Of a stretch of 64,000 nucleotides of DNA, positions 1-64,000 are shown piece after piece. The notes under the pieces were generated by a model. The model did not search any database. It was not told where the DNA came from and was given only the letters and a program-made list of their open reading frames with translations. Numbering within the stretch: the stretch's first letter is position 1; each line of letters starts with the position of its first letter. Both the position numbers and the translations under genes were made by a program. This DNA is from Cyanophora paradoxa CCMP329 (taxonomy: Eukaryota > Plantae > Glaucophyta): the NCBI GenBank assembly GCA_004431415.1, contig QPMI01000496.1:434001-498000 (forward strand). Direction: 5' to 3'.

Positions 1-3000
1 CCCGTCGTCGACCTCGACGGCCCCGAGCCTGAGCACGGCCACGGCCCCAAGCGCGCGCTCGTCCCCATGGCGAGCGCCGCCGGCGCCGGCGCCGGCGCCG
101 CACCTGCAGTATCCGCGAAGCTCGCTTCGTCATCCTCGGACTACGAGCTCGACGGCAAGGGCGGGAAGGGCTCAAACACGGCGAGCTGGACCCCGGGGTC
201 CGACGACGCCCGCGTCCTGGAGCCGGAGCCGCCGGGCTCGACGCGGCTCGTGTACGACCTCTCCAAGGCCCCGCAGTCCGACGCGGAGAACGCCGTGCGG
301 GCCTTCGACAACGGCGCCGAGGACGCGGGCCTGAAGCAGCGGCTGCCGCCGCCGTCTTCCATGACATCGGCGGAGCTCGAGATGGCGGCGGCCGGCGCGC
401 CGTCACCGGCGCCGATCCCGATGCCGGCGAAGTGGTCGGTCGATCCCGAAGGGGAGGAGGCCGCGCCGGACGCGCCGCAGCCGCGGCCCTCGCAGGCGCC
501 CATCCTCCGCCGCCGCTCGCTCATGGCGACGTCGCACGCGCACTCGAGCTCGCCCGAGCCCGAGGGCGCCGGCCGCGCCTCCAACTGGCACCCCCGCGTC
601 TCCGTCCAGTACGCGAGCGGCGCCGGCGGCAAAGGCGGCGACGACGAGTCCGACGGCAGCGAGACGGGCGCGGCCAGGGCGGCCAAGGTCGCCCCGGCGC
701 CGGCGCCGGCGCACGCGTACGCCGCCGTCACGAGCGCGACGCTCGCCGAGATACTCGGCATGCACGCGCGGCCCACGGCGGGATCGGGCGCCGACGCGGA
801 CGCGGCCCCCGCGCCGCGGGCCGCGCCGGCGGCAACGGCGGCCGAGGAGACGGAGAAGGAGAAGGAAGAGGAGGAGGGCGAGGGCGAGTCGGCGGCGGCG
901 GTCGTGCAGACGGGCTCCATCTTCAGGCGCATGGTCCTCCGCTACCTCACCGCCTTCGGTGCGCCCCCGCCAGTCTCTGACCATAGCTTCAGCGAAGCTC
1001 TCATAGGCTTCGAATTCTAAGCGGCGCTGATCGCGCTCGCTTGCTCGCTTTTTTGGCGCGCAGCGGTGCTGGCGTCGCTGGGCTGCGTCGGCTACGGCCT
1101 CTGCGCCTGGCTCATCAACACCTCCAGCGAGGTGCGGCCCCGCCAGCCCGCCCGCCGCGCACATCAGCGTGTCTGCTGGCTCTGCTGGCCAGGCCATGGG
1201 TGCAATCTTAAGCTTCCTAGACCGCCCGAACTGATCCTCCATGGTCATGGCACACCCGCGTCGTTTATAATTAGATTAATTGATGTTCGAGATGCATGGA
1301 GCGGTCTAGAATTTGGCTATGAAATCGTCGACTGACTTTCGCGCCAGGCCGTCTCGGTCATCCGCTACGCCGGGTACCGCCGGCACCACACGCGCTACAT
1401 CGTCTACCTCGCCCGCGACGTGCGCCCACGAAATTACCTTCCAATTTCCTCATGATTTCCGGTGTGCTGACGCCGATGCCGGGCGTGCCTCAGATGTACC
1501 TCAACAACGGCGTGGCCGGTGCGCCTTCACATTTCCGCCAACATTTCCACCGCCGCCGCCACCAATGCCGCGCCCGCCCCACAGGCTTCACGAAGGCGGA
1601 GGCCGTCAACCTCGTGCTGGAGTCCATGCAGGTCCGATTAATTCGCCCACCATTCCGCATCCGCTTTCGCCGAACCGACCGAGCCGGACCGAACGCATCG
1701 CGAGCGCAGGCGCTGGAGCTGGCGCACGCGGGGCTGCGGTACGGCAACGCGACGGACAACGTCAAGTCCACCTACAGCAAGTGCGTCCGCGTCCACGGGC
1801 GCCGGCGCGGGCGCGGGCGCTCGTCCTTTCGCCCTTCCCTTCCCTTCGCTGAGGCGCCCCTTTCCCCCTGTCCCGCGCGCGCGCAGCCTGCAGGCGCAGC
1901 GGGACCTGCTGTACGGGACGCCGTGCCTGCGCGGCGACGGCGACTGCAGCGCCGCCAAGCTCGGCTACCTCGCCCCCCTCGTCTCCCAGGGCCTCCGTGC
2001 GCCCTGAGCTTCGAGCTCTGCCGTCCTCGCCTGAGCGGCCTCGGCCCTTTCCTGCGCAGAGTTCCTGTACCAGCAGTGGATGGGCCTCCTGGAGCGCATC
2101 CTCAAGGAAAACAAGGTCTACACCGAAGAGTGCGCGAAACTCGCGTGTCTGACGCGGCGGCCACGAGACGTGGAAACGCTGACGCGGCCTCTGCGGCCGG
2201 GCGCGCAGCGGGGAGCTGAACAGGGCGGCGCCCTTCTTCTCGGACCCCTCCCCGAAGCCGCTACCCAAGTCGGAGATGGCGCAGGGCAACCGGGGCTACT
2301 ACTCGGGCAACTACATCGAGCCTAAGAGCGAGGCCATGAAGGCGCGCCCCGCCGTGATACGAGAGCAAATTAAACACGCTCGCGTTTGTCGCGACTAATT
2401 TAAGCGACGTTAATCGTGTTTATCGCGATGGGATTTAGCGTGTCGACGTCCCAGTAGCGTCGATTTGCGTCCCCCGCCCAGAATATTCGTCGATTCCTGA
2501 TCCGTCGCCATCCACGCGCGTCGCTGACGCGGCGGGGCCGCGCGCGCAGACGCTGTTCGACGTGCAGGTGGACTACCTGGAGACGGGCCTCGCGATGAGC
2601 CAGGTCCTCTACGAGGAGGCCGCCAGCGCCGACCTCGCCCGCGCCGACAAGGTCGCGGTGCGCCGAGCTCGAGCCGTCGAGGTCTTGGCCTAGATGAAAT
2701 ACCGATGGGGCTGTAACTGTTCTAGCCCGCTCGCACCTTTGCTTGCGTGGACGCGTTCACCTCGTAAGCTTAAGGCCTCGGGCTCTAGTGACGACGCCGC
2801 GGTCGGCAGGCGGCGGTGCTGGCGGTGCAGCTGGCGGCGATCGCGCTCGTCTTCGGGCTCGTCTTCCGCCCCATCATCCGCCAGCTCCGCGAGGAGTGCG
2901 GCCGCTCCGACGAGCTCCTCCGCATGCTCCCCAAGGAGGTACTAGCTCCAATCAAGGCTTCTTTTGGCGTTCTTCTATGAGAAAATGAATTTAACCTCGT

Positions 3001-3269
3001 CCCGCGGGCAGATGCTGCCGCTGCTGAAGGAGCTGCAGCGCTTCTTCCGGAGCGCGAACGCGGAGGCGGCGGACGAGGCGGGGCGGGGCCTCCTCTCCGA
3101 GGCCGCCGCCTCCCTCGGCGACATCGCCGGCTTCTGCTGCGGCCCCCGCGACCGCCGCGCCCGCCCGGGCCCCGCCCGCGAGCGCTCCGCGTCCATCGCC
3201 CCCGCCGCCCCCTCGGCGCCGTTGGCGGCGTCGACGTCGACGTCGCTCCCGCGGGCCTCTCCCGTATAA
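1..3269 (+). CDS. 3' part of a multi-exon TmcB/TmcC-like (tiny macrocysts) membrane protein; 5' end lies outside the window
   Basis: Spliced exons read ...SIFRRMVLRYLTAF/AVLASLGCVGYGLCAWLINTSSE/...ALELAHAGLRYGN.../LLYGTPCLRGDGDC.../VLAVQLAAIALVFGLVFRPIIRQLREECGRSDELLRMLPKE. The TM + FRP..L..E..R...LL.MLP ending is typical of TmcB-like proteins. Stop at 3267-3269. Confidence 0.55.
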
Positions 3270-5770
3270 TCAACGGGTCTGTGTGATCGCATCGCACAGA
3301 TCTCGCGATCTCGCGCTGGAATTTTCCGATGTTTCGCCCAAAGCTTAAATTTATAATTAGCATCGATATCTGATTGTTACATTTCGGGGGTAGTTTTGCA
3401 TAGCTCGCGTCAGACCGCACTCGGTGCACGTGCTTCTCACAGTGAGTAGTGGCGCGCGGTACTTATTATTATTACATCCGGGCGTACCCGCATCCGGTAT
3501 TTATTGCAGATAGATGCGCGGCTAGCGCTGCAAGCGCTTCGAGTTCTACATGATTCCAGAACTCAAAGCTCTGTGCATGCATTTCCTAAATTCCATCCCT
3601 TTCATGACAAGTCCTTCATGACATGGCGTATTCTTTGCGTTACTTTAACTATATAGGCTAATAGATAGCATGAGTTATTCGTAATATCGATAGCGCACTG
3701 TGTGAGTCAGTGACGCCTGAGTTTGGCATGGCAGGAGATATCGATGTACATGTCAGTCGAGCTTGAAACTTTGAAATGCCTTGAATGTGCATATGCGCAC
3801 GCCGTGACGGGTGCATGCACATTATTGTTTTTGCTAAAGTGGACGTCGCATTGATACACCACGGCACATGTATCAATGTTCGGGTGCATGCACATTATAA
3901 TTAATATTGCACAGCCAGGTGACAGCTTTAAGGGCCACGGGCCAGGTTGCGGCAAGCTCTAGCCTTGCCAAGTTGTTGCAGGGCATTGTTGCAGAACTTG
4001 CGATTGCAGGCTGTGCACGTGCTAGCGCTGCCTGTGCAGCATCGCTGCATCAGACATGCTTGGTGACAACTTGGCAAGTACTGGACACTACTTGTTGAGA
4101 CACTACTACAGTCACAACTTCGACTCACAACAGTTAGCCTAAATATATGCTGCAATGCATACGTAGCTATAGGCTAGTATGTAAACTTAGGCACCAAGAC
4201 AATGCCATGGCAATTTTTTGAAGCACTCCCCCGGAGCCCCTCTAGATCTCCGTCGCCGTACGCGTGGAGTCTCATGATCGATGTCATGATTCGAATACTA
4301 CTAACTAGTACGTACTACGGTACTAGTATACATGTACACGATCACTACTAGTAGTCACTGAGTATACGTTCTTGAATTGATCATGATCATGATCATCGGA
4401 TCGTGAACAGGATCCGACGTCGACGGCGGCCCGGCGCCGCGGCCAGCCTGGCAGGCAGTGGCAGGCACTGCGGCACTGGCCATGGCAGCCTGTTCCCAGA
4501 TTCTGATCGAGAGTCTCATCCTGATTCCTGATCACATGACACAGTGACACTAGTACTGTACATGTGTGACAGACACTGACAGTCTGTCGAGTCTGCAAGC
4601 TGACAGACAGTGACATGTACAGTCCGACGGCCGCGGTCTTTGTAATCTTTTAACATTTCTACCTCCGGCCCCAGGCTACGGGGGGGCCGGCGGGGCTCGC
4701 CCCACCGTAGTCTCTAAAAACCTTCGTTCTCAGTGGAACTTCTCACCGTACTACGGCGTAGTCTCCCCACCGTAGTGACAGCGTAGTCCTTAGAGTTTTG
4801 TTCAGAATTTCGCCTCCTTTTTTTACTTTCTGAATTTCAATTCGTCTATTTTAGCCTTAAAAATTGCTTCCAATCCAAGCGCAAGAAAATGTCCAACATC
4901 CAATCAGGTTGACGTCGAGTCATTGAATCGTCATCAATTCGTCACGTTCGCCGAGTCGTCGAACTGGTTCCAGAGCTTTCGGGAATTCGGATAAGCCAGA
5001 TGCATATCATAGCATACTATGATATGCTGTAACGGATGACGCATGCGTACGGCCTTACGTACGGTTATTGCGGTGTCGCCGAGTCGGTCACACCGCCGGC
5101 CCGGCGCCACGCCACCGTGGCACCGCCGCGCGCGCGGCCGCGCGCGCGTCGCGCGGCCGACTCGCGCCGCCGACTCGTGCGGCTCGCCCGGGTCGCCCCC
5201 CAACTCCGCCGGCGCGTACGTATACGTACGCGTCGACTCTCAGCCCAGAGTCTCGGGGGGTAGGGCCTTCGCCGAGTCGTATTCGCGGCCGGGCGTGCAC
5301 GTGAGGGGCACTGAGGGGCCAGTGAGGGCACTAGTACTGCCAGGCTGCATGGAAGCGAGGTCGCGACCGGCCCGGGCAAGTTGGCAGCAACTGGCAGCTA
5401 GGCCCTAGGCTAGCGCTCTGCAATTGAGACTCTGAGAGCGCTCTAGATCTGCAACGGTGAGACCCAATATTAATTGCAAGCTCATCGCGCGCAATCGTGA
5501 GCCTTGCCAAGTTGAAGGCGCACGCAGCACCACCGCCGCCGAGTCGGCGCGGACAGGGCTCTGCGCGCCCGCTCTCTGAATTCGAAGTACTCGGCGGGAT
5601 CGGATCATCGAATGCACGCAGCTACAGTACTATAGCTAGTGGCGATGGGCCGAGACAGCTAATTATAAAGCGAGACGAGCTCGAGCCGCGGCCTCTTCGT
5701 ATGTACCTCCAAAGCAGTCGTTGCCCGCAGCGCCTTCGTCAGCGCTAACTACGGCCCCCATTTTCATGAG

Positions 5771-8700
5771 ATGAGCTCGAGCGTTCTACGGGCCCTGCCC
5801 TATGTCCCAGCGACGCTGCTCGTTCGGGCCCTCCCACAGCTCCGGCAGCTCAGCGAGGGGACGAAGTCGGCCATCGCGACGGTTTCGGGGGCTGCTCTCT
5901 TTTTGGATGGTGCGTCATGCACGTGTACACGTGCACCCTAGAGCTCTATATGCATATGGCCGAACCGCGCGGCCCGCCCTCGCGACCGCCCTCGCGGCAG
6001 TCGTGCTACGGTACCTCCCATTGCAAGGCTCACCTAGGGGTTCTGCAATCGCGCAGTGAGCGGTTTCAGCGGCCTCGCTCGCAGCCTTGCCCGCTCCGAT
6101 GCCTCAAGCGCCGCCGACCAGGTGCGCACGCTCGTAGTGGATGCATATATGCAGTCGACGTCGACGTCGCGTGTCTGTGTGCCATACATGTACATGTTTT
6201 ACTGACCGCCACGCACCCATTTGCATCTTCAGCTCATGACGACTCTCAACGCGTTCCTCCTCCAGCTTGTGAGCCGCCTGCATGCTCGGGGCGCCGAGAT
6301 CCTCGTCTTCGGTCCGCCTTGCATGCGCATCGTGGCTGCGCGCGAGTGCGCCGTTTCCGACAATATATATTTAGCTAACCCACGTGCACGCCCGCCCTCA
6401 TCCGCAGCCGGAGATGCGGTGAGCTCGAGTGTCGTTTTCGCGGCCCAGAATGCGGTTGCAATTGCTCCGGGCTGCGGGCTGAGGATAGCTGTAGGTCGTG
6501 GCGTTCATCGGTGCAAGCGGCGGCCGGACCCTGCGGGAAGCGACCGCGCTGGCGGTGGAGGCGGCGCGCGACGTCCAGGCCATCGCCTTCGAGCGGGGCG
6601 GGCAACGGCTGACGGCGCACACCGGTAGCGCCCGCTGCGATTGCCGTTAACGTTAACGTTGCACGCGTGCCATCTCCCGCGTTGGAACGCTAATTATAAC
6701 CCGCAACAGGCGTCGGGGCGGGCGACCTGCACATCTACCTCCTCCGAGGGAGTCAGAGGGCCGCCCAAGCGCTCTACGCCGGCGAGCTCATCGCACAAGG
6801 TCAGCGAGTCTCGGTTAAAACGTTGAAGTCGTCATTGGCTGCTTGGGTGCTGACGCGTACGGGCCGCGGGTGGGTCGGGGCGGGTGCAGTCTGCGAGGCT
6901 CAGCGGAACTCGAAGGGAAACGACATCGTCCTCTCTGCTGAGGCCTTCGCCCTTCTCGAACACGGATGCGCCGCAGAGCTCCTTCCGGCCGCCTCCGTCA
7001 AGATCGGCGCCGGCGCCCGCCGGCGCGCTCTCCACCGCCTCCTGCCACCCCCAGAGGGCCGCCCCCCGAGCCGGACGCTGGCGCCGGCGTCGACCGGTGG
7101 AACTCGAAACGCGTGCGCGTGCGGGGCGCCGCTGCGGGCGGAGGCGCGGGAGGCGGAGGCGGAGCTGGCGCCGTTCGCCGAGGAACTGTTCTTGCTCGCC
7201 CCCCGTGCGCGAAACTAAAATTAAAATCCCTATCCCGGCGATCGCAAGCCGCGGACTTTGCTTTCCTGGCCGGCGACTCATGATCATGCAAATGCGAGGC
7301 AGGCGCAGCGACGTCGACGGTGGGCGACGATGCGAAGAGCGCATTTTTCGCGCACGACATCCGCACCGTCTTCGCCGTCTTTGGTTCGTATTTGCCATCG
7401 CCATTGATGGCGGCAATTATTTGAATATTGACTGAATTCTGGTTTCCGTCTTACCCTTCGTTGTCCCAGCCTCCTTCCCCGAATTAGACGATGCGGACTG
7501 GTGCTGGTCGCAGCCGACTGAGACGCCGCCTGATTATGAGGCCGAGGGGGTTACGGGCGGAACCCCGGGCGAATTTGAGGGCGGGCGGTCGACGGGTCGA
7601 TACCGGAGCCCCCGCGCGCGCCACGCAGCACGCTTTGGCCAGGTGCGCCCCGCGACAGCCCTCCGGATTCGCGGGCCCCCGCACGATCGGAATGCGAACG
7701 TTAACGAGGGCGCAGGTCGTACGCTCGGTGCACCGAGTGGCGGAAGACTTCGGCGGCAGCGTCAACAAGATTCTGATAGACGACAAGGCGCGCCCGCGCG
7801 GCCCGGCTCGGAAATTGATACCGGCCCTGCCCCTCTTTCAACGGGCGAGACGGGCCGGGGCGCAGGGGGCGTCGGCGATCATCGGGTTCGGGCTGCCGGG
7901 CGGCTTCGCCCACGAGGACGACGCGGAGCGCGCCGTGCGGGCCGCCCTCGCCCTCCAGGCCTGGTTCCGCGAGAGCGCCGCCCCCTTCGCCTGCGGCGTG
8001 CGCCCCCGCCCGGCCCCGGCCCTAGCGATCGGCCCTCCGCGCATCTCCCAAACGCGAATTAACACGAGGCCTTGCAATTGTCGACAGATTGCGGCGGGGC
8101 GGACCTTCTGCGGCACACTCGGCGCCCCCTGCAGAAAAGAATACGCCCTCGTGCGCCCCCGCGCCCCTGCCACGCCTCGCCGCCCCGCCCCCGCGCCGGC
8201 CGAGACGGGGGCGGGGCGGCAGATCGGGGACTCGGTGGTTCGTCCGCGAAAATCGGATCGAAACCGTCGCCGCGCGAACTGCCGCTGACTGCTAATTATA
8301 ACCGCAGATCCTTGCGGCGCGCCTGATGGGCAAGGCACGGGAGGCGGTCGCGGCTGGCCTGGCCCGGGTCCGGACGGGAGAAGCGGAGCCCAAGGTCGGC
8401 GCCCCGCTGCAGGAGGTCCTCTGCGACCAGAGCATCGTCGCGGGCGTGGCGGGCCGCGGCCGCTCGACGGTGCGCGCGCGCCGCCGCGGGCCCGCGGCCG
8501 TTGCAGCGCTAACCGCCGAACGCTAACCTCACGCACGGCGTGCCACGCAGGGGCTCTCCTTCGAAGCGCTGCCGCCAGCGGGCTTCAAGGGCTTCGCAGA
8601 GGCGGTGCCCGTCTTCCGCCCGGGCAACAGCGCCGCGACGACGTCGATTCGGCGGAGGGACGGCGTGACGTCACGGCGCTCGTCGATCGCCAGCGAGGCG

Positions 8701-11700
8701 CGCGGCCTCGTCCCGGGCGCGGCCGCGCACCTGCACCCCGTCTCGCTCCTCGGCCGGTGCCCTTTTCCCCTCCCTCCTCCGTCTCTTCCTCAAGCTCCGA
8801 CGCGACTTCGGATTCGCGAATGCAGCGACGCTGAGCTGGAGAGGGCGGTCGGAGCGGTGGAGGCGCTCGCTGCCCGGGGGCGCGGCTCGACGCTCGTGAT
8901 CGAGGCGGAGGCCGGGATGGGAAAGACACGCCTGGTCCGCGAGCTCCGGCGCGCCTGCGCCGCCCGCGGCGTCCTCACCCTGTCCTCTGCCGCCTCCGCC
9001 GTCGAGGTCCGCGATTTGCGCTGCCTGTCGCGAATTTCGCGGCCAATTTCGCGGATTTTCGCAGGAGTCGACTCCGCTGTGGGCGCTGCGCGGGCTGGTC
9101 GCGTCTGTGGCGGAAACGTCGAGCGGGGAGGCGCTGGCGGCGGACCTCGAGCGGCGGCGGCTCCTGGCCGCCCCTGATGCGGCGCTTCTGTGGGAGACCC
9201 TCTTCGGTGGTGGCGGCGGCGCCGGCGACGTCGTGCCGTTCGTGTCGCTCAGGAGTCGCTCCAGTCGCGGCCGATCGCGAAGGCGGCCGCGGCCCGATCG
9301 CGAGTCGAACGCGGATACGGCCGCGGATGGCGAGGCGAGCGCCTCGGAGGTCGACGGGCGGAGCTCGTACAGGCCGCTGGACGCCTCGCGCGGCCGCCTG
9401 GCGTCGGTCTTCGGGGTCGGCCTCGTCACCCGCGTCGCCGCCACCCTTGCCCGGTGCGGCGCCTCTCCGGCTCGGGCCGGCGCCCCGGGCCCGCCCCGTC
9501 CGATCCGTCTACCTCACGCACCCGGGCCCCAGCCTCATCTCGGGGCTGGAGCAGTCGCGGCCGCCGCCGGCCGTGGCCGCGGGGAGTGGGCCGCAGGACG
9601 CGACGGCACCGGCGCCAATTGCAACGTCGACCCGCGTGGCCTTGCTGCTCGAGGACGTTCACTGGATGGATTCGTACGCTTCTTTCATCTGTATATATCA
9701 ACTTGACCCTCGAGCTTACACTAAAGGCGAGCGATCGCGATTTATTCTCTTGACTCGCAAATTTCGCGCTCGCAGGGTCTCGTGGTTCGTGGTCCGCTGC
9801 ATCAGGGACGCGTGCCCGGGAGTCCTGGTACCCACCCCCGCTTCGGTCCGCGTCCCAGCCGGCCGCGGCCCCTCACCTCGCGCGGGTCAGCTGGTTCTGG
9901 CGGCTCGCCCGATGGTCGACCCGCCCCGGGACTACCTCCTTCTCTCTGGGCAGCTGCAGGACCCAGCGGGCCCAGGGGGGCTCCTCCCCGCATCCAGCTC
10001 CACCTCGAGCATGAGCACCGCCCCGTCCCCCCCGATCTCGCGCGCCCCCCGCGAAAGCTTCTTCTCGAGCGGCAAGAGCGGGAAGATTCGGCCCCCGGGA
10101 TCCGACATGCGGCGGGCGTTGCAGCTGGCGCCGGTGGACTCAAGCTTAAGCGGCCCGTTTCCATCACCGGAGGCGAGATCCATGGCCAGAGCGACGGGGA
10201 CCATCGGCCGGCTGCCCCCGCTGCGCGCCAACGCCCGCGCCGTCCTCCTGCGCCTCGGCCCCATCAGCAGGACGGCCGCGCACGACCTACTCATGGCCCG
10301 CCGCCCTCCATCCGCTCGTGCCCCTAGGCCTCGCGCCTCTCACGCACCGCCGACAGGCCCTCTCGAGCGCCATGTCGGTCTCTTGGTCTCCGGTGCGTAC
10401 AGCGGCGAGCCGGCCTTCGTTACACTCTAGATCTCCACCTCGGCCGACAGCAGACAGCTGTAGCAAATTATGACGCTGTCCCCGGTCCGCAGGGCGCTGT
10501 GGAGCGAGTCTTGGACAAGGCCGCCGGCGGTGCGACTAATTAAAATTCGCGCAGCGCCGCAGATCTATAGCTAGATGACCCGGGCCAGACCGCGGCCTGC
10601 GCTCGTGATCGCAAGTACGCAGTTCGAGTTCGATATTTGACTCGAGGCGCATGCGCAGTGCCCCTCTTCCTGGTGGAGCTTTGCAGGCAGCACGCGACGG
10701 CGGCCGGCGCGGGCGCCGGCCCCGGCGGGGCCCTCCCAACAACCTCCTCCGACGCCGCGCTCCAATTGCAAGTCCCCGACTCGGCGCGTCCGTACCGATC
10801 TCAGTCGACGTCCCACCGGCGTCGCCATAAATATGCACTAATTATAATTTGACGTTTGAGGGGGGCGCAGATTCAGCAGATCGTGCTGGCGCGGGTCGAC
10901 CAGCTGCCGCCCCAGGCGCAGGCCGTCCTCAAGCTCCTCGCCGTCATCGGCTCCGACTTCAGCCGAGAGCAGGCCCTCGCGACGGACCCCAGCGGCCTCG
11001 GCCCCGCCGCCGTCCGCCGCGCCTTCCGCACCCTCCGCCGCGCCGGCCTCATCGTCGTCCGCCCCTGGCCACACCCGCCCGCCCCCTTCGATTAGACTTG
11101 CGTGCAGCCACGCAGCTGACAGCTGTCGCTGCACGCGCGCGCAGGAGTCGGGCGGCGTAGATCCGGAGAGGGCGAGCGACGAAGGGGACGACGCCGCGAG
11201 CTCGAGCTCGGCGCAAAGCCTCGCCTCCGACGCCGAGGACGGGGACTTGGAGGGGGCGGAGGGGGCGGACGATGAAGCGCGAGCGTCAACCTTCTGCTTC
11301 TCGCACGGCCTCCTCCGGTGAGACCCGCCGGCGAGGCCCGTAGCACCGGGCACCCCCTCAGACTCTGAGAGCCAACCGGCGGCAGGGACGCGGTGTACGC
11401 TGGGATCCCGTCGGGCTTGCGCTGGGAGGTCCACGGCCGCCTCGCCCGCTGGCTCGAGGCCCACCGCCCGGACGACTCGGCCGCCATCGCGTGCGCCCTC
11501 CGCGCCCCAGCGCTTGCCCGATTTCGAGCTTGATTTCGCGGTCCGGCCGGATCCGGGCCGATACTTTTCGCAGGCTCCACTGGAAGGCGGCAGGCGAGCC
11601 CGAGCGGGCGCTCCTGCACCTCGAGCGGGCGGCGCGGGCGGCGGCGCGCGCCAACGCGCTGCGCGAGGCGCGCCGCCTCTTCGGCGAGCTCGTCGCCGCC

Positions 11701-13629
11701 GTCGACGACCTCGCGCTCTGCGGCCCGCCGCCTTCCCGCCCTCCCCGCCCGCTCCGGCCCGCCGCGAGCGTCGCCCCGGCGCCGTGGGGGCCCGACGCCG
11801 CTCCTCTAGCTCGGTCGCGGCGCCGCGCGGCGCGGAGGAGGCGGCGCGGTGGCGCGCGGTGCGGGCTGGGGCGCTGCGGCACCTCGCCCTGGCGGAGAAT
11901 TTCTCGGGCGCGTTCGAGGCGGCCGGGCAGGCGGCCGAGGCCTGCGTCGCCTGCCTCGGCGAGCCCATGCCCCGCTCCCGCATCGGGCCCGCCGCCGCCC
12001 TCGGTCCGCCCTGCCCCGCCCGGCCCGCGGCCGCCCGCTCGACTCGGACGTAAATTAAAGTCCTCCTGATCATGACCCGCTGCGCATGCAGGAATCTACC
12101 TCCGCGCCCGGGGCGCGGCGCGGCGCGTGGGGAAGGCGGCGCGGCCCGGCTCCCACTGGCTGCACGCCCCGGAGAGCGAGGAGCAGCGCGGGGCGCTGCT
12201 CGACGCCTCCCTCATCCTGGGCTGGACCGGCCTGCTCAAGGTATTTAAAATAAGTGATTTATAGACCTTCGAATTCATATTTGATCGTTCCTCTGTCCTG
12301 TAGGAGGCCTTCGGCGGACGCGGCGGGCTGCCGTGGGTCGCCCTCGCACTTCTTCGCGCCTACGAAATTTCCGGTGTGCATGCACGCTCCGCTTAAGATT
12401 CATTTCTGACCGATTGCTCGTTCAATGCTTGTCCGGACCGGACCCCTTCTAGTCTCATCCCCTGGGCGCGCAGAGGGGACGCCGCGGGAACGCATCGGGG
12501 TCGCCGACTGCCGGTGAGACCGCAGCTCCCCCGGCCCCACCCTCGTCCGATCTCCCTCTCCCTGTGCTGATGCCAAGGCCGCTATCTGCAGCGTCTGGGC
12601 CAATTTCAGCAGCCTGCTGGACGGCATCGGATTTTCCGCGCAGGGCGCCGCTCTGCTCGCGCAGGTCCGACCGTCCCGCCCCCGCCCCCGCCCGTTCGAT
12701 CCGTGTGGTCTGCATCCGGGCGCGCGGCCGACCGTTCGTTGGGGACAGGCGCGGGAGCTGGCGGAGAGGCTGAACAACGACACGGCGAGGGCGGCAGTTG
12801 AGAACCACGCCGGAATGCAGGCCTGCAGGGTGGGAGACTTTGCCGAGGGCGCCCGCCGGTGCGCCCGCCGCGAAACCGATCCCCCGCGCGAAATCTAAAT
12901 TAACCGACGCGCGCAACTGCATTAAAATTGACGAATCTGCGCGAAAACGAAACCTGCGAGCTTCGGAAGCCACTAATCCTATGTCGGCGCGGCCCCGTGC
13001 AGATTCCGGGCGGCGGCAGGGCTGGCGAGCCCGCCGCCGAACAGCCACGAGCTGCTGGCGTCGGCGGCGATGTCGCTGCTGCTCGCCGGCGACCTCGCCG
13101 AGTCGCGCCGCTGCTGCGACGAGGCGGCCCTCTTCGCCTCGCGCTTCGGCGCCGACTCGTACGGAGCCTTCCTCGCCGCCCTCGTCGGCGCCCTCGCCGC
13201 CGCCTTCGCCGGCAGCGACGAGGCCGCCGCCGCCCTCCGCCGGGCCGAGCAGGTGCCCGCCTCGAGCTCGCACGCCCCATTGCTCGTTGCAGTCGCTGAG
13301 CAGGGGCGGCGCGCGGGCAGGGCGTGGGAGAGTACAAGGGAGTGCGGTGGTGGGTCCGGGAGCTGGTGCGCGCCGCGCAGTGCCTGCTTGCCTGGAGGGC
13401 CGGGCACGTGGGGGCCGCCCTCTCCCTCGCCGAGGCCTGCACCGCCACCTGGCGCGCCCAGCGCGCCACCTTCGGCTGGCTCGGCCTCCGTGCGCGCGGA
13501 ACTTCGCTGCGACGCCGCCCCGGCCGCTCTCGATCTGACCGCGCCGCCCTCGCCAGTGTTTCCGGCAGTTCTCGTCGAGTTCAGCATGTGGGCGCGGGCG
13601 AGGGCGCGGGCCGTGTGCGCGATCACGAG
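5771..13629 (+). CDS. Soluble adenylate cyclase (ADCY10)-like protein: two class III cyclase domains + STAND/AAA_16 NTPase + helical/TPR region; 5' portion, interrupted by the viral insertion
   Basis: Exonic cyclase motifs: LPYVP...ALFLD/VSGFSGLA, ILVF/AGDA, FGGSVNKILIDDK/GASAIIGFGLPGGFAHEDDAERAV, FCGTLGAPCRKEYAL/IGDSV/ILAARLM. NTPase motifs: Walker A EAEAGMGKT, Walker B LLLEDVHWMD, G/VPLFLVEL. Downstream STAND-type motifs: IVLARVDQLP, FSHGLL/RDAVY. Start codon tentative. Confidence 0.8.
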
Positions 13630-13870
13630 AAAAAATGGTAAAGTGGGGCTACTGTCACCACATCGATTAATTCCCAATATATCAAACAATCCCAATCAAA
13701 ATCCTCTCGATTCTCAGTCTTTACCAATCAGAATTCAACAAATTCTCAGTCTCTCAATCACAATTAATCGAAGTTATATCTTAAATTAATTAATCGAAGT
13801 TATATCTTAAATCTTATTTATCGAAGTTATATCATAATCTCGATTAATTATATTTAATCGAAGTTATATC
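13630..13870 (+). repeat. Left terminal inverted repeat (241 bp) with 4 direct copies of ATCGAAGTTATATC
   Basis: Begins AAAAAATGGTAAAGTGGGG and matches the reverse complement of 25212-25452 with no mismatch seen. Motif copies at 13767, 13793, 13820 and 13857. Confidence 0.95.
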
Positions 13871-13957
13871 CTTTTTATCCGCCGTGTCTCCCATGAATTA
13901 CAAAATTTGATTGCTTTTTTAACATGCTTAAAAGTTATTAAACACAAACATATACCA

Positions 13958-14143
13958 ATGGCTTGGGAAAAGCGCCAAAGAGATGTTAAGGAATGTGGAT
14001 GTCACACAGTATGGGAAGTCCATGATTTCTTTAATGATGAGAGGGAAATGTATCAAGTTTATTGTGAGAAACACAAGCCAATAACAAATAAAAAACAAAC
14101 CATTCACAGTAACCACACAAAACAAAACGTAAAATCTCAGTAA
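13958..14143 (+). CDS. Small viral protein (61 aa), possibly zinc-binding
   Basis: MAWEKRQRDVKECGCHTVW...YCEKH has CxCH and CxxH pairs. ATG is in an A-rich context, downstream of AAAATTTGA and TTAAAAG motifs. Confidence 0.5.
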   Translation: MAWEKRQRDVKECGCHTVWEVHDFFNDEREMYQVYCEKHKPITNKKQTIHSNHTKQNVKSQ

Positions 14144-14565
14144 GCCTCAGTAACAATTTAAAACCTCTAATTTTTTACTGTATTTTTTGAACGGTTTTTT
14201 ACTGTATTTTTTACACTAGAAACAACGATAGAAAAGACAATAAAAACAATAGAATTGTAATTGCTTTTTAATCGTATATACGTCACTATATCAATATAGT
14301 ATATACGATATATATCATAGAAAATCGATTTATGGTCATACCTATAACATATCTATTTGTGTATATGTGATATATATATATATATGACGTCATAATGACG
14401 ATGCATATGTATATAATATATATGACATACCACGTGACTCGGGAGATTATGACGATCACGGCGATGTGTATATTGTCATGATGTATATGTATATATATGT
14501 GTGACGCAATCTGATTGGCTCACTGACTTTCAATGTATCCCCCTTCAACTTCTCCCCAGGTTTCG

Positions 14566-14649
14566 ATGTGAGATAAAATGTGATATTAAATGTGAGATAA
14601 AATGTGATATTATATGTGAGATTCTATGTGAGATATAATGTGATATAAA
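14566..14649 (+). repeat. Tandem 12-bp repeat, 7 copies of ATGTGA(G/T)ATWHW
   Basis: Units: ATGTGAGATAAA, ATGTGATATTAA, ATGTGAGATAAA, ATGTGATATTAT, ATGTGAGATTCT, ATGTGAGATATA, ATGTGATATAAA. Confidence 0.9.
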
Positions 14650-14718
14650 AGTTATAAATTAAATGTTTACTTTGCTCAATTTCTATTGGTCCATGCCACA
14701 GAGTAGTGATTTTTCATT

Positions 14719-14790
14719 AAATGCGCCATAAATTGCGCCATAAAATGCACCATAAAATGCGCCATAAAATGCGCCATAAAATGCGCCATG
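14719..14790 (+). repeat. Tandem 12-bp repeat, 6 copies of AAATGCGCCATA
   Basis: Six near-identical units read directly from the sequence. Confidence 0.9.
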
Positions 14791-15035
14791 AAAACCCGGG
14801 GAATAAACCGTAGTAGGGTATATGATCTCACAAGGTTCAAGTTTCGCTCACGTTTCACCGAAGTTTCGGTAAATCGATTATCGGCATCTTCAAACGCTTG
14901 TATCTCACCACCAGATGGTCAACTCGCAACGTTTTGCATAGCGTTTTGAAGCGCTTGTTAAGCTCTACGCAACTACGTAATCATCGTATTATTTCAAGCT
15001 ACCTTGCCATACAATATTTCTCACAAATCGTCCTT

Positions 15036-15793
15036 TCACACACTGATTGTGGTCATTTCTCGTTGGATCCGAGCCATCTGACCCCTTTTAATTGCTTTTC
15101 TCTTCACAAACTTCTTAAAGCCCTTTATATCATCATCAGTTAGTACTGCTCTATCAGTATAGGTCTTGATATCATAACCTTGCAGGCTAGCTATGACAGT
15201 TTGGTAATTATAACCCATAGTCTATGCAATTCCTTGTAGGTCTTCTTATCCATTCCACCATTGTACTCATCAAAGGCGCAATTGAATTCCTTTTCATTCC
15301 CAAGTATATTGAAAAATACAACGAACTCCACATTACGACGAATGGTAGTAGAAATTGAGCATAAACGCTGAACATTAAATATCACAGAAATTGAATAATG
15401 GCGGCCGCTCGTGACCAATTTAGATAACACAGCCGAATTATGCATATCCAAATTGGAACCTATCATGTCATCGAGTATGATTACTAAGTTATTTCGTTTC
15501 TCATTGTTCTCGATTCGTTTCTTTTGCATACTGATCAATCTCAAAACAATGTTATCATCCCATTCCTCATAGATGTTATCTGGATGGGTGATGTCATTGA
15601 ATTGCCCAGTAAAAGCTGTTGAACTAAATATTACGATCTGATCGATCTTGTCACGAAGCTCGTAAAGTAAGTATTTTGTAAACATTGTCTTACCTGTATT
15701 GGAGCGACCAACATTTAAAATTCTCGTTGGGATTCGAACTGTCTTACTCGGATCGAACTCCGGAATATCATCTAAGTTTACTGTGTTATCCAT
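15036..15793 (-). CDS. A32-like (FtsK/HerA) genome-packaging ATPase, with one apparent 1-nt frameshift near 15220
   Basis: Walker A GRSNTGKT, Walker B VIILDD, SGRHYSISVIFNVQ and IRRN motifs in ORF 15191-15793. The C-terminus continues as TMGYNYQTVIA... in ORF 15036-15218. Confidence 0.9.
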
Positions 15794-15874
15794 TACAGTA
15801 ATAACATAAAAAACAAAATAAACTGCTCACCTACTTAATTTCTGAGCTTCCTACTCTAACGAAAGAAAAGAACT

Positions 15875-17100
15875 TTAGAAGTTCGAGACTTTCAGGGTAG
15901 AGATGTTGTAGCCATTGAGGACCATAACATTGTGTCGCAGGGCATAGATATCAACCTGAACAGGAGCAGCATCAGTGCATCCCGAAACAGTGAGATCCAT
16001 GTAACTCGAGCTGCTGTTGAAGAAATCCTGGTAACCCATAACCGAGTTCCGAAGCGAATCTTTTCCGGACTTGGAAAGAACAATTCCATAAACATTTCCA
16101 GACTCGAATCCGTAGGTGGTATTGCCCACAGTAACACCCTTGTAATGAGAGGGAATGTGATTGACAGCAGAGAGGAAACCGGAAATGGGTTTGTTAGAGA
16201 TATCAAGGGAGCGATTGTTGTGGAAGATCTGGAACTGATCGATTTTAACATCCGAAACATGACCACAGAAATCAGAATGAGTGTAGGTGTTGAGTTTGTT
16301 CACCTCTCGAACAGTCATGAGAATCGAATGAACCAGACCGGAAACATTAGCAAGTGTAACCTCGACCGATTCACCAGCATCAGCAGTTTTAAGCGCTCGG
16401 GTCTTCTTGTGGATGACCTCTGTGATCGGGATGCGAATGCCACCTTGTTCGTTTGCCATCTTTAGGAGTGTCTCAGCCTCAGCCGAAGCGATGTTTACGA
16501 ATTGGCAGATCAGGGAGCAATCCGCAAAGGTAACAGATCCACCGGCAGGAACTTTGACTATCCAGCATCACGGAAATCCACCTCAATCGTTGGCATATCC
16601 GCCAGCGTACATAATGGAAAGTAAGCATCATCCCAGAAAGCAGCGGGGATTTTAACAATGTATTCCATAGCCTCATCTGTGCTTTCACGATCAAGTTCTT
16701 TGAAGTAACCGAGAGAAGCATACATGCTGCCCATAGTAGCATGATCATTATCGATTAGGGCGTTTACAGTGATCCAATCACCAGGGATGATATACTTGAA
16801 ACCACCATGAACGAAGCGGACCTCATTAATAAAGGAAGAACCACCATTGGGGAGGGTGCAGGCTACCTCACCACCAGTGACAATCTTGAAATAGAGCGAA
16901 ACACCAGCAAGGAGTTGCTTGCGAGGTAGATCAAAGTAAGCGGTATTCTTAAAGCCAAAAGTATTGCCTCGGGGGCGAACTTGCTCGAGGAATGGTTTGT
17001 ACTTGGGGTTGGTTCCGATTTGGAGACCAGGGGATAGATAAATTTGATCGGAACCGGGAGTTACGAGGAGTTCCTTAAGGGTAGTTCCAGTGAGTGCCAT
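15875..17100 (-). CDS. Major capsid protein (double jelly roll, about 408 aa), split by a 1-nt frameshift near 16560
   Basis: N-half has DQIYL...FGFKNTAYFDLPRKQLL...FINEVRF...IPAAFW...FPLCTL...IEVDF. C-half ends VDIYALRHNVMVLNG. Adding one base at GATGCTGG^ATAGTC joins ORFs 16558-17100 and 15875-16459 through an open linker IVKVPAGGSVTFADCSLICQFVNI. Flanked by the ATPase and penton genes. Confidence 0.8.
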
Positions 17101-17152
17101 CTCTTATGTTTAAAATACCAAAAGAAATTTTTAAAATGCTTTATTAAACAGA

Positions 17153-18052
17153 ATGACGCGTCATTACCTTAATATTGATTCTCGGGATCGGGATGATGGA
17201 ACCCCAACAAACTTCACTTACAAAATTCCCCATGCAATCCAAAATGTGAGGGCATGCAGAGTGACCAATTTCGAGATGTTCAATAACATTTACAATCTCA
17301 GCGAGAATGGAAGTTTGATTACAGGAACCTATGATGCTGGGGATGTAATTAAAACTAAGAATAACACTATTTCAAAAGGGACATATACTTCGGATAGTTT
17401 GGTGAATCTTCTAAATGCAAAACTTGCTTCACAAGTGTATGGTGCAGCAGGAACTACCTATACTCGCCATTTTCATGTAACCTATGATCCTGTTACCATG
17501 TTTCTAAGGTTCATGTGCGATGCAACATTTACCCTCTCCTTTGGAAGTCGGATCTTAGCGAACTTCCTTGGTTTCCCAGATCGCAGACCTGACAGTTCTG
17601 AAAATGGTTATGCTTCTGCCCTGCTCGATTCGCCAGTAACAGTTGGAGCAAATACTTATAATTACTACATTGACAGTGTTATACCACTCGATCTTCTGTT
17701 CAATTCTTACATCCTTCTTCATGTTGACCCACTCAAAGGCAACTATGTAAGCAAGAACACCAGCGATGATAAAGCCCTTGCAAAAATTGAGATTGACCAA
17801 ACGGTAGGCAGTCTACTAAAATACGATTCATCGAATAATTCCATGATATTGCATGAGCAAAATGGTTTGGTGGAAGTTGAAACGCTAAAAGTTCGTCTCA
17901 CATACTGGAATGGTGTTGAAACTGATATTACTACAGATTGGTCGATGACTCTCGAACTGATTACTGAAGATGATAAAGATCTGACGAAGAAAGCATTGAA
18001 GAATGTCATAAAAGAGTTGGAGGGACTCTACCTGCCGTTCTCACGGTCATAG
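17153..18052 (+). CDS. Minor capsid (penton) protein, single jelly roll
   Basis: LNIDSRDR...NF.Y......NV, NIYNL, KGTYT, LANFLGF, YILLHVD, ALAKI and LKVRLTYWNG...DWSMTLEL, the motif pattern of PLV/virophage/NCLDV pentons. Divergent from the MCP gene across 52 bp. Confidence 0.85.
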   Translation: MTRHYLNIDSRDRDDGTPTNFTYKIPHAIQNVRACRVTNFEMFNNIYNLSENGSLITGTYDAGDVIKTKNNTISKGTYTSDSLVNLLNAKLASQVYGAAGTTYTRHFHVTYDPVTMFLRFMCDATFTLSFGSRILANFLGFPDRRPDSSENGYASALLDSPVTVGANTYNYYIDSVIPLDLLFNSYILLHVDPLKGNYVSKNTSDDKALAKIEIDQTVGSLLKYDSSNNSMILHEQNGLVEVETLKVRLTYWNGVETDITTDWSMTLELITEDDKDLTKKALKNVIKELEGLYLPFSRS

Positions 18053-18088
18053 GAAATACTGTAGAATAAATTTGTCTCGATATTACAA

Positions 18089-18873
18089 ATGGCTCGCAAG
18101 ACTCAGCCCAAGAATTTCTTAGCCAAACCAGTTGAGCAAGCAGAACCAGAACGGAAACAGTTTAAGAAATCGAAAGGAACCGCAGCATACGGAACTGGTG
18201 ATCTCGATAAAAATGTCCACCAGACCATGAATGCTCACACAATTGCGCTTACTTCAAACTCAAATGATGATAATGCCCTGGTTGACCAAGTCCCACTGAA
18301 CCGCATGCCCGGAGCGAAACGAGGAATCAAGAAAGGGCAGTTCAAATCATCCACGAAGGACAAGGTTGCCTCATCATCGACACTGCTGAAACTGCTTGAT
18401 GGTGGTGAGAGACTCTACTCAACCTATTCCGAGAAAGACCATCGCAACCGCTACTTTATTCGTTCAACCACTGGTGGACTGAAATCTGTGACATATCAGT
18501 ATGCTAAGAGTCTTGTTGATGGTATTGCAGCAGAGACCAAAAACGAAAACAAGATCAAGGAACAGCCAATCACAAAGGAGAAGGTTGAGAAGAAACCAGA
18601 GGTAACCATGAAGTAATCCCTGAACCTGTTCATGTCGCAAAAGACTCACCAACAGAACTGATTGCAAAGACAATCGATTACCAAGACTCCAACAAAACGG
18701 ATTTGCCGGTTCTCAATAAATCGATCCTCCGGGTTGCCACTTCGCAGGCTGATCCAGTCAACTCGATTCCAAATGCTGCCCAATGGTCTCAGGGTTTGCA
18801 AAGCTTGGTATTAGACCCGGTTATCGCCGTTAAGGATCATTTCAGAATTTTTAAAAATCTTGAACATTGTTAG
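18089..18873 (+). CDS. Lys-rich viral protein of unknown function (candidate core/structural protein); probably extends past a 1-nt frameshift near 18607
   Basis: 175-aa ORF to 18616. An overlapping frame HEVIPEPVHVAKD...FKNLEHC* stays open to 18873. Confidence 0.6.
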
Positions 18874-19183
18874 CGCTACGTAACCAATCTTATCCCGTAG
18901 GCTCAAAACTTCTTCATTTTTATGGAGGCGTTGTAGAGCGAAGTGAAAATATCCATAGGTAAATCACTTTAATCACCTGTTCTACCGGGTTCAGTGGTAG
19001 AAACTTGCAGCCGACAAGTGAGCCTATTTGGTTTCGGTGGCTTTATCATTTTTCCAGCATCTTCTTTCGTACTGGATGCTCTGCAATCGGACCAAAATTT
19101 GACAGGAGTTTAATCGCTATATACAGACAGAAAAACTACTTAAAGATTTCTTAACATATATTAAGAGAGTAGAAAAGGACAAA

Positions 19184-19441
19184 ATGCCAATCAGTGAGGC
19201 TCAGAAGCGTGCTACTTATCGTTATCGTAAAAGTGAAAAAGGTCAGGAATATTTAAAAAAGTATAATGCGAAATTCGCAAAGCAAATGCGTGATTTATAC
19301 CATACTGATGAGTGTTACAGAGCCATGAGAATCGTTGAGAGTTCCCAGCGTCTCTATGCTTCCAATGCAGTCTGCTTTGTGAAGTATCTCTATGGTGTCC
19401 CGTATTCTAACCGTGGTCGCAAATCGAAATATCTCTGTTAA
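19184..19441 (+). CDS. Small basic viral protein (85 aa), putative DNA-binding
   Basis: N-terminus MPISEAQKRATYRYRK resembles the S.AQKRA..(K/R)Y start of small viral and phage proteins. Good ATG context. Confidence 0.65.
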   Translation: MPISEAQKRATYRYRKSEKGQEYLKKYNAKFAKQMRDLYHTDECYRAMRIVESSQRLYASNAVCFVKYLYGVPYSNRGRKSKYLC

Positions 19442-19682
19442 TTGTTTTTCTCAGCGCGATCTGCTCTGAGAAACCCGTGGGAACCGCGCTGGAACCACAA
19501 ATAAAATCATTCTGTTATTTTTAGAGTTCGATGATCGAGCCAACCCTTTGTTATTTTTATGAATGCCCTCGACTAAATTTATTTTGTTGGAGACTTTTGG
19601 TTTTGTCGGTAAAATTTGACGCGAGTATAAAAGTATTTAAAGAAAACTTTTGTAGGTATATATTAATAGAGTGAACAAAGAA

Positions 19683-22600
19683 ATGCCTCGACCAAGTAAT
19701 CGGATTTCGAAGAATTTGCAGGATGAGATTCTTGGTTACTACATGCAAGCAAAAGTAGAAGACAAATTGACCCGAGAGCAGGATATCTATTTCTTGAGAG
19801 AATTTACTTTCAAAGCAATTAGAATTCCAAAGTTGATTGATATCAGAGATACACTGAGAGGTATCGTAGAGCCTCGTTTGTATCGCAAGCAGGAGAAGAA
19901 GGAAGCCAGAGCGGAGAGGGCTGCAAAGAATGTTGCAAAACGGCAAGCAAAGACCAAAGAAGTGCAGAAATACAAAAGAAATCAGCAGAAGAAGGCCAAG
20001 AAGCAAGAGAGGGTTCAAAAATGGAAGTCAAAGCAGGAAGCCAACCAGGTTCAGGTAATGAATGCCATGAATCACCTAGTCGAAGAGATTACATGGAAAA
20101 ACGCTAAGAAAAACCTAATTAACACAATCCATCGGTTTATCACTGAGAAGATAGGATGGGATGATCTCCACAGAAGACTTCAAGAGGCTTTGGACAGACA
20201 CAATGGAATTAAGTTCCAGTTCAAAGTGAAGGCCAATTACAAATACAAGGAGAAGCAAAATGGAAGGTGGACAGGAGAGTACCAATACGCAACCAGATAT
20301 CCAAGCTCAATGCAGTTTTACCTAGTTCTTCCAGCAAATGACCTAACGGATATCGTAAGGCAAGCTGTGGATGATCTGCATGAAATCATGACAGCCATTG
20401 AGTATGCAGAGGTTCACAATATTCTCGAAGTAACCCTACAAATTCTATCTTACACACCTCTGACAGGAAGTTCTTACATTCCTCTTCCAGAAGAGATTGA
20501 AAAGAGAAAGGCTGTTATCAATCCTAAGAATGAAGACCAAGAATGTTTCCGACATGCTGTTAAGATTGGCTTGCATCACAATGATGTCATTCGAAACCAC
20601 AGATCTGAATTGAAACGATACAGTAAGTGGGACAAGGAATTTGATTGGAGTCGCTTTGAGTTCCCAGTCAAGAATGATTCTAGAGTTTACGATCTAGCTT
20701 CAAAGATGATTGGTAGACCTATCAATGTCTACTTCCTTGATAACAAGAAACGAGTCTTCCCTATCCATGTGAACAAGAACCCAGCAGAGCAGCACAAGAC
20801 CATTGACCTTTTGATGTGGAGTGATGGGGAGAACACCCATTATGGCTTCATTTCAAGTCTATCGAGACTCATTCCAAGCTCACACAAGGAAACGAAGTAT
20901 TTCTGTAAATGCTGCTTGAAGGGATTTACAGGTCAAAGGATCCTCGATAATCACATTAGACTAAGCAGATGCTATGAACGACCAACAGCAACTATTGATG
21001 TGATGCCTGAAGCAGGAAGCTGTATTATGTGGGATCCACAGAGAAATGCAGACAAAACAGTTTGGCATCCGATGTTTGCAGTTGCTGATTTCGAGTGTCT
21101 CCTGAAATCTGTTGAAAGTGTTGTGACTCGTGTTGATGAGAAAGGTGTTAAATACGATTCAAATAATAACGAGATCAACACCGAAATTTACCAAAAGCAC
21201 ATCCCTTGCGCTTACAAAATCATGATCATGCATAAGGACAAGATCCTAAGAGAAGTCCTCTACCAGAAACAAGATCCAAACAACGATGATGAGGTAATCA
21301 ATCATTTCATGACAACTCTCAAAAATATGGAGGCTGAGTTGCTTGAAAAGGTGAGAGAGGTCGAGCCAATAAAGATGGATCGATATGACAAAATGAATTT
21401 CAAAGAAGCCACATGCTGCTACATTTGCGAGGATCAATTCGTTAAATATGGAGAAGAGGGTAAGGTTTTCATTACAAAGAAAGTCAGGGATCATGATCAT
21501 ACCACAGGTAAATATCTTGGGGCTGCCTGTGATAAATGCAACCTGAGAAGAAGGGTTAACCCTAAAATTCCTGTTATATTCCACAATCTGAAAGGGTATG
21601 ATGGACACTACATTCTAAAAGCTCTCGGTGAGCATGCAGACCCAGGAAAAGAGATCCGCTGTATCGCTGAGAATTTCGAGAAGTTCAAGTGTTTCGACTT
21701 TAACAGCTACAAATTCGTTGATTCCCTGAATTTCATGCAAGAAAGTCTTGACAAACTTGCTAGTAATCTCGGTCACAGAGACAACTATAAATACACCAAT
21801 GAATGGTGTGACCAGCATACAATTACGGAGACCCAAAGAGAACTCCTGATGAGGAAGGGATTCTTCCCTTATGATTACTTGGATTGCCTTGATAGACTCA
21901 GCGAAACTAAACTTCCCAGCAAAGAGGCTTTCTTCTCAAAGCTTAATGATCGTGAAATTAGCGACAGTGACTACAAGCATTGTCAGAAGGTGTGGGATGC
22001 ATTTGATTGCAAGACACTTGGAGATTACATGAAGATCTACCTTGAAACTGATGTGTTCCTTCTCGCTGATGTGTTTGGTCACAATTTCCGACAGAGATGC
22101 TATAAAGATTATGGACTTGATCCTATCCATTTCATTTCAGCTCCACACCTCAGTTGGAATGCTATGTTGAAACTTACGAAGGTTGTTCTCGAAAACATTG
22201 ATGATGATGAAATGTATCGTATGTTCGAGCTTGGAATTCGTGGTGGAATATCGATGATAGCTACGCGGAATGCTCAGGCTAACAATCCATACATGAAGAA
22301 CTTTGATCCAACAAAGCCAATAAAATACATCATCACATGGGATGCCAACAATTTGTATGGATTTGCTATGTGTCAAAAGTTACCTATTGGTGATTTTGAA
22401 TGGATCGATAACGTTGAAGACTTTGATTACATGAAATTTGATGCTGATGGTGAAACTGGGGCATTATTGGAGGTTGATTTGGAGTATCCAGATCATTTGC
22501 ATGATGAGCATAGCGATTACCCACTAGCACCTGAATCTATGGTAGTAACTGAGGACATGTTATCACCTTCCCAACTTGAAATGCTTGGTGAAGAAAAGCT

Positions 22601-23681
22601 TCCTGGAAACCGAAAGTTGGTACCCAATCTGAACAACAAACACAACTACGTTCTTCACATCAAGAATCTGCAATACTATGTATCAAAGGGTATGATTGTG
22701 AAGAAGATCCATCGAGGGATTGAATTCAAACAATCGGCTTGGTTGAAACCTTACATTGATTTCAATACTGAGAAAAGGAAGCAGGCACAAAATGATTTCG
22801 ATAAGGATTTCTACAAGCTCATGAATAATTCGGTGTATGGAAAAACCATGGAGAATGTCCGGAATCGTAGCAACATCAAACTCTGCCACAACCCAGAGAA
22901 GCAGGCGAAACTGAATGCAAACCCTCTACTGAAAAAGGTTAAGATCATCACCGAGAACCTGACAGCAGTTGAAATGTATCGTGGAACTATTCTTCTCGAT
23001 AAACCAATCTATGTTGGTCAGGCGATCCTTGATTTATCAAAACTTGTCATGTATCAGTTCCACTACGATTACATTCGCAAGAAGTATGGATCGAAAGCCA
23101 AACTCCTCATGACTGACACAGATTCGCTGTATTACATTATTGAGACCGAGGATCTATACAAGGATATGAACTCTGACTCTCATTTGTTCGATCAATCGGA
23201 ATACAGTCCTTCTCACATTTGCTACAATCCTCAAAATAAAAAGGTTCCTGGTTTATTCAAGGATGATGCCGGTGATTTGGTTGTAACTGACTTTGCAGGA
23301 TACAAACCAAAGGCCTACTCTTATTTGAAGGATTTGAATGTCAAGGCTCTTGGTTCGGAAGAAGATGTGAAAAAGGTGATTGCTAAAAGGTTGAAGGATA
23401 GTGGGAAAAGTTCAGAAGAAGATGTAAAGAAAGATACTGTAAAGAGGTTGAAGGGAATCCAGAGATGTGTAGTTAAAAACAAATTAGAGTATAAGCATTT
23501 CTATGATACTGTCATGGGGCAAGAGCAGGATCCTGTTACAGTTAGAGGAATTCGTTCAAAGAACCACGAGGTATCAACACTTGAAATGAAAAAGAGGGCA
23601 TTCAATGCGCTTGATACCAAGAGGTATCTTTGCGAGGATAAGGTGAATACTCTTGCAATTGGGCATTACAGAACTCGCTAA
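19683..23681 (+). CDS. polB: Protein-primed family B DNA polymerase polyprotein (1332 aa): putative terminal protein, OTU-like protease domain, C2H2 finger, exonuclease with Endo VII-like insert, polymerase
   Basis: Exo I ADFEC, Exo II FHNLKGYDGH, Exo III YLETDV; Pol A DANNLYG, Pol B KLMNNSVYGK, Pol C TDTDS. Also NPKNEDQECF...THY, CKCCLKGF.....LDNH, and CYIC...VRDHDHTTGKYLGAACDKCN. Frame is uninterrupted. Confidence 0.97.
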   Translation: MPRPSNRISKNLQDEILGYYMQAKVEDKLTREQDIYFLREFTFKAIRIPKLIDIRDTLRGIVEPRLYRKQEKKEARAERAAKNVAKRQAKTKEVQKYKRNQQKKAKKQERVQKWKSKQEANQVQVMNAMNHLVEEITWKNAKKNLINTIHRFITEKIGWDDLHRRLQEALDRHNGIKFQFKVKANYKYKEKQNGRWTGEYQYATRYPSSMQFYLVLPANDLTDIVRQAVDDLHEIMTAIEYAEVHNILEVTLQILSYTPLTGSSYIPLPEEIEKRKAVINPKNEDQECFRHAVKIGLHHNDVIRNHRSELKRYSKWDKEFDWSRFEFPVKNDSRVYDLASKMIGRPINVYFLDNKKRVFPIHVNKNPAEQHKTIDLLMWSDGENTHYGFISSLSRLIPSSHKETKYFCKCCLKGFTGQRILDNHIRLSRCYERPTATIDVMPEAGSCIMWDPQRNADKTVWHPMFAVADFECLLKSVESVVTRVDEKGVKYDSNNNEINTEIYQKHIPCAYKIMIMHKDKILREVLYQKQDPNNDDEVINHFMTTLKNMEAELLEKVREVEPIKMDRYDKMNFKEATCCYICEDQFVKYGEEGKVFITKKVRDHDHTTGKYLGAACDKCNLRRRVNPKIPVIFHNLKGYDGHYILKALGEHADPGKEIRCIAENFEKFKCFDFNSYKFVDSLNFMQESLDKLASNLGHRDNYKYTNEWCDQHTITETQRELLMRKGFFPYDYLDCLDRLSETKLPSKEAFFSKLNDREISDSDYKHCQKVWDAFDCKTLGDYMKIYLETDVFLLADVFGHNFRQRCYKDYGLDPIHFISAPHLSWNAMLKLTKVVLENIDDDEMYRMFELGIRGGISMIATRNAQANNPYMKNFDPTKPIKYIITWDANNLYGFAMCQKLPIGDFEWIDNVEDFDYMKFDADGETGALLEVDLEYPDHLHDEHSDYPLAPESMVVTEDMLSPSQLEMLGEEKLPGNRKLVPNLNNKHNYVLHIKNLQYYVSKGMIVKKIHRGIEFKQSAWLKPYIDFNTEKRKQAQNDFDKDFYKLMNNSVYGKTMENVRNRSNIKLCHNPEKQAKLNANPLLKKVKIITENLTAVEMYRGTILLDKPIYVGQAILDLSKLVMYQFHYDYIRKKYGSKAKLLMTDTDSLYYIIETEDLYKDMNSDSHLFDQSEYSPSHICYNPQNKKVPGLFKDDAGDLVVTDFAGYKPKAYSYLKDLNVKALGSEEDVKKVIAKRLKDSGKSSEEDVKKDTVKRLKGIQRCVVKNKLEYKHFYDTVMGQEQDPVTVRGIRSKNHEVSTLEMKKRAFNALDTKRYLCEDKVNTLAIGHYRTR

Positions 23682-23713
23682 GGTTAGGTTAAAGAAATTG
23701 ATTGCTTATTGTA

Positions 23714-24794
23714 ATGGAGCAGGTATTGAGCTATACAAAATATAGACAAAAGCTAATCAATGAGGGTGTAAAGTTTGATGAGGATGAATTGAAAAAGAGA
23801 TTTAAAAACAGTGAATTGAATCAGATTTTCAAGAAGCCTACCAAGCCGAAATCGTTTCTTAGAATCGTAGCCCACCCAATTCTTTTCAGGTTGATATTAT
23901 ATATTTCAAGGATTATAAGACAGCAAACTATGGTGTGGATCGCATGCTAGTATTCGTAGATATTTTGAGTAGGAAGGGTTTTATATTTCCTTTCAAAATG
24001 GTCACTGGGAAGGAGAAGAACGATGAGAAGAAGATTGAGATTCTAAACAAATTTAAAAGCCAAGCTGGAACAGTCCAAGCTCTTTCCGGAGATAAGGAGT
24101 TTTCAGGGAATATTTACAAGAAATGGTGTGAGGATAATGGTGTGGTTTTATACACAGACATTGCCAAAGATGACCACATTACAGTTGGGGATAAACTCGG
24201 AATAGTTGATAGGTTCACAAGAACAATCAAGCAGTATTTAAGGAAGGCTATAAAGTCAACTGGGAACTCGAAGTGGACTGAATTTTATGAAGATGTGCTG
24301 GCGACTTACAATAACAGTCCACACAGTTCACTGAAGAATGATTCTCCAAATGCTGTGTATGGAAATAAAGAAAAGGAAACGTATGTTTACTTTCGTGATT
24401 CACTGCATAATAAGCATGTGAGAGAGGGATTACCAAAAGTGCAAGAAGGAGATTATGTGAGGGCTGTGAATCCAAAGGGAGTTTTCGAGAAAGAGGGTGC
24501 AAGGTTCAGTGAGAAAGTGTTTAAGGTGGCTGGTAAAGTTCAGAATAAATACAAACTTTTGGAGGATAATGAAGGTGAAACAGTTCGTGAAGTTCGAAGA
24601 AAATTCAAAATAAATGAGTTGCAAAAAGTAGATAAAGAGGCTGTCGTAAAGATACCAACCAAAAGAGAGTTGAGAGGGTAAAGAAAACCACAAATGTGAA
24701 TCGAGTGGTTTCCCAAAAAGAAGGAATAAAACCAAATCGTAAGAAAGTAGTTAGAAAGAGATATAATTTGAGAAGTGGATTAACTAAACGTTAA
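23714..24794 (+). CDS. Retroviral-type (rve) integrase with two apparent 1-nt frameshifts (near 23877 and 24664)
   Basis: Repaired frame reads HPNSFQVDII...MLVFVDILSRK...SGDKEF...IVDRFTRTIK...YNNSPHSSL...P, then an SH3-like GDYVR...FEK...FSEKVFKV and a basic tail ending RYNLRSGLTKR*. That stop overlaps the stop of the convergent gene in TTAA at 24791-24794. Consistent with the 6-bp TSD. Confidence 0.9.
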
Positions 24795-25153
24795 GCTCTA
24801 ATATCAGATCCATCATCTGATTCAATAAATCTTGTAACTGGTTTGAATCTTTGAAATACATCTTTGTGGTGAATTCCTTTTACATACCACCCTTTGTTTA
24901 CAGGATCCCATCTGAGTCCCATACACTTTGCATCGAAATTATCTTTAAATTGAACTTTGCAGTAGATCTTTTCATTTCTGTATTTAATTTCTTTTTCATT
25001 GATCGTTTGGAATTCTTTCAGTAAATCACTATTTGCATCTTCTGTATACCAAAGTTTCATTTCATAATCCCATTTTGCTCCTTTCTCTTTTGCGATTTTT
25101 CGATCATTGTAATCACAATCAAAGTAAAACTTCTTAATTGTATTTGTCTCCAT
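24791..25153 (-). CDS. Tandem DUF5710-like domain protein (120 aa)
   Basis: Two copies of the Y..V.F.D...AK..G.RWD...K.WY pattern: FYFDCDYNDRKIAKEKGAKWDYEMKLWY and IYCKVQFKDNFDAKCMGLRWDPVNKGWY. Confidence 0.8.
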   Translation of the reverse strand: METNTIKKFYFDCDYNDRKIAKEKGAKWDYEMKLWYTEDANSDLLKEFQTINEKEIKYRNEKIYCKVQFKDNFDAKCMGLRWDPVNKGWYVKGIHHKDVFQRFKPVTRFIESDDGSDIRA

Positions 25154-25211
25154 TTTATTCAGATTATCATATTATTTTTATATGAAACAATCAATGAGGA
25201 TATAACAATCA

Positions 25212-25452
25212 GATATAACTTCGATTAAATATAATTAATCGAGATTATGATATAACTTCGATAAATAAGATTTAAGATATAACTTCGATTAATTAATTTA
25301 AGATATAACTTCGATTAATTGTGATTGAGAGACTGAGAATTTGTTGAATTCTGATTGGTAAAGACTGAGAATCGAGAGGATTTTGATTGGGATTGTTTGA
25401 TATATTGGGAATTAATCGATGTGGTGACAGTAGCCCCACTTTACCATTTTTT
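25212..25452 (-). repeat. Right terminal inverted repeat (241 bp)
   Basis: Ends CCCCACTTTACCATTTTTT; reverse complement of 13630-13870. Confidence 0.95.
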
Positions 25453-26000
25453 CACGAGCGAAGAGGGGCGCCGCTGGGGCCCCGGCCGCGGGCCGATCCT
25501 CTGCTGGCGGCGGGCGCCGCGGCGGCCCTCCGGCTCCGGCTCCGTGGCCCCGACAGAAAGCAGCGAGCTTGACCTGGCGGGAGGCAGCGCCGCCGGCGCC
25601 GGCGCCGGCGCCGGCTGGCCCCGCCGGAGGAGGCGGCGGGGGCGCTGCGGCGAGCGGAGCGACTGGCGGAGGGCGTGCAGGCGCTGCTGGAGGAGACGTG
25701 CCGGAAGCGGCTGCCGGCCCTCGCCCCTTTGTCGAGCTCGCGCGGGCCGAGCGGCCGGGCCTGGCCCCGCGCCGCCGCCTCGCCCGCCTCCGCGCCGCCG
25801 CGGACGGGTTCGCGCGCCTCGGCCTGCGCCCCTTCGAGATCGCGGCGCGCCTCCGCCTGGCGCGGGCCGAGCCCGACCCGGCGGCCGCCTCCGCGGCCCT
25901 CGCGGCGGCCGGCCGCCTCGCCTCGGAGACGGGCGTGCGGGTGCCGGCTTTGGGGCGCCCCGCCCCGCTCCCGGGCGAGTTCGAGGCGACCTGGGTCTGA
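25453..26000 (+). CDS. 3' end of the same cyclase-STAND-TPR gene, separated from its 5' part by the viral insertion
   Basis: Removing the element and one TSD restores an open frame AVCAIT-SEEGRRWGPG. The terminal frame ...ELARAERPGL...GEFEATWV* ends at 26000. Contains apparent 1-nt indels. Confidence 0.65.
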
Positions 26001-26950
26001 TCCGAATTCGAATCAGCTGCGGATGCAGAGCCCCACGGAGCCCGCGTTCGGCGCAGGCTGGTATCGATGTGCACGTCGCAGTGCATTAGTATATATGGCA
26101 TCTCTGTTCAAATTAAAGCCGCTGTCTCGAACTGTAATCTGCCTAAGTAATTCCCTTTGTATAATTAGTCGCAGCTAGTCTCAGATCACATTGCGCATGC
26201 ATGTGCCTATCCGATGATGAAGTTTCTGAATTGCAGCGATCACGAGCAGTCACAATTCGATGATCAAACATAGTAGCGTCGCAGCATGCCGCAGTGCGTA
26301 AGCGTGTCGTTCATGATCGATATCGCTAGTCATCAAGTTCGGCATTTTCGTGGCAGGCTGCATTTTTCGCAGGCTTCGCGATCGGGCATCTTTCGCAGTT
26401 TTCACTGTTTCACTGATTTTTCATATGAAGCACCGTCTTTCATAACACGCTAGCCTATAATTATCATATAAAGTGTCGATTTCTTACTATGCCGGTAAAT
26501 ATTAGCTGATGTATCTAGTTTTCGAATAATTTGACGACGCCGACCGTCGGACGTCGACATCGTACGCGTGCACGTGGTACATACACATCACCGCGAAAAA
26601 CCTGCATGCGCGCTAATTATAAAATACAAATGCCGATGAAAATTAAATGGCGGTTAAACGCACAGCAGCGTTTACAAGCTGAAGCCTGCACAAGATTGTT
26701 TACTAGGGGCCCGGCCGCGTTTTGGCGCGCCGGGGGTGCAAGGGGGGAACCGGGATCTAATGAAAGAGTCGTAGTGGCACGAACATGCACGGGGCAAATG
26801 TAGATCGACCCCGGCCCAGTGCGCGCGGCAGGTTGAAGTGTAAAGATAAACGTTAACACAGATTATGATTGAAAAAATAGACAAGGCCCGATAAGCAGAT
26901 GTAGAAAAGACCCAATCAGGCGCTGAGATCAAACCGAATAAAGAAAAGGC

Positions 26951-29900
26951 TCAACGAAAGGCCAAATTCAGCGCACTGTATAAGAAAGATTGTTCTGGAG
27001 CGGAAAAACGCTGCGCATGAACTGTGTTCGCACGGACTACCGCTAACCCTGAACAGCTGGCTAAAAGATGATGGTGCTGTCTGCAGAGGGCTCGCCGTAA
27101 ACGTAGGCGATCCAGGCCTTCTGGAGGGGGTCGGGGCGGAAGTCGGCCGTGCGGGTGAGCGGCAGCCAGCGGCGCCGGTCCTGAAGAGGGCCCTCCTGCG
27201 AGAGCATGGTGAGGCGGCCCGCCGCCTCGAGCGCCTGCAGAGCCGCGCGGCTGGCGCGCTGCTCGCTCCCGCCGCGCATCTGGTAGACAAGGTCTTGAAG
27301 TTCGATATCCGCGAGGCCGGCGTCTCGGATGCGCGTGAGGACTCCCATGTGGAGGTCCTCGATTGCAGGCCTGCCGTGGCAATCATGAACAGAGGTCAGG
27401 TAAGGGCGGTCCACTTTTTTGAATCTTTGCGCACCCGTCTTTGCATCTTCGGGATCCTCGTCGAGCGGCAAATGCTTCGCAGACTCAATTATTTCGGAGG
27501 AATTGACGGGCCCGTCCGCTGTATGCACAACGTCGCCTGCCTGCGGGACAACCATGACGTTCCGATTGTATGTGGCCAAATTCTCCTCGCTGATGTCGAT
27601 GTTTTTATACAGAATATTGTTCTGCGAAGCGCGCGCACAAGGTCTCACCCGCTGTTGCAAACACCTGAAAGAGAATATTACAATGGGCCGCAAACCTTTT
27701 TCAGCCAGAAGAGAGCGCGACGAATGAGCCAGGGCCGCACTTTCAGAGTCACGGTGACGGGCGCACCCTCCGAGGCTCAGTTTGAATGTAAACAGTTTCG
27801 GACTGCCCGGCCGTGCGGGGGAGAACGAGGACGAGTTCGTTGATCTTGTTGAAGAATGAGATGCAGTTGCCACGAGTAAAGCGCTGGCCCGAAGGGTGGT
27901 GTGTACGGACGCGAGTCTCGCCGCTGACAATCGCAATCAGCTTTCGTTCCGCCTCGTTCAGGCAGCTCAGCTCCTCGGGAATATAGCCGAAGTCCCACAA
28001 CGCCACTGCTGTTCGCGGCATGTCGCCCGATTTGAGGGTGGGGATGCAGCGCTGGCAAAGACGAAATTAAAGTGCGGAATGTTCGATTTGCAGGCGACCT
28101 TGCAGCTGCACATCCTGCCAGGGCACGACTCGACGAAGGTGCCCGAGTCGCCTTCGACTTTGAGTACGGCTAGCATTTGCTGCAGGCCCGGCCGGCTTTC
28201 CGCTCCGGTGACGCGCTCAAAGGCCGGCGGCAGCAGCAGAGAGCCCTCGCGTTTTTCGACGCCAAGCTGTTTCTGCCACGGTGGGGGCGCCTCGATATCC
28301 TCCCTGCACCCAGATAAGTGCTGCGCAATGGAAATGTAGAATAGGTTCGGAGTGCTCACTTGTACACCCAGAGGGGAGTAAAGATCTCAAGCGAGGCAGG
28401 GAAGAAGGGGCATTTGGGGAAGTCCGCGGCAGGCCGATACTCCGCGCAGCAGGCGCACGTCCAAAACGTGCTGTTTCGCGGCCACGTCTTCATCCACGTC
28501 GTAGTAAGAGCTGGCAGTGCGTCCCAAGGAGCGATATCTGACCGGCGATATCGACAATTTAGCGAGGGAATCCCGAATCCACATGTCCACGAAAATAGAA
28601 TCCACCTGGAGGGTGCTTCTTCTCTTTGTGCTTCCGCAGAGAGGATGCAGAAGCGCCGCTCCAGCCGCAGCCCTCATGATCGCAGCTATGCGTGGCCCGT
28701 CTGGCCGTTCGCTTCCGGCGGCCTAACGCCGGGTCGGCTTCTTCGAATTCCTCGGACGAACTGCTGCTGCATTCTGACTCGACTACGTCCTCCGCAGCCT
28801 CTGCATTGCGGGCAACGTCACTACATCGATCTGGTTCAGGAAAACATCACAAAAATTACCTCGGACGTGTGCAGCCTCGTGCTGGCGAAGAGAAGGAGCC
28901 GACGGACAGATAATAGAGCACTGCCTGCACGGGTACTGGCCGACCGCTGCCGTTGCCGCAATAGACATGTCGGAAGGTACAGCCTGCGGCGAGCACTTCG
29001 CACGCTCGATGTGCCGGTCGAACGAGAACTTGTCTGTGAAAAGCCGTTTGCAGGTGCTGCACGACATCTGATGCGAACGCACTGAGGGATAGCATTAAGG
29101 ACCAGGTGCCAAACGGCGCACCGCTCTCCAATGCGGCCCGGGATGTTGGAAACCGAGCCGTTGCACTTCCCGGCTCACGGATGGCTCAGTTTCGCGGGAT
29201 GCGCATTCGCTTTCGCGGAAATCGGGACCATGAGTTCGGGATTGAGAATTCGGAATGCGGAATTCGGGGCTTGAGTCAGCGTGATTCAGATCGTTTTCGT
29301 CCGCGTGATTCAGATCGTTTTCGTCCGAAAACGATACACGATCAGCTGATCTCCCATTGCAGCGCACGCGTTTCGAGGAGGTTGAGAATTCCTGCACAGC
29401 ATTTCAGCAATTTGAATAAGCTTTTTTAAGTCTCTTGAGTTTCATCACGCACTGCGATCGACGATGGTGGCAAAGCCTGGAGGAACAAGTCATTAACATT
29501 ATTCGAAATGAATATATCAGTCTATCGCAAACCTGATTGATTTGACGGGCCGGCTCTGCTCCAATGTTCCTCTCAGGAAGTTGAAACGCTCCAGGCTGAG
29601 CGTACACGTCAATGCGGGCGGGATATGCATGTCAATTAACGAGAGGGTACCGCCAGAGGAAAATGTGACGATAAGCCTGTGGGAGGACTTCTGTGGTCTT
29701 CAGCTGCGGCGACCTGTGTATGCAATATATATATATAATTTCAGACAGCTGCACGCCAACTGAAGACTGCGCACGCATGCTCACTGCTGAATTGTAAGTG
29801 CCCTGCGTGGCGATGCTGCGACTGTGCTGCCGAACATGACGAAGCAAGCTTCTGCGATAGCAGAAGTGTTCACGGACTCCGGGCGGACAACGTAAGCAAA

Positions 29901-30015
29901 TTCCGCCAGTGCACGACGATGAGAACGTGCATTGGGCGTCCGACGGCAGGAAATCTCGCCCAGGGACGACATCTCCGGGCACAGAAGCGGCTGCAGATCT
30001 AGATCGCCGCCCCAT
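26951..30015 (-). pseudogene. Degenerate N-terminal part of a Helitron RepHel: C2H2 zinc fingers + DUF6570-like + start of Helitron_like_N; no HUH or helicase motifs seen
   Basis: Zinc fingers CSTCKRLFTDKFSFDRH and CRQCSIICPSAPSLRQHEAAH. DUF6570 pattern GYIPEELSCLNEAERKLIA...GQRFTRGNCISF...LPR and RVR...NNILYKNIDI. Then RFSAPEQSFLYSALN. Several frame breaks. Confidence 0.7.
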
Positions 30016-30492
30016 CTAGTGCGCAATCTCGCGAAGCTGCTAGCCTAGTAGCCGGAAGCAAGCACCGCCGCCAGTCGGAGAAGCCGTGCAGCGGAGTGGC
30101 AACCGCGCGCGAGCGCAACAAAAGCGCCGGGCCGGGCCGCGGCCAACGTGCTCGGCTGCGGGCAGCGGCGCACGCAAAACTGCGGTATAAACGTTAACTC
30201 GATTTCGCAGACGTATTCGGCGCAGCAAGAGATGACAGTCTGGACGGCCTGGCGTCCTCGGCTGCGATCAGCGGCGCACTGCGGCAGCTAGCTATAGGCA
30301 GCGGTGCAAGCGGTTTTGCCGCAGTGCGGTGCAAGCTCTATCAAGCACGAGTGCCGGGCAGCGTGCTCGGCTGCGCGCAGCGGCGCGTGCTCGGTACGCA
30401 GTGCTGCGGTGCAAACTTGATGCAGTCAAAAGTAGTTCAGGCGTCACGGATACCGTGCGGCGTACGCGGCGCACTGCAAGGAATTCGAAGCG

Positions 30493-30715
30493 GAAATCTA
30501 GAGGAGACAGCTAGGAAGTACACACGCACTGTGATTGTATGCAGAACCGCGCAACGAAGAGCAAGGCGTACGCGACGCTCTGCGACGAAGCCGAAATCTA
30601 GAGGAGACAGCTAGGGAGAACTGGTTCCCAAGGCGTACGCGACGCACTGCGAGGAAGCCGAAATCTAGAGGAGACAGCTAGCTATATATATATATATATA
30701 GGGAGAACTGGTTCC
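30493..30715 (+). repeat. Three copies of GAAATCTAGAGGAGACAGCTAG plus a (TA)n microsatellite near the Helitron 5' end
   Basis: Copies at 30493, 30593 and 30660. AGGGAGAACTGGTTCC occurs twice. TA run at about 30683-30700. Confidence 0.85.
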
Positions 30716-31083
30716 ATCATGGCATGCAGAACCGCGGAAGGAATTCGAAGACCACTTCTCGCGAGTTCGAGAGAGCTCTCGCGAGCTCGAAAGCTGACCG
30801 GTCCACCGAGCCAATCAGATCGCGAATAACGGCACATTTTCGTTGCAAACTGGACCTCGAAAACGGCCTCGTAGAAAACTTTTGGCTGAAGCGAGGGGAC
30901 GGGAAGCAAGGGGGGAAGACCTTCGGTCTTCTTTCCCCCCTTGCAAAATTCGAGGGTGCACGCGTACGGTTACGTATACCACAGTATTCGCTACGTATAC
31001 GGCTCGATCTCCGCTACCATGATCATTGGATCATGCATTTACGTATACGTATACTAGTACTGTGATCATGAGTTAGGTTTTAG

Positions 31084-34000
31084 TTATTGAGTCCGCCCCA
31101 AGTCTGCCAGCGCCTGCCGAACAACCGAAGTCGTCGGGTGCTGTGGCCCCAGGGTCCGCTCGAGCACCGACAGCGCCCCCTGCGAGTTGCAATGATGCCT
31201 CAGTAGGCGCCGATCGCGAATATCGGCGAATGTTTGACTTGCGCACCTCCGTCAGCGCCACCGCCTCGGAGTGTGCCTCCCTCGTCCCCAGCTTCGCGAG
31301 GAGGTCCCCCAGGCACGCCATCGTGTATGCCGTGTCCGGGTGCTCCGCCCCAAGCGCCCGCTCACGCACCCGCAGCGCCTCCTGCGATCACGTGGGGCGC
31401 GATCGATATCGCGGGGGATCGCGATCGATTTATTAATTATGATCATGAAAGCTAACGCCGCGAACTCGAAGCTCGTTGCACCTCGAACATGGGACGCGCC
31501 GCCGCGTAGTCGCCCTGGGAAGTAAGCAGAATCGCAAGGTTCTGCGCCGTCGCTGCAACGCTCGGGTGCTCCGGTCCAAGCGCGTTCCTGCGCAGCCGCA
31601 GCGCCTCCTGCAGAGAAGCGGAGCTGAGCGACGAATCCAACGCGCCGGGCAACTCATATTGGAAGAAGCGTAAGGCGCGCCCCGCACCTCGAGCAACGGC
31701 CGCGCTGCAGCGTAGTCGCCCTGTCCAGACAGCACGCCCGCAAGGTTCTGCATCGCCATTGCAACGTCGAGGTGCTCCGGCCCCAGCGCTTTCTTGTACA
31801 CCGAAAGTGCCTCCTGCGCATGCGAATTCGAAATGCATCGTTGGAATTTCGCAGACACACGGCGGCCTAGGGCGCATGAATATTCGGCACCTCGAACATG
31901 CGTCGCGCTGCAACTTTGTCGCCCTTAGCTTGCAGCAGCACCGCCAGATCTTGCGTTGTTGATGCAACGCTTGGATGCTCCGGCCCCAGCACCTTTCGGT
32001 AGACCCGCAGCGCCTCCTGCGGCGCGCGAGAATCAGAGCTGGAGTTGGAACGTGCCAGAAACGAGGAGATGCTTTAATTTCACCTCATACATCGGCCGCG
32101 CCGCTTCGTAGTCTCCCTGATCGGACAGCACGCCTGCAAGGTTATGCATCGCCATTGCAACGTCGGGGTGCTCCGACCCCAGCGCCTTCCGGTAAATACG
32201 CAGCGCTTCCTGCAATGGCCCGGGGCGGGATCGGAACCGCGGGAGCCGAAGTCGTACCGAGAAGGCAGCCGGTGCCGTTTCGCACCTCCAGCGTGTGTCG
32301 CGCCGCCTCGTAGTCGCCCTGACCCCTCAGGACGCCCGCCAAATTCTGCATCGTTGTCGCGACGTTCGGATGATCCCGTCCCAGCGCTTTCTCACGCAGC
32401 CGCAGCGCCTCCTGCGAGAAATACAATCGAATTCAAAGCCCCACAACAATTGCAAGAGCCCGCGACAAAGTCCGATCCCCGGAGAACATTTAAGCTTCGA
32501 GAAGCACGCTGCACCTCGAACAATGCGCGTGCTGCCTCGTATTCATCCTGGGCCATAAGCAGGCTGGCCAAATCTCCCACCGCCCCTGCGGCCTCCACGT
32601 GCTCCGGCCCCAGCACCTTCTTGTATACGCGCAGCGCCTCCTGCGATTGCGAGGGGCGGGGCTGGATCGGAACCCAGAAGCCGGGCGACGTTACAGCTAA
32701 ACATTGAGACTTACTTCGAGCATTCGCTTCGCTTCGCCGTATTCTCCAAATTCGGTGAGCAGACCGGCAAGGTTCTGTGTTGTCCGTGCCACGTCGGGGT
32801 GGTCCGGCCCCAGCGCCTTCTTGCGCACCCGCAGCGCCTCCTGCAACGCGCACGTGTATACGTACGTACGATCGGGATCAGATTTGGAATGGACGGGTCG
32901 GGCTCAAAACGGGTGCAGCATGCGCACCTCGTACATGGACCGCGCCTCTGCAAAGTTGCCCTGGGCCTTCAGCATAGCTGCCAGATTCTGCGCGGTCGTC
33001 GCGACGTGGGGATGCTCTGGCCCCAGAGCTTTTTTATAGACGCGCAGCGCCTCCTGAACATGTGACGGTCGCGATTAGAAACGTAATTAAATGATAAGAG
33101 GCGAAAGGGTGCCTGGGAAACACGACACGTTTCGCACCTCGTACATTGTCCGTGCCGTCGCAAAGTCACCCTGCTCGGCCAGAAGATTTGCCAGATTCTG
33201 CGTAGTCATCACGACGTCGAGGTGTTCCGGCCCCAGCGCCTTCTTGCGCAGCCGCAGCGCCTCCTGAGGCGGACCCGGGCCGGGTTCAGCAGCTGCCAAA
33301 TCATGGATAAAGTGCGAAAGACACCTCATACATCGGCAGAGCCGCTGCGAATTCGCCTTTGGCCTTCAGCAGAATCGCCAGGTTCTGCGTAGTTTTCGCA
33401 ATCTCAGCGTGCTCCGGCCCCAGCGCCTTCTTGTACACGCGCAGGGCTGCCTGCACGCGGCGACGTTAGATCTCGCGCGCACGCGGAGAATAACGATTCG
33501 CAGCGGACCTGAAGGAACGGGATGCCATCGGCAGAGCGTCCCATCACATGCAGCAGCCAGCCGGCCATGCTCAGAGCGTGGGGGTTCGCGTTGCCGCTCC
33601 CCACCTCGAGCTTAGCAGCACCGCATGCTGGGCTCGCGATCGTGTGCGTTCGCATGGCCAGTCCGACGGTCGACGCGTACGACTCTATATTTTAGGATCC
33701 GAAGAAATAGAGACGCACAGGCGAAAGAGAGCGTTGTCCTTGTCATCGGCAGGGGCGAGCTTAGAGAAAGCAGACCACGAGCCCCAGGAAGTCGTGCCAG
33801 AACAGCGTCCAAGTGAGCTGGCTCGGCCCGCCGGCGGCGTCCACGCCGACGAAGGCCTTCAGCTCGTCCTCTGCCATCCCGTGCCGCGCGCACACGACGG
33901 CAGAGGCGGCGTCCCGCACGAGCGCCGACCCGTGGCGCGAGGCGAGGCGGCGCAGGACGAGGCGGAAGAGGTCGCGCGGGCCGCCCCCGCAGCCAAGGAA

Positions 34001-36945
34001 CGCGCCGATGTCGGCGTCGAGGTTCGCGTGGACGGAGACGTTCGAGAGCTCGTCGAGGAGGACGGTGAGGAAGAGGACGTTGCGGCACGGCTCGGCCCGC
34101 ACGATGCGCTCGAGGCGCTCGTCGGAGAGGGCGCGCCCCTGCTCGCGGAGCACGCCCTCGACCACCTGCCTCCGCCGGGCCTCCGAGAGGGGCGCGATCT
34201 CGCGGTCCACGTGTGCCCTGGCGGTCGCGGCGTCCAGGGTCGGGCCTGCGCTTCCGCATCAACTCTGTGCCATCGCCGCGAGATGGGATGGCCGGCGACG
34301 GCAGCACCGCGCAGGCTGGAGACGAGGATGCGGAGGCGGGGCCCGGAGGCGGGCGGGAGCCACGCGAGGCCGGTGACGGGCGGGTCGCCCCGCAGCTGGT
34401 CCAGCCCGTCCAGGACGAGGACGACGCGGAAGGGCCAGCAGGTGGCGCCGGTTGCGAGGAAGACGCTCAGGCGGGCCGCCAATTCGGCGTCCATGCCGCG
34501 CAGGTCGACAGCCTCGGCCTTGGGCCAGCGGCCGCGGACCTCCTCGCTGATCCGCCTGCGCATGCCCGGCGGCCGTGAACACGAAGTCCGACAAATAAGC
34601 TTAAGGCTAATCAGACAAAATTGGATAGTTCGATGTGGGCGGACGGTATACGTATGGCCATGGCCGCGGGCCAGGCAGCGCGAACCGAGCGATCGAGGCG
34701 AGCAGTGAGCTGCTCTGGGACCCCCCGATGAAGTGCACGATCACGAGGTCGTCGGGGTGCGACTTTGTCCACTCCCACGCCCAGTTGGCGAGGAGGGCTG
34801 CGCACGCGTCGTCGACCCAATTAACCTCGCGAGGGCCGTAATAGACTGCGGACCGCTCTTGCCGCAGCCGCCGTCCCCGTGCAGCACGAAGAGGTCGGGG
34901 CTCGAGGCCGCCGCGTAGGTGCTCAGGGTGTCTATGTCCTGCGGGTTGCGCACGAAGACGCGCCGCCGCGACGCCGCGAACGCCGCGTGCTGCGCCCGCT
35001 CCGCCTCCAGCCACGGCCGCTCCTTCTCCAGCGGGTGCTCCCTTTCCAGCATCTGAGGCGGCCCCTCCCTCAAAACGCAGGCTGATCATGAGACCGGATG
35101 CGGGGGCGCGGGGGCCGCGCACCGCCTTGAGGGCGTCGCGCATGTCGAGGGCGAGCCGCTGGGCGTCCGGGTACTCGGCAACGCGGAGGCCTGCGGCTCG
35201 GATCTCGCCCTTCAGCGCCTCCAGGCGCTGCTCCGCGAAGGGGCCTTCCCCCGATCCGGGCGCGGCGGGGCGCGCGGCCTGCATGAGGCCCGGGCCAGCC
35301 ATGTAGAACAGCGTTTTGTCCCGCATGGACTGGGAGGCCGCCCGAAGTCATCGCGTGAGGACTCGGAGAGGGGGGTGAGGGGCGGGTGAGGAGGAGCTCG
35401 GGGGGCTGGATGGGTTGGAGAGGGGGGTTGGAGGGCCGGGAGATCTAGATGGGTTGGAGAGAAGGGTTGGAGGGCCGGAGAGAGGGGAGAGGGTTGGAGA
35501 GGGGGTTGAAGAGGTTGAAGGGGTTGAAGAGGGGGGTTGGAGAGGGGGCGCGGGGTGGGGGGGTGGGGGGGGGGGGGGGGGCGGGGGAGGGGGGGCAGGA
35601 GGGGCCCGGAAAGGGGCGGGGGCGGGGGGGCGGGGGGCGGAATTCGAGGGGGTAGAGGGGTAGGGGGATTATGTGCGTGGGAGCAAACCTGGAGGCGCGA
35701 GATCGAAGGAGTGGCTCCTCCCGGCCGCACCGCGCCGCCGAGCACGCCCGCGCGGATCTCTGCGCGCGGCCCCCTGGGCTGAGCGAGCCCGGCGGCCGAG
35801 AGCGGATTCCGCCTCACCGATCTCGGTCACGCTGCGGTCCTGCCACTCCTGCACCCATGGGAACTCTTCCCCGGCGCGCCCCAAGTTCCTGCGTGGGCTC
35901 GCGATCGTGTGCGTTCGCATGGCCAGTCCGACGGTCGACGCGTACGACTCTATATTTTAGGATCCGAAGAAATAGAGACGCACAGGCGAAAGAGAGCGTT
36001 GTCCTTGTCATCGGCAGGGGCGTCGGGCCGCAGGTGCCAGCCGTACCGAGCCTGCGTCACGTCGCCGAGTCGTTGCCCAGAATCACTTAGTCAGAATGGG
36101 CACTGCGGCAATTGCCACTTCAGGCTTCATAATAAATTATATACTACCTTGAGCAAGCCGACGAAGTGCGTGCTCCGATCCACCTCCCGCAGGCACAACA
36201 GGGTCACCAGGCCCGCCTGGCACGCCTCCTCGTTGATGCCCCACCTGCGGCCGCGCTCTGAATCAAACCTCAAGCTCGCGATCGGCACAGCAGGCGCGCG
36301 CGCATGCGGGCCTGAGGTCGACGCAGTGGAAGAAAAGCCCGCGCTCCGCGCACATCGCCTTCAGCGTCGGGTTCACGAAGCTGCGAATGGCATCCCTCTC
36401 CGCCTGCATGTCCTCTGCAGCCGCGGTTCGTGATTAGCCTTAGTGTACGTACGCGTACTAGTGGGGGGCGCCGGCTGCGCGGCACGCGTACGCCGCATGC
36501 GCGGGCGGTCCGCGCGCGGGGACGTTAACGTTGTTGATTAATATATTCGGTATATATTCCGCTCGGGCGCGCGGCCGGGCGCACGGAAGGTCGAGGAGAC
36601 GAAGATGCGCACGACGCGCTTCTGCGCCAGCAAAGCGTCGCGGCGCGCAGCCGATGGAGCCACGGCTGCAGCTGGCGCCGCGGCGATCGTGCGCTTGGCT
36701 TCGGCCCCGGTCGCGGGGGCCAGAGAAGCAGTCGGCCGCGCAGCTGGCCCCGCGGCGGCCGCGGCGGCCGGGCCCGCGGCGGACCTCGGGGGGTCCCCGC
36801 GGCCGGATCTTAGGCCTGCAGCTGCCCCGCTTGCATGCGAATTCGGCGGGCGTTCAAATTCGGGGACCAGCACCACTTCCTGAATCTTCGAGACACTCTG
36901 GGGAGCCCCCAGGCCCGCGCTCCCTCGAGAACCGCAGCAGCCCAT
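31084..36945 (-). CDS. DUF4062-NACHT-TPR (nephrocystin-3/NLR-like) protein, multi-exon; possibly damaged between the NTPase and the TPRs
   Basis: MGCCGS start. DUF4062 motifs RIFVSSTF/EDMQAERDAI...VDLR/WGI...RYGW...SVTEIE. Walker A HGDGGCGKS/ALLANW, VHFIGGS; Walker B LVLDGLDQL...WLP; NVLFL. About 12 TPRs of the EALR..KKALGPEHPDVA...QNLA..L..QGDY type. Stop at 31084-31086. Confidence 0.85.
33629..33757 (+). repeat. 129-bp copy of 35894-36022 (an exon end + intron of the same gene)
   Basis: Identical sequence TGGGCTCGCGATC...CGGCAGGGGCG at both sites. Confidence 0.92.
35355..35670 (+). repeat. G-rich low-complexity intronic tract (GGGTTGGAGA-like units and G runs)
   Basis: Seen directly; lies between coding exons of the NACHT-TPR gene. 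Confidence 0.75.
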
Positions 36946-37331
36946 CGGCGAGCAGCTGCAGCTCCTTTGGCACTCCCGCGGCCGGCAAGCAAGTTGAAGC
37001 AACTACGCCGCTGCTGCTGGCACTGCCTGGCAGTCCACTGGGCCAGATGAGACTGGATCTGGGGATTCTAGATCTGGGCAGACATCGACTGGGCTACGCG
37101 CACATGTGCATGCATGATGCATCATGGCATGTGTAGTAGTCATTGTGTACACTGTACATGTCATGATATCGATATACTATGATGATATGCGGGCAGCAGC
37201 CGCTGCCAGGCGCTGACTCACACAGTGTCAGAGTCAGTGAGCGGTGCCACACAGGCCCACACTGCCACCGTGCCAGCGCCGCGCCGCCTGCGCCGGCGCC
37301 GGCCCAGCCTGGCAGCGCCGCCAAATTAATA

Positions 37332-37572
37332 CTGTAAAACGAGAAATGTCCGGCGTCACTTTATTTCGGCAAAACCTGAAAAATGCGCCGGAACTGTGGT
37401 TCATCGGCATCATATTTTCGGCAACACAGCCAGTCCGCCTAGGTGACGGGTACATTGATCCTTCTTTCGCCATACATTTGCACAGTTCTGGCAGTTTCAA
37501 GTATTCGGCACCGCGAGGCTATGCCGAAAAGCGCCGAATATTAAGTGCCGCCGGACATTTCTCGTTTTACAG
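37332..37572. mobile_element. Tc1/mariner-type MITE (241 bp) with TA target duplication
   Basis: TA|CTGTAAAACGAGAAATGTCCGGCG...CGCCGGACATTTCTCGTTTTACAG|TA. The TIR is perfect for 24 bp and extends imperfectly to about 40 bp. No coding capacity. Confidence 0.88.
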
Positions 37573-39529
37573 TATTGGGCGCCAATGGCCCGCCATGCAG
37601 CGGCCCTGGCCCCTGGCGCATGCGCATGGGCCGGCATGGCAGGCTTTTGGCAGCGGGCTTGGTGAGCCTTGGACCCTTGGTCCGACGGACTCCGAGTCTC
37701 CGAGTCGCCGTCGACTCTCCGAGTCGAGACTCCGACCGTCGGACACGTACGCCGCGTGATCGGACGGTCACAGGCTCACAGCTGCAGGCTAGCGCTCACA
37801 GCCTTGGTGCCAAGTTACACTGCCAACACCGCCACTGTCCGCCAGTGGCACCAGTGCTACCACTGGCCAGTGGGCCAGTAACTTTAGTAACCGGGCCCTA
37901 CCGCAGGCTACCCGGTGTGACCGGGCCGTAACCGGCCGCGGCCGCGGGGGCGCTAGTAACCGCCCGACCGCTCCAGGCCGCGGACCAGGCGGGGTACCCC
38001 CGGTTCTAGTCCCACGAGTAGGATGATACTTGGATCATGAGTCATTCACGAGTCACGACTCGGAGGAGACGCCGAGACGGTCTCTGACGGTCAAATCCGA
38101 TGATTGCCGACTTTCCTTCAGAGGATCGTAATTAACTCATCATTGAGTCATCAACGATCCGGAAGTGTTGCTAGTAACTTGCCATGATTGACTCAGTGAC
38201 CCTTGGCCCTTTTTTTCTTTTTTAGCTTGGGCTGGAAAGAAAAAATCGGACGTCGACGAAACTTCGGTTACCGGCGACTTACCACGGCCGTCGCATTCCG
38301 GTAAGCTGGCGGTATAGGGGGTAGCCTCGCAGGAACGTTCACCCCGACAGCTTCGGCGACAAGTTTGGCAACTACAAGCTCTCTCAGAGTCTTCTCCCAT
38401 CCGATGATCCGCTCCGAGGCTCGCCCCGCGCCGAGCCGGCGCCCTGAAGGCTGGTAGGCTGGCTCAGCCTGGCAGTGATCATCGGATCCCTGCAGAATAC
38501 CGGTAATTTAATTCGAGTATCGAATCACTACTATCGATATCCCTACTGGCATGGGCCTCGGGCTCCCCTCGCGCCGACATTCGTACGTCCACGTATAATG
38601 ACAGCTCATTATGGCATGATAAATTTAAAGGGAACTTCAAGGCTTTTTGCCAGGCTGAAGCTGCAGCCATGCGCACGCCGCTGCGCATGCGCCTGATCGA
38701 TTTGGTACAGGCTCGTGATCCGCCGCTGCGCCTGCATGCAGCTGATTGATTTGGTACAGGCCCTAGGCCTGAGGCTCGTTACGGTGTATACGGACTTACA
38801 CACGCATACGTATGTATACGCGTATACGTTGTAATGCAAGCATATGCATCGCGGGCCGGCGTGCTGCGCCGCCTGCGCGCCCTGGCGCCGGCCTACGTGC
38901 ACGCATACATCATGGCGCCGGCATGGCCATGTGCATGGCCCTTCACTAAAGCTGCTGCCGCTAAGCTGCTAGCCCCAGCGCTAGCTGCACTGCGGCAGCC
39001 TGCAGCTGCATGCGCATGCAATATTAATAAAGGGAATTCGAACTTAGAATTCGAAAGCTGCGCACGCGTACGTTCTACGGTACATGTACAATTGCAAGTG
39101 CTCTGGATAAAGTGAACTTAGCAAAGCGCTGCACGCGCTTCGCAGTGCGCAGCAATACTAGTCTGCGCTGGTACAGGCTCAGGATAAAGGGATCCGGATC
39201 GACGCGCTAGCGTTCGCTAGCCTAACTTAAAAAAGCTTGTCACAATATGAAGGGTTTTTTCCCCCGCAAGTTCCCCGTACGTCACGGTCTTAAGCTTGAA
39301 TATTACCGGTAATATTAATCCGACGTACATTATACGGTATACATACACGTACAGACGGTACAGCCCCGGCCCTTAATTAATTAATCAATACATGCTAGCA
39401 CTCGAAGAAAAAAGGGGTCAATTAAGGGACTCAAGCTAGGGTCAATAATGGCAATTGCAAATTACTTTCGCTCGAGCTCCGTTAAAATTCACCCTTCACC
39501 GCGCGCCCGCGCCGGCCCCGGGCCGCGGC

Positions 39530-39845
39530 TCGGGATTTGCGCTCTCAATGCGTAAATCGAGTTTTGCGCCGACTGAATGCGAGTAAAGAAGACCGTAGCC
39601 GAACGCCAGGCACGAAAGAGCTGAGCGACTCGCTAGCCGCAGAGCGGCGCGAGGCGAGCACGGGATGAGCAGCAGGCGGCAGCGAGCGCCCCGCAAGGGA
39701 CTAGCTGAGCTAGCCGTTGGGCCGAGCCGGCGGGCTTGAAGCCGCCGAGCTCCGGGGGGTACGCTGATTCGGGGTTTCCCTTCACGCCCTGCTTCGCTCG
39801 CGGCCGCTCCAGGCCACGAAGCGACCAGCGGCGAAGCGAAATCGC
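39530..39845 (+). repeat. Repeat A1 (second copy at 49894-50206)
   Basis: TCGGGATTTGCGCTCTCAATG...GCGAAGCGAAATCGC at both sites. Confidence 0.93.
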
Positions 39846-40465
39846 CACAGCCAGCACAGCAATCACTCCTAAACAGCCCTGTCGGACCGGCGGCCGCACA
39901 TCTCGGCCGTCCCTCCTATTGCACGGAGCCGACCCAACTCTGCAGCACCATGGCTAGCTGCAGTGGAGCGTGATCCCGCGGCAGCAACTGTGAAGCAGTT
40001 CTGCCTCGTTGGCTGGCCGGAGCAAACCCTGTTCCCAGCGATCCTCCCGGAATCGGCCCCGGGCCCCGATTCACGCTTGAATCTGGTGCCTTACTGCCGT
40101 GCCGGTACGTGGATTCACGTCCGGGCCCGCCCGCCACGCTCGCATCCAGCGCGCGCTGGCTATCCCGGGGGCCCACCGTCAGTCCGCGGCCGCCGGCTTG
40201 CCTATACACTCTATAAGCGTGTATTGAGACCCGCCGCGCGATTCCTCCGGATCCCTGACCATTCCCTGCGCGCATGATCCGGGAGCTCCTCGGCGCTCGA
40301 ACCGGACGCCGCCGCCGCGCCACGCCGGCGGAGCTCGCGCAGGAACGCCCCGGCCTGCTGGCGCTCGCGCTGCAGGCCCACCGCACCGTCGGGGCTTGGA
40401 TCGTGCCTTACGCGTGATCCACCGACGGACGGTGCCCGGCCGCCCGCGCGGCTCGGGGTGGCGAC

Positions 40466-42645
40466 GGAGTACGGTTCTCGCTGGCGCCTCGCTGCGAGTC
40501 GGCCCGCTGGCGCCTCGCTGCGGGCCCCGTCCTCGGAGTTCCGGGACCGCTGGCGCGGCGCGCCGCGGTCCCGGCCTGCCCCGCAGGCCCCGCCGCGCCC
40601 GCGGCCGGCGAGCTCCACCCCGGAGTACGGCCTCGCTGGCGGAACCGCTGCGAGATGGCCCGCTGGCGCGTCGCGCTGCGGGCCCGTCCTCGGAGTTCCG
40701 GGACCGCTGGCGCGGCGCGCCGCGGTCCCGGCCTGCCCCGCAGGCCCCGGCCGCGCCCGCGGCCGGCGAGCTCCACCCCGGAGTACGGCCTCGCTGGCGG
40801 AACCGCTGCGAGATGGCCCGCTGGCGCGTCGCGCTGCGGGCCCCGTCCTCGGAGTTCCGGGGACCGCTGGCGCGGCGCGCCGCGGTCCCGGCCTGCCCCG
40901 CAGGCCCCGGCCGCGCCCGCGGCCGGCGAGCTCCACCCCGGAGTACGGCCTCGCTGGCGGAACCGCTGCGAGATGGCCCGCTAGCGCGTCGCGCTGCGGG
41001 CCCCGTCCTCGGAGTTCCGGGGACCGCTGGCGCGGCGCGCCGCGGCCCCGGCCTGCCCCGCAGGCCCCGGCCGCGCCCGCGGCCGGCGAGCTCCACCCCG
41101 GAGTACGGCCTCGCTGGCGGAACCGCTGCGAGATGGCCCGCTGGCGCGTCGCGCTGCGGGCCCCGTGCTCGGAGTTCCGGGGACCGCTGGCGCGGCGCGC
41201 CGCGGTCCCGGCCTGCCCCGCAGGCCCCGGCCGCGCCCACGGCCGGCGAGCTCCACCCCGGAGTACGGCCTCGCTGGCGGAACCGCTGCGAGATGGCCCG
41301 CTGGCGCGTCGCGCTGCGGGCCCCGTGCTCGGAGCTCCGGGGACCGCTGGCGCGGCGCGCCGCGGTCCCGCCCTGCCCCGCAGGCCCCGGCCGCGCCCGC
41401 GGCCGGCGAGCTCCTCCCCGGAGTACGGCCTCGCTGGCGGAACCGCTGCGAGATGGCCCGCTGGCGCGTCGCGCTGCGGGCCCCGTGCTCGGAGTTCCGG
41501 GACCGCTGGCGCGGCGCGCCGCGGTCCCGGCCTGCCCCGCAGGCCCCGGCCGCGCCCGCGGCCGGCGAGCTCCACCCCGGAGTACGGCCTCGCTGGCGGA
41601 ACCGCTGCGAGATGGCCCGCTGGCGCGTCGCGCTGCGGGCCCCGTGCTCGGAGTTCCGGGGACCGCTGGCGCGGCGCGCCGCGGTCCCGGCCTGCCCCGC
41701 AGGCCCCGGCCGCGCCCGCGGCCGGCGAGCTCCACCCCGGAGTACGGCCTCGCTGGCGGAACCGCTGCGAGATGGCCCGCTGGCGCGTCGCGCTGCGGGC
41801 CCCGTCCTCGGAGTTCCGGGGACCGCTGGCGCGGCGCGCCGCGGCCCCGGCCTGCCCCGCAGGCCCCGGCCGCGCCCGCGGCCGGCGAGCTCCACCCCGG
41901 AGTACGGCCTCGCTGGCGGAACCGCTGCGAGATGGCCCGCTGGCGCGTCGCGCTGCGGGCCCCGTGCTCGGAGTTCCGGGGACCGCTGGCGCGGCGCGCC
42001 GCGGTCCCGGCCTGCCCCGCAGGCCCGGCCGCGCCCACGGCCGGCGAGCTCCACCCCGGAGTACGGCCTCGCTGGCGGAACCGCTGCGAGATGGCCCGCT
42101 GCGCGTCGCGCTGCGGGCCCCGTGCTCGGAGCTCCGGGGACCGCTGGCGCGGCGCGCCGCGGTCCCGCCCTGCCCCGCAGGCCCCGGCCGCGCCCGCGGC
42201 CGGCGAGCTCCTCCCCGGAGTACGGCCTCGCTGGCGGAACCGCTGCGAGATGGCCCGCTGGCGCGTCGCGCTGCGGGCCCCGTGCTCGGAGTTCCGGGGA
42301 CCGCTGGCGCGGCGCGCCGCGGTCCCGGCCTGCCCCGCAGGCCCGGCCGCGCCCGCGGCCGGCGAGCTCCACCCCGGAGTACGGCCTCGCTGGCGGAACC
42401 GCTGCGAGATGGCCCGCTGGCGCGTCGCGCTGCGGGCCCCGTCCTCGGAGTTCCGGGGACCGCTGGCGCGGCGCGCCGCGGCCCCGGCCTGCCCGCAGGC
42501 CCCCGGCCGCGCCCGCGGCCGGCGAGCTCCACCCGGAGTACGGCCTCGCTGGCGGAACCGCTGCGAGATGGCCCGCTGGCGCTCGCCGCTGCGGGCCCCG
42601 TCCTCGGATCTAGTTCCGGGGAGTCGGGGACCGCTGGCGCGTCGC
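40466..42645. repeat. GC-rich tandem array, about 160-bp unit, 13-14 copies, highly homogeneous
   Basis: AACCGCTGCGAGATGG recurs at 40643, 40801, 40961, 41121, 41281, 41441, 41600, 41760, 41920, 42079, 42238, 42397 and 42556. Confidence 0.95.
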
Positions 42646-43359
42646 TCTACAGGCCCCGCGGCCGCACTCCGTCGGAGTGCCCGCTGCGCATGCAGCCTCG
42701 CGATCGATCGCGATCGCAGAGTGTTTTTGTTTTTTGTTTGTCTGTGGTCGATTTTAGTCAATTCAATGGTTGACTCGACCTAAAAACAAAACAAAAACAA
42801 AAAACAACAAACGTCCCGGCCGGACCGGCGGACCCGCGAGGGCGCGATTCCGCGCGAACCCGCGGGCCGCGGGCCCGCGGCGCCGGCGGCCGCGGCCGCG
42901 CGCGCGCGCGCGCCGCGCCGGCGGCCCGGCGCGCGGTCTCCGAGGCTCGCTAGTAGTCGCTACCGGTAGGCTGCGGCGGTAGCTACCTGGCTGGTGCTTC
43001 CGGGCGCTTCCGCGCTCAGAATCCGCTGCCGCAGGCCTATCGCTAGGCCCGCAGCGCGCATCAGCAGCGCCGCGGCGCATCGCCGCATGCCATGCCCGGC
43101 TGCACGTAAGCTAGTCCCCAGTACTACTAGTAGTACTGCAGCTCCCGAGCGCGTGCGAGTCAGCCCGGCCTCAGCCTCCGCCGCGGCGCCCGACACCGCA
43201 GCCGCTGAGCTGCAGCTGCAACTGCCAGGCTGGCGCTTCCGCTGCCGCAGTGCTGTCGCTGGCGCGTGGCGCTGCGGACTACAGCCCTCGCTGGCGCTCC
43301 AGATCTCGCTGCGAGTCGGCCCGCTGGCGACCTTCCGCGCATCCGCGCCGCGCCGTCGC

Positions 43360-46300
43360 GCGCCCCACGCCGCCGCTCGACCCGCCGCCGCCGCATACTC
43401 TGCTTGCGCAGGACGGGCCGGCCGCTGGCTCGACCGCAGCGCTCTCCGGCGGGAGCCTGGGCTCCACCTCCACGGCTCCGCCCCGAGGCCCGAAAGCGAC
43501 CTCGCGCGGCCCCGCGCCGCCGCTCGACCGCCACCGCCGCCTGACCTGCTTGCGCAGGGCAGGCCGGCCGCGGGCTCGCCTGCAGCGCCCTCCGGCTGGA
43601 GCCCCTTGGGCTCCACCTCCGCCCCGAGGTCCGTAGCGACCTCGCGCGGCCCCGCGCCGCCGCTTTACCCGCCGCCGCCGCATAACCTGCTTGCGCAGGG
43701 CAGGCCGGCCGCTGGCTCGCATGCTGCGCTCCCCGGCTGGAGCCCAAGGCTCCACCTCCGCCCCGAGGTCTGCAGCGACCTCGCGCGGCCCGGCAACGCC
43801 GCTCGGCTCGCCGCCTCCGCCTGACCTGCTGGCGCAGGGCGGGCCGGCCGCTGGTTCGCAGGCAGCGCTCTCCGGCTGGAGTCCAGGGCGCCACCTCCGC
43901 CCCGAGGTCCGTCACGGCCTCGCGCGGCCCCGCACCGCCGCTCGACCCGCCGCCGCCGCATGACCTGCTTGCGCAGGGCAGGCCGGCCGCTGGCTCGCAT
44001 ACCGCGGTCCCCGGCTGGAGCCCAGGGCTCCACCTCCACCCCCAGGCCGTCACGGCCTCGCGCGGCCCCGCGCCGCCGCTCGACCCGCCGCCGCCGCAGA
44101 ACCTGCTTGCGCAGGGCGGGCCGGCCGCTGGCTCGCATGCAGCGCTCCCCGGCTGGAGCCCAGGGCGCCACCTCCGCCCCGAGGTCCGTCACGGCCTCGC
44201 GCAGCCCCGCGCTGCCGCTCGACCCGCCGCCGCCGCAGAACCTGCTTGCGCAGGGCGGGCCGGCCGCTGGCTCGCATGCAGCGCTCCCCGGCTGGAGCCC
44301 AGGGCGCCACCTCCGCCCCGAGGTCCGTCACGGCCTCGCGCAGCCCCGCGCTGCCGCTCGACCCGCCGCCGCCGCAGAACCTGCTTGCGCAGGGCGGGCC
44401 GGCCGCTGGCTCGCATGCAGCGCTCCCCGGCTGGAGCCCAAGGCTCCACCTCCACCCCGAGGCCGTCACGGCCTCGCGCGGCCCCGCGCCGCCGCTCGAC
44501 CCGCCGCCGCCGCAGAACCTGCTTGCGCAGGGCGGGCCGGCCGCTGGCTCGCAGGCAGCGCTCCCCGGCTGGAGCCCAGGGCTCCACCTTCAACCCGAGG
44601 CCTGTCAAGGCCTCGCGCGGCCCCGCGCTGCCGCTCGACCCGTCGCCGCCGCATAACCTGCTGGCGCGGGGCGGGCCGGCCGCTGGCTCGCAGGCAGCAC
44701 TCCCCGGCTCGAGCCCAGGGCTCCACCTCCGCCCCGAGGGCGGGCCGGCCGCTTCCTCACCTGCGGCACTCCCCGGCTGGAGCCCAGGGCTCCACCTCCA
44801 CCCCGAGGTCCGTCACGGCCTCGCGCGGCCCGACGCTGCCGATAAGCTCGCCACAGCCGCCTGACTCAGTGAATCACTGGCGCAGGGCGGGCCGGCCGCT
44901 GAAGCACCCGCCACATTCCCCTGCTGGAGCTCAAGGCTTCACCGCCTCCCGAGGTCTGCAGCGGCCTCGCGCGGCCCCGCGCCGCCACTCGCCCGCCGCC
45001 CACGACCGCCGCATAACCTGCTGGCGCAGGGCGGGCCGACCGCTGGCTCACCTGCCGCGCTCCCCGGCTGGAGCCCAGGGCTCCATCTCCGCCCCGAGGT
45101 CCGTCACGGCCTCACGTGGCCCCGCGCTACCTCGACCCGCCGCCACCGCATAACCTGCTCGCGCAGGGCGGGCCGGCCGCTGGCTCACCTGCCGCGCCCC
45201 CCGGCTGGAGCCCAGGGCTCCACCTCCGCCCGAGGTCCGTCCCGGCCTCACGCGGCCCGCGCTGCCGCTCGACCCGCCGCCGCCGCATGACCTGCTGGCG
45301 CGGGGCGGGCCGGCCGCTGGCTCGCAGGCAGCGCGCCCCGGCTGGAGCCCAGGGATCCACCCCCGCCCCGAGGTCCGTCACGGCCTCGCGCGGCCCCGCG
45401 CTGCCGCTCGACCCGCCGCCGCCGCATAACCTGCTTGCGCAGGGCGGGCCGGCCGCTGGCTCGACCGCGGCGCTCTCCGGCTGGAGCCCAGGGCTCCACC
45501 TCCGCCCCGAGGTCCGTCACGGCCTCGCGCGGCCCCGCGCCGCCGCTCGACCCGCCGCCGCCGCAGAACCTGCTTGCGCAGGGCGGGCCGGCCGCTGGCT
45601 CGCATGCCGCGCTCCCCGGCTGGAGCCCAGGGCGCCACCTCCGCCCCGAGGTCCGTCACGGCCTCGCGCAGCCCCGCGCTGCCGCTCGACCCGCCGCCGC
45701 CGCGTACCCTGCTTGCGCAGGGCGGGCCGGCCGCTTGCTCGCAAGCAGCGCTCCCCGGCTGGAGCCCAGGGCTCCACCTCCACCCCGAGGTCCGTCACGG
45801 CTTCGCTCGGCCCCGCGCTGCCGCTCGACCCGCCGCCGCCGCTTATCCTGCTTGCGCAGGGCGGGCCGGCCGCTGGCTCGCATGCAGCGCTCCCCGGCTG
45901 GAGCCCAGGGCTCCACCTCCGCCCCGAGGTCCGTCACAACTTCGCGCGGCCCGCGCCGCCGCTCGACCCGCCGCCGCCGCATAACCTGCTGGCGCGGGCG
46001 GGCCGACCGCTGGCTCGCAGGGAGCGCTCCCTGGCTCGAGCCCAGGGCGCCACCTCCGCCCCGAGGCCTGTCAAAGCCTCGCGCGGCCCCGCGCTGCCGC
46101 TCGACCCGCCGCCGCCGCATAACCTGCCTGCGCAGGGCAGGCCGCTGGCTCGCATGCAGCGCCCCCTGGCTGGAGCCCAGGACTCCGCCTTCGCCCCGAG
46201 GTCCGTCACGGCTTCGCGCGGCCCCACGCTGCCGCTCGACTCGCCGCCGCCGCATACCCTGCCTGCGCAGGGCGGGCCGGCCGCTGGCTCGCATGCAGCG

Positions 46301-48915
46301 CTCCCCAGCTGGAGCCCAGGGCCCCACCTCCGCCCCGAGGTCAGTCACGGCCTCGAGCGGCCCCGCGCTGCTGCTCGACCCGCCGCCGCCGCAGAACCTG
46401 CTTGCGCAGGGCGGGCCGGCCGCTGGCTCGCATGCAGCGCTCCCCGGCTGGAGTCCAGGGCGCCACCTCCGCCCCGAGGTCCGTCACGGCCTCGCGCAGC
46501 CCCGCGCTGCCGCTCGACCCGCCGCCGCCGCATAACCTGCTTGCGCAGGGCAGGCCGGCCGTGGGCTCGCATGCAGCGCTCCCCGGCTGGACCCCAGGGC
46601 TCCACCGCTGCCCCGAGGCCCTTCACGGCCTCGCGCGGCCCGCGCTGCAGCTCGGCGTACCGCCACTGCCTGACCTGCTGGCGCAGGGCGGGCCGGCCGT
46701 TGGCTCGCAATGCAGCGCTCCCCGGCTGGAGCTCAAGGCTCCACCGCCGCCCGAGGTCCGTCACGGCTTCGCGCGGCCCCGCGCTGCCGCTCGACCGGCC
46801 GCTGCCGCATAGTCTGCTTGCGCAGGGCGGGCCGGCCGCTGGCTCGCATGTAGCGCTCCCCGGCTGGAGCCCAGGGCTCCACCTTCAACCCGAGGCCTGT
46901 CAAGGCCTCGCGCGGCCCGCGCTACCGCTCGACCCGCCGCCGCCGCATAACCTGCCTGCGCAGGGCCGGCCGCGGGCTCGCATGCAGCGCTCCCCGACTG
47001 GAGCCCAGGGCTCCGCCTCCGCCCCGAGGTCCGTCACGGCTTCGCGCGGCCCCGCGCTATCGCTCGACTCGCCGCCGCCGCATACCCTGCCTGCGCAGGG
47101 CGGGCCGGCCGCTGGCTCGCATGCAGCGCTCCCCAGCTAGAACCCAGGGCCCCACCTCCGCCCCGAGGTCCGTTCACGGCCTCGCGCGGCCCCGCGCTGC
47201 AGCTCGGCGTACCGCCACTGCCTGACCGGCTTGCGCAGGGCGGGCCGGCCGCTGGCTCGTCCGCCGCGCTCTCCGGCTGGAGCCCAAGGCTCCACCTCCA
47301 CCCCGAGGTCCGTTCACGGCCTCGCACGGCCCCACGCCACCACCCGGCTTGCCGCCGCCGCCTGACCTGCGGGTGCAGGGCGGGCCGGCCGCGGGCCCGC
47401 CCACCGCGCTCTCCTGCTGGAGCTCAAGGCTCCACCACCTCCCCGAGGTCTTCAGCGACCTCGCGCGGCCTGGCGCCACCGTCCGGCTCACTGCTTCCGC
47501 CGGACCGGCTGGCACAGGGCGGGCCGGCCCTTAGCCCGTCCGCGGCCGTCGGACGCTTCCTGGCTGGAGCTCGAAGCTCCGCCACCGCCCCAAGGGCGGG
47601 CCGGCCGGTGGACCGCGCGCAGCGCCTCCTGCGGTAGCTAAAAGCTCCGCCTCCGCCCGAAGGTCCGTAGCGGCCCCGCGCGGTCCCGCGCCGCCGCTCT
47701 ACCCACTACCGCCGTCAGACCTACTCGCGAAGGGCAGGCCGGTCGCTGGCTCGCCAGCAGCGCTCTCCTGCTGGAGCTCAAGCCTCCACCACCGCCCCGA
47801 GGTCTGCAGCGACCTCGCACGGCCCCGCGCCGCCGCTCGGCTCTCCGCCGCCGCCTCGCCTGCTGGCGCAGGGCGGGCCAGCCTCTGGCTCGCCCGCGTC
47901 GCCCCCCTGCTGGAGCTCAAGGCTCCTTCGCGACCCCGAGGTCCGTCACGGCCTCGCGCGGCCCCGCGCCGCCGCTCGACCCACCGCCGCCGCTTATCCT
48001 GCTTGCGCAGGGCGGGCCGGCCCCTGGCTCGCCCGCAAGGCCCCCTGGCTAAAACTCCAGGCCCCACCATTACACCGAGGTCTACTGCGACCTCGCGGGG
48101 CCCCGCGCCGCCGCTCGGCTCGCCGCCGCCGCCTGACCTGCTTGCGCAGGGCGGGCCGGCTGCTGGCTCGCCCGCAACGCCTCCTACTGGAGCTCAAAGC
48201 TCCGCCGCCGCCCAAGGTCCGTGGCGACCTCGCGTGGCCCCATGCCACAGCTCGGCTCGCCACCGCCGCCTGACCCGCGTACGCAAGGCGGGCCGGCCTC
48301 TGGCATGCCCGCGGCGCTCCCCGGCTGGAGCTCGAGGCTCCACCACCTCCCAAGGTCTGAAGCGACCTCGCGCGGCCCACACTACCGCTCGGCCCGCTGC
48401 CATCGCTCCCCCAGCTTGCGTAGGGCGGGCCGGCCTCTAGCTCGCCGCGACGCTTCCTGGCTGGAGCTCAAGGCTCCACCCCCGGCCCGAAGTCTGCAGC
48501 GACCTCTCGCGTTCCCGCGCCGCCACTGAGCTCGCCGCCGCCGCATAACCTGCTTGCGAAGGGCGGGCCGGCCTCTGGCTCCCCAGCAGCGCTCTCCTGC
48601 TGGAGCTCATGACCCCACCACCGCCCCGAGGTCCGCAACGACCTCGCGCGGCCCCAAACCGCCGCCGCCTCGCCTGCTGGCGCAGGGTGGGCTGACCGCT
48701 GGCTCGCCCGCGGTGCTGTGCCACGGGCGCTCCAGGCCCTGAGGCCCCGCGACCGCTCCCGCGGTCTTATGCGGCCCCCACGTCCGCGCGGCGCGCTTCC
48801 GCCGCCTACCCTGCTTGCACAGGGCAGGACGGTGGTGGGCTCGCTTTCGGTGCTCACCGGCTGGGATGGTTTTAGATTCCGCCGCGGCCCCGAGGTCCGT
48901 AACGGCCTCGCGCGA
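43360..48915. repeat. GC-rich tandem array, about 139-bp unit, about 40 copies, more diverged at the edges
   Basis: GAGGTCCGTCAC recurs at 139-bp spacing, e.g. 44181 and 44320; 45370, 45509, 45648, 45787 and 45926. Confidence 0.93.
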
Positions 48916-49341
48916 CTTCACGCCGACGCGCAGTGCGACCGCCTTGCCCGCCCTCCACCCGTAGCGCGCCCCTGGCCCGCACCGCCCAGCATGACTTGTC
49001 GGCGGCGGGGATCTGGCGGCGCCACTATCCAGCGCCGCCCCGGTTCGTCGACTGTCCCATAGGGGTACGGCGAGAACCCCCCAGCCTTCTGTGCCGGCTC
49101 GTTACCTCGGGCGTTTTGGCCCGCCCCGGCCCCATGTTGTTTGTCCGAATTCACGCTCTCTGCCCGTTCCTCCTACAGCGCAGTGCGCTGGGGGAGGGAG
49201 GCCTAGCGTCTGGGACACGTGGGGTGGCAGGGGAAGGAGGAAGGAGAGGGGGGGAATGGGGGAGGGCGAAACAACCTTCGCCCTCTTGCTCACTTTGTTC
49301 CTATGTATGCTATTCTGGCTGGCTGTGACCTGACTCTTGTT

Positions 49342-50206
49342 TGGTAGGGGGTACTGCATTCGTGCTGCGTTCGCTACGCTCACCCCCGCGGCCTCCGGCG
49401 GCGGTACCCGGCTTCGGATCCCCGAACCCGGAAGAAACCGCGTACCCCTCCCCGGGGTACGCCGTTCGCCCCAACCGGCCCCACAAGGCGCGGCCCGAGG
49501 CCGAACGCGTACCCCGGAGAGGGGTACGGCGTCAGAGCGGCCCCGATCAAGTGTACCCCCGAGCGGGGTACCCCGATCGGTCCCGCGACGGCCCGAGCGG
49601 AGTACCCCGAGCGGGTACACCGTCTCGGCCCGCAACGGCCCTCCCCGGGTACAGGCGCCTAGCGCGCTTACCCGGAGAGTTCTTGTTCCGGAACTCGCAA
49701 GGGCGAGGCCGGAATGGCATACGGCGATCCGCCCTGGTCGATCGCCAACGTATTATGATACGTGGTTCCCGGGAAAGCAGCCTTGAGCTGCCGTACCTCA
49801 GGGCCCAACCGATGCGCTATCCGTGCATCTAGCTAAGTAGTGTCAGGCGTAAGATAGCTAGGTCTTCTGCATTCGAATGAAGCGAGGCGTAAATCGGGAT
49901 TTGCGCTCTCAATGCGTAAATCGAGTTTTGCGCCGACTGAATGCGAGTAAAGAAGACCGTAGCCGAACGCCAGGCACGAAAGAGCTGAGCGACTCGCTAG
50001 CCGCAGAGCGGCGCGAGGCGAGCACGGGATGAGCAGCAGGCGGCAGCGAGCGCCCGCAAGGGACTAGCTGAGCTAGCCGTTGGGCCGAGCCGGCGGGCTT
50101 GAAGCCGCCGAGCTCCGGGGGTACGCTGATTCGGGTTTCCCTTCACGCCCTGCTTCGCTCGCGGCCGCTCCAGGCCACGAAGCGACCAGCGGCGAAGCGA
50201 AATCGC
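49342..50206 (+). repeat. Repeats B1+A2 (the complete LTR-like unit / circle-junction mimic)
   Basis: B1 ends GAGGCGTAAA at 49893; A2 starts TCGGGATT at 49894. Confidence 0.93.
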
Positions 50207-50862
50207 TCCCGCCCACCTCCCGCGATTTGTCCTCCGGGCGCCGAACCTCGCTACCCAGCGAGCCCCGACGCCGCGAAAGTTCGCGCAAGGGCAATGCATA
50301 CGGCGACCAGCACCAGCGCTCGCCGAGGGTATTATAATACGTGGTTCCTTGTCGTCTCCTGCGCACGCGGTTCCGGATGGTACTCCCGCTCGGTGCCGGC
50401 CACCAGCGCGGACGTGGTCGTGCACAGCTGATCCGTGGTAATTTACAATGGTTCCGTCGAAGATTCGGGCACGAACCGCGCAGACTCTGTGTATCGGTCG
50501 TCATTCGTGTTTGCACTCGCGTCCGCTGGACCCGCTTGTGCCGGGCCGGGGCCCAGCGCGCGCCCCAAAAAACAGTCGCGCGGCTTCGTTGCGAATCTCG
50601 AGTGTTTTCCCACTGGGTTTTTACCCTGTTTTTTCCGCTGGACCCGCGGGTGCCGAGCTGGGGTCCAGCGCGTATGGCTGTTACGCGGTTTTTCCCCGCT
50701 GTAACTTGTTGGTTTCGAGTCTGCCGCCCCGGCGCGGGGGGAGACTTCGCGCATATGCATGATCCGGAGTTCTGTCGGTTTTCCGATGAGCCTTGGTTGT
50801 CGTATTTTTGTACGACTCCTTGGTCTCATGGTCGTCTGCGGACGATGGGCACGCTACGCGTG

Positions 50863-51416
50863 TGGTAGGGGGTACTGCATTCGTGCTGCGTTCGCTACGC
50901 TCACCCCGCGGCCTCCGGCGGCGGTACCCGGCTTCGGATCCCCGAACCCGGAAGAAACCGCGTACCCCTCCCCGGGGTACGCCGTTCGCCCCAACCGGCC
51001 CCACAAGGCGCGGCCCGAGGCCGAACGCGTACCCGGAGAGGGGTACGGCGTCAGAGCGGCCCCGATCAAGTGTACCCCCGAGCGGGGTACCCCGATCGGT
51101 CCCGCGACGGCCCGAGCGGAGTACCCCGAGCGGGGTACACCGTCTCGGCCCGCAACGGCCCTCCCCGGGGTACAGGCGCCTAGCGCGCTTACCCCGGAGA
51201 GTTCTTGTTCCGGAACTCGCAAGGGCGAGGCCGGAATGGCATACGGCGATCCGCCCTGGTCGATCGCCAACGTATTATGATACGTGGTTCCCGGGAAAGC
51301 AGCCTTGAGCTGCCGTACCTCAGGGCCCAACCGATGCGCTATCCCGTGCATCTAGCTAAGTAGTGTCAGGCGTAAGATAGCTAGGTCTTCTGCATTCGAA
51401 TGAAGCGAGGCGTAAA
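50863..51416 (+). repeat. Repeat B2 (copy of 49342-49893)
   Basis: TGGTAGGGGGTACTGCATTCG...GAAGCGAGGCGTAAA at both sites. Confidence 0.93.
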
Positions 51417-51801
51417 ATTCACTGTGCATCTGCATGCATATGCGGCATGCATACATGTACACTAGGCGCCGGCCTGTACATGTATAGGTATACGCGTAGG
51501 CGCCGGCGCCGGCGCCGTGCTAGCTATAGCTCGAGCCTTACAGTCCTGCGGATAAGCCTGATCTAAATCTAGGTCTAGATCTAGATCTCTGCAGCTCAGC
51601 GACGCAGAAAGCAGACGTCCCGAGTCGGTCTCAGCAGACGCGCGGGCGTACTTGAGCTTCAGCGATCAAAGCAAAGGCTCGACGTCGACCGCCTCGGCGC
51701 GGAAAATCGCTCTAGATCCACAGCTCGATCTCCACGTACGAGTACACCGCGCCCCCGCGCCGGCAAACAGCGGAGCTCGAGCTCGCGACTCAAGAATATC
51801 A

Positions 51802-53099
51802 ATGGCGTCCCGCACCCCTGGCGTCGTTCTCGCCCTCTTCGAGCTCGTCATCGTCGTCTTGACCGCCGTCGCCATCGGCTCCGCCGCCTGGTGCGCATGC
51901 GCCCCGCGCGCGCTTCGCGGCGCCCCGGGCAGGGCCGGCGCCGGCGCGGCTCCTCAATTGCAAGCTTTCCGACCATGATTTCGACTTCCGTGCTTGCACG
52001 TGCACAGGACGACATCTTCGATGGCCGATCCCAATCTCGGCGTGTCAACAGCCAGCGAGGTCGGGCTCCTGCGCTCCAAGACCTCGGCGACGCCGATGGG
52101 CTCCTCCACCTCCGCCGAAGCCGTGCGCGCGCGCTTGTACGCGTGTGCGCGTGGGCACGCGCGCGCCCGCTGACCCTTGACTCCGCGCGCAGCCGACCGA
52201 CGACCTGTGCGCCTCGCTCGCGAGCGGGACGGACGCGCGCAGCAAGTGCGACCGGGCCGTCGCCTCGGGCAAGGTGGGCCCTTGCAATTGCAACTCAGAG
52301 CGGCCTCGGATTAGCGGCCTCGAATTCGCGGAAGGTTCTCTAGATCTTAGCTTGCACCCGATTTTGACGATTGTGCGCGCAGGCCGCCTTCGCGATGCAG
52401 CTGATCGCGATCGTCGTGAACGGCTTCGCGGGACTCGCCGCCTGCGTGCTCGCCGGCGGCTCGGCGTCTGCCCGCGGCCTCTGGATCTGCATCACGTCCT
52501 CCGTCTGCGCCTCCGCCCTCCTCATGATCATCGGCACCGTCGTCTTCGGCGCGGTCCGTTCGTTCTTCTCTCAGCGAAACGTAACCCAACTACTTTAATT
52601 TACTTAAGACTTCAATTCGTCGTCTTCGCAGGGGATGCACGCGCCCCTGAAGGAGCTGTACGGCGCGGCCCCCGCCGCCCTCGGCTGGTCCTTTGGATCC
52701 GGAGTCGACGTCGCGGCCGTCGCCGTCAACTTCCTCGCCACGTGCGCCCATTCGAATCTATCTAAATAGAAGCTTAGCTTAAGCTTCTATTTCATGAGCT
52801 GCCCGGTACTCGAACTTGAATTGATTTCGCGCAGCTTCGCGTGCTGGGCCCTGTGGATGGCGGCGACGCAGCGGCACGTCGCCCGGTCGACATCGGGCCT
52901 CGGGATGGCCGCCCCCGTCCCCGTCCCCGCCCTCACCAACATCAAGGTGCATGCGCGAGAGCTCTGAATCTGAATTCGAATTTCTGAAGCTGACTTCAAT
53001 TTCTCTCGCCAGGTCGACTTCACGAAATCTTTCCAGGAGGGGGCCCTCCGCCCGCCCGCGAGCCCCCAGACCGCCCCCACGACCAATTGCAAGCCGTGA
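51802..53099 (+). CDS. Small four-TM claudin/PMP22-like membrane protein, multi-exon
   Basis: Exons MASRTPGVVLALFELVIVVLTAVAIGSAAW/...EVGLLR.../..LC........KC..AVASGK/AAFAMQLIAIVV...LLMIIGTVVFGA/...LGWSFG...AVNFLAT/FACWALW.../VDFTKSF...NCKP*. W...GL..C..C loop plus four hydrophobic segments. Confidence 0.6.
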
Positions 53100-53699
53100 G
53101 CGCTCAATTTTAATTATTGCGTGCTCGAATTCAACTTCGAATTCTGACGCTCCCATGTCCCGCGCGCAGAGGCGAGCTCACTTTTTGAAGACTACAACGA
53201 TCGCGGCCGCCAGGCTGCGTCTTCGGTCGCTCCCACTTAGGCATCAAAATGCGACATTCGATTTTTTACTTTAGCGCGCGCTGCTGTCGCAGTGTGCACG
53301 CATCAATGAACATGTATAGATTTTTGTAGCCTTTTGTACAGGTTATTTACAGGCGCGTGAAATCGCACGAGCGCGACTTGAGCTTCGAATAAAGCAAAGA
53401 ATTCGGATGCAAATTAAAGCGGACGTGGGAGAGGGGTGCCGGAGCGATCGCAGGATAGGGGCGCGACGCTAGCAATATCGATATCAATGCCGTTGTACTC
53501 TCTTACCGTTGTACTGCCTACAAGTGATCTCAATCGAAAGGATAAGCATGCCATGCGCCATGATGCATATGCATGCCATGGCCATGATATCGATGATCGA
53601 CACGGATCGATCGACTCAGTCGGTATGGCAACTTTTTCGAATTCGCTCAAGCAAGACAGAGAAAGCCATGGCCAGACAGACTAGACTATAGACAGACAA

Positions 53700-56019
53700 T
53701 TATTCCCACTCATCCCCCTCCGCGTCATCATCCTCCTCCGCGTCTTGCGGTGCGAACTCCACCTTCTGCCAGCGCGAGCCACTCTTCACCTCCAAGCCAA
53801 GCAGCACGCCGCGGTCCCGCAGGTCGTACATTTTCACGATCTGCCCCTTGTTCCACGCGTCCGAGGGCCGGAGGCAGCGGAAGACCTCGAGGGCTGGCAG
53901 CGGCCGAGCCGCGGCCGCGGCGGCGATCGCCCACGGCAGGTTGCGCAGCGTCAGGGCCTTCAGCGAGCGGGGGAGGGCGGCGGCGAGCGCCGCGGCGTCC
54001 GCCTCCGCCGCGCCGTCGATCTCGAGGATCTGCAGGCGGGATGCGGCCAGCGCGGCGGCCACCGCCGGCGTGACGAGGCCCGTGCGAGTGCCGGCACCGG
54101 CAGCCAGCTGCAGCTCCAGCGCGAGCAGCTTGGGGCAGTGCGCGAGGCACGACTCGAGGAGCGCCGCCGCCCACGTCGTAGCCGCCGGGGAGGATCCCAG
54201 GCTCAGCAGCTTCAGCAAGACCAGCTGCGGAAGGTCGCCGGGCCCGACGCCGCCGCCCGCGCTCGCCCCGCTGCCGTCGCTGTCGCCTTGCACGAGGGTC
54301 GGCGCCTCAACAGTGAGCTCGGCGAGCGACGGCGAGCGCGGGAACAAGCTGCCGAGCAGCTCACAGCGCGCCGCCCTCAGCGCCTCCAGCGGCTGCGGCC
54401 CGGCCCGCGTCGGCACGCGGGGTGCGGGAATTCGAAGGGCGCTGGGCGCCGCACGGGGCCGACGTCGCCGCCATGAGACGCCGCCAGCACGCGACGCGCA
54501 GCCCGTCGACCTCCAGCTCGCGCAGCTTCGCGTTGGCCGCCGCCGCCTCCCGACCGCCGCCTCCGCTGCGAGGCCCTCGGCCAGCGGGCCGCTTGGGCGG
54601 GCCACCTGCACCGCGTGTCGTGGTGGGGAAGGGAGGAAGTGGGGGGGGGAGGGGGGGGGGGGGGGGGGGGGATGGGGGGCAGGAGCACCCGCAAGCGCTC
54701 CAGGCTCCCACGGAGCGCAGCCGCGCGCAGGGACTCGGCAGTGCAGCCCGCGCCCACGAGCTCGAGCACTGACGGGGAAGGCGAGCGATCAGCGCCGGGC
54801 GCGGCGGGCGGGCGGGCGGCCGCGCTCACCGGGCGGGTCCGCCACGGCCGGGGCAGCCGGAGCGGGCCCGAGGGGGGCGGGGCGGCGGCGCTCCGGCCGG
54901 CGCGCCTCGCGAGCTCAGGCGGCACGTCGATGGCCACGCCGCGGGAGCGCATGCGGCCCACCGCCGCCGCGTCCGCGCTGCTGTGCGCCTCCTCGCGGAC
55001 CTGAGGAGGGCGCGCCTCTGCCCGCAGCCTGAGCAAACGCAGTGGGCGGCCTTGCTTCGGGAAACATGGCGTCGGCTAGAGCGAAGGCCATGGCCTCTCT
55101 CGCGTCAATCGGGTCCTGCTCGAGGGCCTGTGAGCGAAGGCGCGCGGGGGGGCGGACGCGGCGGCGCACGGCCTTGTGGAGTCGCAGCATCAGACTGCGC
55201 AGGTTGGGCGCCCGCTCCGCGGCCTGCGCTGCGCGTTTCGGCCGCGCCGGGCGCCGTGCCGCACGCCCGCCACGCACCACCACGCACGCGCTAGTCTGGT
55301 CCACGCTGCACACGCGCGCGTCGGCGCGGCGCCGGCAGGCGGCGGCGCGGGGTGCCGAACCAGTCCACAACAAGCGTCTGCAGAGTTGGTGCGCACGCGG
55401 CGATTAGCAGCTCCAGTGGGCGCGCGAGCGACTCGGGCCAGGGCTGCGAGGGGCGTGCCGCGTCAGCAGCCATGGCCAGGCGACCGGCCGCACGCGTGCT
55501 ATATGGTCGTAGTCGCCGTTCCGATAGCAACCGTGAACAGCAACAGTTGGCACCATATAATGGATGTCGTACTCGTCGGGGCCGATGTAGCGGCCGAGGT
55601 TCCGCAGGCGGAGCGAGAGCAGCCGAGGGAGGCCCGCCTTGGCCAGGGCCGACAGCAACTGCGCGCCGGTCAGCGCGCGGACGGGGGGGCGGCAGCGGGC
55701 GTCGGGCGCACATTGGCGGCCTGTTCGAGGTCGGGGAGGCTTCACATATGCGGTTAGAAGCGGAGGCGGTTGGCGTGGAGGCGGGGCCCCCCGCTCACTC
55801 GCAGATCTCGAGCTCCGTCAGTCGGTAGGCGACCGCGGGCGCGGCCGACGCCCAGAAGTCCGACGCCTGCGGGCAGCTCAGTTCGGGGGGCGGGGTCGGC
55901 GGAGGCGGGGCGCGCCTTGCCGAGGCCCCTCAGCCGCAGCGTCTCCAGGGCGGGGAACGAGGACGGACACACGGGCACATGCTCCCAATCGGCCTGAGCC
56001 GCAACGTTAACGTCGTCGA

Positions 56020-56057
<38 letters not shown>

Positions 56058-56862
56058 GCGGGGAGGCGCATACGCTTTTCTCGAAGCCGCCGATCGGTCC
56101 GAAGGTGAGCGAGCGGAGGCGTGGGAGGGCGGCCAGGGAGGCCAAACCCGCGCCGCCGCCGGCGATGCCCACTTCGCTGCGCATGCGGTGGAAACGGCCG
56201 TCGCTCACCTCTGCGCCCTCGTGAGCAGCCGCGCGCCGTCCGGCGGCGGCGCGAGTATATATCCGCACCGAGCTCCTCGATGCCGGCGGCGCCAGGGGCC
56301 TGCGCGAGGCCCGCGAGGTCCACCTGCGCGGAGGCCTAGGTCAAGCGCGGAACGGGCGGCGACTCGCGCGAAGGCGACCCGCCTGCACGCCGGGCACGGT
56401 GGACGGCGGCGGCACGATGGCGGCGGTGAAGCAGCCGACGAGGGAGAGCGTGCGGAGGCCGTCGAGCGCCGGGAGCGCGTCCGACCAGCGCTCGATGCGC
56501 GCGCCGCCCACCCACACGCGTGAGAGGCCCCGGTAGCTGCGTAGAATGCTCCCCAAGGCGCCGCCGCAGTCTCGTATCGACCAGTCAGGCGCGCGAAACG
56601 CCGGCGGGTTCGAATTCCTCTCACGGGCGGTGGGCGCCAGTCTCTTCAACGTGCGCAGATCTACACGAAGAGCCTTCAGTGTGGTGCTGTCTGCACGAAG
56701 AGCGAGGGCGTCGAGGACGTCGGCACTGCAGAACTCGACCTCCAGGTCAGCGGCCTCCGCGACACGAGGCGACTCCATCTCCGCGGGGCTCGGGCGCTGC
56801 AGCTTGACCGCAGCCACAGAACCGTCGGCTTGACCTCGCGCGCGCTTGGAATTCATGCGCAT
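53700..56862 (-). CDS. RNI-like leucine-rich-repeat protein, multi-exon
   Basis: Repeated L..L..L.L motifs: LDGLRTLSL, LPRLRSLTF, FPALETLRL, LPRLLSLRL, CPKLLALEL, LPRSLKALTL, LPALEVFRC. Acidic tail with stop at 53700-53702. Start uncertain. Confidence 0.55.
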
Positions 56863-57061
56863 GCTCGCTGGGTGCGATGAAGGACTCCCCCCACGTTCCC
56901 CTCCCCCCCCCCCCCCCCCCCCCCCGGGGGGGGGCGCCGGGCAGCGCAGCGGCGCATTAATATTGTGCAATCAGTGACTGCGGCATGATCGGCGACAGCG
57001 CTCGCCTGGCGCCAAGTGCCGACACCCATCAGAAGAAGAAGGCCGAGGGTTGACAAGATCC

Positions 57062-57586
57062 GAAGCTGACTTGTAATTTCTCTCGCCAGCCTGGCAGGTC
57101 GACTTCACGAAATCTCAGAGTCTTTCCAGGATGGGGCCCTCCGCCCGCCCGCGGGCCCCCAGGCCGCCACCACGCGTACGACCAAGCCGTGAGCGCTTCT
57201 AATTTCGATTTTGAGATTTCGATTTCGATTTCGACGCCGTGCTCATGATAAATTTAAATTTCGATTTCTGACGCTTCCTTTCGCTTTTTGAATTCGAAGC
57301 TGAGACTACAACGACATCGATCGCGGCTGCAGCTGCGTGTTCGGTCGCTCCCACATTTAGCACTAAAATGTGACATTTTTTACATAAGCGCGCGCTGTCG
57401 CAGTACTAGCTATAGTGCGCACGCATCAATGAACATGTATAGCCTTCACAGCTGCAGTGTGCAGTTCATTTACAGGCGCGTGAAATCGCACGTGCACGAC
57501 CTCGAATAAAAGCACAAAACTCGAATGTAAAGCGGACGTGGGAGCCTCGGAGAGGGGTGCCGGCGCAGTAGCAGGACAGGGGCGCG
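57062..57586 (+). repeat. Diverged duplicate of about 52985-53467 (last exon, 3' UTR and flank of the claudin-like gene)
   Basis: Shared colinear blocks: AGGTCGACTTCACGAAATCT, GGGGCCCTCCGCCCGCCCGCG, AAGCCGTGAGCGC, TTCGGTCGCTCCCAC, CATCAATGAACATGTATAG, TTTACAGGCGCGTGAAATCGCACG, TAAAGCGGACGTGGGAG. Confidence 0.85.
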
Positions 57587-57851
57587 GCGCCCCGCGGGGG
57601 ACGGGGGGTCGGCCGTGGGGGTCGGCCTTGAAGCCACGAGCGACGAGCGGAAGAGAGAGGGGGGCGCGGGGCGGTAGGGGAAGGTGGGGGAGGGGGGGGG
57701 GGGGGGGGGCGGGGCGGAGGTGAGCTCGGTGGAGGTGGAGGGGGACCCCGGGGCAGGGCGACACGGTCCGGCCGAGCCGCTGGAAACAGCGGCGCGCGGG
57801 GAGGGGGGAGGAGGGGGTGGCCCCGCGCAGCGGGCGGGGCCCGGGCCAGGC

Positions 57852-59836
57852 CTAGGGGGGCGGGGCGAGGCCGAGCTCGCGCCGGTAGCGCCCCAGCATG
57901 CTCTCGTTCCCGAGACTCCTGCCCGCCCCCGTCAGACCGGGCGGTGAGGATAGGGGCGGGGGGGCGGGGGAGGGGCGGGGCAGAAGGAGGAGGGGGTAGG
58001 GGTAGGCATGGGGTGGGTGGGGGTTGGGGGGTGAGGTGGGCGAGGGGGAGGGGGGCCTGGGGGGGGGGGCGAAGGGGAGGGTAGGGACAGGGTGGGGAGG
58101 GGCGGCGAGCAAAGAAGAGCAGTGGGGCCGGGAGGGACAGAGGGGCCTTAAGCGGGGGGTACCGCGGGCGCGGGCGAGAGAAAACGGGCCTCCCGTGTGG
58201 ACGTACAGGACGGCCGCCTCCCCCCCCGCGCTCAGGTCCTCGTATCCCCCCAGGAGTCCGAGGAGGGCCTGCGGGAAAGCGGGGTGGCTACGGCGTGAGG
58301 GAAGACGGGGGAGGGGGGGGGGGAAGAGTTTGAAGGGGGTAGAGCAGACTTTGGGGGCGTACAGGAGGTCGAAGAGGATCCCCGCGTCACGCGCCTCGGC
58401 GAAAATCTTTTATCGTGGTTCGGGGGGAACGAGTTGGGGGGGGGGGAGGACAGGGGTACGCCGCACTTCGAGAAGCTCGGGGTACGGCTTGCCGAACGCG
58501 TAGGCGCCGCCCCCCTCCCGGAAGACCTCCAGGACCTGCCCGGGGTACGAGATATGTGAGCGGCCGGCGGAGCGACGAGGAGGGGGGTACGGCGCGCGCG
58601 AACCTCGGGGAGTTTTCCCCCCCCGTCGCCGACGAGGGCCCGCCACTGGCTGCGCAGGTACCCCTCGTCCCCCACGCAGGGCACCGCCACGACCCGAACC
58701 CGCGGGCCCGAGTTCCGCGCGACGTACAGCGCCTGCGGGACGCGGGTTCGAATCCGGGCGGGGCCGGAAACGAAACGAAAGGAGCCGGACCGTCGAGCCA
58801 GTACCCGCGGGGCAGACGACCGAGAGGGATTCGAACCCCATCTCCCGCCTCCACTGCGCGCACGAAGATTAGCGCCGGATCAGATCCGATCAGACCAGAT
58901 GAGATCTGAGCCGCCTGCTCGATCTCGCCGGCCAGGTCCGCGAGGCCGGCCTCGGCCCCCGGGAAGGCCCCGCCCCGCTTCAGGAAGAGGGCATCCTCGC
59001 CGCAGGCCGCCCGCGCCTCCGCTGCAGCCGCCTCCAGCTGCCCCGGCGCGTGCTCCCGGATCTAAGGGGCAGGGAAGGAAGAGTTGGGAGCGGCCGGCGG
59101 CGAAGCGGGGCGGGGTGGGGCCGGAGGGGGGTACCTGCATGCCGAGCTCGAGGGCGCCCGCGAGGTTTCCTATGGGGTTGGACTTGAGCCACTTGGGGAG
59201 CGTCTGCGGGCGGGGAGGGCGGGTCGCGCGGGGCCGGCGCGCCGATCGAATCCGCGGATCGAATTTGCGCGCCTGCGTGTGGTACGTGAAGGGTACGCCG
59301 CAGTCGTGCGCGAGGGCGGCGATGGCGAGCATCGCGTTGCTCTGGTTCCCGCCTGCCGCGCGCGTGAGCCGCGGGGACGCATGCGCATCGGGGACGGGCG
59401 GGACGTGCGCACCGAACGAGACGATGGGGCGCCGCACGCTGGACTGGATCGTCGACTGCAGCTTCCTGCGGTGCTGTTAACCTGACGGAAACCGTGGCCC
59501 GCGCTTCGTAGACCGCATGCGCACCGCAGCTTGTTCCCTGCGTGTGGGAGTCAGCTGCGCGGGCGGGCGGGAAAGCGATGCATACGCGACCCACCCGGAT
59601 ACTTCTGGCTCAGAAGGTCGTCCCGCTTCACGTACAGCTTCCTGCCCCGGAGCGTGATGCCGTGCACTGCGCCCGCGGCGCCTCAGCCGCGCGGGCGGGT
59701 CGTCACCGCGCTCGCTTGCAGCACCCGGTGAGGCGATGTGCGTGTAGTCGGCGGGCGCGGTCCCGGCCGAGGCGCTCTGCTGGGAGTATGCTCGTCGAAG
59801 CGCGCAGCGGGCGCGCCTGGCGTGTCCGAAGATCAT
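57852..59836 (-). CDS. PLP-dependent D-cysteine desulfhydrase / ACC deaminase family protein, multi-exon
   Basis: LYVKRDDLL...SG/NKLR, IVSFG/GNQSNAMLAIA, GNLAGALELGM, AYAFGKP, GILFDLLYAPK, VLYVHTGG, GNESMLGRY. The Arg-rich N-terminus may be a targeting peptide; start tentative. Confidence 0.85.
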
Positions 59837-60179
59837 GATGTCCCCCCAAAAGGCCGACGCGCACCCGCGGAGGCCCCGGAGGCCCGCCGGGGCCCAATGC
59901 GCAAAGAACATTGCGGGGTACAGGCATCCGGCCGAGGTTGGCGACTCGAGCGCGCGTTCACCTAGTGCCTTCAGCGCGCGTATCGCTCTTCTCGGAGCGG
60001 ATCAGCGCATTCGTAGCTTTTCGGCCCGCCGTCTCCGGCTGGACCGAGACGACCCGCACGCGAACGCTCAGGCCGCCAGCCGCGGCCCGGCGGGTGCTCC
60101 CTTTTCGCGTCAGAGAGCACGATCTGTATTAGAAATCCCGTAGCGTCGCTCGGCGAGCGCAGCTCGGGCGAACAGGAAG

Positions 60180-62405
60180 ATGGCTGAACCTCGGAAGTGC
60201 TTCTTCTGCTCGGAGAACGGTTCCACAGCTAACCCCATGAAAGGTGCGCATTTTTAGGGCCACGGGAGCCGAGCGACCTTGCAGAAGTGGGCGCTCCTCG
60301 CGGCCGGCCCCGGCTACCGCGCCGGCGATGGCGCCGTACCGCGCCTCTTGCCTCGTGTCTGTGCGCCTCCCGATGCAGCCACTTACTTGCCGTCTCCAAC
60401 CGCGCAGATTACACTGCTCCCGAGGGACTCGAGAAGAAGGGGGCCAACCTGCCGCCCAAGACGGTCTTCATCCACGACGAGTGCCGCCTCTGGCTGCCCG
60501 ACCCGGACCTCGTGTCCGCGGTCCACCGCGCGTGGAAGGCGAGCTTGAAGTGCGCTGCGTGCAAGAAGGGGCGCGCGATGCACGGCTGCATGCAGAAGCG
60601 CTGCCAGAAGAGCTTCCACTTCCGCTGCTGCCCGTGCGCCTCCCGTCGCGCGCGCGCGCAGGCCGTGTCTTTTTCCGACGCACGCGCACGCGCAGGGGAA
60701 AAGACGAAAGATCGGGTTCGCGGCTCACGTTCTGCAAGGCGCATAACACGGACGAGTGCAAGTTCGACGTCTACCGGCAGAACTACTTTCACGAGAGCCC
60801 CGAGAACAGGGAGCGCATCGTCCGCATCCTCGAGGTCAGCTCCTATCTCTCTTGCATGCGCCGCGCCGCGCCTCGGCGGCGCCTGACGCCCCGGGGTACA
60901 GGAGGACGACCCGGGGGACCCGATCGTGCTCCGGCACAGGGGGATCGTCGGCGGCCCGTCGGCGTCGGCGTCGGCCGCGCCGCGTTCCTCCCCGCCGCCC
61001 GGCCGCACCAAGGCAAAGGAGAAGGGGCCGGCGGTCCCCGCCGCCTCCTCCTCCTCCGCGCGGGACGCCGCCTCGTCGGCCCGCGCTGCGAAGCGCCCAC
61101 GGGAGGAGCCCCTCAAGCAGAAGAAGCGGCCCCGCCGGGTCTCGATGCGGTCCTCTCTGGTGACGGAGACGGCGCCCGCGCAGCCGCCGCCGCAGCCGGC
61201 GCAGCGGGGCGACGAGGGGGAGGAGGGGGAGGAAGACGACGGGGGGTACGACGCGGGGTTCGACGGGGAGGGGTACGCCGAGGACGGGCAGGAGCCGTAC
61301 CCGGGCCCCGCCTCGCCGCCGGCTCCGCCGGCGCCTGCGCCCGCGGCGATCCCGCACCGGCACGGCCCCCCCTCCACCTCCTCTTCGACCGTACCCCCGC
61401 CGCCCGCTCCCCAGGGGCCCAGCGCCTCCTCCTCCTTCGAGCAGGCCAATTCTTCTACAAGACTCCCGTCGCCCACTCCGCAGAGGGTGCGCCTGCACCC
61501 CGAACCCCCGCGCCCCGCCCCGGTCTGCGCCGCCCCGCCTGACGGCGCCCTGCTGCCCGCAGGCCTCCCTCGCCCCGGCCGACCCGGGCCCGAGCCGGCG
61601 CGCCCCCGCCACCCCCTCGGCATCCTCCACCGCGGCCCTCCTTGCCGTCTCCCCGGGGGTTCCCACCCCGCAGCGCGCCCCGGCCCCGCCCGCCGTCTTC
61701 GTAGCCGTCCCCGCCCGCGCCTCCGCCCCCCCCGGCGCCCTGGTGGAGTCGTACCCCGGCGAGGGCGCCTTCCGGGCGGAGATCGCGGGGTACCGCAACA
61801 TTCTGGGGCCCGTCGGGGCCGAGATGCTTCGGGCTGCTTCCCTCGCGGCCGCCGCGGGGCGCGCGGAGCACGCGAGGGCCCAAAAGGAGAGCGCCGAGCT
61901 CGCGAAGGTCCCTACCCCCCTCTTACGCCGCTGTACCCCCGTGCTGAGCGGGGGGCGGGGCGAGCAGAAGGTGCACCACATCGAGGAGTTCCTGAAGGAG
62001 GCCCTCGGGGGGGATCCGGGGGCGGCGGGGGAGGCGGCGAGGCTGGGGGCCACCCTCAAGAAGCAGCAGGAGGAGTCGCGGCGGGCGGCCGAGGCCACCG
62101 GCAGGGCCGCCGCCCTCGTGCGTCGTACCCCCCCCCCTCTCTCTTCGAGCGCGCGAGTGACTGGCGATCAGGACAAGAAAGCGTCCCGAGCCGAGGCGAG
62201 GGCGCGGGCCCTTGTGGCCGCTCTGGGGCCCGGAGCCCCGCAGCCGGGCGCCGGGCCCAGCGGCGCCCCCGCAGAGAGCGCCGCAGCAGCAGGCGCTTCG
62301 GACGTGCTGAAGCTTCTGAAGGCGCACGAAGACCTGGAGCGGGCGTTCTCGGCCCTGGCGACGCTGTACAAGATTGACGTGCCCCGCCTGGGCCCCCCGC
62401 AGTAG
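60180..62405 (+). CDS. Extended-PHD (zf-HC5HC2H-like) zinc-finger protein with low-complexity C-terminus, multi-exon
   Basis: CFFC...IHDECRLW...KCAACKKGRAMHGCMQKRCQKSFHFRC...FCKAH; basic NLS-like KKRPRR. Confidence 0.75.
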
Positions 62406-62465
62406 ATTGAGCAATTCGAAGCATAGCTGATTCCAATAATTACACGAGGGACGTTCGAATTCGAG

Positions 62466-64000
62466 CTACGTGCGCCCCAGGGCCCGCGGGGGCCCGGCGA
62501 CGGTTGGCGGCGCTGCGGGGAAAGCGGCGGCGGCGGCGATGGCCCGGGGCACGGAGCTGGGCCTCTTGGCCCTGGGGCTCGGGGTACTGAAGGACGCGGA
62601 GCCGGAGAGGGCGGAGACGGCCGCCGTGGGCGCCGGCGCCGGCGCCGGCGCGAGGGCGGCCGAATTCGAAGCCACAGCGGCCGCCCTCGCCGCGAGCGCC
62701 GCGGCCGCCTCTGCCAGGGACCGCGCTCCGTAGCGGCCCCGCTCCGTTCCAGCGGGGGGCGCCGGGGCCGGGGCCGGGGCCGCCCGCGCCTCCTTCGCGC
62801 CCTCCTTCTCCGCCTTCTCCGCCCCAGGATCGCAGGTGGCCGCTGCTTGGGGCGCATCCTGCGCAGAAAGAAGCGCCTCAGGGGTGGGAAGGGGGGTGGA
62901 GGAGGAGGAGCTGCGGCGAAAGGAAGCGTACCCCCTTCTGCAGCTTGACGGCCTTCAGCAGGCCGGCCAGGACCTTGGCCCGCTCCGCGGACTCCGATCC
63001 CAGCAGCTTCTGCGGGAGAGACGTGAGAAAGGAGTACGCGAAAACTCAAGCCGGGCGGGGGGGGGGGGGTACGCGAACCTTGGAGGCAAGGATCTTGAGG
63101 ACGCGCGTCGTCTCCCGCTCGCCCTCCAGCGCCGCAGCCAGCCCCTCCACCGCCTCCTGTACCCCCCTCGAACGTCAAACCGCGTACCCCTGCTGAGCAA
63201 TGCAAGGGCGAACGGTGAGGGCCGTGTGTCTTGCCGAAGACTCGGCGCGCAGTGCGGAAAGAGAGGCCTGCAGCGGAAGGGGAGCGAGTGAGATTTGGGG
63301 GGTACGAGAGGCAAGGGGGGGAATCAAAAAAGGAGGGGGTACCTGAAGGGTGTCAACGCGGTCGTGGGCCATCGCTGTACCCCGCGCGTTCTCCCGGAGT
63401 TCGCGGATCCCCCGCTGCGCCTCGCTCTGGGAAAGGGGCACGCGTGTGAGTGAGGGGGGGCGGAAGAGGGACGGCGGTCGAGAGAGGGGCGCGCGGACCG
63501 CCAAAGACGCGGCCCTTGCCACGCCCGCGTCAAGCTCTTCCCTGTACCCCGCCACGGCCTCCCGCAGCCGGTCGCAGCGGCCCGACAGGCCCTCGATCTG
63601 TGGAGAGGAGGGCCGTGCTCAGCGAGGCGCTCGGGAACGCCCCCCCTCCCCTCGCCGCCGCACCAGGGCTTCGAGCCTTCGCACTTCCGAATCCACCACC
63701 CCCTCCCTCGACTCGAGCTCCGCCCGCGCCGCCCGCCGCGCCGCGTCGCGCGCCCACCCCTCCGCGTACTCCTGCGATGGAAGGGACGTTCGACCGGGTA
63801 CAGCGATTCGCGAGGGAGGGGGGTACGCGAACCTTGAGGGCGTCGCAGTGCTCGCGGACCTGCCGCTCCAGCACGGCGCACGCCTCTTTCAGCGCCTCCT
63901 CGTGCGCCTCTGCCGCGCCGGCGTCAGCGTCCGGTTCGAGAACGGCGTACCCCAGGCAGCGCGGGGACAGCGTACCCCTCTCCCGCGCGGACTGCGCGAG
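62466..64000 (-). CDS. 3' part of a coiled-coil protein of unknown function (5' end outside the window)
   Basis: Spliced helical exons (AHEEALKEACAVLERQVREHCDALK, YREELDAGVARAASLA, VQEAVEGLAAALEGERETTRVLKILASK) with GT-AG introns. Confidence 0.45.

Follow-up and report, generated by a model that had tools for sequence, protein, structure and literature searches.

A likely recent endogenous Polinton-like virus of unusually small size, with pPolB and an rve integrase, in Cyanophora paradoxa

The window of 64,000 nucleotides analyzed here (Cyanophora paradoxa CCMP329, contig QPMI01000496.1, positions 434,001 to 498,000) contains an integrated, TIR-bounded element of 11,823 bp at positions 13630-25452. 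The evidence supports its identification as an endogenous Polinton-like virus (PLV) with pPolB, rve integrase, A32 ATPase, MCP and penton, and without adenain, as had been predicted. Its capsid family has already been catalogued; the element belongs to a known kind, within which it is unusually small and likely recent. Its features, in window positions, are:

13624-13629, no strand: left copy of the 6-bp target-site duplication (TSD), CACGAG
13630-13870, plus strand: left TIR, 241 bp, starting with six A and containing four internal repeats of 25-27 bp
13958-14143, plus strand: 61-aa ORF, Cys/His-rich, no family match, accessory
14566-14793, no strand: two tandem arrays of 12-bp units (7.1 and 6.6 copies) in a non-coding stretch
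15036-15793, minus strand: A32-type packaging ATPase, ~252 aa (Pfam Pox_A32, E 6e-16)
15875-17100, minus strand: MCP, ~408 aa, predicted double jelly-roll, one-base break near 16561
17153-18052, plus strand: penton (minor capsid protein), 299 aa, divergent from the MCP across a 52-bp gap
18089-18833, plus strand: 248-aa basic protein, breaks near 18605 and 18778
19184-19441, plus strand: 85-aa basic ORF, no family match, accessory
19683-23681, plus strand: pPolB, 1332 aa, single open frame (Pfam DNA_pol_B_2, E 3e-17)
23714-24794, plus strand: rve-type integrase, ~360 aa (NCBIfam IS481-like, E 3e-5), breaks near 23870 and 24658
24791-25153, minus strand: 120-aa protein with two DUF5710 domains (Pfam, E 3e-15), accessory
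25212-25452, minus strand: right TIR, 241 bp, identical to the left TIR
25453-25458, no strand: right copy of the 6-bp TSD, CACGAG

The AT-rich island of the original prediction was recovered at the same size, with a GC content of 38.8% (39% rounded) against 72.7% and 60.9% in the 2-kb flanks. The TIRs, described as identical, were perfect over exactly 241 bp, and the TSD was likewise perfect. The TIR end occurred 2 times in the window against 0 expected from shuffles, and the left host-virus junction was found in contigs of all three DNA runs with 0 differences. An Rfam search gave 0 hits. The identical TIRs, the intact TSD and a pPolB-integrase arm that is nearly invariant in the reads uphold the claim of recent integration. 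The CpG observed/expected ratio was 0.55 in pPolB and 1.15 in host DNA; methylation of repeats and viral genes has been reported in C. paradoxa.

The 4-kb polB is intact, in agreement with the original prediction, and its predicted domain order is terminal protein, vOTU (C288, H386), exonuclease and palm. The vOTU was assigned from its motif and its position against the published domain order; C288 and H386 are kept in all 24 homologs, and the exonuclease and palm motifs are conserved too. A scan of viral contigs for close relatives of pPolB found none, and a PDB sequence search with this protein gave nothing useful. The integrase carries the acidic triad D61-D127-D166, whose third residue is E in 16 of 19 homologs, and tblastn detected a relative in 17 of 30 viral loci (best E 1e-40).

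In the capsid module, both MCP halves match one 456-aa protein, P0002, with a published HHpred match of 98.47% to an iridovirus MCP (Bellas 2023, PMC10120064). Table S2 of that paper holds a near-identical MCP, which runs uninterrupted across the break position and has an HHpred match of 97.19% to an ascovirus MCP. The MCP of the element differs from a C. paradoxa MCP at about 9 of 298 residues (by-eye count), and its sole MCP-length match among 1.84 billion representatives was a C. paradoxa protein. The capsid appears to be lineage-restricted. The MCP is predicted to be a double jelly-roll, a call resting on the published match to the ascovirus MCP because AlphaFold gave folds of low pLDDT (31 for the penton alone, 36 for P0002 with a three-row alignment) and the MCP matched no other PLV MCP when profiles were compared with profiles (probability 0.5%). 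PDB sequence searches with the MCP alignment and with a 12-row MCP alignment gave nothing useful, a mixed MCP profile reached E 0.064 on the MCP, and a scan with the MCP N-half, which detects close relatives only, found none in viral or metagenome contigs. Another match, P0001 (5280 aa, 23 matching stretches), was set aside as a repeat match.

A profile of 16 viral-contig homologs identified the penton with E 1e-10 (36 bits; 200 shuffles gave at most 7.2 bits). The penton family alignment matched P1v1 of PDB 8h2i (E 5e-6) and the 6qi5 penton (E 0.063), and a word-based search found no penton relative. The 248-aa basic protein had no family match and no usable match in the protein atlas; our guess is a DNA-binding core or cement protein.

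The predicted lack of adenain was borne out. The adenain profile, built from 20 proteases (leave-one-out E 2.5e-11 or better for 20/20), found proteases in 20 of 30 related viral contigs used as positive control, and detected neither adenain nor vUlp1 in 441 six-frame fragments of the element (best E 0.31). Since the profile with this positive control is silent on the element, the absence holds; the 248-aa ORF has zero cysteines and is therefore not a cysteine protease. On the other hand, "protease-less" would be too strong a label, because pPolB keeps the predicted vOTU Cys-His dyad. The further claim that adenain loss marks a new minimal lineage is not supported: according to published papers most PLVs are without adenain, and of the major PLV groups Gosseviruses alone count a cysteine protease among their core genes (Bellas and Sommaruga 2026); the 10 of 30 viral contigs with the same pPolB class and no protease in the part examined are scattered over the pPolB tree.

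Among sister copies in the DNA runs the pPolB-integrase arm was homogeneous, while the capsid arm to which it is joined was polymorphic and present in greater number. The pPolB contigs (3.2 kb) reached depths of 437 and 306 and had 4 and 6 differences, compared with depths of 79 and 13 for the left-flank contig; these depths do not translate into copy numbers, and coverage of the GC-rich flank may be too low. Over the capsid arm depth was 950-2750 at single sites, with ~300 variant sites reported over the stretch, and here the window often disagrees with the majority contigs (one X9 contig has 15 differing sites over 293 bp). Near 19.9 kb the depth dropped, and a loose end lies at 19903. Capsid-related pieces were deep in three of six possible RNA runs and shallow in two others, which weakly suggests that sister copies have strongly transcribed capsid genes.

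As a side observation, pPolB was mostly uncovered in the possible RNA runs, which carries no evidential weight.

The best explanation, which we consider probable, is an integrated, TIR-bounded PLV of C. paradoxa, likely recent and likely intact, that would follow these steps. The rve integrase likely inserted the element and made the 6-bp duplication, and the element could be excised as a linear genome. Since it has no RNA polymerase or transcription factor gene of its own, the host would transcribe it in the nucleus, where it may normally be silenced by CpG methylation. The vOTU dyad of the pPolB precursor may cut off the terminal-protein domain, and replication after reactivation would be protein-primed, starting at the A-run ends; slide-back priming is known from phi29. 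MCP and penton would form the shell that the A32 ATPase fills, the 248-aa protein perhaps serving as core, and the capsid would mature without adenain. Copies may swap arms, so that one capsid arm would travel with different replicase arms.

With the same anatomy the element could lead a virophage-like life, silent until a giant virus infects, with its transcription and replication then taking place within the virus factory or next to it. Gezel-14T and mavirus are silent in this way until giant-virus infection, giant-virus insertions have been reported in C. paradoxa, and the AT-rich element, lying in a GC-rich host, has no transcription machinery genes; the uneven depth of capsid pieces among the RNA runs would fit conditional induction. 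However, no giant-virus late promoter motif was seen by eye upstream of the nine starts, literature searches found no helper, and MCP expression without a detectable giant virus has been reported for other PLVs, so that we regard helper dependence as possible but doubtful. A self-synthesising transposon spreading in the nucleus, with capsid genes carried along and no virions, would agree with the lack of MCP relatives in the close-relative scans of viral and metagenome contigs and with classical Polintons, whose virions have not been seen. This is improbable, given that MCP, penton and ATPase are full length on read-through and that, within the family, the capsid arm outnumbers the rest.

Beyond the integrated PLV itself, we suggest only tentatively that glaucophytes carry their own, currently active minimal virus lineage, with six core genes (ATPase, MCP, penton, basic core protein, pPolB and integrase; ~11 kb), a unique capsid, swapping of replicase arms within one genome and massive helper-free capsid induction in some cultures. 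If this were true, the virus would rank with the smallest eukaryotic double jelly-roll viruses whose own enzymes serve both replication and integration, and a standard laboratory alga would offer an inducible virus. Because the family is young, multicopy and found in an alga that can be cultivated, it becomes possible to test whether rve + pPolB virions exist, whether adenain is dispensable and whether the vOTU releases the terminal protein.

The original prediction described nine ORFs in a complete element. Nine genes are present (A32 ATPase, MCP, penton, 248-aa basic protein, pPolB, rve integrase and three small ORFs), but only once breaks are read through; as assembled, four of the nine are frameshifted and the sequence itself is not intact. 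Six one-base breaks were found, one each in the ATPase (near 15213) and MCP genes and two each in the 248-aa ORF and the integrase gene. Short-read contigs have one extra base at each break, in the ATPase at full depth in all three DNA runs, and at 18605 and 18778 in only part of the depth. All seven one-base shortfalls sit in C/G runs of 2-3 bases, which ~10% of sites adjoin, and the host flank shows the same error type (2 gaps in 215 bp, 0 substitutions). Since every break falls in a short C/G run and is filled by one base in the contigs, the frameshifts are likely assembly errors; Bellas 2023 (PMC10120064) describes such artefacts in multicopy EVEs. Programmed -1 frameshifting and introns were ruled out as causes of the split genes, since the DNA contigs carry the extra base.

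Contigs lose rare variants and their majority sequence may differ from the copy in the window, so that the absence of breaks in exactly this copy is not demonstrable from them. The window copy might thus be truly degenerate, its frameshifts host-fixed mutations in a young fossil mobilised at most in trans, as the six breaks across four genes, the D in place of E in the integrase and the invisibility to contigs of a single-copy allele among many copies would allow. We consider this unlikely: every break is one base short in a short C/G run, read-through creates no in-frame stop, the host flank has the same type of error, and 0-6 substitutions per 3.2 kb of pPolB together with identical TIRs leave too little time for six indels. 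Frameshifts within multicopy viral inserts of long-read assemblies are often errors and call for caution.

The original prediction also took Mavericks as the baseline for comparison, which was wrong, since the MCP misses the Maverick-type profile and is already catalogued. Judged by its sequence, the element is a PLV and not a Maverick. A true Maverick/Polinton (Polintoviricetes) that lost adenain and shrank is already disfavoured and very improbable: the combination of pPolB, rve and 6-bp TSD would fit it, as would a pPolB 38-42% identical to relatives that include mollusc proteins (120 matches listed), but the Maverick-type profile PF21738 matches neither MCP half nor P0002 while scoring 142-566 bits on five Maverick-type MCPs from viral contigs, the ATPase lies on a long branch whose nearest neighbours are protease-less contigs (a placement not firmly supported and in no starred group), pPolB groups with three metagenomic proteins apart from the mollusc ones, and replicase arms are known to move between classes.

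The element shares with Mavericks/Polintons/adintoviruses and Gosseviruses a TP-vOTU-exo-palm pPolB, rve integrase, TIRs, 6-bp TSD, A32 ATPase and penton, and differs from them in lacking adenain/vUlp1, in an MCP not of the PF21738 type and in its algal host; it has ~12 kb against ~20 kb in Mavericks/Polintons. The Aquintoviricetes PLVs (TsV-N1, Gezel-14T, Dino group) are likewise endogenous in algae with a variable replication arm, and a reduced morphogenetic module without protease is typical of them. At 11.8 kb the element lies below the PLV ranges quoted for them (14-40 kb and 15-30 kb) and marks a low end of PLV genome size; a published PLV filter accepted 6-80 kb, and we do not claim it as the smallest. 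As for virophages (Virophaviricetes), the adenain profile found no protease in the element, a Sputnik-type penton profile (two sequences) found no match in it, and the C. paradoxa MCP counts lie outside the virophage columns in the tables of Bellas 2023 (PMC10120064).

Similar in gene content are PLVs from IMG/VR with pPolB and rve (L010, L014, L016, L019, L005, L011), which have the same pPolB, rve, ATPase and penton families and, like the element, no adenain in the part examined. The best ATPase matches were L014, L016 and L019/L020 (23-26% identity). These contigs are larger (14.9-21.6 kb), their MCP candidates do not match the element MCP, and several have GIY-YIG/HNH nucleases, fibers or methylases, which the element lacks.

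Tables S2 and S4 of Bellas et al. 2023 (PMC10120064) list 366 MCP hits for C. paradoxa in clusters of 272 and 94, the larger without a group name by column count, and endogenous PLVs are estimated there at 7.3% of the genome. The element MCP is nearly identical to row 24 of Table S2 and related to 4-5 more rows. The text examined of that paper gives MCP counts for this alga and no genome anatomy, and Dataset S1 may map the element; for a capsid family of which mostly counts were known, the element described here supplies the complete anatomy. Elsewhere in the literature searched, a glaucophyte PLV or virus was only mentioned in passing, and supplementary data may include the element. In a preprint on mosaic polisuviruses (Barth et al. 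2026), a pPolB + DDE integrase unit reassorts with capsid modules, as is proposed here, and one example is an EVE labelled with the same host species. There the swap shows as tandem elements, whereas here it is seen as a step in depth and divergence inside the pPolB 5' end within one family.

Between the 248-aa and 85-aa ORFs (18834-19183), no open frame above ~60 aa was found on either strand after read-through. The accessory ORFs vary among sister copies: the 61-aa ORF (joints 13891-14091 and 13898-14160) and the 85-aa ORF (joint 19175-19436) are omitted or substituted in some copies, and the 120-aa DUF5710 protein in one sister subfamily (joints 24635-25048 and 25084-25153). The tandem arrays are absent or substituted in many copies (joint 14473-14858).

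The 11,823-bp element at 13630-25452 is a real, young-looking and compact Polinton-like virus (PLV), as the original prediction held, but the novelty claimed for it was not upheld, since its capsid family is already catalogued and most PLVs lack adenain. The GC content is 38.8%, against 72.7% and 60.9% in the flanks, the terminal inverted repeats (TIRs) are identical across exactly 241 bp, and CACGAG lies immediately beyond each end as a target-site duplication, confirming the predicted AT-rich island, identical repeats and perfect 6-bp duplication. The TIR end sequence occurred twice in the window and in none of 100 shuffles. Contigs from three DNA runs (X1, X5 and X9) spanned the left host-virus junction with no differences, which excludes an assembly chimera on that side. 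The inner TIR halves (13756-13870 and 25212-25326) each contain four 25-27-bp units around TCGAAGTTATATC, which may be candidate protein-binding sites of an origin or of the integrase.

The ATPase matched Pox_A32 (E 6e-16), and the protein-primed DNA polymerase B (pPolB) matched DNA_pol_B_2, with 38-42% identity to the best 120 of 5281 matches. The pPolB retains the exonuclease and palm motifs, and all 24 homologs aligned share C288 and H386; by motif and position these two residues are the predicted dyad of the vOTU cysteine protease that Krupovic et al. (2024) described between the terminal-protein and exonuclease domains. Relatives of the integrase were found in 17 of 30 viral loci (best E 1e-40); its triad is D-D-D, the third residue in 19 homologs being E in 16, N in two and D in one. 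The N variants are the integrases at 5484-6524 of viral contig L009 and 13323-14447 of L011. The penton scored 36 bits against a profile of 16 one-per-contig homologs and at most 7.2 bits across 200 shuffles, and its family alignment matched a solved penton-type chain. When the N-terminal half of the major capsid protein (MCP) was compared with 1.84 billion representatives, two proteins were found, one set aside as a repeat match and the other a 456-aa C. paradoxa protein (P0002) that aligns with both MCP halves, in order. One C. paradoxa MCP in Table S2 of Bellas 2023 (PMC10120064) and the MCP of the element disagree at about 9 of 298 residues (by eye); the tabulated protein is continuous across the break and matches an ascovirus MCP in HHpred (97.19%). 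Table S4 gives 366 MCP hits in the C. paradoxa genome, and these matches make C. paradoxa the likely host. The MCP and penton start codons point apart across 52 AT-rich bases (17101-17152), a likely bidirectional promoter.

The most likely mechanism, proposed from the anatomy, is that the integrase would make the insertion and host CpG methylation would silence it; such methylation of C. paradoxa repeats and viral genes has been reported, and CpG is depleted in pPolB. On release, excision would be followed by vOTU self-processing of pPolB, protein-primed copying would start at the A-run ends, and the A32 ATPase would package the genome into a shell of MCP and penton, without a proteolytic maturation step. 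Dependence on a giant virus is less likely.

The predicted gene set and pPolB stood, but the nine ORFs were not all intact: four genes (ATPase, MCP, integrase and the 18089 ORF) are interrupted in the assembled window, in every case continuing downstream in the -1 frame. Contigs carried an extra base at 15213 (full depth, all three DNA runs), at 16561/16562 (full or most depth), at 18605 and 18778 (a fraction of the depth, matching loose ends) and at 19088, and possible RNA runs did so at 23870 and 24658; at 18946 the contigs were one base shorter than the window. All seven window shortfalls lie within C or G runs of 2-3 bases, a context offered by roughly 10% of sites (a rough null), and a host-flank contig showed two gaps and no substitutions over 215 bp. 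Since false frameshifts of this kind were reported in multicopy EVEs by Bellas et al. 2023 (PMC10120064), these results together make assembly errors the likely cause, although the contigs leave room for a single-copy allele. Read-through gave 252 (ATPase), 408 (MCP), 248 (ORF at 18089) and 360 aa (integrase) with no stop, and it is improbable that this copy is dead. About 29 additional bases in contigs between 23525 and 23717 probably fall between pPolB and the integrase, since pPolB remains alignable up to its last conserved residues.

pPolB was recovered as one 3.2-kb contig with four (X1) or six (X9) differences. Its depth in the three DNA runs was 437, 265-292 and 306, where the left-flank contig had 79, 11 and 13. 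On the only roughly valid assumption that depth reflects copy number, this suggests between several and about 25 near-identical copies. Single sites of the capsid arm reached three to six times the pPolB depth, with many variants. Depth and divergence step near 19.9 kb, within the pPolB 5' end. High-depth contigs retain the TIR, but four parts are absent from them or exchanged for other sequence (61-aa ORF, 12-bp arrays, 85-aa ORF and DUF5710 gene), suggesting six core genes and a putative exchange of replicase arms, as proposed in general by Barth et al. (2026). A capsid-free transposon life is improbable.

A diverged sister subfamily at 23074-25236, present in DNA (X1, depth 540), X16 and X17, shares pPolB 3'-end patches and the TIR, most of the integrase/DUF5710 region being skipped or replaced. 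At 14968-17469, short pieces 85-95% like ATPase, MCP and penton reached summed depths of thousands in three possible RNA runs of one year (X15, X16 and X17); they derive from sister copies, not the copy at 13630-25452. In two other runs, X20 and X21, such pieces did not exceed about 70, with 0-2 for the left host flank. Conditional induction of the capsid genes is only weakly hinted at, the RNA status of the runs being guessed and contig depth a poor measure. Near-identical integrase/DUF5710 contigs (23717-25201) in possible RNA runs had low depth (differences: X16, 1 over 405 bp; X17, 1 over 299; X15, 13 over 1283), as did pPolB pieces in X20 (no differences in 213 bp).

Of 30 viral contigs with the pPolB class of the element, 20 carry an adenain-like protein. 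In leave-one-out tests a profile built from these recovered all 20 with E values no higher than 2.5e-11, yet the element, searched as 441 six-frame fragments, gave no match (best E 0.31). A single unassigned ORF has a size that would suit a protease, and it contains no cysteine. The absence of adenain is real, as predicted, but a minimal new lineage is not supported by it. Among major PLV groups the protease is a core gene only in Gosseviruses according to Bellas and Sommaruga (2026), a reduced module is described as typical of Aquintoviricetes by Bulzu et al. (2025) and likewise in a 2026 Halocafeteria preprint. In the pPolB tree built here (39 rows; FastTree; long branches flagged), protease presence or absence switches four or more times. 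Ten of the 30 contigs showed no protease in the available part, several being fragments and one (L010) nearly whole at 14.9 kb. Lack of adenain is therefore ordinary, and the rule for PLVs. Elsewhere among these contigs, adenain-like proteases are fused to an rve integrase (L015, 2740-4248, 503 aa) or to an N-terminal part labelled phospholipase-like by resemblance (L023, 10220-11251), and L029 combines a Polinton-type pPolB, a Sputnik-type penton and a divergent protease.

The MCP did not match the Maverick-type Pfam profile, which strongly matched five viral-contig MCPs, nor any other MCP group built in the analysis. The ATPase formed a long branch nearest protease-less contigs, without a starred group, and pPolB clustered with three metagenomic proteins, away from two named mollusc proteins. 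Replication and integration are thus Polinton-like, whereas membership of Polintoviricetes fails because adenain is absent and the MCP profile missed; a shrunken Maverick is very improbable. The element is classed as a PLV whose capsid is lineage-restricted. Starrett et al. (2021) had already seen adintovirus-like relatives of pPolB and integrase in C. paradoxa. In the literature searched, other than Bellas 2023 Dataset S1 and preprint supplements, no published description of the element's anatomy was found, and a size below quoted ranges, an isolated capsid and a cultivable host make it more than routine.

In the host surroundings, translations indicated a minus-strand gene with many short exons at 31400-37000, which we take to encode tetratricopeptide-like repeats and an apparent NTPase region. 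Large GC-rich satellite arrays occupy 40465-42608 (160-bp units) and 43356-48674 (139-bp units).

Follow-up and report, generated by a model that had tools for sequence, protein, structure and literature searches.

Two fragmentary reading frames at 15875-17100 of the window (the whole 64,000-nucleotide stretch of DNA analysed here) raise the question whether they are parts of one major capsid protein (MCP) gene, to what kind of virus this gene belongs, and how close it is to the capsids of giant viruses. A first, sequence-only reading had proposed a hidden, giant-virus-like capsid on a Polinton-type module.

One capsid gene in two frames

Passing from frame P0001 to frame P0002 (Table 1) needs a one-base backward shift, giving 179 + 1 + 228 = 408 codons. 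The sequence-only reading had seen ORF fragments only and had estimated approximately 408 aa after the addition of one base: the two frames do lie where it placed them, the four peptides that it quoted are all located within them, and the frame repair that it proposed near 16560 yields, when run, a 408-codon gene. P0005, an unbroken protein of 456 aa labelled Cyanophora paradoxa, is matched by the two halves one after the other (pairwise, P0001 to residues 11-187, E 5e-15, and P0002 to residues 233-448, E 6e-11), and in a published sibling a single frame runs through the junction, a separate break following further on; the halves are therefore parts of one gene. By profile homology, Atlas features and the published HHpred match of a sibling, detailed below, this gene is identified as a double jelly-roll MCP gene.

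The family is divergent and known so far solely from Cyanophora paradoxa. When P0001 is searched against 1.84 billion representative proteins, two matches are obtained, P0005 and P0004; the latter, a 5280-aa repeat protein and the top phmmer match, was discarded, its similarity being carried only by 23 short stretches. Word-based searches for longer relatives give none among 1305 candidates for P0001, and P0005 itself only among 7997 scored for P0005. Close relatives of P0001 were not found by scanning viral contigs or metagenome contigs either.

The family was nevertheless catalogued in 2023, and the capsid is thus not as hidden as had been claimed. In the accessible part of the supplement of Bellas et al. 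2023 (PMC10120064), Table S2 lists at least six C. paradoxa capsids of the same family, whose best HHpred matches are ascovirus, iridovirus and other NCV capsids. One of them is roughly 97% identical to the window capsid (by-eye count, 5 differences over 179 residues of P0001 and 3 over 119 of P0002), and HHpred gives an ascovirus capsid as its best match (probability 97.19, E 1.8e-6); P0005 is itself listed in a further row, with an iridovirus capsid (probability 98.47). Table S4 counts 366 capsid hits in the C. paradoxa genome, in two clusters (272 + 94), both placed under 'Iterative HMM searches' and left without a group name, and the accessible main text has no occurrence of 'Cyanophora'. 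In the available portions of two other papers, contigs of C. paradoxa are noted to encode adintovirus-like proteins (Starrett et al.), and a PLV from this species is mentioned (Bulzu et al.) (other papers, cited from accessible portions: PMC8502044, PMC12220804, PMC4028283 and 10.64898/2026.10.13.758929). Judged from these relatives, the host is likely a glaucophyte. No description of the full anatomy of this element was found in a literature search that covered few subscription papers.

An integrated Polinton-like element

The capsid gene lies on an island of 11,823 bp (13630-25452), with a GC content of 0.39 versus 0.68 in the flanks, bounded by terminal inverted repeats and a target site duplication (Table 1); four subrepeats of about 26 bp are found inside the left terminal repeat. 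With these marks of integration, and with an A32-like packaging ATPase, the element is, as judged from its sequence, an integrated Polinton-like virus in the broad sense. As the terminal repeats are identical, its insertion is recent.

Table 1. Features of the integrated element, in window coordinates
Feature	Positions	Strand	Remarks
Left target site duplication copy	13624..13629	.	6 bp; identical hexamer at 25453-25458
Left terminal inverted repeat	13630..13870	.	241 bp; 100% complementary to 25212-25452
Two arrays of 12-bp tandem units (families D1, D2)	14566..14798	.	Within a long non-coding stretch
A32-like packaging ATPase	15036..15793	-	Pfam Pox_A32, E 6.9e-16; one-base break near 15213
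MCP, C-terminal frame (P0002)	15875..16567	-	230 aa; start codon absent
MCP, N-terminal frame (P0001)	16558..17100	-	180 aa
299-aa ORF, candidate penton (minor capsid)	17153..18052	+	Head-to-head with MCP gene
Unannotated gene	18089..19113	+	175-aa ORF; broken frame; right end approximate
85-aa basic ORF	19184..19441	+	No family below E 0.08 (Pfam, PHROG)
Protein-primed PolB (pPolB)	19683..23681	+	1332 aa; DNA_pol_B_2, E 3.3e-17
rve-like integrase	23714..24681	+	Two frames, split near 23870
120-aa protein	24791..25153	-	Two DUF5710 stretches, E 3.4e-15
Right terminal inverted repeat	25212..25452	.	241 bp; zero mismatches to left copy
Right target site duplication copy	25453..25458	.	Matches 13624-13629 hexamer

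The element carries both a pPolB and an rve integrase, the pair that marks Maverick-Polintons (Polintoviricetes). With the 14 best viral-contig PolBs listed, the PolB shares 34-39% identity; in a quick tree, it forms a long branch outside any well-supported group. An Endonuclease_7-like stretch lies within it (residues 563-621, 21369-21545; E 8.4e-5, just under the Pfam cut-off). The integrase has only a weak Pfam match (rve_3, E 0.031) and is 34% identical over 256 aa (E 3e-40) to a protein of locus L170 that itself matches Pfam rve (4.7e-13); at 23413-24599, sibling contigs are longer by 30 letters. Related pPolBs (loci L142, L150, L161, L170, L174, L177, L182, L183, L184 and L186) adjoin at least two confirmed capsid types, Maverick-type and virophage-type, and two presumed other ones. 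Close relatives of the element ATPase, PolB and P0003 were not found by scanning viral contigs. One large viral contig has an A32-like ATPase with a Hint/homing-endonuclease intein inside (L136:12962-14839, the same protein being present in L137 and L138).

The 299-aa ORF has no Pfam or PHROG match, and its AlphaFold2 model (pLDDT 31.3) is too low to use. Its N-terminal motif is one that we take to be penton-type, and a viral-contig ORF with the same N-terminal motif matches DUF5901. From its position and this motif, the ORF is likely a minor capsid (penton) protein. The neighbouring gene at 18089..19113 differs from sibling contigs by indels at 18605, 18778, 18840, 18946 and 19088, and is probably a single longer ORF interrupted by several one-base differences. 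In the 12 element ORFs, no Pfam match is found to a protease, including an adenovirus-like cysteine protease (the broken gene at 18089-19100 being covered in its first frame only), nor to an HUH endonuclease, VLTF2/3 or another Mriya-type gene.

At 11.8 kb, the element is also smaller than the 14-40 kb given for PLVs. Around 14160-14800, about 0.9 kb without any long ORF contains AT-rich palindromes and the two 12-bp tandem arrays, and could possibly be a control region. In the host DNA, two GC-rich satellites are found at 40490-42780 and 43350-48850 (units of 160 bp and 139 bp), and a minus-strand gene at 31100-33500 has tetratricopeptide repeats spaced by about 200 bp, which are likely exon-intron repeats; 2 of the 28 host ORFs exceed Pfam cut-offs, both being of the TPR family, and these matches point to no particular host. 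A 37-bp inverted repeat pair at 37328-37576 (95% complementary, 175 bp between) is possibly a small non-autonomous transposon.

Known systems share part of this anatomy. Maverick-Polintons have, like the element, a pPolB and an rve-like integrase, terminal repeats, a 6-bp duplication, an A32 ATPase and a capsid, and the PolBs of Maverick-type contigs are 36-39% identical to its own; they are, however, 15-20 kb long, and in the element no cysteine protease is detected. The mavirus-like endogenous virophages of Cafeteria are, as here, AT-rich pPolB and rve elements in a GC-rich protist genome; Sputnik/mavirus-type capsid families are matched neither by the halves nor by P0005 (profile score 20.4), and no protease was found. 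According to the available text of PMC11253617, Mriyaviruses are likewise small dsDNA viruses with a double jelly-roll capsid and an A32 ATPase, but they are 35-45 kb long, lack a DNA polymerase and all have an HUH endonuclease, whereas the element has a pPolB and an integrase.

Likeness to NCV capsids

The likeness to NCV capsids was measured with a profile of 69 complete NCV-type capsids, chosen by a motif scan of viral contigs, and with two-row query profiles made of each capsid half and the corresponding part of P0005. The N half scores 51.7 over 167 columns and the C half 31.3, values reached by none of 60 column shuffles (best shuffles 19.8 and 26.0, respectively). The full-length score of the family is 65.7 (340 columns, probability 94.9). 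On the same profile, 10 pairs from 5 Maverick-type capsids (4 confirmed by Pfam, the fifth by clustering, a partial sequence being left out) score 15.0-39.5, one virophage-type pair 30.2, and the presumed PLV capsid groups X and Y, which are without Pfam confirmation, 20.1-24.6 and 20.8, in a control set that comprises no PgVV, TSV, GKS2, Trimcap, Zora, Zephyr or Mriya capsids. With Atlas features, 22 of the 30 hits of the N half are Capsid_N clusters. The alternative affinity, to Maverick or PLV capsids, that the sequence-only reading had wished to see checked does not appear on the Maverick side: the family does not match our own Maverick profile (17.6), and neither the halves nor P0005 match the Maverick capsid family DJR-like_dom (PF21738), which 5 control ORFs match at E 2.7e-41 or better; on the PLV side, groups X and Y are the only controls. 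In this one like-for-like test, the capsid family scores closer to NCV capsids than Mavericks do, which goes beyond what an ordinary likeness explains.

Several other methods do not recover this likeness. The Pfam Capsid_N and Capsid_NCLDV families, which the sequence-only reading had named for a check, are matched neither by either half (E up to 1) nor by P0005, and no capsid is matched in Pfam, PHROG or PDB by sequence searches with the halves, with P0005 or with an alignment of them. An HMM of the 69 NCV sequences, whose members score 440-770 bits, gives -0.8, 0.2 and -1.4 bits for the two halves and P0005, scores that 3, 7 and 2 of 200 shuffles also attain. NCV capsid HMMs (Nucleocytoviricota/Mriyaviricetes) thus do not find the capsid, and profile-profile comparison alone detects the likeness. 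In that comparison, the motifs pointed out by the sequence-only reading are in register with NCV capsids and above shuffles, but the fit is loose: four strict NCV patterns, present in 59, 66, 68 and 69 of the 69 reference capsids (the fourth being part of how these references were picked), are all absent from both halves and from P0005. When single sequences are compared, a Maverick capsid (32.2) outscores P0001 (28.7), P0005 (24.9) and P0002 (21.1), and with 12 shallow NCV pairs the family and Mavericks overlap without a gap (18.6-27.9 versus 17.4-30.0). Atlas recognition is low for both halves (1765 and 1735, below 2300), and the C half is equally close to NCV, Maverick and Sputnik-type clusters (0.96-0.97). 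AlphaFold2 on the 3-row capsid alignment gives a pLDDT of 35.8, which makes the Foldseek matches of this model meaningless; they were set aside.

Published comparisons put the likeness in proportion. Over the 19 rows counted in the accessible part of Table S2 (PMC10120064), from which 3 Cyanophora rows and 2 without hit were set aside, an NCV capsid is the best match in 12 of the 14 others, and 6 of these 14 exceed the probability of 97.19 obtained for the closest sibling. According to the available part of a 2014 study, Polinton capsids from Hydra and zebrafish match that of PBCV-1 at 97.5 and 97.8. An NCV best match being usual for Polinton-type capsids, animal ones included, the likeness had been overstated; and as the host is probably an alga, the animal Maverick hexon, beyond which the capsid had been said to resemble NCV capsids, is the wrong yardstick. 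Our results partly support the giant-virus likeness, which is real but weak, and common to many Polinton-type viruses.

The frame break, the capsid module and their meaning

The break sites were checked in short-read contigs of four runs from one organism (X1, X3, X5 and X9). All four runs have one extra base at 16561 or 16562; among the rows listed, it accounts for the entire depth in X1 (3470 of 3470) and X3 (3275 of 3275), for about 90% in X5 (about 3020 of 3147-3399) and for 74% in X9 (2450 of 3322). At the ATPase break near 15213, an extra base is likewise present in sibling contigs of 4/4 runs, and several breaks in the gene at 18089..19113 behave as those of the capsid and ATPase do. 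The added C or G falls at a run of that base at all five of the sites 15213, 16561, 18605, 18778 and 19088; the second variant at 16562 and site 16696 lie outside runs of the added base. In other protist elements, such breaks are described as assembly artefacts in the accessible text of Bellas et al. 2023 (PMC10120064), and that of the capsid gene is probably a one-base assembly error.

This copy could alternatively be truly decayed: it would be a dead insertion in which mutations have actually broken the capsid, ATPase, integrase and 18089..19113 genes. No fewer than four genes are affected, and as contigs drop rare variants, a deletion private to one copy would look like an assembly error. 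An assembly error is nevertheless favoured, because the terminal repeats are 100% identical and the 4-kb polymerase frame is unbroken; furthermore, each of the five listed breaks is one base short at a run of C or G, and the capsid gene is explained without any in-frame stop, so that we consider decay quite improbable. A functional split, in which a programmed -1 frameshift or a small intron would join the capsid halves, could draw on four GT..AG spans of the right phase near the junction. It is hardly tenable and nearly refuted, since sibling copies keep one continuous frame; each candidate intron would moreover delete residues that are retained in the published sibling, and the adjoining genes carry breaks of the same kind.

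In 4/4 runs, the capsid side of the element (14900-19860) is several-fold deeper than the polymerase side (19870-24800), with a step at about 19.9 kb, where the polymerase gene starts; in X1, single contigs have depths of 2466 and 1644 on the capsid side versus 437 on the polymerase side, short-read contig depth not being equivalent to copy number. The capsid module thus appears to occur in more elements than this pPolB-integrase pair does, and one capsid module with differing replication genes is a pattern described for these viruses generally, as far as the available sources go. One possibility is that the capsid module comes from a separate NCV-related lineage, like the Zora, Zephyr and Alpensee viruses, joined to a Polinton-type pPolB-integrase module. 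The depth step is what would be expected for swapped modules, and the full-length profile score above all Maverick, virophage and X/Y controls, the unmatched Maverick profile and the Capsid_N clusters of the N half all point in this direction. Yet the Pfam NCV families are unmatched, the NCV HMM stays at shuffle level, a single Maverick capsid outscores the family, the shallow pairs leave no gap to Mavericks, no HUH, VLTF or other Mriya-type gene is annotated, and the profile score was compared to controls without PgVV, TSV, GKS2, Trimcap or Mriya capsids. According to the available text of 10.64898/2026.06.19.733378, Zora (VC102), Zephyr, VC40 and Alpensee/GKS2 combine, like the element, a small genome and an NCV-leaning capsid, and some members also have an integrase or a pPolB; however, VC40 capsids match an NCLDV HMM at 3e-25 whereas the window capsid is at shuffle level on a different HMM, and no Mriya48 or HUH gene is annotated in the element. 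That available text has no occurrence of 'Cyanophora'; a small integrating element with a giant-virus-like capsid is thus a notion already published there. We therefore hold a separate NCV-related origin to be unlikely. As for the giant-virus-like capsid on a Polinton module announced by the sequence-only reading, the pPolB-integrase element and the profile score are in its favour, but the likeness is far weaker than that of NCV-like PLVs.

Our preferred explanation, to which we give a probability of about 0.7, is that the two frames form one double jelly-roll MCP gene, that this gene belongs to an 11.8-kb Polinton-like virus integrated in what is likely a glaucophyte host, and that it is likely intact in the cell, its split being a likely one-base assembly error. 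Its faint NCV sequence likeness is retained by a divergent capsid family, as in many Polinton-type capsids, and a large family of sibling copies accompanies the element. Going by Polinton biology, the integrase would join the linear ends to host DNA and thereby create the 6-bp duplication; the linear DNA, once excised, would be copied in the nucleus by pPolB, starting from the terminal repeats; and the A32 ATPase would fill a particle made of capsid trimers and the predicted penton. As it has no transcription genes, the element would depend either on the nucleus of its host or on a giant virus.

These results provide the complete layout of an unusually small and recently inserted element whose capsid family had been counted, but left unnamed, in 2023, and they illustrate how one-base assembly slips conceal capsid genes from gene callers. 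A more far-reaching proposal, which we regard as doubtful, is that of a glaucophyte-restricted, minimal (<12 kb, protease-free) integrating lineage, with an NCV-side capsid and a Polinton-type polymerase and integrase, in which one capsid module sits on several replication modules. If true, this would be a present-day case of the intermediate form that has been postulated for the origin of giant viruses. Such combinations are known from metagenomes, according to the accessible literature, and what would be gained is thus mainly a tractable host, and less a new concept: should a tree group the capsid with those of NCV-related PLVs, a giant-virus-side capsid on a pPolB-integrase element would be available in a cultured host, where it could be tested for particles.

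What the first reader, a model, noticed from the sequence alone, without database searches (positions are those of the whole stretch)
31482..33450. One TPR per exon: ten exactly 126-nt phase-0 exons in an NLR-like receptor
Seen: exons 31482-31607, 31688-31813, 31891-32016, 32084-32209, 32286-32411, 32515-32640, 32715-32840, 32928-33053, 33138-33263 and 33325-33450. Each encodes one 42-aa TPR with a conserved scaffold and variable positions, separated by short dissimilar introns. Any exon can be skipped, duplicated or swapped without frameshift. Established: exon-per-repeat NB-ARC-TPR and ROCO-LRR genes in the brown alga Ectocarpus were proposed as shuffling immune receptors. Inference: a modular diversifying sensor array on a DUF4062-NACHT protein, a candidate protist innate-immune system lying beside an endogenous virus and a second STAND gene.
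Basis: partly seen in the sequence, partly recalled or inferred. Interest (0 to 1): 0.75.

Follow-up and report, generated by a model that had tools for sequence, protein, structure and literature searches.

The report
Algal NLR-like receptor with cassette exons
In the alga Cyanophora paradoxa, a spliced gene from a family of about 30 builds its repeat arm from ten equal exons, one repeat each, behind an ATP switch and a predicted NAD-cleaving domain, so it is likely an immune sensor whose arm is remodelled over evolutionary time; no exon-skipping form was seen.

Summary
Confirmed: ten 126-nt, phase-0, GT-AG exons (minus strand), each one 42-residue kinesin-light-chain-type TPR unit, spliced in genomic order in two RNA-derived runs. 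The gene is DUF4062-NACHT-helical-TPR from Cyanophora paradoxa, one of at least 32 family members found. Close paralogs carry 4-12 in-register units, some recently duplicated within a gene, varying most at TPR positions 2, 9, 12, 13. Against active shuffling: this gene's exons are 61-79% alike, introns unalignable, dN/dS about 0.3, no orphan exons, no skipped joint among shown rows; metagenome (presumably bacterial) arrays vary likewise. The window lacks about 105 codons upstream (break with a 129-nt copy); RNA shows an intact form. The neighbouring Polinton-like element and second STAND motif are real, with no link shown. The layout is known from Ectocarpus, and this scan noted it in three other genomes. 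Verdict: new variant of a known kind, a likely TIR-like-NADase NLR family in a glaucophyte.

The parts
36585..36945 (-). First coding exon: MGCC start (predicted myristoylation/palmitoylation), low-complexity linker, first strand of DUF4062
   Evidence: Open frame; 3' splice to 36414 shown by an RNA loose end; MGC starts in P0003, P0004, P0010, P0013, P0016, P0020; acylation is inferred from the motif (recalled)
35120..36645 (-). DUF4062 TIR-like domain over several small exons (one GC-AG intron at 36311, one long C-rich intron about 35335-35688)
   Evidence: tblastn of paralogs, family HMM, Pfam PF13271 above cut-off in 7 of 10 proteins scanned, model of paralog domain pLDDT 93 matching TIR/NDT folds
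35758..35818 (-). Putative catalytic Glu codon of S-x-T-x-x-E, split by a phase-1 intron (G at 35818, AG at 35759-35758)
   Evidence: Sequence, RNA loose end at 35818 reads through the joint, Glu in 98 of 100 aligned homologs; catalytic role inferred
33770..35052 (-). NACHT ATPase (Walker A near 34855-34878, Walker B near 34400) and winged-helix start
   Evidence: Pfam NACHT E 5.9e-9 on the gene's own model P0001; RNA joints 34244/34307, 34554/34685, 34797/34854
33629..33769 (-). Break: 12 nt of filler plus a 129-nt exact copy of 35894-36022 in place of about 105 codons of helical domain
   Evidence: Self-BLAST, gap against paralog P0005 residues 600-706, RNA of X17 and X18 leaves the window at 33770 and continues in frame like the paralogs
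33509..33619 (-). Lead half-repeat exon (ends G-I-P-F-L-Q), phase-0 donor
   Evidence: tblastn, 43-57% identity to paralog lead units; X18 contig carries 56 letters ahead of exon 1
33325..33450 (-). TPR exon 1 (126 nt, phase 0-0)
33138..33263 (-). TPR exon 2
32928..33053 (-). TPR exon 3
32715..32840 (-). TPR exon 4
32515..32640 (-). TPR exon 5 (most diverged)
32286..32411 (-). TPR exon 6
32084..32209 (-). TPR exon 7 (79% nt identity to exon 9, the closest pair)
31891..32016 (-). TPR exon 8
31688..31813 (-). TPR exon 9
31482..31607 (-). TPR exon 10
31247..31381 (-). Cap exon, 135 nt, phase 0-0, a diverged 45-aa unit shared by paralogs
31000..31179 (-). Last exon: final half-repeat, stop codon and 3' untranslated part

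Best explanation
This is the spliced sensor arm of a DUF4062-NACHT-TPR gene of Cyanophora paradoxa that likely works as an NLR-type immune receptor: a ligand would bind the TPR groove, the NACHT would oligomerise, and the clustered TIR-like DUF4062 domains are predicted to cleave NAD+, likely at a membrane. The one-unit-per-exon layout likely arose when an intron entered one repeat at a GAG|G site in helix B and the exon-plus-intron unit was then duplicated in tandem. Because the boundary lies at the conserved E|E-A-L, each exon carries one whole helix A with its variable positions 2, 9, 12, 13. The arm likely diversifies over evolutionary time by in-gene duplication, loss and unequal crossover of these units plus fast substitution at those positions, and not by routine exon skipping or somatic rearrangement. 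Shown: exons, splicing, architecture, family size, unit-number variation, variable sites. Inferred: ligand sensing, oligomerisation, NADase activity, acylation, immune role, intron history.
For: Exons and splicing. Architecture. At least 32 family proteins in one genome: 22 with the genome's gene names plus 10 of 10 checked by accession as C. paradoxa; 20 of 21 named ones fall in one clade, apart from most unnamed homologs (FastTree 97). Seven close paralogs (58-89% NACHT identity) have 4-12 units, all spaced exactly 42 aa. Repeats cluster by gene overall (31 changes vs 44.4 shuffled, 0 of 200), strongly in P0004 and P0008 (0 of 500 each); P0004 has units up to 92% alike. Identity between paralogs drops from 72-90% in the helical domain to 43-76% at the first and last repeat units. 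38% of differences in the 38 closest pairs fall on 4 of 42 positions; 63 different four-residue combinations among 64 units. Paralog DUF4062 model pLDDT 93, best match TIRAP Z 10.4, rmsd 3.3, 138 aligned, with TIR and NDT domains filling most of the top 25. S-x-T-x-x-E Glu in helix C kept in 98 of 100 homologs and in the window's mRNA. DUF4062 shown as NADase in TEP1 and in a bacterial defence system (bioRxiv 10.64898/2026.05.01.722283). Gene models of P0010, P0012, P0015, P0020 and P0008 break register right after the unit's last Glu, as intron read-through at the same site would (indirect).
Against: No ligand, activity or infection data. Full-length human NPHP3, the same architecture, showed no NADase activity in vitro, nor did NWD1 or NWD2. 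No dN/dS above 1 (positions 2, 9, 12, 13: pN 0.60 vs pS 0.73, near saturation). The window's own repeats cluster only weakly by gene (42 of 500 shuffles as low), and P0002 and P0006 not at all. The same positions vary in metagenome TPR arrays, so variability is generic. Only 3 of 81 neighbours of bacterial homologs hit PADLOC, with no control, and the N-terminal part matches no PADLOC model. No RNA contig bridges the NACHT part to the TPR part; the window copy is broken. Paralog introns were not seen directly, and unit counts rest on automatic gene models, some truncated.
Confidence: 0.55

Rival explanations
1. One reading: the exons are cassettes that are skipped, combined or rearranged within a cell lineage to give many sensor isoforms.
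For: All exons are frame-safe and carry a whole helix A. Splice variants of repeat exons are reported for brown algal ROCO genes (PMC11378527, passages) and for human NLRP3 (PMC6642158, abstract). Three RNA records in X17 and X19 join repeat-like pieces out of this gene's order (table 5c).
Against: Those records differ in sequence at the joint and are best read as paralog transcripts. X17 gave 5 records, the array lying on one in-order contig; no skip among 15 shown of 48 joint rows. No spare, inverted or inactivated exon in the 64 kb. Contigs drop rare variants, so this is not proof of absence.
Confidence: 0.12
2. Frozen by-product: the layout is a relic of old tandem duplications in an intron-rich genome; the protein is a sensor, but exon symmetry adds nothing to its diversification.
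For: Exons 61-79% alike, introns unalignable, dS near 1. Twelve metagenome or bacterial proteins have 7-14 of the same units with in-gene pairs up to 93% alike, so turnover needs no introns. Fixed-position units diverge as fast as internal ones. Three earlier scan notes read the same layout as frozen (unchecked).
Against: P0004 and P0008 show recent in-gene expansion after splitting from paralogs that are up to 89% and 67% alike in the NACHT part, and unit number differs among close paralogs, so the family's arrays are not frozen even if this gene's is.
Confidence: 0.2
3. Non-immune NPHP3-like protein: an acylated, membrane or flagellar scaffold or signalling switch with an inactive DUF4062, expanded for cargo or partner recognition.
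For: Same domain order as human NPHP3, Pfam TPR_NPHP3 hits, N-terminal Gly-2 acylation motif like NPHP3 (recalled), NPHP3 inactive as NADase in vitro, and the organism is a flagellate (recalled).
Against: A family of 30 or more with a fast-changing repeat arm is unlike a conserved ciliary gene; nearest outside homologs found are 32-34% identical metagenome and bacterial proteins, and none of the 36 hits is named NPHP3; the putative catalytic Glu is kept.
Confidence: 0.1
4. This copy is a broken allele or decaying pseudogene: a real deletion with a templated insertion has cut the TPR arm from the NACHT part.
For: The junction has filler and a 129-nt templated copy with short microhomology, as end-joining repair can leave; the public gene model stops there (P0001).
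Against: Two RNA-derived runs match the window without a difference up to 33770 and continue in frame into the missing part; all ten exons are intact, spliced and under purifying selection. This concerns the window's copy only and is compatible with the best explanation.
Confidence: 0.03

Closest known systems
Ectocarpus NB-ARC-TPR genes with repetitive TPR exons (Zambounis et al., PMC3341825; passages, sections 16 and 17, supplement table searched)
   Same: 126-nt exons, each one 42-aa TPR unit, on a STAND ATPase; paralog family; proposed immune receptors.
   Different: NB-ARC there, NACHT of the TEP1/NWD/NPHP3 type here, with a DUF4062 effector; glaucophyte, not brown alga. Inactivated intronic TPR exons there, none here. 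The paper's search motif runs from G-K-Y to Q, which suggests another exon boundary than E|E here; the boundary is not stated in the text read, so an independent origin is inferred.
Human NPHP3 (and TEP1, NWD1, NWD2): DUF4062-NACHT proteins (bioRxiv 10.64898/2026.05.01.722283; first two of seven parts, section 11, passages)
   Same: DUF4062 next to NACHT and a helical domain; NPHP3 also ends in TPRs (TPR_NPHP3 hits).
   Different: Single-copy genes in humans versus 30 or more here; TEP1 is an active NADase with WD40 repeats, NPHP3 was inactive in vitro; activity here untested.
Bacterial DUF4062 defence systems Swarozyc and Evangelion (10.64898/2026.05.01.722283; 10.64898/2026.06.25.731849, passages)
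   Same: TIR-like DUF4062 core with an S-x-T region holding the putative catalytic Glu; activation on sensing an invader.
   Different: They have a short auxiliary sensor and no NACHT or TPR. Closer in build are uncharacterised bacterial DUF4062-NACHT-repeat proteins (593 candidate stretches in GTDB genomes, many Planctomycetota, Verrucomicrobiota, Chloroflexota, Acidobacteriota).
Fungal NLRs with 42-aa TPR repeats of high internal conservation (Dyrka et al., PMC4986451; passages)
   Same: 42-aa TPR units, repeat-number variation, variable sites on the concave side, concerted evolution.
   Different: Positive selection and strain polymorphism shown there, not here; fungal TPR receptors are mostly NB-ARC; this gene's units are far less alike (45-76%) than the over-85% class studied there.

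Membership tests
DUF4062 (PF13271) TIR-like NADases | Pfam DUF4062 match above the curated cut-off | tested here: met
   41.6-44.9 bits vs 24.7 in 7 of 10 proteins scanned; the window's exons align to these paralogs. The window's own spliced domain was not scanned.
DUF4062 (PF13271) TIR-like NADases | TIR/NDT flavodoxin-like fold | tested here: met
   Model of P0005 domain pLDDT 93.4; VIA Z 10.4 TIRAP, 10.1 RPS4/RRS1 TIR, 9.7 MilB. Foldseek was unspecific.
DUF4062 (PF13271) TIR-like NADases | Conserved Glu in helix C after S-x-T | tested here: met
   98 of 100 aligned rows, in helix 123-133 after strand C, present in the window's spliced RNA. Its equivalence to TEP1 E1008 is inferred from motif and position, not from an alignment with TEP1.
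DUF4062 (PF13271) TIR-like NADases | NAD(P)+ hydrolysis | not testable with these tools
   Needs an enzyme assay; three of four human members were inactive in vitro.
NLR-like STAND receptors (effector-NOD-repeat) | NACHT or NB-ARC ATPase with Walker A and B | tested here: met
   PF05729 36.4 bits vs 26.7 on P0001; motifs.
NLR-like STAND receptors (effector-NOD-repeat) | Effector, NOD and repeat domain in one polypeptide | tested here: inconclusive
   Met in paralog models; in the window the link is broken and no RNA contig bridges it, though RNA continues in frame past the break.
NLR-like STAND receptors (effector-NOD-repeat) | Ligand-induced oligomerisation and defence output | not testable with these tools
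   No functional data.
Ectocarpus-type exon-shuffling TPR receptors | One 42-aa TPR unit per 126-nt symmetric exon | tested here: met
   10 of 10.
Ectocarpus-type exon-shuffling TPR receptors | NB-ARC-type ATPase | tested here: not met
   NACHT/AAA_16, no PF00931 in 10 of 10 proteins.
Ectocarpus-type exon-shuffling TPR receptors | Inactivated or spare repeat exons in introns | tested here: not met
   HMM of the repeats finds only the ten exons, cap and last exon in the window; introns are too short to hold one.
Ectocarpus-type exon-shuffling TPR receptors | Arrays rearranged between recent paralogs | tested here: inconclusive
   Unit counts differ and collinearity reaches p<0.05 in only 2 of 28 pairs, but fixed-position controls are also diverged; no paralog DNA.
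Ectocarpus-type exon-shuffling TPR receptors | Positive selection on repeats | tested here: inconclusive
   Pooled dN/dS about 0.3; variable sites near neutral and near saturation with 10 exons.
Ectocarpus-type exon-shuffling TPR receptors | Alternative splicing of repeat exons | tested here: inconclusive
   None among shown rows; 33 of 48 joint rows hidden and contigs drop rare forms.
NPHP3 orthologs | Orthology to animal NPHP3 and ciliary localisation | not tested
   No named NPHP3 among the hits; no tree with NPHP3 was built.

The most novel reading that the evidence does not exclude
Glaucophytes evolved their own TIR-NLR equivalent: 30 or more membrane-anchored receptors that couple a TIR-like DUF4062 NADase to a NACHT switch, with a sensor arm whose exon cassettes are gained, lost and swapped between genes fast enough to be polymorphic within the species, the introns serving as safe crossover points. 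It would be a cell-death immune repertoire in a unicellular archaeplastid, arisen independently of plant TNLs and of the brown-algal shuffling receptors.
Probability: 0.25. Interest if true: 0.75.

Novelty: new variant of a known kind. Interest (0 to 1): 0.45.

Why it matters
Immune receptors of unicellular algae are almost undescribed, and my searches found no paper on this family (Cyanophora + NACHT + TPR: 0 papers; glaucophyte + NLR + TPR + STAND: 2 listed, the one searched has no Cyanophora or exon passage; subscription papers such as Teng et al. 2023 were not held). With DUF4062 newly shown to be a NADase family, these genes give a concrete test of whether a eukaryotic DUF4062-NACHT-TPR protein is an active death or signalling receptor, which human NPHP3 did not show. 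The recurrence of one TPR per exon on a different ATPase and lineage suggests that the layout arises repeatedly, and this family, with both old arrays and fresh expansions, lets one test whether introns speed up repeat turnover or merely ride along.

Tried and rejected
No whole genome was held, so paralog introns, Polinton-like element density and clustering could not be examined. No run was on record as RNA; X17-X20 are taken as RNA-derived from their spliced GT-AG joints. The joint 31065-32848 in X18-X20 has 21 letters on one side and TC..AC ends and was rejected as a chance fit. The X17 joint from exon-10-like to exon-1-like sequence was considered as a back-spliced circle and rejected, since the first six letters differ from exon 1 at four places. 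No solved structure matched P0009 by sequence (0 at E<=0.1). Foldseek on the DUF4062 model gave generic alpha/beta folds. PADLOC: only generic TPR models in 3 and PDC-S39 in 1 of 7 proteins; 3 of 81 neighbour ORFs from 24 of 78 loci (ORFs over 900 aa left out) hit a model, so no defence-island claim is made. A bacterial donor for the repeats was considered: window units are 44-48% alike to units of nine metagenome TIR/CHAT-TPR proteins and 33-45% to nine distant paralogs, but the metagenome set was picked by searching with exon 10, so this is not evidence. The repeat tree has only 3 of 61 starred branches; 4 terminal or off-register units were dropped before it. The Ectocarpus exon boundary could not be read from the supplements (table has no motif; the figure PDF holds no text; two .doc files unreadable). 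The N-terminal tree is FastTree only and unrooted, so no donor or direction of transfer is claimed.
Full report
Observation. The ten intervals are exons on the minus strand. Each is 126 nt, follows an AG, precedes a GT, begins and ends on a codon boundary, and encodes a 42-residue TPR unit of the kinesin-light-chain type. The boundary falls between two Glu codons in helix B (GAG|GAG in most), so each exon holds the end of one helix B, the G-P-E-H linker, a whole helix A and the start of the next helix B. TPR position numbers and helix assignment are recalled, not from a call. Runs X17 and X18 show all nine internal joints and two more to a 135-nt cap exon and a last exon; a 1581-nt X17 contig covers the array in genomic order, with no other letters in the four pieces listed. 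Fifteen of 48 joint rows were shown and none is an exon skip. X17 had five records laid: three are listed, one covers part of the 5' region by the depth table, and one 90-95% record joins an exon-10-like end to an exon-1-like start with different letters, which I read as a paralog.

The gene. Upstream lie a first exon starting M-G-C-C at 36945, a DUF4062 domain over several short exons, a NACHT ATPase and the start of a winged helix. At 33770 the window departs from the family: about 105 codons (P0005 residues 600-706) are missing and 12 nt of filler plus an exact 129-nt copy of 35894-36022 stand there. RNA of X17 and X18 matches up to 33770 and then continues in frame with the ten residues found next in the paralogs, so an intact form is expressed. 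Whether the window shows an assembly error or a real deletion allele is open. The public model P0001 stops at this break. No RNA contig links the NACHT and TPR parts.

Organism and family. The NACHT exon finds its own model at 100% and nine paralogs (10 of 10 hits); a wider search gives 21 proteins with the same kind of gene name among 36 hits, then metagenome and bacterial proteins at 32-34% and below. Ten of ten further proteins checked carry Cyanophora paradoxa accessions, and a paper uses the same naming for that species (PMC12449267, one passage). That makes at least 32 proteins. A FastTree of the N-terminal part puts 20 of 21 named proteins and 11 others (9 of them among those checked) in one clade at 97. 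The module is widespread: 3153 clusters at E<=1e-10 and many bacterial phyla. X19 laid 77 records, 48 at 90-95% identity, consistent with expressed paralogs or another strain.

How the array evolves. Inside this gene the exons are 61-79% identical in DNA and 45-76% in protein; introns do not align; pooled pS 0.54 and pN 0.25 give dS 0.95 and dN 0.30. Variation concentrates at positions 2, 9, 12, 13 (pN 0.60, pS 0.73), with 22 and 41 also variable. Concave-side variation of 42-aa TPRs is described for fungal NLRs (PMC4986451, passages); that these four positions face the groove is recalled. So this array is old, conserved as a scaffold, and not shown to be under positive selection. Across the seven close paralogs the picture is more dynamic: 4, 7, 8, 11, 8, 12 and 8 units, all spaced 42 aa; best-diagonal collinearity at p<0.05 in 2 of 28 pairs. 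Units cluster by gene in P0004 and P0008 (0 of 500 shuffles), P0007 (2), P0005 (7), weakly in the window (42) and P0003 (67), and not in P0002 or P0006; one starred group joins window exons 7 and 9 with a P0006 unit. Control: lead and cap units, which hold fixed positions, are only 43-76% alike while the helical domain is 72-90% alike, so missing collinearity may be plain fast substitution. Second control: 12 metagenome or bacterial proteins have 7-14 such units with in-gene pairs up to 93% alike, and in nine of them positions 9, 12, 41 and 2 vary most. Turnover therefore does not need introns. No spare or inverted exon lies in the window. Five paralog models break register just after a unit's last Glu, an indirect sign of the same intron site; others break elsewhere (P0014, P0021, P0019), so the layout is probably not family-wide.

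The effector. DUF4062 is reported as a TIR-like NADase family: active in bacterial Swarozyc and human TEP1, while full-length NWD1, NWD2 and NPHP3 were inactive in vitro (bioRxiv 10.64898/2026.05.01.722283). A second preprint places the putative catalytic Glu in an acidic S-Y-T region (10.64898/2026.06.25.731849, passages). The P0005 domain, folded with 64 homologs, gives a confident five-strand alpha/beta model whose best matches are TIR and nucleoside deoxyribosyltransferase domains (Z up to 10.4). The S-x-T-x-x-E Glu lies in the helix after strand C and is kept in 98 of 100 rows. In the window its codon is split by an intron, and RNA reads through it as Glu. A position near the first strand that is Arg in 54 of 100 homologs is Gln here, which could lower activity. 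The MGCC start suggests lipid anchoring (inference; six of the 24 proteins read start M-G-C).

Surroundings. An 11.8-kb AT-rich element at 13626-25456 has 245-bp inverted ends, a CACGAG target duplication, an A32 packaging ATPase and a type-B polymerase with an endonuclease VII insert: a Polinton-like virus, about 5.5 kb from the gene's 3' end. An AAA_16-like Walker A near 8900 marks a second, unrelated STAND-like gene (no match to this family). Nothing ties either to the TPR gene.

Comparison and verdict. The exon layout matches 13 of 24 Ectocarpus NB-ARC-TPR genes (PMC3341825), but the ATPase class, the effector and the lineage differ and spare exons are absent, so it works like them at most in part and is not a member. 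It is a member of the DUF4062-NACHT group that includes NPHP3 and TEP1. Earlier notes of this scan describe the same layout, in phase 2, in three other genomes (unchecked). I found no paper on this family; the most relevant follow-up paper on brown-algal NB-ARC-TPR splicing was seen only as a reference, and preprint supplements were closed, which bears on the residue mapping to TEP1. I rate it a new variant of a known kind, interest 0.45: the exon layout is real but precedented, and the more valuable point is an expanded, likely NADase-armed NLR-like family in a glaucophyte.

Noticed in passing
window 13626-25456: Polinton-like element: 245-bp terminal inverted repeats, 6-bp CACGAG target duplication, A32 ATPase (15191-15826, -), 1341-aa type-B polymerase with endonuclease VII insert (19656-23681, +), DUF5710 ORF (24791-25171, -); GC 33-46% against 55-75% in the host DNA. 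Capsid genes were not identified.
   Followed up: partly
window 8527-9174 (+): AAA_16-like P-loop (E 3.7e-6, below cut-off), a second STAND-like gene unrelated to the DUF4062-NACHT family; other domains not found by Pfam on single frames.
   Followed up: partly
window 33629-33769: Templated 129-nt copy of 35894-36022 with 12-nt filler whose last letters repeat a 9-mer just downstream; either an assembly error or an end-joining scar.
   Followed up: partly
window 40465-48674: Two adjacent GC-rich satellite arrays, 160-bp period (13.5 copies, 97%) and 139-bp period (about 40 copies, 75-89%).
   Followed up: no
window 49339-49893 / 50860-51416 and 39530-39845 / 49894-50206: Recent dispersed duplications (98.7% over 559 bp; 99% inverted over 316 bp) on both sides of the satellite block, possibly mobile-element ends.
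   Followed up: no
window 36311 and paralog models: A GC-AG intron splits the D-L-R-W-G motif codons (modelled from paralogs; not among the RNA joints shown).
   Followed up: partly
window 14566-14793: 12-bp tandem arrays inside the left end of the Polinton-like element.
   Followed up: no
P0026 (Cyanophora): A distant family member carries malectin-like (PF11721) and F-box-associated (PF04300) domains ahead of DUF4062-NACHT-TPR (precomputed Pfam), an integrated-domain candidate.
   Followed up: no
L001, L008, L011, L052, L057, L078: Bacterial DUF4062-NACHT genes often sit beside very large ORFs (1300-2200 aa); these were not annotated.
   Followed up: no
P0005 C-terminus: An 8-residue partial unit precedes the cap unit, perhaps a truncated exon or a gene-model slip.
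   Followed up: no

What the first reader, a model, noticed from the sequence alone, without database searches (positions are those of the whole stretch)
39483..51422. 11.9-kb non-coding element with TOC1-like split direct repeats carrying two satellites
Seen: A1(316)-internal-B1(552)A2(313)-unique(656)-B2(554), near-identical copies, no credible ORF, and about 7.7 kb of tandem repeats inside. Established: A1...B1A2B2 is the hallmark of PAT/Ngaro tyrosine-recombinase retrotransposons; Chlamydomonas TOC1 is non-autonomous with a unique spacer before B2 and an internal tandem array. Oddity: TAAAATTCAC occurs at 39483-39492 and 51413-51422, like a TSD offset 37 bp from A1, which YR elements should not make. 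Alternative reading: a head-to-tail pair of long and short elements sharing ends, inserted by another mechanism.
Basis: partly seen in the sequence, partly recalled or inferred. Interest (0 to 1): 0.7.

Follow-up and report, generated by a model that had tools for sequence, protein, structure and literature searches.

The report
Non-coding TOC1-like element with recombinase-like site
This is an 11.9-kb multi-copy mobile element with split terminal repeats and no recognisable protein domain in its unique parts, likely copied through RNA and pasted by a borrowed tyrosine recombinase, whose internal end-to-end junction carries a doubled inverted motif predicted to be that enzyme's cutting site.

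Summary
Observation confirmed. The element is 39530-51416: A1(316)-internal-B1(552)A2(313)-spacer(656)-B2(554), with 7.7 kb of 160-bp and 139-bp satellites and no credible Pfam hit in 90 unique-region frames. Short-read contigs confirm both host junctions as single-copy. They give roughly 35 A and 41 B copies, and B ends at one fixed base. This copy's own alleles occur at about 2:1:1 (A:internal:spacer) in run X1, as a split-direct-repeat unit predicts. New: the B|A junction reads GCGTAAA-6 bp-TTTGCGC, repeated 27 bp later, and both element ends fall at the left edge of the first 6-bp spacer. That is tyrosine-recombinase site geometry. A sister variant keeps the arms and changes the sequence between them. 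The 10-bp duplication is not chance (100 of 200,000 shuffles): 4 nt are the element's own end and 6 nt are host. The 37-nt offset holds a 19/20 copy of DNA 329 bp to the right, so it is likely repair filler. Best reading: a non-autonomous TOC1-like retroelement, here inserted by a 6-bp staggered cut with the left end mended by end-joining. No autonomous partner, empty site or circle was found.

The parts
39483..39492 (+). Left copy of the 10-nt duplication: TAAA (host, resembling the element's end arm) plus the 6-nt ATTCAC
   Evidence: single-copy contig covers it
39493..39529 (+). 37-nt single-copy piece, 92% GC; likely repair filler (20 nt match 51745-51764 at 19/20; its end folds back on itself)
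39530..39845 (+). A1, left split repeat; begins at the 6-bp spacer of the half-regenerated site and carries a full second site at 39550-39569
   Evidence: about 25-35 copies by contig depth
39846..40465 (+). Internal 5' unique region; about 7-9 copies in two subfamilies; 39825-39854 and 40158-40197 are shared with a sister family
40466..42645 (+). 160-bp satellite, 13 full copies and 1 partial, 83% GC
42646..43355 (+). Linker with degenerate pieces of the 160-bp unit in both orientations
   Evidence: scores 50 and 62 against shuffle maxima 41 and 39
43356..48864 (+). 139-bp satellite, about 39 copies, decaying towards its right end
48865..49341 (+). Internal 3' unique region; its joint to B is seen in contigs
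   Evidence: loose end at 50863
49342..49893 (+). B1; folds as RNA far better than shuffles (z -4.9)
49887..49933 (+). B1|A2 junction: two tandem GCGTAAA-N6-TTTGCGC sites 27 bp apart; predicted recombinase core plus accessory site
49894..50206 (+). A2
50207..50862 (+). Spacer Y; about 15 copies in two subfamilies; holds a diverged piece of B at about 50293-50348
   Evidence: score 51; 0 of 500 shuffles reach it
50863..51416 (+). B2, right split repeat; the shared contig ends exactly at 51416; about 41 copies
51417..51422 (+). Right copy of the 6-nt host duplication ATTCAC
51745..51764 (+). Host DNA that is the likely template of the filler

Best explanation
The element is a multi-copy, non-coding split-direct-repeat unit (A1-internal-B1A2-spacer-B2) that is likely a non-autonomous tyrosine-recombinase retrotransposon, predicted to be transcribed, reverse-transcribed and circularised by an unseen partner so that the internal B|A copy rebuilds the joined ends. 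The recombinase would bind the inverted GCGTAAA/TTTGCGC arms at that junction and cut with a 6-bp stagger; the second site 27 bp away would act as an accessory site. At this insertion the target resembled the left arm. The right end would have been joined cleanly, and the left end filled in and mended by host end-joining with 37 nt of filler partly copied from nearby, leaving ATTCAC duplicated. Shown: the anatomy, copy numbers, fixed ends, junction symmetry, duplication and filler match. Inferred: RNA intermediate, circle, enzyme and repair route. The satellites are likely passenger DNA that expanded inside the element.
For: (1) The arrangement matches PAT/Ngaro/VIPER split repeats (passages of PMC4157794, PMC8547959 and PMC6681497). 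(2) A1 and A2 share every substitution, while the majority A contig differs from them at 10 sites plus a gap in 308 bp. (3) This copy's alleles in X1: A 5.2x, internal 3.0-3.3x, spacer 2.9x; in X7: A 4.9x, internal 2.5x. (4) Ends are fixed: the shared B contig stops at 51416, and a second right junction in X15 starts at the same base with no poly(A). A second left junction meets the same A start, and a sister contig begins at the equivalent base. (5) An inverted 7-bp arm pair (6/7) with a 6-8 bp spacer starts at only 1.2-1.6% of positions. The doubled form is the only one in 56.5 kb. The sister variant keeps both arms and changes spacer and linker. TnpI has this layout: inverted motifs, 4-bp spacer, cuts staggered by 6 bp, adjacent accessory motifs (PMC2847244 passages). 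(6) The host part of the duplication is 6 nt. The filler's 19/20 match is the only one in the 52 kb outside the element; 3 of 2,000 shuffles match as well within 1 kb.
Against: No RT, RNase H or YR domain was found in any frame scanned (1-25,400 only as ATG ORFs of 150 aa or more). No relatives were found in metagenome or viral contigs. The two ends share no trinucleotide with each other, unlike the DIRS model (PMC7192593 passage). Family-wide depths do not fit one uniform unit: A 34.5, internal 9.2, spacer 15.5, B 41-46 in X1. X11 shows no contig with this copy's A allele, and the allele ratio rests on one position. The second right junction shows no target right arm, and its partner left flank is unknown. 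Two left flanks both end in GCGGC rather than an arm-like sequence, though this has a 5-12% chance among 10-25 flanks. The symmetry, duplication and filler tests were chosen after seeing the sequence. Contig depth is a rough copy measure.
Confidence: 0.68

Rival explanations
1. Same TOC1-like YR retroelement, but a clean conservative insertion after the 37 nt: the 37 nt is original host DNA and the 10-nt duplication is coincidence.
For: It needs no aberrant repair, and the element's bases are exactly accounted for at both ends. The host is rich in short GC palindromes. A second left flank also ends in GCGGC.
Against: It needs two coincidences: the duplication (5 in 10,000) and the 19/20 match to nearby right-flank DNA (1.5 in 1,000).
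Confidence: 0.12
2. A non-autonomous Penelope-like or other target-primed element: 10-bp TSD, 4-nt priming microhomology at the 3' end, and a 30-40 bp tail.
For: PLEs form partial tandems, often carry a 30-40 bp tail at one end, can hold tandem repeats and have non-autonomous head-to-tail forms such as MRC1 (PMC8557442 passages). The duplication abuts the 3' end exactly.
Against: A 5' ends are fixed and B shows no 5'-truncation gradient (depth 3767 at its start, 3348 at its end). The 37 nt is single-copy next to A, not a family tail. The spacer is not the 3' part of the internal region. No Rfam ribozyme hit. It does not explain the doubled inverted site.
Confidence: 0.1
3. Two non-autonomous YR DNA transposons (Crypton-like) sharing ends, one long (A-internal-B) and one short (A-spacer-B); a circle of one recombined into the end of the other.
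For: It gives the same single-copy structure and also predicts an att-like B|A junction. Spacer copies exceed internal copies (15 versus 9), and a further A-other-B-end contig stands at about 10x.
Against: A1 and A2 carry the same minority allele, and the minority internal and spacer alleles occur 1:1; random pairing would not give this. B (41-46x) exceeds the roughly 25 expected from lone units.
Confidence: 0.08
4. The assembly has fused or expanded separate repeats.
For: Homopolymer indels show long-read error; the arrays and the B1|A2 joint were not bridged by displayed contigs.
Against: Both host junctions and four internal joints are in independent short-read contigs. The satellite copies are individually diverged.
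Confidence: 0.02

Closest known systems
TOC1 of Chlamydomonas reinhardtii (non-autonomous version of TOC3, PAT group of YR retrotransposons)
   Same: Non-coding and split direct repeats. PMC5613634 (passages) gives TOC1 as the non-autonomous form of YR-coding TOC3. Its unique spacer before B2, internal tandem array and lack of TSD are recalled; the original papers were not held.
   Different: About twice as long (TOC1 5.7 kb, recalled), with two unrelated satellites (160 versus 139 alignment no better than shuffles), a longer spacer holding a relic of B, a doubled inverted junction site, and a 6/10-nt duplication with filler here. No sequence comparison with TOC1 was possible.
Ngaro of Cafeteria burkhardae
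   Same: A1--B1A2B2, 10-25 copies per strain, solo AB repeats, and a GC-rich protist host that also carries integrated virophage-like DNA (PMC8547959 passages).
   Different: Those encode Gag, RT-RH and YR in about 6 kb; this one has no such domains and has a spacer between A2 and B2.
VIPER/SIRE of Trypanosoma cruzi
   Same: Split repeats plus a short A2-spacer-B2 derivative (PMC6681497 passages), which may match the surplus spacer copies here.
   Different: VIPER is coding; SIRE's middle is about 30 bp.
TnpI/IRS of Tn4430 (for site geometry only)
   Same: Inverted core motifs, 4-bp spacer, 6-bp stagger and adjacent extra motifs.
   Different: A bacterial resolvase site with 14-bp arms and directly repeated accessory motifs; here the arms are 7-8 bp and the second pair is inverted. 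No binding was shown.

Membership tests
PAT/TOC or Ngaro YR retrotransposons | Split direct repeats A1...B1A2...B2 with near-identical copies | tested here: met
PAT/TOC or Ngaro YR retrotransposons | Dispersed multi-copy family with fixed ends | tested here: met
   (contig depth; 2 left and 2 right junctions seen)
PAT/TOC or Ngaro YR retrotransposons | A, internal, spacer and B travel as one unit | tested here: inconclusive
   Own-allele ratio about 2:1:1 in X1, 2:1 in X7, A allele absent in X11; family-wide depths uneven
PAT/TOC or Ngaro YR retrotransposons | Gag, RT-RH and YR in the element (autonomous form) | tested here: not met
   0 of 90 frames; expected for a non-autonomous form
PAT/TOC or Ngaro YR retrotransposons | Autonomous partner sharing A and B; MT domain and YR/RT phylogeny separating PAT from Ngaro | not testable with these tools
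   No genome held; no hits in public contigs
PAT/TOC or Ngaro YR retrotransposons | Short core (trinucleotide) shared by both ends and the junction, no true TSD (stated for DIRS in PMC7192593; for PAT/Ngaro recalled) | tested here: not met
   Left end C|T, junction A|T, right end A|A: no shared core at the element ends; a 6-nt host duplication is present
PAT/TOC or Ngaro YR retrotransposons | Near full-length RNA and circular DNA intermediate | not testable with these tools
   Only contigs of a run guessed to be RNA were available
Penelope-like elements (Chlamys/Naiad) | [quoted passage not shown] | tested here: not met
   Fixed A start and flat depth across B
Penelope-like elements (Chlamys/Naiad) | 30-40 bp tail at one end | tested here: inconclusive
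   A 37-nt piece is present but single-copy and matches nearby host DNA
Penelope-like elements (Chlamys/Naiad) | GIY-YIG plus RT partner | not testable with these tools
Crypton-like YR DNA transposons | Short (4-6 bp) direct repeats matching the target, no long repeats (PMC13465315 passages) | tested here: not met
   TAAA microhomology is present, but so are 313-554 bp split repeats

The most novel reading that the evidence does not exclude
A split-direct-repeat retrotransposon family whose circle junction is a bacterial-style core-plus-accessory tyrosine-recombinase site. It integrates without spacer homology: a 6-bp staggered cut, one recombinase-joined end and one host-repaired end. This would define the long-assumed but biochemically untested DNA substrate of PAT/Ngaro recombinases, and show that they can leave 6-bp duplications with templated filler while moving 12-kb satellite cargo.
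Probability: 0.25. Interest if true: 0.72.

Novelty: new variant of a known kind. Interest (0 to 1): 0.46.

Why it matters
The architecture is known, so the element alone is a modest find. Its value is mechanistic. As of PMC7192593 (2020; passage) the specificity of the DIRS-1 recombinase had not been tested. This junction names a concrete 47-bp candidate site, cut positions and a conserved-arm prediction that can be checked across copies and in vitro. It also shows a route by which satellites are carried to new loci. One search of the held library listed no paper on such a site in these elements among its 20 rows of 91; the key older papers and reviews were not held, so it may be in print.

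Tried and rejected
Exact end or junction motifs gave 0 hits in metagenome contigs and viral contigs. Rfam: none at gathering score, one chance hit at E 0.067, none. No hammerhead core or AATAAA in A, B or the spacer. Pfam found no RT or YR in 42 + 90 + 96 + 114 frames. One homologue search on a host exon, meant to place the lineage, found nothing; the host lineage is undetermined. No RNA holder on record was listed. Run X15, guessed to be RNA, covers 39776-40460 and part of B but not the middle of A; contigs cannot show a start, strand or level, so this is not used as evidence. No empty allele appeared in the three DNA runs laid on the left end (3 of 14 holders); their flank contigs are identical, so they are probably one strain. 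The junction as a single-stranded DNA hairpin is weak (z -1.9 and -0.7), as is A as RNA (z -1.3). The shuffle control is circular, because the pattern came from the sequence, and is not counted. The shared GCGGC in two left flanks was rejected as a target motif. Earlier scan notes: none. The TOC1 and kangaroo originals were not held. No supplements were read.

Full report
Observation. Self-comparison gives A1 39530-39845 / A2 49894-50206 and B1 49342-49893 / B2 50863-51416, differing only by one-base homopolymer indels. Reads carry an extra C at four such runs in B2, so these are probably long-read errors. Two satellites fill 7,689 of 11,887 bp; they are unrelated to each other by alignment. 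None of 90 frames in the unique parts reaches a Pfam cut-off, and Rfam finds nothing credible. The element sits between a TPR-repeat gene on the left and an apparent intron-rich gene starting near 51802 (read from the sequence), in a GC-rich eukaryote of undetermined lineage.

It is a real multi-copy family. No genome was held, but 14 DNA runs of one organism hold the region. On the left, a single-copy contig runs unchanged from 38700 through the 10-mer and the 37 nt into A1 in 3 of 3 DNA runs laid. On the right, a single-copy contig runs from 51387 into the flank in the 1 DNA run laid. In X1, depth relative to the flank is A 34.5, internal 9.2, spacer 15.5 and B 41-46. The three exits from A (internal, spacer, and a third route that reaches the last 20 nt of B) sum to 34.8. 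Depth of contigs is only a rough copy measure. The shared B contig stops exactly at 51416, and a second right junction begins at the same base without poly(A). A second left junction meets the same A start. The B1|A2 joint itself was not among the displayed rows.

One unit or two neighbours? A1 and A2 have no substitutions between them, while the majority A differs at about 3%. This copy's alleles stand at A 5.2, internal 3.0-3.3 and spacer 2.9 in X1, and at A 4.9 and internal 2.5 in X7; X11 shows no contig with the A allele. About three copies of a subfamily with two A, one internal and one spacer is what a split-repeat unit predicts. The majority subfamily has twice as many spacers as internals (12 versus 6). 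So solo A-spacer-B copies, like SIRE or the solo AB of Cafeteria, or copies with another interior, also exist.

The junction. Across B1|A2 the sequence is GCGTAAA TCGGGA TTTGCGC TCTCAAT GCGTAAA TCGAGT TTTGCGC: an inverted 7-bp arm pair around 6 bp, twice. B ends after the first arm and A starts at the first base of the 6-bp spacer, where a tyrosine recombinase cuts the top strand (established knowledge). TnpI has inverted motifs, a 4-bp spacer, cuts staggered by 6 bp and adjacent accessory motifs; the 8-bp-arm/4-bp reading also fits here. A single such symmetry starts at 1.2-1.6% of positions, and the doubled form occurs once in 56.5 kb. A sister contig begins at the equivalent base and keeps both arms while changing the spacer (TCGGGG) and the linker (AATTAA). 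The single-strand hairpin is weak, so duplex protein binding is the better reading. This is inference from sequence; no protein was found.

The duplication. It is unlikely by chance. Four of its ten bases at the right are the element's own end, so the host duplication is ATTCAC, 6 nt, the length of the spacer. The host bases before the left copy (CGTTAAA) resemble the element's arm. The 37 nt is not a family tail, because it is single-copy beside A. It begins by repeating the end of the duplication, contains a 19/20 match to 51745-51764 (unique outside the element; 3 of 2,000 shuffles), and ends in a fold-back. This is the pattern of templated end-joining inserts (recalled). The simplest account is a 6-bp staggered cut at an arm-like target, a recombinase-made right joint, and a left end filled in and joined by host repair. 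No other copy in X1 appears to share even the first base after B with this one, so this insertion may be atypical. A clean insertion with two coincidences, and a target-primed event with a 10-bp TSD, remain possible; only the empty site decides.

Comparison. It works like TOC1, the non-autonomous form of YR-coding TOC3 (finer details of TOC1 recalled). It cannot be filed under PAT or Ngaro: the partner is unseen, and the shared short core at both ends described for DIRS is absent. Penelope-like elements have 30-40 bp tails and tandem forms but also frequent 5' truncation, which is not seen here. All papers were seen as search listings and found passages only; none was read whole and no supplements were read.

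Verdict. A real, recently active-looking, non-autonomous split-repeat element of a known architecture, with an unusually clear candidate recombinase site and an informative imperfect insertion. Confidence is 0.68 in the full model and about 0.8 that it is a YR retroelement by either insertion route; interest 0.46.

Noticed in passing
window 13626-25456: AT-rich (33-46% GC) 11.8-kb insert with 245-bp terminal inverted repeats, a protein-primed-type family B DNA polymerase (19683-23681, with an endonuclease VII-like hit below cut-off) and an A32 packaging ATPase (15191-15793): an integrated Polinton-like virus or virophage-like element.
   Followed up: partly
window about 26600-29200: DUF6570 hit (27752-28066, minus strand) and C2H2 zinc fingers (28786-29094) in lower-GC DNA; possibly a broken Helitron-like element (association recalled).
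   Followed up: no
window 31076-36960: Minus-strand gene with about ten TPR exons of NPHP3 type, one repeat per exon; an exact 129-bp duplication at 33629-33757 / 35894-36022 lies inside it.
   Followed up: no
window 52983-53469 and 57059-57590: Diverged (69%) direct duplication of about 500 bp around a gene end.
   Followed up: no
window 58000-64000 and B1/B2: GGGTAC/GTACCC is strongly enriched (8-14 per 2 kb, against 0-3 elsewhere) both in B and in the last 6 kb of the window, with no alignment between them.
   Followed up: no
window about 51500-51590: Short multi-copy motifs in the right flank (depth up to about 13x, several loose ends), perhaps the end of another repeat.
   Followed up: no
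window 39825-39854 and 40158-40197: Blocks shared with a sister family that has a different A interior and internal region (joints 39579-39825 and 39857-40158); a candidate for the autonomous partner.
   Followed up: partly
window 51409-51416 and run X15 record 10: The second right junction begins with the exact reverse complement of the 8 nt preceding B's last four bases; unexplained.
   Followed up: no
window 30462-30700: Three copies of a 53-nt repeat next to a short TA run.
   Followed up: no
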